A stretch of DNA of 64,000 bases. Source: Macrostomum lignano (Eukaryota). Made by a program: the position numbers and the translations under genes. A model generated the notes under the pieces. The model saw only the letters and a list, made by a program, of their open reading frames with translations, was not told where the DNA came from and did not search any database. The stretch lies in NCBI GenBank assembly GCA_002269645.1, contig NIVC01001075.1:248001-312000 (forward strand). Reading direction: 5' to 3'. Below are positions 1-64,000 of this stretch, one piece after another (the stretch's first letter is position 1; every line of letters starts with the position of its first letter).

Positions 1-2952
1 ACTGTGCAAAGTACTCGGACATCCATGCTGGCTAATCCATCGATTGAAAAGCGCCCTTGCCACCGTCCTTGCCTTCTGGTTGCGAAGCGGGTACGCGTCA
101 GGCCACTTCGTAAACGAATCTTGGACTGTCAGGAGATAAATGTTTCCAGCCTTACTCCGCGGTAGCGGCCCGACAATGTCCATCATGACGCAATCGAATG
201 GTGCTGCGAATGTCAACGGTTGCAGGGGTGCTCGGTTTCGCTTGCCCGGCTTTGACTTGCAGCAGGTGGCACAACCGCGAATATATTCTTCAATGGCACG
301 AGACAATCCTGGACGCCAGTAGCGCTGAAGCACTTTAAATTTTGTCTTCGCAAAGCCCATGTGGCCACCTCCCACTCCCTCGTGTAGGGTTTTCAAGATA
401 CGATCCAATGCCTTTCGTGGCAGCACCATTTGATACTCATCGCGCCTGTCTTTGTTTCTCACAAGGAGCACGTTCTCTTGCAGCACCAGGTCGTCTTTTC
501 GAGTCCAGACGGCTCTAGCCAGTGGACTCCAAGCTGTCTCGCTTTTATCTGGAACTGGGTTTGAGCCAAGCGCTTCCTTTACTGTTCTCAAATCGTCGTT
601 TTGATCCTGCTCGCTTGCCAGATTGCCGGCTGAGAATCGTTCAAATTCGACTGCATTTAGTCCTTCTGGATGCTGCGCACATGCCGGGCATGTCTCCGCT
701 CCGAAATGTCTCCGTACTGGCTTCCTCGACATTGCGTCCGCGTTGCCATGCGATCGACCTGGTCTGTGAACGATGCGGTACTGAAATGGAGCCAACTTCT
801 CCAACCAGCGAGCAACCTGTCCCTCGGCGTCACTGAAGTTTTTTAACCATTGCAGGCTGCTGTGGTCCGTTCGCAGACAGAACGCTTTTCCCAGCAGATA
901 GTATCTGAATTTCATGATGAAAGTCACAACCGCTAGTAGTTCTAAACGAGTCGTACAATAGTTGCGTTCGGCTTGATTTAGTGTCTTGGACCCATAGGCG
1001 ATCACTCGTTCTGCTCCATCTGGCTGGACTTGAGAAAGTACCGCTCCTATGCCCATCTTCGAACTGCCATCAGTATCGAGGATAAACTCTCCGGCATCCG
1101 GGGAGAAATCCGGATGAGCCATAACCTCTGAACTTGTCATTCGTTCCTTCAATGTTTCGAACGCCAGCTGCTGTTCCGTTTTCCATTCAAACTTTGCGTC
1201 TTTTGTTGTCAACCGAGTTAGAGGCGCTGCTATTGCGGCGAAATCTTTAATAAACTTTCTGTAATAGCCACACAGGCCCAAGAATGAATGCAGCTCCTTT
1301 GAGGATCGCGGTGTTGGCCAGTTCTTCACTTCTTGAACTTTCTCCTCATCGGTACTGATGCCAGCAGCCGACAGCGTGTGACCGAGAAATTTCACTTGCT
1401 TTTGCAAAAAGTGACACTTCTGGGGCTTCAGGCACAAATTTGCTTGCCGCAACTTGCTGAATATTTCCTCCAGTCTTCTCAGGTGTTCATCCACGTCGGT
1501 TGACCAAACCAGTAGATCGTCGATGTAGACGAGACAGGTTTTCCACATCTGCTTGTCCAAAACGGCTGCCATCAACCTGGTGAATGTTGCTGGGCTGTTC
1601 ACTAAGCCGAACGGCATAACCTTCCATCGAAATTGTCCGCGATGCGGCACTGCAAACGCCGTCTTGTCCTGATCCTGAGGTCTCACCCCTACTTGCCAAA
1701 ACCCGCTGTGAAGGTCCATTGTCGAGAAGATCTTGGCGCCGTGTACTGCCTCCAGCGCATCATCGACCCTCGGCATCGGCACTGCATCCTTGACGGTGAC
1801 CTCATTCAACTTCCGATAATCGACGCACATCCTCATTTCCCCTGATTTCTTCTTTACGCACACCAAAGGAAAGCACCATGGTGACTGTGCTTCTTCGATC
1901 TGCCCCTTTTCCAGCAACTCGTTGACTTGACGATCTACTTCTGGCTGTAAGTGGGGAGGCAGACGACGCGGTGGGATCTTGATTGGGCGCGCATTCTCGG
2001 TGTTAATTTCATGCTCCACCACGGTAGTTAACTTGCTTGAAGTCTGCTTGGTCGTGAACACATCGCCGTAACTCCGGACAAGGATTCTAAATTCTTCGTC
2101 TTCTTTCGTCGACAGTCCACAGTCGCCGTACGAGTTTGGTAGCAAGTCTGCTTCCGAAGGGCTGTCGCTGCCTTGGAACTTCGGCTCTTCCTGTGGATCG
2201 TCTCCTGACTCTACGGCTAAGAGCTTGATGGTGTTCAACGGTTCGGTGGATTCTAGGGGGCAGAACCACCCGAGCGTACAACCTTGGCGAATTCTGACTG
2301 GCTCCTCCGTGATATTGATGAGTCGAGTCGGCAGACGGCTGCCGCTATTTGGGATCACTAAGGCCTTAGCAAGCCAGCGGCCAGCTGCCAAATCGTTCGC
2401 CCCGAGATTCTCAGTTAGACCGACACACCCTCTGTTCCGTCGTCCTTTGCTCTCCAGCCTTGCTGACAGCACTGCTTGATGACCTGGCGGTATTGTGCTG
2501 GACCTTGTCGCCAAAATTCTGCAAACGATCGGGCGCTCAGCTTGCCATCGGAACGGGATTGCAGAGTCCTGCACTGAAAAGACAGCTCTCTTGTAGTCGA
2601 TGACGCAACTGTTGTCCCTGCAGAAGTCGGATCCCAATACCAGTTGGTACTTCACTCCGCTGACTACCAAGGCTGGAGTATCTATTACTTTATCAGCGAT
2701 TGACAGTCGCAACAGGACTGTCCTCTCGATTTCGATCGGGCTGCCGTTTGCTAAGCTAACGTAGCCTTCAGCACCGGCCAAATCTCTGACGCTCTGTTTC
2801 GGCATACTTTGGTAAGCTTCCCGTGAGATAATGGTGCAGGAAGCTCCCGAGTCCACTAGCGCGTTCACCCTCCGCCCTGCGATTGAGGCCGTAACATATA
2901 TCGACGCAGGATTGATTTGAATTGACTGAGGTGCGTTGACGGTGATTGGGCG
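1..2952 (-). CDS. pol: Pol polyprotein (protease, RT, RNase H, integrase), partial; 984 codons without a stop
   Basis: Manual translation: LVDSGAS (PR), MDLHSGFWQV, MPFGL, YIDD at 1516-1527 (RT), LDTDGS...TDH (RNase H), LHEGVGGGH...CATC (IN zinc finger), DIVGP...DSFTKWP (IN core). Probably missing from the ORF track because it runs off the window. Confidence 0.95.
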
Positions 2953-3819
2953 CTACGACTGTGCAAAACCGGCTAGTTGATGGTGAGGTGCAGTACCGGA
3001 CGCTGGGGGCTGATGAGGCACTGTACCGGACACTAGATGCTGATGAGACGCAGTACCGGACACTGGAGGCTGATGAGACGCAGTACCGGACACTGGATGC
3101 TGATGAGATACTGTACCGGACACTGGAGGCTGATGAGACGCAGTACCGGACACTGGATGCTGATGAGATACTGTACCGGACACTGGAGGCTGATGAGACG
3201 CAGTACCGGACACTGGAGGCTGATGAGACGCTGTACCGGACACTGGATGCTGATGAGGCGCAGTACCGGACACTGGATGCTGATGAGGCGCAGTACCGGA
3301 CACTGGATGCTGATGAGGTACTGTACCGAACACTGGATGCTGATGAGACGCAGTACCGGACACTGGAGGCTGATGAGACGCTGTACCGGACACTGGATGC
3401 TGATGAGGCGCAGTACCGGACACTGGATGCTGATGAGACGCAGTACCGGACACTGGAGGCTGATGAGACGCTGTACCGGACACTGGATGCTGATGAGGCG
3501 CAGTATCGGACACTGGATGCTGATGAGCCGCAGTACCGGACACTGGATGCTGATGAGGTACTGTACCGGACACTGGAGGCTGACGAGACGCAGTACCGGA
3601 CACTGGAGGCTGATGAAGCGCGGTACCGGACACTGGATGCTGATGAGGCGCAGTACCGGACACTGGATTCTGATGAGGCGCAGTACCGGACACTGGAGGC
3701 TGATGAGATGCGGTACCGGGCGTTTGATGATGATGAGATGAGATGACGGCTTGTTCGGAGGCTGACGAATTGCAGGGGCTCACTTGCCTCCAGCTGGTGG
3801 GCCCCTCTTGCCTTTTCCC
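2953..3819 (-). CDS. Putative trans-frame spacer ORF (His/Pro/Ser/Gln-rich 10-aa repeats), -1 frame of gag and same frame as pol, ending in TAG at 2953-2955
   Basis: Frame arithmetic; entered at G_GGA_AAA; the codon after TAG begins RPITVNAPQ...LVDSGAS. Confidence 0.55.
   Translation of the reverse strand, partial: GKRQEGPTSWRQVSPCNSSASEQAVISSHHHQTPGTASHQPPVSGTAPHQNPVSGTAPHQHPVSGTALHQPPVSGTASRQPPVSGTVPHQHPVSGTAAHQHPVSDTAPHQHPVSGTASHQPPVSGTASHQHPVSGTAPHQHPVSGTASHQPPVSGTASHQHPVFGTVPHQHPVSGTAPHQHPVSGTAPHQHPVSGTASHQPPVSGTASHQPPVSGTVSHQHPVSGTASHQPPVSGTVSHQHPVSGTASHQPPVSGTASHQHLVSGTVPHQPPASGTAPHHQLAGFAQS
2991..3745. repeat. 30-bp tandem array, about 25 units (CACTGGATGCTGATGAGGCGCAGTACCGGA)
   Basis: Period directly visible: two units per 60-nt line. 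Confidence 0.97.
3774..3819 (-). promoter_or_regulatory. Candidate -1 ribosomal frameshift signal: heptamer G_GGA_AAA (3819-3813), 6-nt spacer, hairpin AGGGGC...GCCCCT
   Basis: Fits X_XXY_YYZ in the gag frame; the stem spans the gag TGA. Confidence 0.7.
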
Positions 3820-4712
3820 GGCTTTGGGCACTGGAATGAGAGATGGCCTATCTCCCCGCAGTTGTAGCACTTGACACCGCTACGCTGCTTCGAGCTGGAC
3901 GGAGCCGCCTGCTTGGATTGTTGCTTGTCTTGAAGGCCGGGTTCGGGCGGCTCCTGCTGGCCCTGCTGCATCTGCTCCATCCGTCGGATCTTTTCTTCCA
4001 TTTCCTTTACTTTTTGACGCAGTTGGCGTAGCTCCTCGTCTTTGCCGGTGTCACCTGTCGACGTTTCGGTGGCAAAGGCATTCAGCCCAGCCCTGGGTCT
4101 GGCTTTGGACTGGGTCGAAGACGCCTTCTGGGCTGCTTCAAGTTGTCTTACTGTTCGAATGGCATCGGTGAGGTTGGCCGGCTGCTGCAGGTACAGTCTT
4201 TCTCGGACAGTGTCGGTTACTCGAACGCCTTTTAGAAATCTGTCTTTCGCCAGCTCTGTCCTGGTGTCGGCATCCGCGGTGGGGAAGGCATTGCGCACCA
4301 ACTCCAGCAGCTCGTCCCCGTAGGTCTCCACAGACTCCTTGTCTAGCTGATCTCGATTCGATAATTCAAAACGGTAGTCCTGGGCTGTTCTGTTCATGGT
4401 GAACCGCGCCAGTAGTGCATCCGTGAATTCCCCGTACTCGATGTCGTCTGCCAAGTCCAGCTTATCAACGGCAGCGTAGGCTGTTGTGAGGTCGAGTAGG
4501 CCGATCAGGTGCGGCCGCCTGGCTTCTTCTTCTATACCGACAGCCTCGCAGTACTCGTTGAAACTCTGCAGCCATAGGCTGAAATTCATCGTTGGTATGT
4601 ACTTGGGCGGCTTCGAGAGTCGTGGCGCTGCTCGGTCGGCGTTGGCTCTGAGGCGCGCAGCCAGCGCATCGATCAGTTGGTCCATAGCTTGATCACCCAT
4701 GGCCGAAGTCAC
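3780..4712 (-). CDS. gag: Gag (capsid-like region plus CCHC zinc knuckle), 310 aa
   Basis: CYNCGEIGHLSFQC knuckle; Gypsy-type capsid pattern (NFSLWLQSF...ESVETYGDEL...DRFLKGV); upstream of pol. Confidence 0.93.
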   Translation of the reverse strand: MTSAMGDQAMDQLIDALAARLRANADRAAPRLSKPPKYIPTMNFSLWLQSFNEYCEAVGIEEEARRPHLIGLLDLTTAYAAVDKLDLADDIEYGEFTDALLARFTMNRTAQDYRFELSNRDQLDKESVETYGDELLELVRNAFPTADADTRTELAKDRFLKGVRVTDTVRERLYLQQPANLTDAIRTVRQLEAAQKASSTQSKARPRAGLNAFATETSTGDTGKDEELRQLRQKVKEMEEKIRRMEQMQQGQQEPPEPGLQDKQQSKQAAPSSSKQRSGVKCYNCGEIGHLSFQCPKPGKGKRGPPAGGK

Positions 4713-4924
4713 TGAATACCGTTGCTACTCTTTACTCTGAGGTGGTGATAGCTATCGATCTCTGATAACCAATCAGTTGTCTGTCACCGTGATCAATGTC
4801 TTTTGCGGTAGGGCAATAGCCGCAAGCGATAAGCAACAGTCGTTTTAATAAGAAAAAACGCTCACAATATGACAGCAATTTTCATAGAAAGCAACTGAGC
4901 CGACTTTCAATCTTTGGGGACAGG

Positions 4925-4942
4925 GTCCCTGTTCGGGCGCCA
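4925..4942 (-). promoter_or_regulatory. Primer-binding site TGGCGCCCGAACAGGGAC (tRNA-Lys UUU type)
   Basis: 18-mer starting TGG, 3 nt from the LTR end ...TTACAACA. Confidence 0.88.
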
Positions 4943-4945
4943 ATT

Positions 4946-5814
4946 TGTTGTAACCCGGGTCGGCTTGGGTGCCCAGTCCCGAGTACAATATATATTATAT
5001 GTGATATAACAGGCGTTGTGACGCTCTGTCTGTACTTTTATGAATACGACGAGCAGGCGTGGCGACGCTCTGCGATAATAATTCGATCCCTCTGGTGTTG
5101 TGACACTCAGAGTTCACGCTGCGGCTCGAGGTGTGGTGACACTCTCGAGTGCTTCTATTCTCTATACCGTAGGGCGTACGCAATATATATGGTAAACGGT
5201 ACCGTACTACAGAAGCTATATGGTCTTCCGGCGTTATGACGCTCTGGCAAGAATTCGGCCTAGCAAGCTTCCCGGAAAGAAAGGACTCAAACAGCAGGCG
5301 GCTTACCAGTGGCCAGATGACTGTTCACCGTTTATTATTCGCAGGTCTCAAGCGCAGTTTCCGACTTCTTCTTAATTCTCCAAGACTCTTCTCAATTAGG
5401 CTATTGTGTTTCTTTTATCCAAGTAGCTAATGTTGCTGTTTCTTTTATCAGGTCTCGCGCTTGCACTCTCGGAGCACACCAAAACACAAAAAGCACGCAG
5501 GTGGTGGGCAAGAGCCAGAGTCGCACCATAAATAGCACCCAAACCCTGGGGCAGACGGCCCCACCGGCTAAGCTCACCAAAACAAACCACGCCGGCCCAG
5601 CCAATCAAAACCCCGCCTAAGGGGGGAGGGGCTGCACCCGCGCCAAAGCTGGCCCGGCCGCAGCCAACCAGCCCTAAGCACGGGGCAGGGGCACGGCTGG
5701 GGAGGGGCACGCGCAAAGCCCGGCCGGGGCCAGACCCTGCCACGCCCGCCAACCCCCCCAACCAGCCCCAAAGTGCAACGCGCACTGCCAACTGACAAGG
5801 GCGCATGCACTACA
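4946..5814 (-). repeat. Putative 5' LTR, about 870 bp
   Basis: Minus strand starts TGTAG and ends AACA beside the PBS; CCAAT/GC box near 5600-5618, TATTTAT near 5530, AATAAA near 5331. The outer boundary is unconfirmed because the second LTR is outside the window. Confidence 0.6.
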
Positions 5815-6032
5815 CTGTTAATTTCAAAAGGCCCTCAAAAAAATTGCTCCACCAATTGCAGACTAAAGGTGGCTGTCAGCCTTAAGTTCGCAAAGAGCTG
5901 ACGTCATGTAGCGTTTAAAAGTTCACGGCAACCTTGCCAGTTGACTCTCTGGCTTCTCTCAAAGCGTGTTTTCTCTTTGAGTTGCTTTCAAATTTCCAAA
6001 GTCGTTTATAAAAGAGAAGATTCTATCAAGGG

Positions 6033-6148
6033 TTGGTTTGTGTCAGAATTGGCGCCAATAAGTGGTTTGTGACAGCATTGGCGCCAACAAGTGGTTTGTG
6101 TCAGCATTGGCGCCAACAGTTGTTTGTGTCAGCATTGGCGCCAACAAG
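6033..6148. repeat. 29-bp tandem repeat, 4 copies (TGGTTTGTGTCAGCATTGGCGCCAACAAG)
   Basis: Direct inspection. Confidence 0.9.
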
Positions 6149-6639
6149 GCGCTATGCTAGAATGGACCAGACGAACCTCAGGAAAGTCAGCCATCAGAAA
6201 ACTTGAAGAAGGCATTCCAAACAGGAGCTACAGGGAAGCGCAGGTTTGCACGCAACCGTTGCTTCCAATTTCAAAGAGTTTCTTTTGACAAGAAATTGCT
6301 CCAATTACAAGTGACTGATGCGTTGGTTGCGTGAGTGCGGATTGCCTGTTTGCTTGGCCTGGCAGCGCGGCACGATAGCTGTGAGTTGGCTGGAATTTCG
6401 GACCAACATCTTAATTTTATTCTTTATTTTCGTCTCAGTGCCTCAGATTTCTCATTTCTCATAATTCATTAGGAGTTTCTGCGCGAAAAATGTTTTTATT
6501 GTTTAACGCATTTTAGCCTACTATTCAATAGTAGTATGGAAAATTGAAGATAGTCCATTTAAATGCATTCTTTAAATGGGTAAAAAGTTTCTGCTCTCTG
6601 ACACACTCAGCTACAGACTTAGGCTGCCGGTTCTGCCGA

Positions 6640-7170
6640 CTCAGAATCAGCTACCGAATGAGCTACCGACTTAACTGCAGACTCAGCTACAGACTCAGCT
6701 ACCGACTCAGCTATAAACTCAGCTAAAGACTGAGCTGCAGACTCAGCTACATAATCAGCTGCAGACTCAGATGCAGACTCAGCTTCCGACTCAGCTATAA
6801 ACTCAGCTAAAGACTGAGCTACAGACTCAGCTACAGACTCAGCTACATACTCAGCTACAAACTCAGCTACCGACTCAGCTATAAACTCAGCTAAAGACTG
6901 AACTGCAGACTCTGCTACAGACTCAGCTGCAGACTCAGCTACAGACTCAGCTACAGACTCAGCTAAAGATTCAGCTACCGACTCAGCTACAAACTCAGCT
7001 AAAGACTCAGCGATGGACTGAGCTGCAGACTCAGCTACAGACTTAAATTCAAACTCAGTTACAGACTCAGCTTCCAACATAGCCACATACTTTTTCACCG
7101 TCCGCTGGAGTCTCAGCAAACTCAGCTACAGACTCAGCTACAGACTCAGCTGCAGACTCAGCTACAGACT
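6640..7170. repeat. 12-bp minisatellite (GACTCAGCTACA / GACTCAGCTGCA)
   Basis: Direct inspection; produces the AESV ORF. Confidence 0.92.
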
Positions 7171-7448
7171 AGTATCCACTGAGAGCTAAGCAGATGACAG
7201 TAGTGAATATGATTTAAAAAACGAAAGTTATACTTTAAATATTGAATTAACAAAATCAGCCTTATTTAGATAGTGAACTTCTGTGCTTTAATTGAAAAAT
7301 ATATTTAATAAAATATACTCGTAAGTAGCTCTTAGTACACACAGAATTTTTTATAAATATTTGCCGTATAAAGTTATACCTGCCATCCAGATTTATGAAT
7401 AACTTCATTAGAGCTTCTCAAAAGTTTTACTGAATTCCATAATGATGT

Positions 7449-7556
7449 TTACAGCAGACACTCCTGAACATATTTGTGCTTCTTCTCGTCCCACGTCTGG
7501 AAGCAGCTCTTGCGGCTGGAATTACAGAATGTCTCACGGTGAGATGGGACTGCGGT

Positions 7557-7587
<31 letters not shown>

Positions 7588-7590
7588 TAG

Positions 7591-7635
<45 letters not shown>

Positions 7636-7638
7636 TAG

Positions 7639-7679
<41 letters not shown>

Positions 7680-7682
7680 TAG

Positions 7683-7731
<49 letters not shown>

Positions 7732-7734
7732 TAG

Positions 7735-7775
<41 letters not shown>

Positions 7776-7799
7776 TAGTGTCTTAGTGTCTGTCTGTCC

Positions 7800-7887
<88 letters not shown>

Positions 7888-7906
7888 TAGTGTCTGTCTG
7901 TCTTAG

Positions 7907-7951
<45 letters not shown>

Positions 7952-7979
7952 TAGTGTCTGTCTGTCCGTCTGTCTGTCC

Positions 7980-8029
<50 letters not shown>

Positions 8030-8032
8030 ATC

Positions 8033-8069
<37 letters not shown>

Positions 8070-8400
8070 TTGTATCTCTGTCTGTCTGTCTGTCTGTCTG
8101 TAAACACAAACGGCAATTTAATCTTACTTGAGCTGCCGGTTGAGCTCCTCATCCAGGTCCTGAGCAGACTCAGCTGCATCTGCTGTACAAAAAGTGTTGA
8201 GCAGTTGCTGAGTTACTTAAATCTTAAGTCATTTCAAATGCTCCGGTGATCGGATCGCTGAGTCAGCAAATTTTGACTTTACCCTCATCGCTGTCAAAAA
8301 GCTCAGCATCTTCAGCTTCATCTTGGTCCCGCAACGGGGCGGCCCGAGTAGCAGTGGAGGCCGCTAGGGCGAACAACACCAGCGCTAGCCAACACTTCAT
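7449..8400 (-). CDS. Small secreted peptide precursor, 79 aa, exons 8400-8283, 8182-8128, 7515-7449
   Basis: ATG at 8400; donors G|GTAAAG and AA|GTAAGA; acceptors TTTTTGTACAG and TAATTCCAG; phases 1 and 2 join in frame (118+55+67=240 nt). Product [79 protein letters not shown]. Confidence 0.82.
7558..8101. repeat. (TCTG)n microsatellite with TTAGTG interruptions, in intron 2 of the peptide gene
   Basis: Direct inspection. Confidence 0.97.
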
Positions 8401-8908
8401 GGTTAATTTAGAATATCACTTAAAAAGTATACAAAACAGAATGGTATGCTTTCTTCTTGGAAAGTTCGGTTGTCTTGTCTATCGAATTTATATAAGCTTC
8501 ATACTTGTAAGGTTCGCTCTTTGTCTGTCTGCTTCACGTGGCGACTGGCGCACAGAGAGGCTTTGGGGTTTGAGCTGAGAATGGCTGTCGATTGTGCTCG
8601 GCATAGCCTTGCTCACGTTTTTTTTCTGCGACACGTGATTTGAGGGGTTGAGACGGGGTCTATTGTGACCTTTGGATGCAGTTGTAAATTTTTTTATTAT
8701 AATTTTTTAACAAGAATAGCAGCACTCAGCATTGCTTGGACACTTTTTAGCCGCTAAATGTTGCAGGTTGCAGCCTCTCTATGACTCAACACAGCTCTGT
8801 GTGTGTAAAAGTTCTATTAGGTGGTCAGGCTGCAGGGTTGAGTTAATATTTCTAATTAAACTCACTTCTAGCAATTTGTTTAGTGCTTTCTTTAAGAGAA
8901 AAACAGTT

Positions 8909-9650
8909 TTCAGTCCCTATCTACAGGTGTTCAGTCTCTGTCTACAGGTGTTCAGTCTCTGTCTACAGGTGTTCAGTCCCTATCTACAGGTGTTCAGTCT
9001 CTGTCTACAGGTGTTCAGTCTCTGTCTACAGGTGTTCAGTCTCTGTCTACAGGTGTTCAGTCCCTATCTACAGGTGTTCAGTCTCTGTCTACAGGTGTTC
9101 AGTCTCTGTCTACAGGTGTTCAGTCCCTGTCTACAGGTGTTCAGTCCCTGTCTACAGTTGTTCAGTCCCTATCTACAGGTGTTCAGTCTCTGTCTACAGG
9201 TGTTCAGTCTCTGTCTACAGGTGTTCAGTCCCTATCTACAGGTGTTCAGTCTCTGTCTACAGGTGTTCAGTCTCTGTCTACAGGTGTTCAGTCCCTGTCT
9301 ACAGGTGTTCAGTCCCTGTCTACAGTTGTTCAGTCTCTGTCTACAGGGGTTCAGTCCCTGTCTACAGGTGTTCAGTCCCTGTCTACAGGTGTTCAGTCCC
9401 TGTCTACTGGTGTTCAGTCCCTATCTACAGGTTTTCATTTCCTGTCTACAGGTTTTGAGTCTCTATCTACAGGTGCTAAGTCTCTATCTGCAAGTGCTAA
9501 GTCTCTATCTACAGTTGCTAAGTCTATCTACAGGTGCTGAGTCTCCATCTACAGGTGCTGAGTCTCCATCTACAGGTGCTGAGTCTCCATCTACAGGTCC
9601 TGAGTCTACATCTACGGGTGCTGAGTCTCTTTCTACATTTTCTCCATTAG
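8909..9650 (+). repeat. 21-bp minisatellite (CTACAGGTGTTCAGTCTCTGT), degenerating rightwards
   Basis: Direct inspection. Confidence 0.95.
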
Positions 9651-10120
9651 CTTCAATTTTCCTTTAAAATTGTTACTTATTCCTATTAGTAGGCTGATAG
9701 AAACATTGTTATTTGGCACACAGATTTTTATTGTATTAATCTGCAGATGGAATTACTTGCAGCTTACAGAAAAACCAGATTATATAATCAATAAAGGCCC
9801 GGATTTCACTTAGTTCATTCTGCATTAAGCCTAGCAAAAATTATGCTAATACGGTTCAGAATCCGCATTAGTTCGCATACCTGAGTCATCGCGCGGACAT
9901 GGGGCCTTGACCCGTGCCCTGCCCACTTTGTGCGACTTTGTTAAACCCCAGTAATTAATCCGGCAATGTAAAACTTTGCCTTCCATGATTTTTTCGATAC
10001 AAATATGCTAATTTTTTATTGGACTGTGGGGAAGACCTTTGAAAGAAAAATTTTCTGCTAAAATTACCTGCCTATGTTTGCACGCCATCTGTAAAGGTTC
10101 CTAGTGTGGTGAAGGATAAG

Positions 10121-11208
10121 CCTGTAGACAGGGACTGAACACCTGTAGACAGGGACTGAACACTTGTAGACAGAGACTGAACACTTGTAGACAGTGACTG
10201 AACACTTGTAGACAGGGACTGAACACTTGTAGACAGAGACTGAACACTTGTAGACAGAGACTGAACACCTGTAGACAGGGACTGAACACCTGTAGACAGA
10301 GACTGAACACCGGGAGACAGAGACTGAACACCTGTAGACAGAGACTGAACGCTGGGAGACAGAGACTGAACACTTGTAGACAGTGACTGAACACCTGTAG
10401 ACAGGGACTGAACACTTGTAGACAGAGACTGAACACTTGTAGACAGTGACTGGACACTTGTAGACAGAGACTGAACACTTGTAGACAGTGACTGAACACC
10501 TGTAGACAGGGACTGAACACTTGTAGACAGAGACTGAACACCTGTAGACAGGGACTGAACACCTGTAGACAGGGACTGAACACCTGTAGACAGGGACTGA
10601 ACACCTGTAGACAGAGACTGAACACCTGTAGACAGTGACTGAACACCTGTAGACAGGGACTGAACACTTGTAGACAGAGACTGAACACTTGTAGACAGAG
10701 ACTGAACACCTGTAGACAGGGACTGAACACCTGTAGACAGGGACTGAACACCTGTAGACAGGGACTGAACACCTGTAGACAGGGACTGAACACCTGTAGA
10801 CAGGGACTGAACACCTGTAGACAGAGACTGAACACCTGTAGACAGAGACTGAACACCTGTAGACGGAGACTGAACACCTGTAGACAGGGACTGAACACCT
10901 GTAGACAGAGACTGAACACCTGTAGACAGAGACTGAACACCGGGAGACAGAGACTGAACACCTGTAGACAGAGACTGACCTATAGACAGAGACTGAACAC
11001 CTGTAGACAGAGACTGAACACCGGGAGACGGAGACTGAACACCTGTAGACAGAGACTGAACACCGGGAGACAGAGACTGAACACCTGTAGACAGAGACTG
11101 AACACCTGTAGACAGAGACTGAACACCGGGAGACAGAGACTGAACACCTGTAGACAGAGACTGAACGCTGGGAGACAGAGACTGAACACCTGTGCGAGAC
11201 AGGGACTG
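10121..11208 (-). repeat. Same 21-bp minisatellite in inverted orientation (ACAGAGACTGAACACCTGTAG on +)
   Basis: Unit is the reverse complement of the 8.9-9.6 kb unit. Confidence 0.95.
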
Positions 11209-12511
11209 AGCAGCATTAGGTAATGTTGTACACTACCTGTATCCGGGTGTCCAAGTGTAAATACATGGGACTCAATACATGTCAATAAGGTACTGAACAC
11301 CAGAGATTATACATTAAATTAACGAAAAAATAAGATTTATCAGAGGTTGAACCAAATAACTTTAATGTTTTTTATTTTAGTTTGAGTTTTCTTTAACTAA
11401 AAGTTGTCAGATTTTGTTCTCAAGACACCGCTTCAGGGAGACAAACTTGAGCTGAAAGTTGCAGTCAGCCCTCTTCAACTTAAAGTTTGCAACGGTAAAG
11501 CTAGAAAATATTTTCACAAAAGTACACTGCGAGTTACAGACGGGAGTTGCCGGCGCAGTTATTGAATAAAAAACTGTCAATATTCGCTAACTGGCCCGCG
11601 CAATCGAGGTTAAATAGACGAGATTTCAAACAAAATATACAGAAGCAAGCTCACAGAGCTCTGAGCTCGCGGTGTACTGCTTGGTCCAGCAAAGGTAAAA
11701 AAAGCAATATAATGAAGCCAAGATACAAGTGTTACGAACAACAAAAAGAGAGAGAAAAATAAATGTCAATCATATTCAATTTGTTCGCGATTGAGAATAA
11801 ACGATAACTAAACACTATATGCACGAAGTTGAGATCCGTCTGGATGACCTTAAAGCACACTGCTTATTGTGAGATGGAGAGAGATGACGCTAAACATGCA
11901 GTTTATGGATTAGTTAAGTGATGACGCAAGCAACCCCCATATACTGTAGTATTTCCATCATCTTTGAGGCTGATTTGTCAGGCAATTTAATTTTTATAGA
12001 AAACGAACGAGCAGGAGGTAGGGGCTCTTTCAGCACAATGCAGGGTGCAACATTTCTCGAGCAGAAGAATAAAAATATAGCAGAGATTCGTTCGGAGCAG
12101 AGCTGTCTTCTTTAACCACTTGATTATCAACTTGGCTGAATTTTTTGCTGAATGCATCATTATAGGAGAACCTGTCTCTGAAATACCGGCATTTTCTAAA
12201 TAGAAGTCAATAAGCTTGTAAAACTACATTGTACCTAACGCACATTTCTGCCCCTGAATGATCTTCGGAAGTTCACAAGGCGAGGACCTAGCCAATTTAG
12301 CGTGTAGAAAAACATGCAAAAACATTTAGTTCGCAAAGTGCTTCAAGAACTGAAAATAATCTCCTTCGCCAATGCTTTCCGAAACTCGATTTGTTTAATG
12401 AAATTTTCAACACTCCAATCGACAATGGGATTCTATCGAGACGGTGGCGGCATCCTTTGCCACCTCGGTCACCAGGAGTTGCTGGTTAAAAATATAGTTT
12501 AATTGCAAGAG

Positions 12512-14567
12512 TCACCGACAGCCGCAATAATCCACTTCCATGTCGTCGAACGACTTCAGTACGACCTCGTTGTGGCTGCCCTGGTACAGGATCGTCTTGG
12601 GCCGCAGCCTGGCGGGCACGCAGGTTGGCGGGCTGGCCTGGCCCGGCCGGCTGCTGTGCAGCGTCATCTGCAGGATGGCGTGGTTCGTTGCGTTGAACAC
12701 GTCGCTCAGCGGGAACGGGCACTGCCCGGAGCAGGCGCCGGCATCGAAGCCCTGCGGCGCGATGATCCAACTGTCCCAGCCAATCTCGGCGAAGTCGACG
12801 TACAGCGGGCGACGCTGGCAGACCGCGGCCAGGTCTGAGGCCACGTGCGGCAGCTGCTGCCCTGAGGTGCCGCTGCTGTACCGGCGCCTCCTCCTGCCGC
12901 CGCCGCCGCCGCCGTCCCTGCGACGTCTCCTCTGGGCGGAGTGTCGAACTTCTCGACGCTGCCGACTCCGATGGTAAGTGACCAGCTGCGGCGGCTCAGC
13001 AACATCTCGCCGACGTCGAGAGTGAACCGACGTGGCCGGCGTCCAGGTGCCCTCGGCGGCCGGACTCGCGGTCGGACGGCCAGACGGACGGCGATTCGTC
13101 CACGATCGGCTCGGCGGCAGGATTCGAACTCGTGTCTGTCCAGCTGAATGGCGAGTTCGCTGGCTCCGGCTGGAAGCAGGCCGACACCGGCCGGCCGGTC
13201 GCAGAGGTGAGCGGACACCCGGTGAGCGAGGAGGCTGCGACCGCGTCTGTGCAGTTCGAGGCCTCTGCGATGGAGGCGGAGGTGTACAGCCGCCGGCTGC
13301 TCCGTGGCATCCAGCAGAGAAGACGCGTTGAAGTTAGCAAGATCTGGTCTAGGCGTTCCTGTTGCAAGGACGGATGGAAATTGGGATCACTTTTTTGTCT
13401 GCTTTTCGTAGTTCCAGAAAGTTGAAAAGAATTATCCAGTCAACTGACCTGCGGCGTGTGGTTGTGGACGCGAAAATGGATAACTCATGTCCAGCAACTT
13501 TTTCTCTGCGTTTATCCCGGAATCAAGATTCCAGCAGTCATCTCCACAGTGTCTCATGCGGAGGTCTGGACCCTGGCCACCCAGGCTGACCCGCCATCCA
13601 CCTACCCCAGCGACCGCCAGACAGGCACTTCAAATCATAGCATAACGGCACAGTCGGAAATACTTCCAGTTTTGTGTCAGCCATTAAGACCAAAATAATT
13701 CAAGTTGTTATTTTTGTCTCCGAGCTCATTAAGTAGGCTTTTTACTGGTCCCAAGTTTCTTTTGTTAAAATCGAAACACTCGTCCAGATTTTGATCTGAG
13801 GCTTGGATCTTTTTTGTGTCGGGAGGCACCTGCTTCACTAATTACACTGAACTTTCCATTTCGGAGTCAGTCCACGTGTGGCAACACTCTGCTTTGAAAT
13901 TCTGTTCTCATGGTAACGGATGGCAATCTGAGACCTGCGCTTATCGAGAAATCTAAATGTCAAAATAGATTCGTCAATAACTAGGTAAGAAAATTGGAGT
14001 AAATCTGACGCTAAGGACTACTTAACAACATCGTTTTGATAAAAATACATGTAGTCTTTGTCTTCTAGAGTCTTTGTATCATAAATGTTTCTAGCCAGGC
14101 CGTCATTTGACGGTTGCAAAGCTTACTTATGCCAATTTTCAAGGGCTACAGTTCCCGTACCCAGAGATCGGAATTGTTGGCGAGATGGCAAAATCTTGAG
14201 CGGCGAGGCCCACATAAACGAGCTTAATTGACCTCGCAGCTCAACCCGAGCGCTCACCAATAAGTCCGTGGCTCACAACGGAGCTCACAGCGCCGGGAAT
14301 CTCCGGCACGCCATCCTCCGGCCCCAGCCAGATATCCGGTTGGTCTCGCATCAGCCGGTACATCTGGCGCATATGGTCGCTTGTTGATCGCCATGTCGAT
14401 GGCGGCGACGCTGGCGACAGTGTCGGGCGGGCGGCAGCCACGGCCAGCAGTTCGGTAGCGGAGGAGTTCGGCAGCTCGGCTGAGGTAGCCAGCAGCAGCA
14501 GCGACAGAAGCTGCAGCAGCAGCAGCGGCTGTGGCAGCTGAGGCAGCGATACGCGAGTTCGCTGCAT
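12512..14567 (-). CDS. BMP-class TGF-beta ligand precursor; exon 1 14567-14258, exon 2 13358-12512 with a frame discontinuity near 13080-13000
   Basis: Leu-rich signal peptide; prodomain motifs ANFNASSL...VHLRLH and PQLVTY; poly-Arg furin sites; mature domain CQRRPLYVDFAEIGWDSWIIAP...C..C...NATNHAILQ...CVP...DDMEVDYCGCR; donor TTG|GTGAGC, acceptor CAACAG|G. Confidence 0.9.
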
Positions 14568-16621
14568 CTGCGGGGTCCGGTTATAAATTCTCGGTAGACA
14601 AAGTTTCTCTCTAAGCCACTTGCTTGTTTGTGCGTCTGTCTGTCTGCCTTCCTGTCTGTCTGTCTGTCTGGCTTCTCTTGTACGCCTTTATTAGCGAGTC
14701 TGTCTGTCGACTCGAGATAATGCTTTAATTCTCGACCAAAAAAGCACAAGACTACCGCTGGTCTCCAACCAAAACGTAAGGCGGGCTCCGAACTGGCGCC
14801 GGGGCTTTAATTTTTTTGGCGACGACGAGATGGCTGGGGCTGCGAGGGGGAGGCCGCCCTTCCTATGGCGTGACGGCCCCAGGTGGGGGCACGCAGAAGG
14901 GAGAGAAGGGACCGACTTTTGGCACTTGGCCATTGGCTTGAAGCTTTGCGGGAACGGAGTGGGTGGGGCAAGAGGGGAGAAAGAAGCGAATGCCGATTTC
15001 GGCTGCCCACGCTCCTTCGCCTCCCCCTCTCTATCACTCTGAGACATTCTTGCATTACAATGCAATAATGGCCTCCCTGACAGCTCGGAATGGCTCACTT
15101 ATGGTTCAGGCGAGCGGTCACTTCTGACGGCAAAACTTTCCAACGTTATGTCTCTAATTGTTCTAGACGTGACACGTTTACTCAATATTCGAAGCCTCCA
15201 AAAACCTCCTGACTCGCTTCATCACTTTTCGCTTAAGGGTGTATCCGACGATGTCGCGCCCAATTCTGTTTGGCTCGACCCCTCATTGAACAGAGCCCGC
15301 CCGCGGCCTCTCTAAGTGGCCAATGCAGGCTACAATGGTTCGCTGGCCTGAAAGTTATATTGCAGCTGAACAAACGCACTGCACTGGTTTACCGACCCCA
15401 ACGCCTGCAACATCTCTGCAGACGTCTCTGGTCTTTGTTGACTTTTTCTCTGCCATATATCTCTGGAATATATAGATACCACAATGTTGTAACAGCTTGC
15501 GTATAGAACTATAACTTCAGGAAACAAATTCTACACTTGATAGCAAGCTTAAGTTTTACAGCTTTACATATGTTGAGGCTAATTTTAACTGCAAGATAAC
15601 ATTGTCTTATTTATGCTAGGTATTTGACGGCTTGTAATTATAAGAGTCATTTATCGGTCTTCGCGAGTTGTCTTCGACAATCTTTTCGATGAAGGTTTTG
15701 GGATTCGTTAAGCAATTGGCTGTTGCATTCAAAAAGGTGCATAGGGAGGTACAGCTGAAACATGTAGCCATGGAGAGGGTATCACAGACAGGGCTAATGG
15801 CCAATTGTGATGGCAAAATGCCAATCTGCTGTCAGGTGAAGAATTGCAACTGTGTGACAAAACAAACACAAATTATCAGTGAATAAGCCAGCCTGCCAGA
15901 CTGTCGCTATTCCTCCATTTTCAACAAGTTAAATGCGGTTAGACGAACGACAAAAAGGTAGAGCGTGCGGTTGTCTCCCTGCATGGTAATTCATTTCTTT
16001 AGTGCAGTCGTCTCTTTGGGATACTGGCGGGCGTATAGGGATTTTTTATTAACGGTCGGAAGTTTTACTGCGAACAGAATTGTCTCTTAATTGATAATAA
16101 CGTTGCCAACGAGCAACAAATCGAGAGCCTGTTGTTCAAAGTTGTCTTTCATAAATGGATTTGTGACAGCCCCCCATCGGCCCCCCTACTTGACTTCGCA
16201 ACTGGCTCGTGTAAATCATGGCAAGCTGTGCTGACACAAAATCCTGAATTTAACGTTTAGAACTTTTAGTCCTCTCTGCACTACTCCTTTTAGCAGTAGT
16301 ATGTTCGAAATTTGGATAACCAAACAGGGCGATAGTGATCACGGTATGATCACGTCTGGTTGCCAATTACCCGAGCCTGCCAAGCAGTGCGCTTGCACTC
16401 CTCGCATTATTCTGGGCTGCTAGCTAGCTCGTACTTATTGAATCAATTGAATGTCGTAGCATTGTCTTGTTATATTTAATTATATGCCTTGTGAGAAGAC
16501 AAGAAAGACGTTATTCTATATTTTAAACTATCGTAGCTCGTATATTAATAAGATCTTTCGGTTTTCAATGAGTCACATGAGGCCTTTTGGCTTTCTGTTT
16601 GCGAGGCAATAACACCGTGCT

Positions 16622-16833
16622 GGGGGGGCCGTAGCCCAGCGCAGCGGTCTAGCGCAGGCTCTGGTGTGCCAGCGACCCAGGCTCGATTCCAAGTGCAGTC
16701 ACATTAATTTGGGGCTGAATTGGAATCTCGGCTTGGCTCTGCTCGTGCAATTAACGGCCTTGAGAGCCAACCCCCCCAAGGCGCAGTGAAGTGTACATGC
16801 CTAACGATAAAATAAAGTTAGGGCCGCTGTACA
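16622..16833 (+). mobile_element. tRNA-derived SINE-like element
   Basis: A-box-like TAGCCCAGCGCAGCGG, B-box-like GGCTCGATTCC, A-rich segment near the 3' end; second copy at 39275-39390. Confidence 0.7.
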
Positions 16834-19599
16834 CTCCTGTGTGAGTGTGTGCCTGCGTACATATCCGCGCACTTGTGTGCCTGCTCAGGGGAGTCGGCGG
16901 AATGGGCAGTAATGCCTCTCGTCGGTTGTGTGCCTATGTCGCTTAAAGTGCGCCAGGGCACACAACCCCCCTGCCTCTAATAAAAAACACCGTGCATTGA
17001 TTTTTGGACCCTCGCGGGCGTGAATCCAACGTTTTAAGTTAATTTTCCCGAACACTGAATCGAATCCAGTGTTGAATCCAGTGTCCATCAAGAGTATTTG
17101 CCATTCACCTCCATCTGGTTGATCGTCTTAAGATAAGAACATTCAGATATAGGAGGTAGACAATATTTGAATATTGAGAATTACTGATGAGAAAATGCGC
17201 GAGAGAAAAAGGGGAATCGTTGACTGAGGATCCTAATTATTTTGGGATTTTTGTCAGTATCTGATGACGATTCTTATACTCGTAGTCCGTAGTTCAATAA
17301 TATTTATTTGCGACAAAAACAACTTTTCAAAATGCGTAACTTACCAAACTGTTGCCTAACGTGAAGAGTAGCATGTGACCAACAAATATTTTTGTAGAGG
17401 CAAGGATTAGCCGATCGTCGGTCCTGGTTACCAAGGTGGAGTTTTTATACACACTCTTGGGCACCGCCCACACTGCTGTCCTGATGGATTTCTCTTGACT
17501 TGACAGGCAATGAGCGGATGAGGGATTAGCTTGATCAATCTATGAGAAAAGCAAAGCGATCAAGGCTGAGGGGTGCTGGTGGCGTAGAAGCAGTTTAATC
17601 TCAGTAGAGCCAAGAGTGACGCTTAGCCGAGCGGTTCTTTCCAAATATGTCGCGCTCCTTTGGTCAAGAGATCCTCGCCCATGCAGAGGAGTGGCCACTT
17701 ATATGCCCTCGCAGCCGGACAAGAAGTCACGGCGAGAAATAGTAACAGCGCCAAGTGGCGGGCGGTCGACACCTTTGCGGTTGCCGAGGCTGGGCGAGGC
17801 GGAGGAGGCCGGGAGGATGCGCAGAAAAAAGCAAAATAATCAACCGATGCTCTACACCAAAGCCAGCGCCTCCGACAGATAGAGGAACAAAAAAATTAGT
17901 TTAAAGAAGAAGGCAGGACGCGCCCAATTATCCCGGATGGGGAGGCGGCTCTGGAGAGCGAGAGAGGAAGGGGAAAACCAAGGGGAGCTGAGGAATTTAG
18001 GTAGGAACCGCTGGAATAACGGCAGGAGGGGTCGGGAGACGAGCTGCATTGGCTGTGGGGTCCGAGCCGTGGTGGGATGGGGTTTGGAATCGAAGATCAA
18101 GGGCATCGATGCATCAACTGGGACGCCACAAGCGGCGCGTCTTGGCGAGGTCCCCATCGCAAATATCCCACTCTCCCATACAGGCGATCGTTTTCAGCCG
18201 AGCAGAAAGCGAAAGAGTGAGAGTGAGAGAGAGAAAGAGAGAGAGAGAAAGCAAATGTTAGCACAAGTCGTGTAAGTGGCAAGGGGGCGTGCACTGGAGT
18301 GTTTCGCCTTGTTAACACACGTTTTTTCGTATCATCTCTCCCTTCGCTCACTTCATCCTTTTCCTTTCCATAACCGTCTCTTTCAACTTACTTTGGCTTA
18401 GGGTGCTGGCAGAATCAGGAAAAACTTTCACCGCGCATTCTATAGGCGATAGTTTTCTCTTCTGTCCAGCACAAAGGAAATGACCGGAGCCCTTGTTGAT
18501 TGCAGGCGGGAGAGCCCGCGGCGGACCGTGACTGGAATCGGGGGCCGTTTTTCTGCCCAACTGCCCCCCTCTCCTCCTCCTCGCGGCATTTCTTGGGGCA
18601 ACCCGCCAGACAGACTGACGGCAGGTTTGCGCAGCGCGAGCGAACCGGAGAAGGGAAACGCAGCAGAGAGGCTAAGATGAGAGAAAATTCGAGACTTGTT
18701 CGGGGCACGGGACTGGCCTGATGCGTGCGGCCCAGATGCAACCGGCCAGCATGATCCGCGGGACTGATAACGGAGCCAATTATTTTTCTGGGCACAACAT
18801 TGAAGCAGGCGCCTGCAGTAAAAGGCAAACAGTTTGCTTTGCAGTTTACGTCAGCTAATTTTTCACTTTTGGTATAAATCACAGAGTGCTAGTTGAGAGC
18901 AGCTCCGTTCGTACAAGCTGTAGGATTGTTAAAATTTGCACGTCCAAAATTTCTACATTCCAAAACAGTTTTCAGTCTCAACAAAGTCAAAATTTGAAGG
19001 ATAAACTGGCCGGTACTTTTTGACTGCAAACTTTGATCAACTTTGGTTGGATTTTTGTCGTAAAATCCGACACCAGCAGAGCATTGTAAAACACGGGCAG
19101 ACAGAAAATTAAACCTAACACATCTTTCCAGGAGAGTGTAGGAAGCGACGGGTAGCCGCGCAGAATGTCGGGCAAAGAACTGCCGACAAGTTTTTCCCTG
19201 ATTTCTTCTTGCATTTTAATTTAGAACACGAGCTATCATATTGTTATGGTCGCACAACCGGTTCAAGTCTGCAAGACCCTTACTTGGCCTTCATTTTCCG
19301 CCCGATGGGGGTGCAACACCTTTATTAAATGGTTTCCTCTCATTTTCCTAGTCGAGAACATCCAACTAGCGAAACAATCGAGGCAAATACAGACACTTTG
19401 CTGCTCTTTGAAAATGCGGTAACTTTAGCCTAATGGCGATCAGTGATAATCTAAGTCACTGATCTAATCTACCAAAGTACGCGCCCTTTTGCTGCGGCTG
19501 CTAGATGCCACTCATGCCAAGAAACAAAACAGAAGCTCGACGAATGATAGGGGCTCCACTTCAGCCACCTCTTGGCATCTACACATGCACATACAAACC

Positions 19600-20125
19600 T
19601 ACCAAGAGGGGCGTCCACCGAGAGACAGTGGCATCCAAAAAGAGACAGTGGTGTTCACCAAGAGACAGTGGCGTCAACCAAGAGACAGTGGCGTCCACAG
19701 AGATAGTGGCGTCCACCAAGAAACAGTGGTGTCCACGAAGAGACAGTGGCGTCTACGAAGAGACAGTGACGTCAACCAAGAGACAGTGGCGTCAACCAAG
19801 AGACAGTGGCGTCAACCAAGAGACAGTTGCGTCCACAAAGAGACAGTGGCGTCAACCAAGAGACAGTGGCGTCCACAAAGAGACAGTGGCGTCCACAAAG
19901 AGACAAGTGCGTCAACCAACTGACATTTGCGTCTACCAAGAGACGGGTGACGTCCACCAAGAGACAGTGGCGTCAACCATGAGACAGTAGCGTCCACAAA
20001 GAGACAGTGGCGTTCACCAAAAGACCACTGGGGTTCACCAAGAGACAGTGACGTCAACCAAGAGACAGTGGCGTCAACCAAGAGACAGTGACGTCAACCA
20101 AGAGACAGTCTTGCGTCCACCAAAG
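19600..20125. repeat. About 21-bp minisatellite (ACCAAGAGACAGTGGCGTCAA)
   Basis: Direct inspection. Confidence 0.93.
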
Positions 20126-21300
20126 AGACAGTTAATTGGTGCCCACCCAGACATCAAGGCGCTCTTAAAGGAATGCGTCTCCTAAATAATAAATTCTATC
20201 GTACAAGACTGGTGCCAATAAAAGTACACGCATCTTTTTCCCTTAAATTGGTATTCAAGCAAGCAGATCTAAATGTTAGTTGATTGAACTATTGTATGAA
20301 CTAGTACATGCAGTAGTTAGTATTTTTAGCATAAAAACGTACACTTAACACTTGTATATGATGCTGCACAAAAATCTGCATATTTTAATGTTTATATTGC
20401 TCACAATATCGACTTTGACATGTATGTATGTGCTATAAAAATGTATGCATGTGATAGCTTGTTTAGTTATAAAAAGTAAATGATTCTTATTCCATGCATT
20501 CTTATTTAAATGGATTAGGTTTTGTCTTTTGTTCTGAATGCGACAGAAACTAACATACATAGGAAATTCCACATATTGCCCATCATGCATTATAATTCAG
20601 TTTTTCTACTGGTAGTAGCGAGAGAAGCGTATTGCGGAATGGAGAAATACATGTAATACATGACTTATAGTGAGGATCATGTCGAATATGTTGCTCTTTG
20701 AATCTGCAATTACGCCGCTAGATTGCGCAAACATGCATAAAATAAATAAAAGCATTGCAACCGGGAATCTAGACGTGATCCTATTTTGTTTACTTCATGC
20801 TTAGACAGTGGGGCACAACTCTTGGGAAGTGTGGAAAGACTCGACATTTTCATGTATTTTAGAAAAAATCTAACGGCCGAATTTCCAGTTAAAACACGCG
20901 AAATTTTAAAATTAAACAAAAAACAAAAAGTTGCAGAATTTTTTAATGAAAAGAGTTTATATTAGAATATTTTTCAAAATAAAATTAAGCGAGAATTCTT
21001 GTTTTATACAGAAAATTACTTTTAAAGTATGGTTGTACTCAAATGTAGCTTGTTTTTTAAAAAAAGCCTTAGCTAGAGTTGAATTTGCACTTTGCAGGTT
21101 CGTGTCGTGTTTTTTACATTTTCCATGACAAGATTGTATTTTTACGAGAGTGACGCTACTTACTCTTGTCCTATCTCCTGACGCAGACGGTGGCGATTAA
21201 GTGATAACTTTATCAATCGGTACACACTACTTGACTTCAGTTTTTGTGAAATTTTTTACATCAGAGGAACTCAATTTATATTTTGTGAGTATAAAGCACA

Positions 21301-24300
21301 ATGCCAGCAAGTAATTATCCTAAGCGCATCTGGGACGCAAAAACTCGCGCTAGACCAGGTGGGCTGAATAATAAAGACTACTAAAATGTATATTGATATA
21401 TATATCCTTTGACCATTATACTATGCGTCCACAGAGCATTGGCATCACAGATGCCACAGTGGCATCTACACTCGTCCACAGGCATATAATTTATAGGCCT
21501 ATCCTTTTAGTAGGCCACAAAAATTATTTTATAGCTGTCAAAGTTTTAATTTTAATAATAATATTGATAGATAATAACTTTGTACATATACATTCAATTT
21601 TGCAATTATATTAGTATCAGGTCCACTTTTTAAATTTAAATAAATTTTTATCTAGTTTGATGTCTTATTTTTAAATGCCTTATTAGAGTCTATATTGTTA
21701 TTTAGTAGGCCTAAGTCTTGAGTAGACTTTTCTGCTTTCTAGATTTAGAGTTATGGTCCATATTGCGGAAGGTTTTCTGTGTATGCTGGACACATTTTCA
21801 TTGAATTTTTAATTGTACGCCAACAAATTTTAAATGTATGCCAACTTTCTTCAATGCCAAATGTATGCCAAAAAATGACAAATATTTAAATTTAAATTTA
21901 AATGACAAAAAATGATAACAATTTAATAACATGACAATTGTCGTGACGATTTCGGTAATTAAAATGATTAGTAAATCAGAAAATAGTAGCAGAAAAAATG
22001 GTTTTTGAAATAACTTAACACAAGAAAATGCACGAAAAAATTATCTATGTTAATTTGTATGCCAGTGTACACCACACTCCAGATCATGTAGTATACGCCC
22101 AAAAATTCAGGCATGCATTGGCCTTGCACGCCAAAGTTAGGCATGCACAGTTGGTGTGCATCACTCTTGAGAAAATAGTATGCGTGCACACCTGGCGTGC
22201 ACTTTATAGAATCACGCGTAAGAGCTATTGTAAAGTAGAAAAAAGATGAAAAAAGTTCATTTTTAAGCGCAAATTTCAAGCTTTCCAGTTTTTTCCAGCT
22301 TGTAAAAGACTATTTACACAAATTTTTGCATGTATAAACTTTTCGCTGTAAATAGTATCGCCAAAAAAGCTTTAAAAGCAACAAAATTATCTAGTATTAA
22401 GGGTCTATTATGCAATTTAAAAAAAAGGAAAAAAAGGTCGTTTATTGTCACAACGTAAAAAAGGGTCTTTTATTATCGCAACATTGGCATATTTTTGAGA
22501 ATGGGCATGCACTAATTTTTTTCAGCGTGCATTTGTAATTATTCAATTTTTGTTTGGGCGTGCACCCAGCATGATCCGGACTATGGAGTGTATGCCACAG
22601 AACTCAAGTGTACGCCAGAAAATTCTGGCGTATACCCCTCCTTCTGCTATATGGGTTATGGTTAATGCTTATAGCTTATGACATATATATAGGCCTATGG
22701 CATGTCTAGCCATCAGCATAGGCCCTAGGATTGAAAATAAATTTGTTTTATTATAACAAATGCAATATGCAATAATTTTAAATAAAATCACAAGTTTTTT
22801 AACAAATAAAAGCTATACATATAAACCCTTTAGAGTTGTACAAGTTTGACAATAATGTATGAAAATATATGCAAGTCACATATATTATGATTTGCATATA
22901 TATACCTACATATTCTTGCATATATATAAAGCCATGTGCAAGTACCCACAGAATATGTCTAGGATTTTATACCAAAAATTCTATCCTGGCTTAATATTAA
23001 AAAAGTACCTTAAGATGAAATCCAAAAATGTGAAATAAAATGGTAAAAACAATTTGCAAACATTCAATGGAAGGTAATGTATCTAAAAAAACATTTTGAA
23101 AGACAGATAAGTCTTTATAAAATAGTTCTAGACTAGTCAGAAACTATTGTTTTCATGCTTTACATTGCTGAATAAATGAGTAAAAAACCACAAAACAGTA
23201 TTTTAAAAATCCAAGTTGACCAATTCACAATTTTTGCTTCACTTTTTTTCATTTATAAACAATTTATAGACTTGTAATCTTTTTTCACTACTTAATAAAC
23301 AGAAAGTATTCTGTATTTTATTTTTTTATTAAAAAAATATTTAAAAATATGAAAAAATAAAGAATTTCTAAGGATTTCCAAGTTTTTCTAAAATCATATT
23401 AACTTGCAAAAATTCATACTAATTTAAAGTGCAAAGTTTGCCAGCAAACATTCTTTTTCTAACAATAAATATACAGCTAATTCATTGTTGCAAAAGAATT
23501 TTTAAGTTGTTTTCTTTCATTTAAATATCAACTTGTATCATACATGCGCAACTGCTGGCCGAGCTAGCCGATCCGGCCACCGTAAATTGTGGTGGACCAG
23601 GGTAAGTCGCAAAATTGAGTTGACCAAAAACGAAAAAATGCAAGAGGAAAGAGCAATATAGGGAAGTAAAATGGTGAAGCAAAAGAAAAACAAGTTGCAG
23701 CAGAAGCAAATTAAGTTGCACAAATGATTAGGTAAGTCGCAAAAGGAGCAACTAAGTTGCAAAAAGGATTCGGTCAAGTCGCAAAAAGGATTAGGGTAAG
23801 TTGCAAAAGGATTAGGTAAGTCGCAAAAGGATTAGGTAAGTCGCAAAAGGAGCAACTAAGTCGCAAAAAGGATTAGGTCAAGTCGCAAAAAGATTAGGTA
23901 AGTCGCAAAAAGGATTAGGTAAGTCGCAAAAGGATTAGGTAAGTCGCAAAAAGGATTAGGTAAGTTGCAAAAGGATTAGGTAAGTCGCAAAAGGAGCAAC
24001 TAAGTCGCAAAAAGGATTAGGTCAAGTCGCAAAAAGGATTAGGTAAGTTGCAAAAGGGTTAGGTAAGTTGCAAAAAGGATTAGGTAAGTCACAAAAGGAT
24101 TAGGTAAGTCGCAAAAGGAGCAACTAAGTCGCAAAAAGGATTAGGTCAAGTCGCAAAAGGATTAGGTAAGTCGCAAAAAGGATTAGGTAAGTCACAAAAG
24201 GATTAGGTAAGTCGCAAAAAGGATTAGGTAAGTCGCAAAAGGGTTAGGTAAGTTGCAAAAGGAGCAACTAAGTCGCAATAAGAGGGAAGTAAGTCGCAAT

Positions 24301-27300
24301 CAGAGGCAATCAAGGGGTAGTAGGTGCAAGTGTGGCAGGAGAGCAAAAAAACAGAATAGAAGCCTTCAACCACAGACAAGATCTTTGAAATCAGCAGCCT
24401 GTGTCAACAGTTTCCCATTGATTTCTTTAACTCCGGAGCAGGGGTCGGCAAAGTCCAGCTCGCGAAGCCCCTCTATCTGGCCCTCGCCCCTCGGGTTCTT
24501 TGAAACTTTCTAACTAGCAAGGTTGGTGTCTCTTCAACTCTCATCTCTCTCTTCTTCTCTACCTTGCCTCCCCTCTTCTCTCTCTCCCCCTTTTCCCTCT
24601 TCTCTCTCCTTTCATTTTTACTCTCCTCTCTTCTCCCCTCTCCTTTCTCCCCTTTTCTCTCTACCCTTTCTCCTCAATGCCCTCTTCTCTCCTCTTATCT
24701 TCAGCAAAAATGTGTGCATATTTTCTTACTTCAAAGTAGAGGGAATAGAAGATTGGAGATAAGCAAACAGAGGAGAGGCAAGCGATGCAATGGGAGAAAA
24801 GATAGAAGATGAGAGAAAAGCTGAGGGAGGAGAGAGATGAGAGAGATGAGAGGAAAGAGGAAAGATATGATGATGGATGAGATCAGAAGAGAGGAAAGAG
24901 GAAAGAGGAGAGAAGAAAGGAGATAAGGAGTAGACGAGAGAAGAGAGGATAAGGAGGAGATAAGAGGAGAGTGAAGAGAGGAGAGATAAGAGAGTAGAGA
25001 AGAGAGGAGAGATGAGATGAGAGAGTGAAGTGGAGAGAGACGAGAGGAGAGATAAGAATGTAGACAGGAGACAGAAGAGATAAGAGAGGAGGAAAGAGAG
25101 GAGAGAGGAGAGGAAAGAGAGAAGGGATGAGGGATGAGAGAGAAAAGAAAAAGAGGATGAGAAGATTGAGGAAAGGAGAGAATTTGCAAAGGCCTCAAAT
25201 CTTAATTTAACATGCATTTACTCCCATCCTTATTTGCCTTTTTCCTAACTGTTAACAAGTTTTTGTTTGAGCATGACTTCAAATTTAAGAATCTATGCAA
25301 AATAGTTCTGGGAATTGGAATTCAGTGGTTTCAAAATCTGTGGGTTTTCACAGCTTGTATCTCTACTGGATTTGTATTCTGCATCTGATGAGCCATCTGA
25401 ATCAGGGCTCTCATCTTCCATGCCAAATCGTCTAGCAAGTGAAATTATTCTTGAGCTATAGGCCACACTGTATTCACTTCACTTACTTCTAGACATTCAT
25501 GAATCATGACTTTTGTCTTTACATGTCTTTACTCATTGTCATCATTACTAATTGCCTCAGGCCGCCACTATGATATACTGATTAGCTGTAATAAAAACCG
25601 CGAAATCTGCACTAATTAACTTATTTTATAGCTTTATTGTTTTCAAATCACCAAAAACAAAATTTAAAAAATGTGCCTCCATTTTTTTTTGGATTTTTGC
25701 CTTATATAAAATAAGAAAAAAATGAAATTTTACAAAGATGTTATAAAATATTATTGAATACCACTTAGGAAAATTACTAATATACTAGAAATTTCTAGCA
25801 CACTAATTGATAGTTTAGCCATTTTGGCATACCAATTTGAATACCATTTAAGTTTAAAATAATTTTTTTGGCTTTTAATCACTAGAAACTCTAATTATAT
25901 ATCAATATTTTTAAAAAGGACATTCTTTGTGAGAAGGTTTTCTTAGTAAACGTATTCTTAAAGTCAATTGATAACAAAAGAGAAATATTGGCATAGGCCC
26001 TTCCATTATGAAACATGATTATACTTTTTGTAATATACCATATTGTACCATCAGGACTATGGACTAAATATTTGATATCATTTGATATCATTTTTGTATC
26101 TCTATTATTGCATTTAATTTAAAGCAAAGCCAATAAGTATTACATTAATATTATAAAAGCATTATAAAATTTAGTTTTGGGCATTTATTTAACCATTGTA
26201 TAAAAAAACCTATAAAAAGTTGCTCATAAAATTCAAAGTGCCAAAAGTGTATATTTTGGAGTAAAAAACTTGTGCAAAAATTTTGTGCCCAACTTTTTGC
26301 TCCAGAATTGTCATGCAAAGATTCTATCCTAGGTATTAAGTACAATAAATAGTGTTTAAGGTTAAAGATTAAGAGAAACCTATCAAATGTTTTTGACTTG
26401 CTTAACTGATTAGAAACATAGACAATTGGAAATATTGTCATTGTCTGAGACAAAAAACTAAACCATTTGATTTTGCTTTAAACCTAAGCCTAAACTTGGA
26501 ATTATAAGGGTTTAGAATTATTAGGATAAAATTTTGTTTTATTGTTATGAATTTCATATTATTCTATATGTATATATTGTCTATTATTGTCTATTAGGCA
26601 AACTTACAAGGGATAATAGTATTAATAGCAAAATATATCCTTATTATAATGATTGTTCTTATAAATGACAGCTAGACAATACATAGTATTCTTAAAAAAA
26701 GTCATACCAGTAGATGCTAATACACTTTGGTTATTTGTCAAATAGTTGTAAAATTCTAATAAGTAATTTTTAAAAAAATGAATCTAGATTGATAAAATAT
26801 ATATTTAACAATGACCAACGTCTATTCAGTGTATAAATATATAAAAATTTAATTAGTCTTTTTGGTATATAATTTCCTCTATGTTGGTTGATTTTCTCTT
26901 ATTAGATTATTAGTCCTAAAGTTCTGGACTAAAATTTTCTACTATTGTCTATATTGTTTTCTGTAATTTATCAATATTGTTTGTCCTTGATTTATGATTT
27001 TTTGTTTCACTACCAAAATAAATAGTCATAGGTATTAATTAGTATATAATTTTATATACTATAAATTTTATACATCAGTGTGAAAAGGTATTTATCTCCA
27101 AGAACTGGTTTCCAGTGTTTGGTTTTGATCATGATTTTATATTTTAAACCCTACCCTTACTCACTGCTTGAACAGAGCTCTACAAAGACGGCAATAACTA
27201 CTGGGAGGCATACAACTATAAAACATCACTTGATGTCAGCCACACCTCAGTGAAAGACAATGTCGAACGAATCGATTCACGAAAAATCTCGTTGGAACAA

Positions 27301-30038
27301 TTTCGAGAACGATTTGAACGACCATATAAGCCTGTGGTTATCACTCACGATACAGACAATTGGCAGGTAGGAATTCATATTTATATGGTTTGTGTTATGC
27401 TGATGAGTGAGTCATTGTGTGGTCAATGATCAACCAGTGTGACTAGGAATAGAGTATGATCGACTGCAATGACTGGGGGAGGTAATCAATGACCAACAGA
27501 AATGACTGAGGGAATCAATGACCAACAGAAATGACTGAAGGGAATCAATGACCAACAGAAATGACTGAGGGGAATCAATGACCAACAGAAATGACTGAGG
27601 GGAATCAATGACCAACAGAAATGACTGAAGGGAATCAATGACCAACAGAAATGACTGAGGGAATCAATGACCAACAGAAATGACTGAGGGGAATCAATGA
27701 CCAACTGAAATGACTGAGGAGAATCAATGACCAACTGAAATGACTGAGGGGAATCAATGACCAACAGAAATGACTGAGGGGAATCAATGACCAACTGATA
27801 TGACTGCCTTACTGAGGAGAATCAATGGCCAACTGCAATGACTGGGAAGTGGAATCCATGACCGACTGCAATGACTGGGAGAGGGGAATCAATGACCTAC
27901 TGCAATGACTGGGAGAGGGGAATCAATGACCGACTGCAATGACTGGGAGAGGGGAATCAATGACCGACTGCAATGACTGGGAGAGGGGAATCAATGACCT
28001 ACTGCAATGACTGGGAGAGGGGAATCAATGACCGACTGCAATGACTGGGAGAGGGGAATCAATGACCAACTGCAATGACTGGGAGGGGGAATCAATGACT
28101 AACTGCAATGACTGGGAGAGGGGAATCAATGACCTACTGCAATGACTGGGAGAGAGGAATCAATGACCTACTGCAATGACTGGGAGAGGGGAATCAATGG
28201 CCAACTGCAATGACTGGGAGAGAGGAATCAATGACCTACTGCAATGACTGGGAGAGGGGAATCAATGACAAACTAAAATGACTGGGAGAGGGGAATCAAT
28301 GGCCAACTGCAGTGACTGGGAGAGGGGAATCAATGACCGACTGCAATGACTGGGAGAGGGGAATCAATGACCAACTAAAATGACAAGGGATAGATGAATA
28401 GCTTATCGTGAGACAAGTTTATATAATTATAAGAGACTAAAAATGTAGCCCCATCACTGTCTCAGGCCTGCCGCAAGTGGACGGTGCCCAGGCTGACCAA
28501 AAAGTATCGAAATCAGCGCTTCAAATGCGGCGAAGACGACGACGGCTATTCGGTGCGCATCAAGATGAAGTACTTCACGCAGTACATGCGCGCAAATAGC
28601 GACGACAGTCCGCTGTACATCTTTGACGGAAATTTTGGCGAGCATAGGAAGAAGCGCAAGTTGCTGGAGGATTACCGGGTACGCACCTGAGCGTGCTTGA
28701 ATTGGACCTAAGTTATGCAGCCATCATTAGATAGATAATCAGTCCAATTAGCCATCATCAGATAGATAATCAGTCCAATTAGCCATCATCATGAGATAAT
28801 CACTCCAATCATCAGATAATCACTCCAATTAGCCATCATAATCAGATAATACCCCAATTAGCCATTATCATGAGATAATCACTCCAATTAGCCAGCATCA
28901 TCAGATAATCACTCCAATTAGCCATCATTATCATCAGATAATCACTCCAATTAGCCATCATCATGAGATAATCACTCCAGTTAGCCACCATCATCAGATA
29001 ATCACTCCAATTAGCCATCATTATCATCAGATAATCACTCCAATTGGCCACCATCATCAGATAATCACTGCAATCAGCCAGCATCATGAGATAATCACTT
29101 CAATTATCCATTATCATCAGATAATCACTCCAATTAGCTATCATCGGATAGATAATCACTCCAATTAGCTATCATCGGATAGATAATCACTCCAATTAGC
29201 CATCATTATCATGAGATAATCACTCCAGTTAGCCACCATCATCAGATAATCACTGCAATCAGCCATCAGTAGACAATGACTCACCCCAACACCGCCGCAG
29301 GTGAGCCACCTGTTCCCCGAGGACCTGTTCAGCCTGGCAGGCGAGCGGCGCCGGCCGCCATACCGCTGGTTCGTGATGGGCCCGGGCCGCAGCGGCACAG
29401 GCATTCACATCGATCCGCTGGGCACGAGTGCGTGGAACGCGCTGGTCCGCGGGCACAAGCGCTGGTGCCTGTTCCCAATTGATGCGCCCAAGGATTTGGT
29501 CAAGCCAGCCGGCATCGAAGCCTCCAAACAGAAGGGCGAAGCAGCCGCTTGGTTCAGCTGCGTCTATCCTCGGACTCAACAGGCCGACTGGCCCGAGCGT
29601 TGGCGCCCACTGGAGATTCTTCAGAGACCCGGGGAGACAGTGTTCGTGCCCGGCGGCTGGTGGCATGTTGTGCTCAACCTTGACGACACGGTGGCCGTGA
29701 CTCAGAACTTCTGCTCAAGCGTCAACTTTCCAACCGTCTGGCACAAGACTAAACGTGGCCGGCCTAAAATGGCCAGAAAAATGCTGGCCGAGTTGAAGCG
29801 GACGAGGCCTGACCTGGCCGCTGTCGCTGAGTCTATCGATACGAGTCGGCCTAGCGGATTTCACAGTTCATCCAGCAGCTCGTCTAGCAGCTCTTCTAGT
29901 AGCAGCAGCAGCAGCAGCGGCTCCGGAGACGATTCCGCGAGCTCAGACTCCGAGTCTGGCGATAGCGGAGTTGAGAGGACCAAAAAGCGGCGGCGTGAGT
30001 CTGAGCAGCAGGCATCCGCTACTAATGGAGTTCACTGA
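21301..30038 (+). CDS. JMJD6: JmjC-domain protein JMJD6 (lysyl hydroxylase / PSR), about 399 aa; exons 21301-21358, 27176-27366, 28466-28678, 29301-30038
   Basis: [12 protein letters not shown]|[83 protein letters not shown], poly-Ser tail, KKRRR; all GT-AG junctions in frame. Confidence 0.96.
23720..24290 (+). repeat. About 20-22-bp minisatellite (GGATTAGGTAAGTCGCAAAA) in JMJD6 intron 1
   Basis: Direct inspection. Confidence 0.93.
24439..24700 (+). mobile_element. Truncated copy of the hAT-type MITE family (left end plus CT-rich core)
   Basis: CAGGGGTCGGCAAAG...CGCGAAGCCCCTCTATCTGGCCCTC matches the 40114 element; no right TIR found; followed by a GA-rich tract to about 25185. Confidence 0.6.
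27430..28385. repeat. 30-34-bp minisatellite (GGGGAATCAATGACCAACAGAAATGACTGA grading to GGGAGAGGGGAATCAATGACCGACTGCAATGACT), JMJD6 intron 2
   Basis: Direct inspection. Confidence 0.93.
28720..29275. repeat. Variable-length minisatellite (CAGATAATCACTCCAATTAGCCATCAT core), JMJD6 intron 3
   Basis: Direct inspection. Confidence 0.92.
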
Positions 30039-30219
30039 CTATTGAGCAGAATGATTGGTTAATGAACAAAAGTAGAAGAGTACAGTGCGTGATTTTTTAA
30101 ATAATATACTCGTCTTTTTTCGTCCCTAACAACTGACTCTTGACCTGACGGGAGAGGGTTAAGCGCCGATTAACTTTGATGAATTTAGAGCCGTACGTAG
30201 TTAAAGAATAGCCCCAATA

Positions 30220-30550
30220 TAACCCTCTCCAATCCGCCCCAATAAGCCTCTTAAATCCCCTCTACAACCCTCTCAAATCTGCCCTCCACAACCCTCTCAA
30301 ATCCGCCCTCCACAACCCTCTCAAATCCGCCCTCCACAACCCTCTCAAATCCGCCCTCCATAACCCTCTCAAATCCGCCCTCCACAACCCCCTCTCAAAT
30401 CCGCCCTCTAAAACCCTCTCAAATCCGCCCTCTAAAACCCTCTCAAATCCGCCCTCTAAAACCCTCTCAAATCCGCCCTCTAAAACCCTCTCTAATCCGC
30501 CCTCTAGAACCATCTCAAATCCGCCCGAAAGACCCTCTGAAATCCGCCCC
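30220..30550. repeat. About 23-bp minisatellite (AACCCTCTCAAATCCGCCCTCCAC)
   Basis: Direct inspection. Confidence 0.9.
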
Positions 30551-31193
30551 AATAAATTTTGCCATCTGAATGACCAGAAGCGCTTTTATAAATTTCGATC
30601 CCTTTTCATTGTAACTAAACTTTTAGTTGCGGATGATTGGATGATTGCGGAAAATTACTTCAAAATATTCCTACCTAAACTTCACAGCAAGCAACTATTG
30701 TGTGTTCGCTAAAGTATTTATAATTAAACTTCTAAGTGTATTACATGCGAAGTTAAAAGTACTTTATTTACTACTGTTTATCCGTTTGCACAAACAAATT
30801 CGCACAGCAAATAAGGTTGAAAAAAACAAATGATTTATTTAACCAAATGCCCGATATCTTTCCGTGTCTAAACAGAATTTCCCGGGAAAAAATCGTGTAT
30901 ACTACTAACAATACTGGTACTCGCGCATTGCATCAACGGCGGCTGTTGGAGCAGATAGTTGAATTATTATAATTTTGTTTGCTAGATCTACTTCGTACCT
31001 GTGACTCAATGTTGTTGCTCTGCTAAATTTTATCATGTCCTTTTCTAACTGCGCTACTGTTGAAAATATAATTTGTATGGATTTAAATGGTGCGAAAAAG
31101 TTTAACAAACTGTTGCAAACTGTTTTTATGTGTCCAAATATATCTATTTTTATGCTAAAATATATGACTTGGCTGCTTTTTATTGCGCTTAAG

Positions 31194-31489
31194 CCGCTGC
31201 TCCACCCTCTGTGCTACTCTCAGTCTGGAAAGAAGTTCCGTATGTCTGTGTCTTAGTGTCTGTCTGTCTGTCTGCCTGCCTGCCTGTCTGTCTGCCTGTC
31301 TGTCTGTCTGCCTGCCTGTCTGTCTGCCTGCCTGTCTGTCTGCCTGCCTGCCTGCCTGTCTGTCTGTCTGCCTGCCTGTCTGTCTGCCTGTCTGTCTGTC
31401 TGTCCGTCTGTCTGTCTGTCTGTCTGTCTGCCTGTCTGTCTGTCTGTCTGCCTGTCTGTCTGCCTGCCTGTCTGTCTGTCTGTCTGCCT

Positions 31490-31523
<34 letters not shown>

Positions 31524-33920
31524 CTGTCCGTCTGTCTGTCTGTCTGTCTGCCTGTCTGTCTGTCTGCCTGTCTGTCTGTGTTTGTCTGTCTGTCTGTCTG
31601 TCTGTCTCCCCTCCCATTCGTCTCAGTGGCCAAATGCCAAAATCGTGTACAGAAAAGTCTAAAATAGAGCTGCAATCAGTTTGCCTAACAGGTTTCCCCT
31701 ACACACACCGGCTCCCCTCAACCGGTTCCACCTTGCAGAATCCGCCGCAGTCTCAGTCCACCGACCCGGTGGGTCACATCGTGCACTTCGTGACCTCCTG
31801 GGAGGCGGCGAAGATGTGGCCATTCAGCTGCTTCGGCAACCCGCACTGGCCCAGCCTCCCAGAGCTGGCCGACATCAGCCCAGAGGAGCTCCGACTGGAC
31901 GCTTATCAGAGTCGAACCGGCCCAGCTGTGTGGAGTGCTGAGCACTTGGCCAAGATGGCCAGCCTTGCCCAGGAGTACTCGGCTAAACGGCAGGCCATTA
32001 AGCAGCCGAATGCGGCTGTGTTAGAAGCGCTGGTCAGTTTATTTCCCATTGAAATCCGTTTATTACTACATTGATATGAGCGCTTATTATGTTTATTATT
32101 GTCATAGGACTCACAGATACTAGAATATAACTAGATGGGCCACTCAGGCATATATGCTTAGCAAAACAGCTTTCTACTTTCAGTGCAGTAGCAAAGAAGA
32201 CTACATAAGCTATTTTTATAAGAATAAAGCCAGCTGAAATGACTTTGATAAGTTTAGAAGCCCAAGCTAGCAGGTGTAAGCAGCTTGCTAATTAGTTCAG
32301 TCATAATGTACATTAGCGACTGAAATGTACATGGCTGGAGCAACCGAGGAAGCTAATAAAAAGGGGGCAGGGGTAGAGGTTCTGTGTGGAGTTGGGGGGT
32401 TTAAGCTGGGGGAGGTCTTAAAAACCAATAAATGAGCCTTGTCTTTAAAAATACATTAAAATGCCTTAGTTTAACCTACTACTGAACTGAAAGTAGCTTA
32501 CACGCAAATGTGCTGAGTGGCCCATCTAGTTATTCTAGTATCTGTGATAAAGACATGTTGCTTAAAACATACTCGTATTATAGCATTAAAATTCGCTGCT
32601 TACCTACTGGAATCTTCACTGAACAAGTAGACTATGTAGGACATTATTGAACATTTCGTGGTAATTTTTACTCTTAATTTTTAAGAGCCTCTGTAATTTT
32701 GCAACCTCAAAGATAGTCAGTCTTAAAGCAGGTGTTGCCCAAACCAGCAGAAAATGACACAGCAGGAAACCTCCATTTTCTGCTTGCAGAAGCAGTACGT
32801 CGCTCAGAATCAGCACCTCCGACCAAGCGCGCAGCAGAAAGCGCCTGCTGCCACAACTGGCGGCGGACTTGTCGCTCCGCGTCGATCTGGCGGTTTGTTT
32901 GGCGAGGCGCCTACTGCGTTTGCTTCCAGCGCCGGTGGCGCCGCTGGTGGTCTGTTTAGCGGCGCCCAGACTTCGGTGTCTTCAACTCCAGGTGGCCTGT
33001 TTTCTGGCGCCCAGACTCAGGCGCCACGTTCGGGGGGTCTGTTTAGTAGCGCCCAGACTTCAGCGCCAAGTTCCGGTGGTCTGTTTAGCGGCGCCCATAC
33101 TTCAGCTCCAAGTTCCGGTGGTCTGTTTAGCGGCGCCCAGACTTCAGTGTCTTCAACCGCTGGCGGCTTGTTTAGTAGCGCCCAGACCCAGGCGCCAAGT
33201 TCCGGTGGTCTGTTTAGTAGCGCCCAGACCCAGGCGCCAAGTTCCGGTGGTCTGTTTAGCGGCGCCCAGACTTCAGTGTCTTCAACCGCTGGCGGCTTGT
33301 TTAGTAGCGCCCAGACCCAGGCGCCAAGTTCCGGCGGTCTGTTTAGTAGCGCCCAGACTTCAGTGTCTTCAACCGCTGGCGGCTTATTTAGTAGCGCCCA
33401 GACCCAGGCGCCAAGTTCCGGTGGTCTATTTAGCGGCGCCCATACTTCAGCGCCAAGTTCCGGTGGTCTGTTTAGCGGCGCCCATACTTCAGCGCCAAGT
33501 TCCGGTGGTCTGTTTAGCGGCGCCCATACTTCAGCGCCAAGTTCCGGTGGTCTGTTTAGCGGCGCCCAGACTACGGTGTCTTCAACCGCTGGCGGCTTGT
33601 TTAGTAGCGCCCAGACTCAGGCGCCAAACTCCATCGGCACGTTTACTCAGCCGCAAGCGTCGGCATCAACAACTGCAACAACACTGGCAGCCACGACCGC
33701 CACCTCAGCTTCCGCTTTCTCCTTCAGCAAGGCCGCCGGAGGCGCCGTGTCGAGTCCGACTTCGTCGACAACCGCCGGCAGCTTTGCCGAATCGGCGCTA
33801 AAATTGGACTACAGCCCGTTGGAGAGCCTGTCGGAAGCTGAGAAGGCAGCCTACCAAGCTGAGGAATTTGACCCGGCTTGTGTACCGCTGAAAGCGCCGG
33901 CCATTGAGTTCTGTCGATAG
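31194..33920 (+). CDS. NUP42: Nucleoporin NUP42/NUPL2(CG1)-like protein; exons 31194-31239, 31692-32032, 32790-33920; first coding exon uncertain (possibly 31035-31074)
   Basis: WEAAKMWPFSCF...DISPEELRL and C-terminal YSPLESLSEAEKAAYQAEEF...VPLKAP resemble conserved NUPL2 blocks as I recall them; GGLF repeat region; in-frame GT-AG junctions. Confidence 0.82.
31240..31605. repeat. (TCTG/CCTG)n microsatellite starting at the splice donor
   Basis: Direct inspection. Confidence 0.95.
32111..32547. mobile_element. MITE-like inverted-repeat element in a NUP42 intron
   Basis: TCACAGATACTAGAATA(TA)ACTAGATGGGCCACTCAG at 32111 and its reverse complement ending at 32547; weaker similarity continues inward; no TSD recognised. 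Confidence 0.7.
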
Positions 33921-34269
33921 GGGCCGTCCCTCGCAGTTAATTCTGCGTCTTTCAATAGTCCTAGTAGCTCGTAAATGCTGGGATGCAATCGTCTCTTTGC
34001 GAACGTTTTTTGTAAACATACTCGTATATTTTGTTTGAACAAGATGAATTTTTCTGGCTAAAGTGCATGCAAATTATAGTGTAAATACACACGCTTATGT
34101 TCTGCTCGTGATGACTGCCTCTTTTCTGTTTCCTATACATGCCATCTTTTTCCTTGACTCTGTTTTTTGCAATTTTTAAAAAACTGCTAATGAAGTCACG
34201 GGCAAGGATCCATTAGCTTTATTATTTCTTTAGCTTATGGCAGATAGGCAGTAAGACAAACAGTTATAC

Positions 34270-34351
34270 ACTCAGACAGGCAGACACTAAGGCAGACAAA
34301 CAGACAAACACAGTCAGACAGACAGACAGTTAGACACTAGGGCAGACAGAG

Positions 34352-34389
<38 letters not shown>

Positions 34390-34395
34390 TAGACA
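34270..34395. repeat. (CAGA)n microsatellite
   Basis: Direct inspection. Confidence 0.9.
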
Positions 34396-34455
34396 AAGAG
34401 GCAAAAACAGAAATCAATGTTTGCGAGAATAACACAGTGACTTCTATCAGAATTC

Positions 34456-34857
34456 TCATACTCCTCCAACGGAAGATCCTCCTGCAAGGCAAAGGAATGT
34501 CTCAGCCTCATAATAATAGTCCTCGAGTTTCTGGCGAGTTTCTCGTTTCATAGCTGTAGCTATGAGAAGAAGGAAAATAGGGAGAAAGATGTGTACGCAG
34601 GTGTCAATCGATACCTGTGTCTGTTTGCAAAGTATATTCCATACATATTTCACTAAAATCCTGCTTCGACTGAAGCTCTTTGTTTTGCTAGTTGACCTCG
34701 GCGCATATACAATACTGGCGGGAATAACATTGAACACGGCTCTCTGTACTTTTATATAGGTGTTTGAGTCTCTACCAGGTGAAGTCACTCTTCTTGGCCC
34801 AGTTTTTGCCAGTGTTTCCATTTGCAGCTCAGAAGCTGAAATTCTGTGTATCTCCAT
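34456..34857 (-). pseudogene. Possible heavily decayed non-LTR (RTE-like) reverse transcriptase fragment
   Basis: Only faint resemblance (IFLPIFLLLIATAMK...LEDYYYEAETF versus LSPFLFLLVIDWIMK...LDDLDFADD); catalytic DD absent. Confidence 0.25.
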
Positions 34858-35439
34858 CTCTCCATCTGCTCATGTTCGCAGACTTGTCCCCAGCTACTGT
34901 AAAAGCAGCTGTTAATATAGCTCAGCCGTTCAAATCCCCTGTAGTGGGAAATTTCTTGCGTGTTTCTCCCACCAGCTCAGATCTGCAGGGCTCCGCCAAT
35001 GAGAATTAACTTACCCTTTTCCTTGCGTGCACATCTCGTCTCTCGCCTTGCAGTTTCCAGCCTCGCCAACAACCCCCCCCCCCCGAGGACTGAGAACCGT
35101 TGGCATAAGAGCTGCGGGATGCTAGGCTAGGCGCACCTGACAGAAGATAGTCTCACTGCAACCTGATATTATTGACATTGTCTCTTCCGGACCTCTTTAG
35201 CAGGCAGTTTGCTTTTTAAAATCCAGAGCGATAACAGGAATTGGTAGTCAGAATCGGCACCTTTGCTAAAACTACCAAAGCTATACCGGCCTATTGTATT
35301 GTAAGTTGCACTGACCGGGTATTTGTTTTTTGTAAGACGTAAATGTTGAAATGTTGTTAGGGCTAGGGTTAATGATAGGACTTCTATCAAAAGCAATCTT
35401 ACCGACAATAGGTTCCTGTCAGGAAGTTTATTATAGCGG

Positions 35440-35995
35440 AAGCTTCCATATTGGAATGTTTCCTAGTGGGAAGCTTCCCTATGGGAATGTTTCCTAGGCA
35501 AAGATTCCCTATGGGGATGTGTCCTAGGCGAGGGTTCCTTATGGGAATGTTTCCTAGTGGAAGCTTCCCCATGGGAATGTTTCCTAGTGGAGGGTTCCAT
35601 ATCGGAATGTTTCCTAGTGGAGGGTTCCGTATTGGAATGTTTCCTAGTGGAGGGTTCCATATTGGAATGTTTCCTAGTGGAGGGTTCCATATTGGAATGT
35701 TTCCTAGGCCAGGGTTCCCCATGGGAACGTTTCCTAGTCGGGGTTCCCCTATGGGGATGTGTCCTAGTCGGGAGTTCCCTATCGGAATGCTTCCTAGTCG
35801 GGGGTTCCCTATGAGAATGTTTCCTAGTGGTGGGTTCCATATTGGAATGTTTCCTAGTGGAGGGTTCCATATTGGAATGCTTCCTAGTCGGGGGTTCCCT
35901 ATGAGAATGTTCCCTATGGGAATGTTTCCTAGGCGAGGGTTCCCTATCAGAATGTTTCCTAGTCGAGGCTTCCCTATCGGAATGTTTCCTCGGCA
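35440..35995. repeat. 30-bp minisatellite (TTCCTAGTGGAGGGTTCCATATTGGAATGT)
   Basis: Direct inspection. Confidence 0.93.
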
Positions 35996-36498
35996 TAGTC
36001 GGCATAAAGATGCCTGTAGACTGAGTATCTTTATAGTAATGTCCTGAAATTAGTGAAATGAACTTACACATTGCACGGATATTAGGTCCATAAACATATA
36101 GTAAATGCGCATGCCAGGTGTTAATTGGGATATTATTGCTGGATATTATGAATTTCACATCCGCTCTTATTTTCATGCGTATATAAACAAGCTTTGAATC
36201 AGTTTCTGTCGGCTTTTGTAATCTACGTATAAAAATTTTCTCTGTCGAAAGAGAACCAGGAAATCTTTGGTTGGCCGGCCCTTATTCTGCAAATTAATTC
36301 CTATTATGTTTGATCTACGGCGTATGACAGGACGGACTGAATTCCGGCTTGGCATAAATGATGAGAATCATGTTCTATCTGTCGTGTCTCTGAAAGGATT
36401 TTCTTGTACGTGCAGTCGTATAGCAGCGATTTTATGCCTTTTATGATTTTATGCGTGACCTGCTCTGTACACCTCTGTAATCAAAAGCAGCATCAAGG

Positions 36499-37011
36499 AT
36501 GTGGACCTCAGCGGCCACAGCGTCGAGCTGCCCAGCCGAGGACCCGGCCGCTCGACAGAAACCCACGCTGAGCGATTGTTTGAAAGGCGTTGCGCCGGCC
36601 TGCATCACCTATCGCGTCGCTTTGCTCTCTGTCGCCGGCGTTGTAGCCATTGTCAGCGGTGTCGACTTGGTTCAACGCGAAGCCCGAGCAGCGGCCCGTC
36701 CCGAAGAGTTCGGCTACCTTCGCCGCAATTCGATCTACTGGTCGGAGGTGGCCGCCTTCTGCTGCGCCATCTTCCTGGCCAGCGTGGTGGGTTGTGTCGT
36801 TTGCGTTGGCAGGATTCGTCAGCGCCAGAGAAGGTCGCTCTGCGGCGGCGGTGCCAACGGCGGCCTGCAGCTGACCGGGCTGGGCTCCGTGTCGACGCGT
36901 CAAGCGTCATCGCCGACAGCGTCCAAACCCGCGGCTCCGTCGTCTCTGTCGGTGCTGATTTCACTGGCGACCAGTCGGTCAATGGCTGCTGATAGTATTC
37001 GTGATGAATGA
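36499..37011 (+). CDS. Single-exon orphan membrane protein, 170 aa, two predicted TM helices
   Basis: ATG-initiated GC-rich island in AT-rich flanks; hydrophobic VALLSVAGVVAIVSGV and VAAFCCAIFLASVVGCVVCVG followed by RIRQRQRR. Confidence 0.7.
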   Translation: MWTSAATASSCPAEDPAARQKPTLSDCLKGVAPACITYRVALLSVAGVVAIVSGVDLVQREARAAARPEEFGYLRRNSIYWSEVAAFCCAIFLASVVGCVVCVGRIRQRQRRSLCGGGANGGLQLTGLGSVSTRQASSPTASKPAAPSSLSVLISLATSRSMAADSIRDE

Positions 37012-37089
37012 GCTCTGTTTTGCAATACATTGAAGGGCGCGATGTGGTTAAAAGAAATGGACTTAATTATTAACAGTTTCTTCTTTACT

Positions 37090-38875
37090 TTGGACCAATG
37101 TAGCTTTGGACCAAGCTTTGGACCAATGTAGCTTTGGACCAATGTAGCTTTGGACCAATGTAGCTTTGGGCCAATGTAGCTTTGGACCAATGTAGCTTTG
37201 GGCCAATGTAGCTTTGGACCAATGTAGCTTTGGACCAAAGTAGCTTTGGACCAATGTAACTTTGGACCAATGTAGCTTTGGACCAATGTAGCTTTGGACC
37301 AATCTAGCTCTGGACCAATGTAACTTTGGACCAATGTAGCTTTGGAGCTTTGGACCAATGTAGCTTTGGACCAAAGTAGCTTTGGACCAATGTAACTTTG
37401 GACCAATGTAGCTTTGGACCAAGCTTTGGACCAATGTAGCTTTGGACCAATGTAGCTTTGGACCAAAGTAGCTTTGGACCAATGTAACTTTGGACAAAGT
37501 AGCTTTGGACCAATGTAGCTTTGGACCAATGTAGCTTTGGACCAAAGTAGCTTTGGACCAATGTAGCTTTGGACCAATGTAGCTTTGGACCAATGTAACT
37601 TTGGACCAATGTAGCTTTGGACCAAGCTTTGGACCAATGTAGCTTTGGACCAATGTAGCTTTGGACCAATGTAGCTTTGGACCAAAGTAGCTTTGGACCA
37701 ATGTAACTTTGGACCAATGTAGCTTTGGACCAAGCTTTGGACCAATGTAGCTTTGGACCAATGTAACTTTGGACCAATGTAGCTTTGGACCAAGCTTTGG
37801 ACCAATGTAGCTTTGGACCAAAGTAGCTTTGGACCAATGTAACTTTGGACAAAGTAGCTTTGGACCAATGTAGCTTTGGACCAATGTAGCTTTGGACCAA
37901 AGTAGCTTTGGACCAATGTAGCTTTGGACCAATGTAGCTTTGGACCAATGTAACTTTGGACCAATGTAGCTTTGGACCAAGCTTTGGACCAATGTAGCTT
38001 TGGACCAATGTAGCTTTGGACCAATGTAGCTTTGGACCAAAGTAGCTTTGGACCAATGTAACTTTGGACCAATGTAGCTTTGGACCAAGCTTTGGACCAA
38101 TGTAGCTTTGGACCAATGTAGCTTTGGACCAAAGTAGCTTTGGACCAATGTAGCTTTGGACCAAAGTAGCTTTGGACCAATGTAACTTTGGACCAATGTA
38201 GCTTTGGACCAATGTAACTTTGGACCTATGTAGCTTTGGACCAATGTAGCTTTGGACCAAAGTAGCTTTGGACCAATGTAACTTTGGACCAATGTAGCTT
38301 TGGACCAATGTAGCTTTGGACCAATGTAGCTCTGGACCAATGTAACTTTGGACCAATGTAGCTTTGGACCAATGTAACTTTGGACCAATGTAGCTTTGGA
38401 GCTTTGGACCAATGTAGCTTTGGACCAAAGTAGCTTTGGACCAATGTAACTTTGGACCAATGTAGCTTTGGACCAAGCTTTGGACCAATGTAGCTTTGGA
38501 CCAATGTAGCTTTGGACCAATGTAGCTTTGGACCAAAGTAGCTTTGGACCAATGTAACTTTGGACCAAAGTAGCTTTGGACCAATGTAACTTTGGACCAA
38601 TGTAGCTTTGGACCAAAGTAGCTTTGGACCAATGTAACTTTGGACCAATGTAGCTTTGGACCAATGTAGCTTTGGACCAAAGTAGCTTTGGACCAATGTA
38701 ACTTTGGACCAAAGTAGCTTTGGACCAATGTAGCTTTGGACCAATGTAGCTTTGGACCAATGTAGCTTTGGACCAATGTAGCTTTGGACCAATGTAACTT
38801 TGGACCAATGTAGCTTTGGACCAATGTAGCTTTGGACCAATGTAACTTTGGACCAATGTAGCTTTGGACCAATGT
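37090..38875. repeat. 16-bp minisatellite (GGACCAATGTAGCTTT), about 110 units
   Basis: 16-aa (48-nt) translation period in all three minus frames. Confidence 0.97.
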
Positions 38876-39274
38876 AGGAGGCTTGGTAACCAGACAGTGT
38901 CCAACTGGAAACCCACCAACCAGAAAGTAGCCATAATGTACTTTTGTTGTTTTTGTTCCAAATCTACGTCCATGTGCTCGTATTTTTCGTGATGTTTTTG
39001 TTGTAAAAAGTGATTGGTTTTTTAAAACTTCAATATGATATTCATGATCAGTAGACCTTTAACGCGTTTTGTGTCCAGTGTAAGCAAGTATTTCGCTAGC
39101 AAACACCTTAAAGCCAGTCAGTTTTGTAAATATTAATTAAAGCGTCCTCTCCCGAGCCACTGTTCTTTTAAATAGTTGGCGATAATTCTACTTATTTTTT
39201 GTTATCTTTGCGTGATTGCATTATTAGTTTTTTTAAATCTATGCAGTCGGGTTTAAAGATTTAAACAAAAATAT

Positions 39275-39390
39275 TGTACAGTGGCGCTCGTTTTTTTATT
39301 GCTAGGCATGTACACTTCACTGTGCCTTGGGGCAGCACTTGGAATCGAGCCTGGGTCGCTGGTAGATCAGAGCGTCACAATAGACCAGAT
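39275..39390 (-). mobile_element. Second, internally deleted copy of the SINE-like element
   Basis: Shares CCAGCGACCCAGGCTCGATTCCAAGTGC and CCCAAGGC(A/G)CAGTGAAGTGTACATGCCTA with 16669-16803. Confidence 0.75.
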
Positions 39391-39602
39391 GCAGATCTAA
39401 ATTTTCTATAGTTGACTATAGTCATTCTTCAGTTATTGAACGCACTAAAACTCTATTTTCGACGCAAAGTTGGCTGTCTTTTACCATAGACACAAGCCGA
39501 CAGACTGCTGCACGAGATGGGCTGAGGCGGTATTCATCTGAACGCTATAAATTTCCTTCATTTTGCTGATCAATTGAATGCAGCTTCGAGAGCCTCTCGA
39601 CA

Positions 39603-42600
39603 ATGACCAGCCCGATTAAATCTGGCAGTAAGACGTATTGCTACAAGTCGAGTCGTCGCTCACGGTCCTCCTCCCGGATGCGATCAAGCCAAAGAAAGAA
39701 AGAAAGAAACAGCTGCTCAAACGACGTCGTCATGACAAACAATCTAAATATTGTGGACAAGTCCAAAGAGCGAAATAAAAACATTGTCATCTTTCAGGAG
39801 GAGAGCGCGAAAAGCGAGGACTGGAAGAAGAAGTACATTCATAGCACTCTGTTCCTGCTGGGCTACGGCGCTTATGGCAGCGTGTTTCAGGCAAGCAGGA
39901 TTTTAATGTGCTGTGGGAATCCGGTTCTGGCTAATAACAGTTCAGTTTAGTAGTATGTTGTGCATGTAATATTTTGCACCGTTGCCTATTTGAGATTGAT
40001 GTTAATAATAATGGCGACATCGTCCGTCCGGCAATTCTACCCATTCCGCTGACGCAGGCATGCACTCATACACACGCTCACACATGGCGTACAGCGACCT
40101 TGCCTTACTAAATCAGGGCTCGGCAAACTCCCGCCCGCGAAGCCTCTCTATCTGGCCCTCGGGTCCATGAAACTTCAAAATAGCAATCCGGCCTGCTCAA
40201 GGTTTGTCTCTTCTCAGGTCTCCTCTCTCCGCTCCTTCGGGGTCTCCTATCACTTCTCTCCTTTCTCCCCTTCTCTTCCCTCTCTAATCTCTTCTCTCCT
40301 CTCCTCTCTGGCCCAGCAGTCACGCGCTAGATTTGGTATCTGGCCCTTACGTTGAAAAATTATGCCGACCCCTGTACTAAATGAATGTGGCCTCACACAG
40401 AATCGTGTGCCCCTGTCTGTTTTGTATTGCCAATTGCTAATATTGACAGGCTTGCCCGCAAATATTCACTGTGGCCTTGACTATGTATAGATTAATTTGT
40501 ATTTGAATTTAACCAGTCTTTTTAACAGACCAGATCGTGTAGCAAGTTGACCTGTGGGAAATAAATCAGACGATTTCTAGCAAGACATCGGCTCAAGATG
40601 GACTTTGACAGGATTAAAAGGCTTTTCAGACCTACAGAAGCTATATTCAGCAACTTTAAGGATTCGAGACTCCCCTGTTGTTTTCCTCCCTAATTAGCTG
40701 TAGCAAACGCACCTGCCGCCGTTACTTCTAAGTAAGCAGGGATTATTTCAGAAATTCTTAATCTTAGCCTCCCCACTTAATATGGGAAATATAGTACCTT
40801 AAAATATGCAGCAGAGTTCTGTTGTTCTGACAGAATTCATCGGAAATTCAACCAAAGTCGATTTCTTAGACAGTTGTTTTAATTATTTTAATGAAACAAT
40901 TTAGTTTGTTACATATCGGGCCATTCTATATGTATTAACAAAATGACTAAAATACTTTGTTGCTTTAACATAGAATCATAATTTTCTAAACGCAAAGCTT
41001 CATAAATATCAATAGAGCAATAAGAAAGGCACAACATATCAAAAGATAAACATTGGATTTGCCTCCTATCAAAAGCAATAATAATTTTGATCTGAAAAAA
41101 TGAAAACTTCATATCTCCGTAGTGTATTTTTTTCGGAAAACCTGTCTCTAAAAATTTTCCAAGAAATGAGGCTTCCTTGCCTAGGCCAATGTTATATTAA
41201 TTCGGTCAATCACTCAGTCTCCCAACACTGAATTGCTCTATTGATTGTAAAAATGGTTGCCAGGCCTAATAAATCCTAATAAATTAATGGATGACGGTTA
41301 AAGACATTTTCACTGTCATGGGATGGTACACTGTAAAGGCGTTGAAAATCTGACCTTGTTGAATTGAAAATCGTTGAATATCTCGAAGGTCGTATATGCT
41401 TCAAGCCCTGCTGATGGTAAACATTTGCTGGTATTGATCAAATTACAATATCAGGGTATCATCAAACAATTATTTGCTCAACCTTCAATCCAAGGCCAGG
41501 TAACATCTCGGCTGTACTCTCAGATCCGGCAACGCATTTCCCGTGAGCGGTACATCTACCACGCCGACTTTCTAACCAACTACGCGTCGCAGCGCCGACT
41601 GAAGCTCGACCAATACGACAAGCTGAGGGACAAGCAACGACACGATCGTCTGTTCGACACGGTGGCCATCAAGTACGAAATTCTTGACCAGTCGATGCTG
41701 GAGGACGGCGCCACTCGGTTCTGTCTGTTCCTCCGTCGCGAATTCCTGGTGCTGGACACCATCTGGCGTCGGTTCCCTCGACTGCTGGTTGGATTTCCAG
41801 TCGTGTTCGACTTTGGGTACATTGGCGACAAGCTGCAATACGGAGTGAACACCAAGTACAAGAACATATTCACCTACATGAACCTGCAAGGCGAGGAGGT
41901 GAAGTTCTTTGCCGACACGCACAACAGAAACCTCACTGGAGTTACTAAAATATCGTACATGACCATGGAGTTACTCGGGCCCTCCATCGAAGACTATCGC
42001 GTCTATTTCGAGCCTTGGTACGAGAAAGCCGGAGTAAAGCCATTCTTCCAGGTGAGAACGGTGTTTCGCATAGCTGACCAGCTGCTCTGTCGCCTGTACA
42101 TGCTGCACAAGGCTGGCTTTGTGCACCACGACCTGAAGCCGGACAACTTGGCTCTTGGCCACGGACGAGCCCTCTGGTAAATAAACCAGATAACACCACA
42201 AGATAATTTGCGAATCTTGTCAGATTCACTACCGATTTCCTTGTTTGAGTTGCGAAACTGGTGAAACCACCAGATTCGTCACCAGGTAATTTTTTGTTTT
42301 CTTGTTTGACTGTTATCTGGTGAGTTATCTGAATTTCACCAGATAACATGGCCGGAATCTTGCTTAGAAATCAGATTACATGACAAGATTTGCCACCAGA
42401 TAATTTTTTGTTTTCTTGTTTGACTGTTATCTGGTGAGTTATCTGAATTTCACCAGATAACATGGCCAGAATCTTGCTTAGAAATCAGATTACATGACAA
42501 GATTCGCCACCAGATAATTTTTTGTTTTCTTGTTTGACTGTTATCTGGTGAGTTATCTGAATTTCACCAGATAACATGGCCCGAATCTTGCTTAGAAATC

Positions 42601-45600
42601 AGATTACATGACAAGATTTGCCACCAGATAATTTTTTGTTTTCTTGTTTGACTGTTATCTAATGAGTTATCTGAATTTCACCAGATAACATGGCCCGAAT
42701 CTTGCTTAGAAATCAGATTACATGACAAGATTTGCCACCAGATAATTTTTTGTTTTCTTGTTTGATTGAATCTTGTTTGAATCGGAATTTCACAGGATAA
42801 CATGGTGCGAATCTTGTTTGAAAATCAGATAACAGTACAAGATTCGCCACCAGGTAATTTTTCGTTTTCTTGGTTGATTGAATCTTGTTTGAATCGGAAT
42901 TTCACAGGATAACATGGTGCAAATCTTGTTTGAAAGACAGATAACAGTACAAGATTTAAATCAGAATAACTGTGCGTTATCTAGTCTGTAAGAAACCTGT
43001 GTGAATCTGAAATTTACCGGATAACAGGATGCGAATCTGGTTTGCAAACCAGATAATGGAAAATGCCTCAAAGATGCCTTTGTGTTATCCGGTCTGTAAG
43101 AACCCGTTGTACTTTTCACCCATAATTTTTTTCAGAATTTCGTGATCCAGGCCTAATTTAATTGATTTCCAAGTGAAGGCCCGGATCAGCATTTTTAGCC
43201 CGGAATAGCCCCTTTTTCCGGAAATGTGATCCTGCAAAAGTTCGGGAAAAAGGAAAGCTGTTCCGGCTGCATTTTCCGAAATTTTTCACCTTGAACGCTG
43301 CTAAATTCTAATTGTAGACCCAAATTTCAGGTTTTCCAAATGAAAATGTTCTGGATGAGATTTCAGGAGTTCAGTCGGAATTCCTCAGAGATCTAGATCA
43401 AGTGATTCGGCAAATCCACAGGGATCAGCTCCCATTGACTCGAATCTCGATGAAGTTATGGATAAGACTGGACTTCGCGTCTGTTGTGGATCAAGGCAGC
43501 TCATAAGCTGACCTGCGATGGATAATCAATCCTCGCTTCTGTTGTGGCTCAAGGCAGCTCATAAGCTGACCTGCGATGGATAATTAATCCTCGCTTCTGT
43601 TGTGGCTCAAGGCAGCTCATAAGCTGACCTGCGATGGATAATCAATCCTCGCTTCTGTTGGGACTCAAGGCAGCTCATAAGCTGACCTGCGATGGATAAT
43701 CAATCCTCGCTTCTGTTGTGGCTCAAGGCAGCTCATAAGCTGACCTGCGATGGATAATCAATCCTCGCTTCTGTTGTGGCTCAAGGCAGCTCATAAGCTG
43801 ACCTGCGATGGAAAATCAATCCTCGCTTCTGTTGGGACTCAAGGCAGCTCATAAGCTGACCTGCGATGGATAATCAATCCTCGCTTCTGTTGTGGCTCAA
43901 GGCAGCTCATAAGCTGACCTGCGATGGATAATCAATCCTCGCTTCTGTTGTGGCTCAAGGCAGCTCATAAGCTGACCTGCGATGGATAATTAATCCTCGC
44001 TTCTGTTGTGGCTCAAGGCAGCTCATAAGCTGACCTGCGATGGATAATCAATCCTCGCTTCTGTTGTGGCTCAAGGCAGCTCATAAGCTGACCTGCGATG
44101 ATTAATCAATCCTCGCTTCTGTTGGGACTCAAGGCAGCTAATAAGCTGACCTGCGATGGATAATCAATCCTCGCTTCTGTTGGGACTCAAGGCAGCTGCT
44201 AAGCTGACCTGCGAGGGGTAAAGTGCCATATATCAGCAAACGCTAGCGCTCGTAATGTGAGGCCGTGCCCACCCTCCCTGCAGGTGATAGCTTTGTTGGC
44301 TCTTCGACAAACTATTGCATTCTTATTGTGCTGGAGAGGTTTGACTCCCAATGGCATGTAGTCTGTCGCTGTTACTTAGTGTATCAGATTACCCTATTAT
44401 CTGGTGCAGCTGGGTGTCTAGATGGAGCTGTGGCATGGTTCCAAAAGCTCCTACTGGCCCAGTTCTAAGGTAGCCTTTTTTTAAGACAGACGTTATTCTA
44501 GCTCTTGCTAGAGCATGCTCCATTGGGTTGTCTAAAGCGTCTGCAGTGTTGGTGTATGGCCACCAGTGAGGGATAATTGAACCCCGCTTCAACCGATGAA
44601 TCAAAGTTGAGCAGTTGACTGAAAATGCTGACCTACGAGGGGTAATCAAACCTCGCGTCTGTTGTGGCTCAAGGCAGCTGCTAAGAGTAGTCACTTTTAT
44701 TTGACTACGCGGGTCAATCTTTAATCCGAGGGGTAATAAAGCCTCGAAATTGCAAGGTGGATTGATCTGCTTTTCGGAGGCACTGTAGCGTCCGTAATGT
44801 GAGGCTGAGCCCATCCTCCGTACAGGTGACAATTGAAAAATTGTTGCGCCCTGATTGTGTGCAAGAGGTTTGACTACCACTGGCATGTAGTCTATCACAG
44901 CTGCTTAGTGTGTCAACGGGCTGAATGATTCTATCGTCATATTTGACGCTTAGAAGCATGAGTCAGCCAACCATATTGTTTGGCACAGCTGGGTGTCTAG
45001 ACGGAGACTGTGGCATAGTTCCAAATAGCTCTGACTGGCCCAGTATGCAAAGCAGCTTTCCTATTAAGATAGACGCTAATCCGATTTTTATCGGTGCATG
45101 CTCCATTGGTTTGTCTAAGGCGTTTGCAGTTGCACCAGCCGAGAGCAGATCAAGTCAAGAGAGTAGTCGTTACAGACCATGTCGGTAATCTTGTCGAGAT
45201 TTAATAAATCCTCGAACAAGTCAAGGGAGTAGTCGTTACAGACCATGAGTGTCGGCAATCTTGTCAGCCACTTTTTCCGGAGGGTGTCACTGCTTCGAAC
45301 GACGCAGTTGATGACGCCGTTGGACGATCGTCCATCGCACTAGCGACATCTGCAACGCCAAGTCGGTTGGATATTACCGTTGGCGCACGGGATTGCGAAA
45401 ACAATCAGGTAAGAGTTTCCAGCGTAGTCGGCATTTCGTGGACGCAACGAAGCCAGCGCCGAGCGAGCCGGCGCATCAGATGATACACAATTCACTTTGT
45501 CTCCGGTCTACGAGCAGCCGATCAACGAAAGCCAGTTGATTCCGGACGACGACTATGCTACGAATGACAATTCTATCAATGTATGTTCTATCACCTGTAT

Positions 45601-47378
45601 GTACATTGCTGTTTCTTTATAACTGTGTATATTTTGGAGAAACTGCCTTCCATCGCCATTTAATTTAACTTTAATATTGCAGAGTCGTTCCATTGCGCAG
45701 GCATATAATGCAAGCCCCCGTCAGTGGTCTCATTAATCGCCTTCCACGCGCGCGACCCGATCTTTCAAACGTCTGGCTCACGCATCGACTGCCATCAGAG
45801 TGGCGTCCGAGTACAGCAGGTCCGACCTGCGACTCAGCACCAGCTCGCAGCAGATCACCAATTCAGTAGTATCAATTAGTAGCCACAGTATAAGTAGGTC
45901 TACTTATAACTGGACTGTCGAAACTCATACGTATGCCACGCTGTTCTCCAGAAGTTTTCGTTCCTGTTGAGCTTGTTCCTGTTCCTTGTTTAGTTTGTAT
46001 AAGGCGCTTACAAAGTACAACCCGCTGTTAAATATAGAGATGCTACTCATAAAATCTTGAAACACCAACTTCTTATATGCATCTTTACTGCAAAATTTGA
46101 TGTCAATGCCTTCCGGCTTCTTTCGCATGGATTACCCGACTGTTACCTGGTCAGCGAATCCTGTTTGCCAGACAGGATAACAAACAAGATAACAAACAGG
46201 ATAACACGATGTTTCCCTGCAGGATTCGCATGAATTACCCGACTGTTACCTGGTCAGCGAATCCTGTTTGCCAGACAGGATAACAAACAAGATAACAAAC
46301 AGGATAACACGATATTTCCCTGCAGGATTCGCACGAATTACCCGACTGTTACCTGGTCAGCGAATCCTGTTTGCCAGACAGGATAACAAACAAGATAACA
46401 AACAGGATAACACGATGTTTCCCTGCAGGATTCGCATGAATTACCCGACTGTTATCTGGTCAGCAAATCCTTTTTGAATCTTGTTTGAAACAAGGAAACG
46501 TAAGATTTCGTCACGCAAACAAGATTCATACAAGATAACATTTTGCATAACCGGAATAGGGCATGTTATCTTGTTTGAGCGAATGTTATCTTGTGGTGTT
46601 ATCTGGTTTATTTACCAGAGGGAGCAATGAACACCGTCTACTTGATTGATTTTGGATTTGCTAAACAGGCAAGTTTACTGTGTTATCCATTCGGATGTCA
46701 GCACTGAGTTCTGTTATCCATTCGGATGTCAGCACTGAGTTCTGTTATCCATCGGATGTCAGCACTGAGTTCTGTTATCCATTCGGATGTCAGCACTGAG
46801 TTCTGTTATCCATCGGATGTCAGCACTGAGTTCTGTTATCCATCGGATGTCAGCACTGAGTTCTGTTATCCATTCGGATGTCAGCACTGAGTTCTGTTTT
46901 CCATTCGGATGTCAATGAAAACAATGAAAGCTTCGCATCCGATAAATAAAAAACAACTAACACAAGAACATGCGCTGACACTGGAACTCTAAAGGTGGCA
47001 GATAACCCTGTGGAAGACTGGATGGGCTCGCGCAAGTACATCTCCGTTGACGCGTACAGCGGCGAACGAGCCAACTACGCTCAGGACATCGAGAGCTGGT
47101 TCTATCTCATCATGGCTCTGCTGTACGACTCGCTGCCTTGGTCGGATGACGTCATCACGCCAATGCTCGAGGCCCAGGACGAGGCTGGCCGTTGGCTTCT
47201 GGCAGCGACCATCAAGCGGACCTGGTGGGGAGACTACAACGGCGCCAATACGCTGCACAGCATGCTGAACCAGGTGCAGAGCCTGCACCAGCGCGAGGTG
47301 CCCGACATTGGACAGATCATGAACCAGCTGCACCGGCGGGTGCGGGACCTGCGGGAGAACCTGCGACAGAACCGGTGA
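39603..47378 (+). CDS. Divergent casein kinase 1-superfamily kinase, about 453 aa if the insertion is removed; exons 39603-39890, 41524-42169 + 46625-46668, 46995-47378; currently interrupted
   Basis: LGYGAYGSVF, VAIKYE, MELLGPSIED, ADQLLCRL, HHDLKPDN, VYLIDFGFAK, GSRKYIS, DIESWFY...SLPW: CK1-type motifs in the correct order. Confidence 0.88.
40114..40374 (+). mobile_element. hAT-type MITE, 261 bp, in kinase intron 1
   Basis: TIRs CAGGGCTCGGCAAACT / ATTATGCCGACCCCTG; perfect 8-bp TSD TACTAAAT at 40106-40113 and 40375-40382. Confidence 0.92.
42282..42780. repeat. 114-bp subterminal tandem repeat, about 4.5 copies
   Basis: CCAGATAATTTTTTG recurs at 42396, 42510, 42624, 42738. Confidence 0.92.
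43485..44215. repeat. 58-bp tandem repeat, about 12 copies, inside the transposon
   Basis: TCATAAGCTGACCTGCGATGG recurs every 58 nt. Confidence 0.95.
46130..46470. repeat. 103-bp subterminal tandem repeat, about 3 copies
   Basis: TGTTACCTGGTCAGCGAATC at 46141, 46244, 46347. Confidence 0.92.
46680..46915. repeat. 30/31-bp minisatellite in the last kinase intron
   Basis: CTGAGTTCTGTTATCCATTCGGATGTCAGCA. Confidence 0.92.
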
Positions 47379-47656
47379 GGACTGAGGGAGAGTGGCGAAA
47401 CATTCACAAGAAACCCCAATCGTCACTGTGGAGTACGTAGAGTACGTTCAGCGGTTAACCGCGCCAAAGTACCCGGCTAAGATTCTGTGCGCGGCCGTGT
47501 AACTTAAAGGCTCGTGCACGAAATTGACCTTGGGCTTAGGCAATTGACCTTGACCTTAGGCAATTCACGCCAATAAAGGCTAACCCCCAAGGCACCGAGT
47601 GAGTGCCTGCGTACGTATCCAAGTGATGAGCGTGCTCGGGTGTCAGCGGTACTGCC

Positions 47657-48430
47657 ATGGCAAGGCATGAAAGCCTTCGTGCAAACTACCCATCTCGGCA
47701 CTCTCACAGGGACCCAAAGTCGGCAAATGCGGAGCTGTCGAACAGCCACTCCAAGTCTAGCTCAGGCTACATGAGCATCCGCAAGGTGCTTCTACAGATA
47801 TTCGAATTGCCCAGGATCGTCAAGAACCAGATGCTCGGCGATCAGGAGTTTCGCGCCTATCAGGACGCTCGCCGGGCCCAGGGACTGAGGCCGTTCCGAT
47901 GGGATCCTACGGACTTCCAGTGGGAGTGGGATCGCAACCACTCTCGCATGCTCAATAGCAACGCCGGCGTCGACAGCGGCGGCACGCCGGGCGGCGAAGA
48001 GTTAAGCGTCGGAGGAGTAGAAATCGGCGAGTTCGAGAACCCGCCGGTCATCTCCGGGAACAACCATCGAGACCTGCTTCGACGCCAGATTGAAAGCCTG
48101 CCAGCTTACTCGGATTTGAGAAGGGCGGCGCGGCGAAGAGGATTCAGCATACTGAGCGACGAGAGCGGCGCCAGTCGAGAGCGAGCTGACGAGATCAGCT
48201 ACGTGTTCGATTCGCGCAACAACTGCCTGGTGCCCAAGTGGCCCAGCGGCGGAATTTGTCGGCGACGCCAAACCAGACCCCGAGCCGCGTCGGCGATGGA
48301 TCGCTACGGCAAAGACGACTCTGAGGAGGAAGCTGATGACTACCGGCCGGGTTCGGAGCTCAAGCGGCTGGCTAATCCCGCCTGGCTGCAGGGCTGGCAA
48401 ACTGGCTGGACGAATGAGTCCACCACTTAA
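47657..48430 (+). CDS. Orphan protein, 257 aa, no recognised domain
   Basis: ATG-initiated, non-repetitive, GC-rich ORF like the exons of neighbouring genes. Confidence 0.6.
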   Translation: MARHESLRANYPSRHSHRDPKSANAELSNSHSKSSSGYMSIRKVLLQIFELPRIVKNQMLGDQEFRAYQDARRAQGLRPFRWDPTDFQWEWDRNHSRMLNSNAGVDSGGTPGGEELSVGGVEIGEFENPPVISGNNHRDLLRRQIESLPAYSDLRRAARRRGFSILSDESGASRERADEISYVFDSRNNCLVPKWPSGGICRRRQTRPRAASAMDRYGKDDSEEEADDYRPGSELKRLANPAWLQGWQTGWTNESTT

Positions 48431-48464
48431 TCGGGGGATTTAAAAGGTGTTTGACTCGTTGCAT

Positions 48465-48860
48465 GAGCCATGAGTACCTGTTGGATAAACCATGAGTACC
48501 TGTTGATGAGCCATGAGTACCTGTTGATGAGCCATGAGTACCTGTTGATGAGCCATGAGTACCTGTTGATGAGCCATGAGTACCTGTTGATGAGCCATGA
48601 GTACCTGTTGATGAGCCATGGGTACCTGTTGGATAAACCATGAGTACCTGTTGGATAAACCATGAGTACCTGTTGATGAGCCATGAGTACCTGTTGGATA
48701 AACCATGAGTACCTGTTGATGAGCCATGAGTACCTGTTGGATAAACCATGAGTACCTGTTGGATAAACCATGAGTACCTGTTGGATAAACCATGAGTACC
48801 TGTTGATGAGCCATGAGTACCTGTTGATGAGCTACGAGTACCAGTTAAGATCCATGAGCA
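48465..48860. repeat. 21/22-bp minisatellite (GAGCCATGAGTACCTGTTGAT)
   Basis: Direct inspection. Confidence 0.93.
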
Positions 48861-49584
48861 CCTGCTGATGGCTCATGAACACCTGTCGATGGGTCATGCA
48901 GGCCATTCTATACACCTGGCATGGTCAAATTTGTCATTAAAATGCAGTTACCAATCTACGTGTATTATTTTATTTCGTGTTTTATCGTGCGTAACAACAT
49001 TTAGGCACATGAATTTAAAAAATAAATATTTACTTTCTTTTAAAATTTATTACTAAATAATACTACTTATAGTAGCGCCCTAATTTTATTACTTGCTTGG
49101 TAATTTAAAGGATACTGCAGAGCACGAGATGTAACACGAAACCCCCAAGTTTTGGCTGCAATAACGATTTTTATACAATAGAGGACAGCTTCACAAACCC
49201 ATGATGGCAAGTTGTTATATATATTTAGCTGGTGTGGTCAAAAAGACGATGTCATGACAGGCGATAATTAGCTAATTAAATACAAAACACCTCTGATAGC
49301 GATAATCGATCAAGGTAATAATCGTAAAGAAGAGGAAATTACAATCCTTACTACTTATCATCAGTATAGTTGCTAATTTGAAACCAAGAAACAAACAGTG
49401 CTTATTAAAATTAGTTTGAAAACCATATACCCCACACACACAGCCTGCTCAAGCACTTTTCATTGTGATTAACTGATGACGCAATATTTACTAAATGAAA
49501 AAAAACCTGAAAGCTGCTCACTAAAAAACAATGAAATTCAAAACAAAATCTGTCTTTATACAATGGGTGAAGTTTTCATGTGAT

Positions 49585-50095
49585 TTTTTATGGGCGATTC
49601 TCATGCCACTTTAGGGCGATTCTCATAGCAGTTTGGGGGCGATTCTCATGCCACTTTAGGGCGATTCTCATAGCAGTTTGGGGGCGATTCTCATGCCACT
49701 TTAGGGCGATTCTCATAGCAGTTTGGGGGCGATTCTCATGCCACTTTAGGGCGATTCTCATAGCAGTTTGGGGGCGATTCTCATGCCACTTTAGGGCGAT
49801 TCTCATAGCAGTTTGGGGGCGATTCTCATGCCACTTTAGGGCGATTCTCATAGCAGTTTGGGGCGATTCTCATGCCACTTTAGGGCGATTCTCATAGCAA
49901 TTTGGGGGCGATTCTCATGCCACTTTAGGGCGATTCTCATAGCAGTTTGGGGGCGATTCTCATGGCAATTTGGGGGCAATTCTCATGCCACTTTAGGGCG
50001 ATTCTCATAGCAGTTTGGGGGCGATTCTCATGCCACTTTAGGGCGATTCTCATAGCAGTTTGGGGGCGATTCTCACGGCAGTTGGGGGGCGATTC
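49585..50095. repeat. 45-bp dimeric minisatellite (22+23-bp subunits sharing GGGCGATTCTCA)
   Basis: Direct inspection. Confidence 0.93.
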
Positions 50096-50212
50096 TGAAG
50101 GGGCACGAGAAGGATGATATTGGACGGCTGAGGTATGCCTATCAGGTTAAACAAAATGAATCTCACACCAAAGATTGATTAGGGATGATTCTCAAAATGG
50201 ATTAAAGGCATC

Positions 50213-58121
<7,909 letters not shown>

Positions 58122-59560
58122 GGCATGAGAAGAATAAATATTGTTTCCTCAATTGAGACAAATGTATACAGTTTAGTAGTTAATGAAAAAATTAAATAGT
58201 TAATATAAAAAATATGCACTGATCAGGAGCCATCAGAATACTTGAGATATATACTGTCATGCTAGAATCCCACACCTTGACATAGAATTATATACCCTAA
58301 CACCCTAGAATCTCATACCCTGACACCCTAGAATCTAATACTCTAACACGTTAAGATCTTTTATTTTGATCTTTGATACTTTAAAAAAGAATATTTTACC
58401 TTAACACTGACATTGTCATATAATAATATACTTTATTATAAATAGCCAATAATGAAAAATCATTTATATCAGCAAAATAGTAAATTGGAATGATCTAAAG
58501 ACTAAGATAATTTTTATTTTAAAGATTAAATATAATCTACCTTTTCCTAGAATGCTAATTGAGTGTAAAATATAGTATTAAAAAATAGCACATCACTTTT
58601 TTTATATCTTAAACTGTTTAATAAAATGTAGATAAGAAAAATTTTGGCCAAAAACTTTTTTAGGAAATAACTTTTTTAAATTTTATTATTTTAAGCATGT
58701 CAATACAAATAAAAGTGCTAGTTTTAAATAAAAATATTTCTAATTTAGATTCTTTAAAACTTTGATATTCACTTTCAAGATATGTTATTATTTATAACTT
58801 AATAAAACTTTCTTGTATATAACATATTTAGGTAAACATAAACAATATCTTTTTGCCTATATTTATTTTTGTCTTTTTAATTAGCATTGCCAAATAGTCT
58901 ATAGTTTTTTTTTTCAGATCCAATTGAATTTTACTTTAAGATTATACATAACATTATATTTAAGCTAAACAACTACTAGTTCTATTATTATAATATTATC
59001 TAATACAAAATTATTACACTAAAAGATATTGATTTTCATTAGATTCCTATATACTTCCCCAGGATCCCCAAGATTACTAAAAATAAATACTTTTTCTTTG
59101 TTCACTTAAGATTTAATAAACTACGAAAAAAACAATTTTTTATGCTTTGTACAATTGTAGTCTGTACTATAGTAGTTAGTTTGCTTATACCTTTGTTACT
59201 TATTTTAGTGCAAATACTATAGATAAACAAGAAAAAAATTATTCGCCTTTCGTTGGCGTTATTACCACCGACGTACGTTGTTTTGTAGAAAAACATGCTT
59301 TCGAAATAATGCTAATGTTTTCCAGGAAAATTTTATCGGTTAAAGAAAATAAGAGCATTAAGTTAAATATTGTACGAAAGCATGTAGTTCATACTTCAGC
59401 AGTATTGCTTATTTAAACCTTGAAGTGTATTAGTCCCACATTCAATATCAACTGAGCACATAATTAACATTTCTAATGTCAATTTGTTCATTTTTAATTA
59501 CAAAGCGTGCCGTATTTTTCAACCTTTGGACCTGTTCAGCTGACATTTGATAGCAATCGC

Positions 59561-62500
59561 ATGTCAGCAATAGCAGGTATGTCTGAATCAATACAGCCAG
59601 ACCAAAACGATATTGATGACTCCGCGAAGCTAATATCGTCTGCCTATCAGCAAGTTAATCATGGCATCAATGAGACGTTTCATTATGAAGTTGATAAAAA
59701 GAACGCCGATTTTCAAGGGGGTAAAGACATCTGTTGCACTTCATTTTCGTAAACCCAGACTATATCGGAGACACAAGATTTTCTGTTGGAACTTTTCCTG
59801 CTGTTGAGGTTTCAATGTAACTCGCATTTATTTGCGTTTTTTAGTGTTTTACAATGAACGCAATCGTGAGTTTTTGGCTATGGACGCAAACGGAATTTTA
59901 CAAGTTAAACCACAATCTCCGAATAAGCCGAGTAAGCCCGTTGCGTATTACCCTAATTAATATCAATATTTGGCTAGTAATTTTAATTCTCAATACATAG
60001 AAGTTTCTTCACAAATTTCAGTTCAGCGCATTGCTCACTATCCAAAGTATGAGTACAGCCTCTTGTCTCAGTTAATCTATTATAGACAGTACAATATCTA
60101 CTTTGCACTCAACAAACAGTCGGCTTTGTTGGTAAGTTTTTTTGCAGTTAAAAAATCTAAGTCCTGATAAAAACAATTTTTAGAACAGAATTTTATTCTT
60201 CAATTTCAGGTTCTGAACAGATTCTTTGAAGAAATGGTGCCAGTCACGTTTGAGCAAAGAAACGTTTTAGCAATGATATTTGACAAGTCACGTGACCAGC
60301 TAATTACCAATGGCGCATACGGCACGAAGGTATGGCTGATCATTTGTAGTATCAATGAAGCTTTTCTGGCACATTAACAGTAGGAATGCCAAGCCATTTT
60401 TCCGCCCGTCGAACTACCAAGGGTCCCCCCTGAAAAGGCAGTCGAGATATTCAACAATTCTGCTAGAAGGTCAGATTTTTTCATAGTCACCTGGTGCCAC
60501 CTGTTGAAGCTGTAGAAGCTCCGCTTGGGTGAAGGCCAGGGACCAACGAAGTCAGGGCTGATGCAGACACATGTGGTCGACGTGCTGGTGGAATTTGGAG
60601 GCTTGGCAAGGCTGCACTGAGGCGCAGTGCTGATTGGCGCACAGGGGTTGTACTGAATACACGGGCGCATATGGGAAAAATCCGACCTTCTGACAGAATC
60701 GTTGAATATCTCGACGGTCCGGAGGGCTGGCGGCTTGATTCTTGTTTGAGAAGTTGCACAACAAAAAGTTAGACCGTGTTATGGAATTTCGTGTGCCTGC
60801 GTTGCTGCGTTCCGGCGCAGAAAAAAATTGTCAGGATGGGAGGGGGAATCACCCCTTTGTAGTTCTACCTGTTTAGAAACGGTCATCTCCCTCCAAATCA
60901 ACAGTTCTGGGTGTTCCAACCGAAAACGGAGAAGCACCTGATGCTTGGCAAGGCAATGTCCAACTATGAGCTGAAGCTCATTGAGCACCTGGAGGACCTG
61001 GGCGGCAGCTGGGTGAAGTATGTTGACATTGATTACAACCACGACCACTTGTACTACTGCTCTGAGACTGACGTTCGCTGCTACAGCCTTTCCGGCTTTG
61101 ATCGAGCAAAGCTGCTGTTTAAATTGGATGAGTGAGTCAGCTCCATGCCGCTCAGTTTGCCTATATAGAACTACTTAGTGGAAGTAGTGTCCCATTAACT
61201 GTGTTATGTTGTACTCGTAAAACAGAGGTCGACAACTTTTTTACCTCAAGGGCCAGGTAAAAAATATAGATCATTACTGCGGATCAGATAGGAAAGGAAA
61301 GGAGAGGGAATAGAAAAGAGAGAAGAGGCAAGATATTAAAGATGAGACATGGGAGGCGAAATGAGAGATACGATGAGAGGAGAGGAGATATGAGAAGAGT
61401 GAAGAAAGGAGAGGAGACGAGAGAAAAGAGGAGAGGAAAGACAAGAGAAGATAAATAGTAGCGGAGATATGAGAGACGAGAAGCAAGGAGAGATGAGAGG
61501 AGAGAGATGAAAGGAAAGACTGGAGAGGTGAGATGAGAAGAGGACAGAGATGAGAGTAGAGAGGAGAGAACTGAGATGATCACACACAAGACTTAAGTGA
61601 GGGCCGGATAGAGAGGCTTCGCGGGCCGCATGTTGCAAACACTTCGAAATCCTTGCAGCTGCCATCGCATGGAGATCACGGGCTGCCTGTTCTCAAACTC
61701 TCAGCAACTGCTGGTAACATCCAGCATGGACACCGAGGTGAAGCTCTGGAACACTAAGCACGGCTTCCTGACCTCGTTTCTCGGCCACTCTCAGGGCATC
61801 ACCGGGATGTACTTTTATCCTGGCGACGAGTCGCGAATAATCACGGCCTCCCTGGACGGCTCAGTGCGGCTTTGGTCCCTGGCGCTGCAGGAGTGCCAGA
61901 TGACTGTCCAGGCGCTGCACTCGGACCCGGTGATCTGGTCTGGCATGGCGCACCAGCGTCTCATGTTTGTTGCGTCAACTAGGCAATTTGCGCTGCTGCA
62001 CATCAACTACTTGCCGGTGTATTGGTCCGAGTGCCGTTCGCAGGTGAATGTTGCATGGATAATGGGCTGAAAATTTCAGGTTTATAAATGCTTTAATTAT
62101 GACTTGGTTGTGTTTAGATGGTCTGGAGCTGTCATGAAGTGTCTCAGATGGTCTGGAGCTGTAGTAGAGTAGCTCAGGTGGTCTGAAGCTGTAGTAGAGT
62201 AGCCCAGATGGTCTGGAGCTGTAGTGGAGTTGCTCAGATGGTCTGGAGCTGTAGTGGAGTTGCTCAGATGGTCTGGAGCTGTAGTAGATGGTCTGGAGCT
62301 GTAGTAGAGTTGCTCAGGTGGTCTGGAGCTGTAGTAGAGTTGCTCAGGTGGTCTGAAGCTGTAGTAGATGGTCTGAAGCTGTAGTAGAGTTGCTCAGGTG
62401 GTCTGGAGCTGTAGTGGAGTTGCTCAGGTGGTCTGGAGTAGATGGTCTGGAGCTGTAGTAGATGGTCTGGAGCTGTAGTAGGTGGTCTGGAGCTGTAATA

Positions 62501-63891
62501 GGAGCTAGATGGTCTGGAGCTGTAGTAGAGTTGCTCAGATGGTCTGGAGCTGTAGTGGAGTTGCTCGAGCTGCAGATTTGGCCAAAATTCGCAGACTCGT
62601 GGGCTTATCTATGATCCGATAAAACCCAATTGTCTGTCCACAGGCCACCCGCTTGTCCCTGGTGGGCACCAGCGGCGGAATCTGCGGTGCCACGCCACAG
62701 AAGTCCACCCGCTTGTTGGCTCTGTGCGAGGACAGCAGCGTCCGGCTTTACTCAAGACGCGACGGGCGGCTCCTGAGCAGCCTGCTCACTCCGCCTGACG
62801 TGTCGCCGCTCGACCGCGTACTCGACGTCTGTCATTCCCGCGCCACCGGCCTGACCTTCGTGCTACTCGACGGCGACAGACTGTGGGTGTACTTTGCCAA
62901 GAGCAACCCGGCCTGCAGGCTTCACGCCTGGACTATGAAAGTAAGGGGAATGATTGAGTCACTCTATGAGCTGTCTGAGGATGATTCAGTCACTCTATGA
63001 GCTGTCTGAGAATGAGTGAGTCACTCTGTGAGCTGTCTGAGAATGAGTGAGTCACTCTGTGAGCTGTCTGAGAATGAGTGAGTCACTTTGTGAGCTGTCT
63101 GAGAATGAGTGAGTCACTCTATGAGCTGTCTGAGAATGAGTGAGTCACTCTGTGAGCTGTCTGAGAATAATTGAGTCACTCTATGAGCTGTCTGAGAATG
63201 AGTGAGTCACTCTGTGAGCTGTCTGAGAATGATTGAGTCACTCTGTGAGCTGTCTGAGAATGATTGAGTCACTCTGTGAGCTGTCTGAGAATGATTGAGT
63301 CACTCTGTGAGCTGTCTGAGAATGATTGAGTCACTCTATGAGCTGTCTGAGAATGATTGAGTCACTCTGTGAGCTGTCTGAGAATGATTGAGTCACTCTA
63401 TGAGCTGTCTGAGAATGAGTGAGTCACTCTATGAACTGTCTGAGAATGAGTGAGTCACTCTATGAGCTCTATTGGATTTTTTCAAAACAACTGTAAACTA
63501 ACAACCGCCCCAGGAGCTTCACGCCGCCCTGAGCGCCTCAAGCGGAACTGCCGGCCTGTCAATCAAAACACAGGAGCTGGCCAAGTCGCAGAGGGCCAGC
63601 GATTACTATCAGGGTGGCGCAGGCGGCGGCCAAAATTCCGCGCCTCGTTGCCTGCGCCTGGCCCTGCTGCGAAGTCACGTGATTCGATGGACTCTATCCA
63701 GCCTGGCGCTGGAGTGCCCGCTTGCTGAGGAGCTGCTGCTGCTGGGACTGTCGGATGGCAGGGTGCTTTTTCTGGACCCGACTGCCCCAGCAGGAAAGCT
63801 TCATCTCCAGCTGCAGGCGCACCGAGGGCCGGTGACCCGGCTGGCTTGGGACGAGCCGCACGAGTGTCTGCTTACGGGGACCGAGAATAAG
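59561..63891 (+). CDS. Large WD40-repeat protein, 5' part; exons 59561-59720, 59845-59931, 60022-60131, 60210-60329, 60905-61131, 61659-62043, 62644-62940, 63514-63891; continues beyond the window
   Basis: WD40 units CHRMEITGCLF...VTSSMDTEVKLWN, GHSQGITGMYF...ITASLDGSVRLWS, AHRGPVTRLAW; GT-AG junctions join in frame; the first two exons are less certain. Confidence 0.88.
61223..61645 (-). mobile_element. Third, older copy of the hAT-type MITE with an expanded GA/CT core
   Basis: CAGAGGTCGACAAC...AAGGGCCAG at the left and GAGGGCCGGATAGAGAGGCTTCGCGGGC at the right match the 40114 element inverted; TSD not preserved. Confidence 0.75.
62115..62570. repeat. About 30-bp minisatellite (AGATGGTCTGGAGCTGTAGTAGAGTTGCTC)
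   Basis: Direct inspection. Confidence 0.92.
62958..63470. repeat. 31-bp minisatellite (TGAGTCACTCTGTGAGCTGTCTGAGAATGAT)
   Basis: Direct inspection. Confidence 0.95.
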
Positions 63892-63957
63892 GTTAGTTAG
63901 TTAGTGAGTCAGTTAGTTAGTCAGTTAGTTATTTAGTTAGTTTAGTTAGTTAGTTAG

Positions 63958-64000
<43 letters not shown>
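63892..64000. repeat. (TTAG)n microsatellite starting at the splice donor
   Basis: Direct inspection. Confidence 0.93.

Follow-up and report, generated by a model that had tools for sequence, protein, structure and literature searches.

The question raised by positions 7449-8400 of the window (the whole 64,000-nucleotide stretch of Macrostomum lignano DNA that was analysed) is whether three short exons on the minus strand constitute a genuine gene and, if they do, what kind of product that gene encodes. The initial annotation had interpreted the locus as a gene which cannot appear in an open reading frame track, and had divided its spliced product into a signal peptide of 20 residues, an acidic pro-region of about 38, a dibasic RK site of 2 and a cyclised C-terminal peptide of 19, a partition whose arithmetic is right. 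Both the exon layout and the explanation given for its absence from the track were confirmed: the locus holds a genuine multi-exon gene with short exons. Secreted proteins encoded in this way are missed by scans based on open reading frames and are recovered by annotation that is guided by transcripts.

The gene structure was obtained by reading the minus strand of positions 7300-8600 and joining the exons by script. Translation would begin at an ATG at 8400-8398, which lies in a reasonable context and is preceded by an in-frame TGA 18 nt upstream. The coding part of exon 1 (8400-8283, 118 nt) encodes the signal peptide in codons 1-20 (positions 8400-8341) together with the first part of the acidic spacer, and it ends at the GTAAAG donor of intron 1, a GT...AG intron of 100 nt (8183..8282, GTAAAG...TACAG) which has an alternative end at 8180. 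Exon 2 (8182-8128) carries the rest of the acidic spacer in 55 nt, or in 52 nt when splicing is to the distal AG, and is followed by intron 2, a GT...AG intron of 612 nt (7516..8127, GTAAGA...TTCCAG) which is filled almost completely by a (GACA)n microsatellite at 7557-8101. The coding part of exon 3 (7515-7449, 67 nt) begins with the last base of an N codon and continues through the RK codons (7514-7509) and the codons of the 19-residue tail (7508-7452) to the TAA stop at 7451-7449. All of these exons and introns are on the minus strand, and when the two GT-AG introns are removed the three exons form a coding sequence of 240 nt which is in frame throughout, preserves both phases and specifies 79 amino acids. 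On the same strand, the sequence TATATAAA at 8487..8494, about 90 nt upstream of the ATG, is a candidate TATA box which is identical in the syntenic locus described below, and two ATTAAA hexamers at 7287..7309, between 140 and 160 nt past the stop, are candidate poly(A) signals which are conserved there. A tblastn search revealed no further copy of the gene in the window or in the syntenic locus, and an Rfam scan of the whole window gave no match.

That this layout is more than a product of chance is supported by other copies of the gene in the same species. Two proteins, P0001 and P0002, were the only relatives which the protein search returned; they are 96% and 92% identical to the product, and both belong to Macrostomum lignano. 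P0002, the one database copy for which a contig was on record, is the GenBank protein PAA83417.1 (BOX15_Mlig026256g1). It is encoded on contig NIVC01000420.1 of the Mlig_3_7 assembly at a locus (L001) whose synteny with the window extends for 17 kb or more at 91-97% identity, introns included; the shared region takes in a gene for a TGF-beta ligand upstream, a pair of satellite arrays and downstream repeats. The window locus and L001 are thus recent duplicates or haplotypes of the partly duplicated M. lignano genome, in which blocks sharing 95% identity or more account for 180 Mb (PMC5730564). When L001 is spliced at the equivalent sites, the P0002 protein is obtained exactly. The GenBank annotation of M. 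lignano was derived solely from RNA-seq transcripts (StringTie/TACO assemblies), with a de novo transcriptome also mapped to the genome and open reading frames called by TransDecoder (PMC5730564), and because the annotation of the paralogue P0002 is therefore transcript-only, the exon layout in the window has transcript support by proxy. It is highly probable that the three exons are a real, expressed gene; its reading frame specifies a 78/79-residue protein of the secretory prepro type.

The same comparison shows that the gene is not hidden from the databases. A third protein, P0123 (UniRef100_A0A1I8JI37), is identical over its first 78 residues to the window product made with the distal AG, and its extra tail of 14 residues is recreated exactly by the insertion of one G before the TAA of the window; given these two matches, P0123 can be identified as the window's own copy of the gene, and its 1-nt indel reflects either an error in the assembly or allelic variation. 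The window, P0001 and P0002 all have an unbroken open reading frame, and P0123 departs from it only by the extra G at the stop. Public gene sets hold four database records for three or four near-identical copies, and as a gene it is not undescribed: it is already public, uncharacterised and mis-named. Neither the gene identifier, the UniProt identifier nor the peptide strings were found in the full text and supplements of M. lignano papers, and the literature on M. lignano yielded no data on the site of expression.

The acceptor of intron 1 requires a correction to the length of the product. In the window this acceptor is a tandem CAG|CAG (TACAG|CAG|AT), and intron 1 as first read ends TTTTTGTACAG, which produces the junction 8283/8182, a valid GT-AG solution that yields 79 amino acids. 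Use of the distal AG, 3 nt downstream, would instead produce the junction 8283/8179 and a protein of 78 amino acids which has one alanine fewer (...DSDEDAAES...). P0001, P0002 and P0123 all match the distal junction, and the end of intron 1 in L001, CACTGCAG|AT, offers the distal AG only; the window copy may use either AG or both. The annotated copies are 78 residues long because they use the AG located 3 nt downstream in the CAGCAG acceptor.

The copies are less informative about whether the encoded protein is under selection. The window and L001 coding sequences differ at 9 of 237 nt (3.8%), which is about the divergence of intron 1 and the flanks (roughly 3-4%), and conservation between copies was rejected as evidence of coding because the exons are no better conserved than the introns; with copies that are 91-97% identical, introns included, conservation says little about constraint. 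For this pair of copies pN/pS is 0.34, a value which depends on only 9 differences, 5 of them non-synonymous and 4 synonymous; those which fall in the signal peptide replace residues conservatively (L/V, V/M, A/T), and the RK pair and both tail cysteines are retained. P0001 and P0123 have the 19-residue tail unchanged, and in P0002 it has a single change, T to R (T64R). Indels occur in the 3' flank and in the microsatellite, with intron 2 of L001 having a different repeat length, and do not occur in the coding sequence. Together these observations mildly favour a coding function; copies of such recent origin do not allow a strong test.

Relatives outside M. lignano were sought among 5.8 billion proteins with a word-indexed search (E<=10) and among 1.84 billion representatives with an exhaustive phmmer search. 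Neither search produced one, and phmmer returned only the query, in a search of this size which requires about 45 bits or more and would therefore miss weak relatives of a 78-residue protein. At the sequence level the gene is an M. lignano orphan, and with no orthologue found in any other species the tail shows no deep conservation. The initial annotation did not recognise the mature peptide, and no known family gave a supported match in Pfam, the PDB or the protein searches. The suggestion of an undescribed peptide family was nevertheless an overstatement, since no relative outside one species was found and a “family” currently consists of recent duplicates in one polyploid genome; likewise, the homologues which were to be looked for exist as near-identical M. 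lignano copies, but the protein searches contain no orthologue from another species.

The features of the encoded protein are consistent with entry into the secretory pathway. The N-terminus has a lysine at position 2, an 11-residue hydrophobic core with a mean Kyte-Doolittle hydropathy of 2.65 and a small polar c-region, and it contains several cleavage sites that conform to the -3/-1 rule, including TRA|AP after residue 20; the hydrophobic stretch is not long enough to anchor the protein in a membrane. Judged by these heuristics (n/h/c layout, hydropathy and the -3/-1 rule), the N-terminus fits a cleavable secretory signal peptide, and the 20-residue length proposed for it agrees with the T-R-A|A found at -3/-1. 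The spacer that follows is as acidic as had been claimed, with 15 D/E among 38 residues and a charge of -13 (its length is 37 or 38 residues depending on the acceptor), and it has low pLDDT in both of the AlphaFold models discussed below; this polyanionic segment is probably disordered. A single RK pair, conserved in all copies, precedes the C-terminal 19-mer, and there is also a KK inside the putative loop. The RK pair is thus present where the initial annotation placed it, whereas cleavage there was assumed. Among dibasic convertase sites RK is the least used. An arginine at P6 upstream of the RK is replaced by proline in the paralogues. The tail of 19 residues contains exactly two cysteines, with the protein ending 2 residues past the second; since the third cysteine of the precursor lies inside the signal peptide, the secreted part has exactly two, and these would be expected to pair in the oxidising environment of the secretory pathway. 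With a pI of 6.5, a charge of -0.5 and a GRAVY of -0.87, the tail is close to neutral and is hydrophilic.

Whether the paired cysteines would enclose a hairpin-like loop, as had been proposed, depends on which structural prediction is consulted. An AlphaFold2 run with a two-sequence alignment and P0001 as the target predicts strands at 60-66 and 71-77, with block pLDDT values of 91 and 84, joined by a four-residue turn E-K-K-H; in this model C61 is opposite C76, and W65/Y72, T64/V73 and D66/K71 form cross-strand pairs. AlphaFold2 applied to P0002 alone, which carries T64R, instead predicts a helix at 61-77 with a pLDDT of about 78, and in such a helix the two cysteines would be too far apart for a bond within one chain. 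The last 18 residues have a pLDDT of at least 77 in both runs. Because one run gives a hairpin and the other a helix, the beta-hairpin is a plausible model for the tail and is not a robust one. A Foldseek comparison of the model with the PDB retrieved only generic hairpins (E>2), and the hydrophobic moment does not discriminate between helix and hairpin.

Taken together, these features suggest a secreted precursor whose C-terminal cysteine module is the functional end, and to this reading, considered as a whole chain and in broad outline, we assign a probability of about 0.45. The signal peptide, the spacer, the RK pair and the two-cysteine tail are visible in the sequence; that the protein is cleaved, cyclised and bioactive is what we infer from them. 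In the proposed sequence of events the protein would enter the ER and lose its signal peptide after about Ala20, and the two remaining cysteines would pair in the secretory pathway, closing a 16-membered ring (C-x14-C) over a beta-hairpin. A PC2-type prohormone convertase would then cut after the RK and a carboxypeptidase would trim the basic residues, releasing a 19-mer with a monoisotopic mass of 2382.11 Da in its oxidised form, which would be non-amidated because no glycine follows, and which would act outside the cell as a signalling peptide or a secretory-gland peptide. The parts of this chain are not equally secure. Translation and secretion of the product are quite likely, an intramolecular disulfide has roughly even odds, and cleavage at the RK to free the 19-mer is a tentative proposal. 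The single, weak RK site and the lack of an amidation signal and of repeated peptide copies are observations that count against the precursor view; amidation signals or repeated copies are found in many neuropeptide precursors, not in all.

A more specific version of the precursor reading, in which the 19-mer is a processed, disulfide-cyclised beta-hairpin with an unusually large 16-membered ring that founds a Macrostomum-specific signalling family (a neuropeptide, a pheromone or a mating-related factor), is speculative and rather unlikely. Such a family might be marked by the RK site and by a lack of relatives in other animals, and might have originated recently from a DDX54/Dbp10-like fragment. 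If the tail is a processed cyclic peptide, the few peptide signals catalogued in flatworms would gain a lineage-restricted ligand, and the availability of transgenesis and RNAi in M. lignano as a model means that its function is quickly testable. Overall, the locus is an orphan, lineage-restricted, prepropeptide-like gene of a familiar kind with an uncharacterised product, one among many uncharacterised orphan secreted mini-proteins, and it would be no surprise to a specialist.

The closest known counterparts to this arrangement are precursors in which a two-cysteine peptide follows a basic site at the C-terminus, a layout which is visible in the sequence of the gene and which it shares with somatostatin, urotensin II, allatostatin-C and MCH. 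The rings of allatostatin-C, MCH and somatostatin have 6-10 intervening residues. The present tail, in contrast, would form a C-x14-C ring, much larger than the C-x4-C ring of urotensin II; it has no contiguous FWKY/FWKT core of the kind seen in CFWKYC or in FWKT within C-x10-C, the residues F, W, K and Y following one another in that order but spread over 12 residues; its basic site is RK, not KR or RR; and no sequence similarity to the superfamily was found. On the features compared, the gene is not a member of the somatostatin, urotensin II, allatostatin-C or MCH families. The parts follow the same order in Aplysia apUII (PMC3493602), which also has a signal peptide, a long spacer without an obvious product, a basic site and a two-cysteine peptide that ends the protein without an amidation signal, and for which the disulfide (ring C99-C104, C-x4-C) and the cleavages have been shown by mass spectrometry (PMC3493602). 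The criteria used for planarian prohormones by Collins et al. 2010 provide a second point of reference, since they specify a signal sequence, a basic site flanking the predicted peptide and a length of less than 200 amino acids (PMC2953531). The protein described here has a signal sequence, is shorter than 200 amino acids with no supported similarity to any family, and has one RK pair before the 19-mer in addition to the KK within the putative loop. Many of the planarian spp and npp genes are lineage-restricted too; they were verified by cDNA, and many of them by mass spectrometry and neuronal in situ hybridisation (PMC2953531), whereas the M. lignano gene has one basic site, and the protein searches found no similarity outside M. 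lignano.

The evidence must also be weighed against explanations in which no peptide is released. The main rival is an unprocessed secreted polyanionic protein of 58/59 residues, which might belong to seminal fluid, to mucus or to the secretion of a gland and in which the RK remains uncut and the tail forms an amphipathic helix with intermolecular cysteine bonds, for example in an antiparallel disulfide-linked dimer. RK is a poor convertase site, the AlphaFold model of P0002 alone is a helix, and the gene is fast-evolving and species-restricted, as reproductive secreted proteins often are. Short gland transcripts that bear signal peptides and lack homologues are, moreover, common in M. lignano, where signal peptides are present in 38 of 65 prostate-limited proteins and BLAST gives no hit for 31 of 76 transcripts (PMC5977470). 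This explanation must contend with the higher-confidence hairpin of the other AlphaFold run, in which the cysteines are apposed, and with the helical hydrophobic moment of the tail, which is unremarkable in that 32% of shuffles reach it; the absence of the peptide strings from the supplements of the seminal-fluid screen is weak evidence against it, as those supplements contain little sequence. We consider an unprocessed protein somewhat unlikely. It is improbable that the locus is transcribed with an open reading frame that is untranslated or functionless, either as a young or de novo frame or as a non-coding RNA with a chance frame of 79 codons. The extreme shortness of the frame, the lack of a homologue beyond one species, the similarity of the coding divergence to that of introns and flanks, and the frame change at the stop of P0123 are what such a locus would be expected to display, but a chance frame does not readily account for three exons with both phases preserved, a well-formed signal peptide, the low pN/pS with its conservative signal-peptide changes and its retention of both tail cysteines, or a coding sequence without frame-breaking indels next to a 3' flank that has them. 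A pLDDT of at least 77 over the last 18 residues in both runs is likewise unusual for a random peptide.

Two further explanations derive from the names which the proteins carry in UniRef, where P0001 and P0002 are called “UCR_hinge domain-containing protein” and P0123 is called “U22-Lycotoxin-Lsp1e_1”. The presence of two unrelated names on near-identical proteins suggests automatic naming, and we take both labels to be machine-predicted; they are the sole public names of the gene, are unsupported and mutually contradictory, and should not be propagated. The second name agrees with the possibility of a toxin-like or antimicrobial prepropeptide, in which a mature peptide acting on membranes or ion channels would be neutralised by the acidic propiece. 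A signal peptide, an acidic propiece and a small cysteine-containing C-terminal peptide are common to many such precursors, and single-disulfide beta-hairpins are known among antimicrobial peptides such as the lugworm peptide arenicin, whose length of about 20 residues, disulfide near the hairpin ends and position at the precursor C-terminus are matched by the hairpin register predicted here. Arenicin-type peptides are, however, strongly cationic and hydrophobic, while the present tail is neither cationic nor amphipathic, and its hairpin was not reproduced in the second prediction; the antimicrobial alternative allowed by the initial annotation is disfavoured by this near-neutral charge. Membership in the U22-lycotoxin class would imply similarity to characterised lycotoxins and either a knottin with at least six cysteines or a cationic linear peptide, whereas the tail has two cysteines, too few for a knottin, neither protein search returned a spider toxin or any other toxin, and the lycotoxin name appears in no paper of the literature searched. 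The U22-lycotoxin identity was rejected on these grounds together with the charge, and a toxin or antimicrobial function of any kind is very improbable. The remaining name would make the gene a paralogue, divergent or truncated, of the hinge protein of complex III (UQCRH/QCR6, PF02320), which it resembles superficially in its small size and in having an acidic stretch followed by cysteines. No match to PF02320 was obtained at E<=10 when the window product, P0001 and P0002 were examined with hmmscan, and phmmer found no hinge chain in the PDB at E<=10, although many complex III structures are deposited there. Bona fide hinge proteins were also collected and 12 of them aligned (alignment A3, vertebrate hinge); hhalign against these 12 gave a probability of 0.2% over 4 columns, and BLASTP gave E=13. 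The protein has two cysteines where the alignment has five invariant ones, and it lacks the invariant ELFDFLHARDHCVAH C-terminal segment, the second helix and the cysteine partners of the paired-cysteine helix-hairpin-helix core; its hydrophobic signal is of the secretory and not the mitochondrial type. The UCR_hinge identity was ruled out by the hmmscan, PDB, hhalign and BLASTP results, and descent from a hinge protein is extremely improbable.

One weak similarity of a different kind was found in the C-terminal region. Residues 50-76 match positions 7-32 of the 66 positions in the DBP10CT profile (PF08147) with E-values of 0.001-0.005 and scores of 17.6-19.5 bits, which are under the Pfam curated cut-off of 27 and do not confer membership, and among 10 composition-matched shuffles none fell below E=0.03 against the same profile. 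The match covers only a third of DBP10CT, and Dbp10/DDX54 is a nucleolar protein where the present product would be a secreted one. The likeness is nominally unusual and is not established, and at most it may point to how the sequence arose, and not to what it does. Its core, W-D-x-K-K-x-K-Y-V, aligns without gaps to residues 829-846 of yeast Dbp10, with a PDB E-value of 0.9.

At intron 1 of the peptide gene, the window copy carries a tandem NAGNAG acceptor (CAG/CAG, 8180-8185, minus strand), and the acceptor in L001, the paralogous, syntenic M. lignano locus, has the distal AG only. Judged from the sequence of this junction, the window copy has the potential to generate a splice isoform which differs by one alanine (79 aa vs 78 aa) and which would be specific to that copy. 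Intron 2 consists almost wholly of a single (GACA)n microsatellite (7557-8101) in which CACTAA units are scattered, and its length differs between the window and L001.

The database entry that represents the window's own copy, P0123 (UniProt A0A1I8JI37, 92 aa), matches the window gene except for a G inserted just ahead of the stop (7449-7455), and its additional 14-residue tail results from this single added base. The extra G is probably an indel error of an older assembly, or else a frameshift allele. The M. lignano entries P0001, P0002 and P0123 are near-identical, yet their public names have nothing to do with each other: 'UCR_hinge domain-containing protein' for the first two, 'U22-Lycotoxin-Lsp1e_1' for P0123. 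Sequence tests support neither as an identity, both look like automatic predictions, and the names should not be propagated.

Product residues 50-76, encoded by exons 2-3, match the Pfam family DBP10CT (E 0.001-0.005) at a level that is nominally unusual, though below threshold, and in a control none of 10 shuffles came near the real score. The match includes the pattern W-D-x-K-K-x-K-Y-V, which is common to the peptide-gene product and to residues 829-846 of yeast Dbp10. The KK in the predicted hairpin turn E-K-K-H (product residues 67-70) forms a second dibasic pair; it is pure speculation that a cut there, if it occurred, would yield a two-chain peptide joined by disulfide.

About 500 bp upstream of the ATG of the peptide gene begins a large inverted satellite composed of two mutually reverse-complementary arrays of a 21-nt unit, at 8909-9637 (~35 copies) and 10121-11193 (~51 copies), with 91-92% matches across both arrays and a spacer of ~480 bp, and L001 has the same layout. 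The 311-aa and 286-aa ORFs in this satellite are artefacts of the repeat. A tandem array of a ACTCAGCTACAG-type unit with 12/24/84-nt periodicity (6642-7170) follows the stop codon at a distance of about 280 bp; it is found in L001 too and contains a 166-aa ORF (6619-7119).

The upstream neighbour of the peptide gene is a TGF-beta/BMP-type ligand gene (~12512-17400, minus strand), the last exon of which (12512-12844) encodes a cystine-knot domain ending in ...CGCR, and which maps to a PF00019-bearing gene in L001. Retrotransposon gag and CCHC zinc-knuckle domains occur in a minus-strand ORF at 3780-4712, so there is a retroelement in the vicinity. Large exons elsewhere in the window belong to a nucleoporin FG-repeat protein (32754-33920, plus strand), a PI4KB-type kinase with a PIK accessory domain (37063-38973, minus strand) and an RH1-domain (RILP/JIP-like) protein (57390-58121, minus strand). 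Positions 20001-28000 and 58001-60000 are AT-rich blocks, with a GC content of 0.30-0.38 compared to a background of 0.44-0.56.
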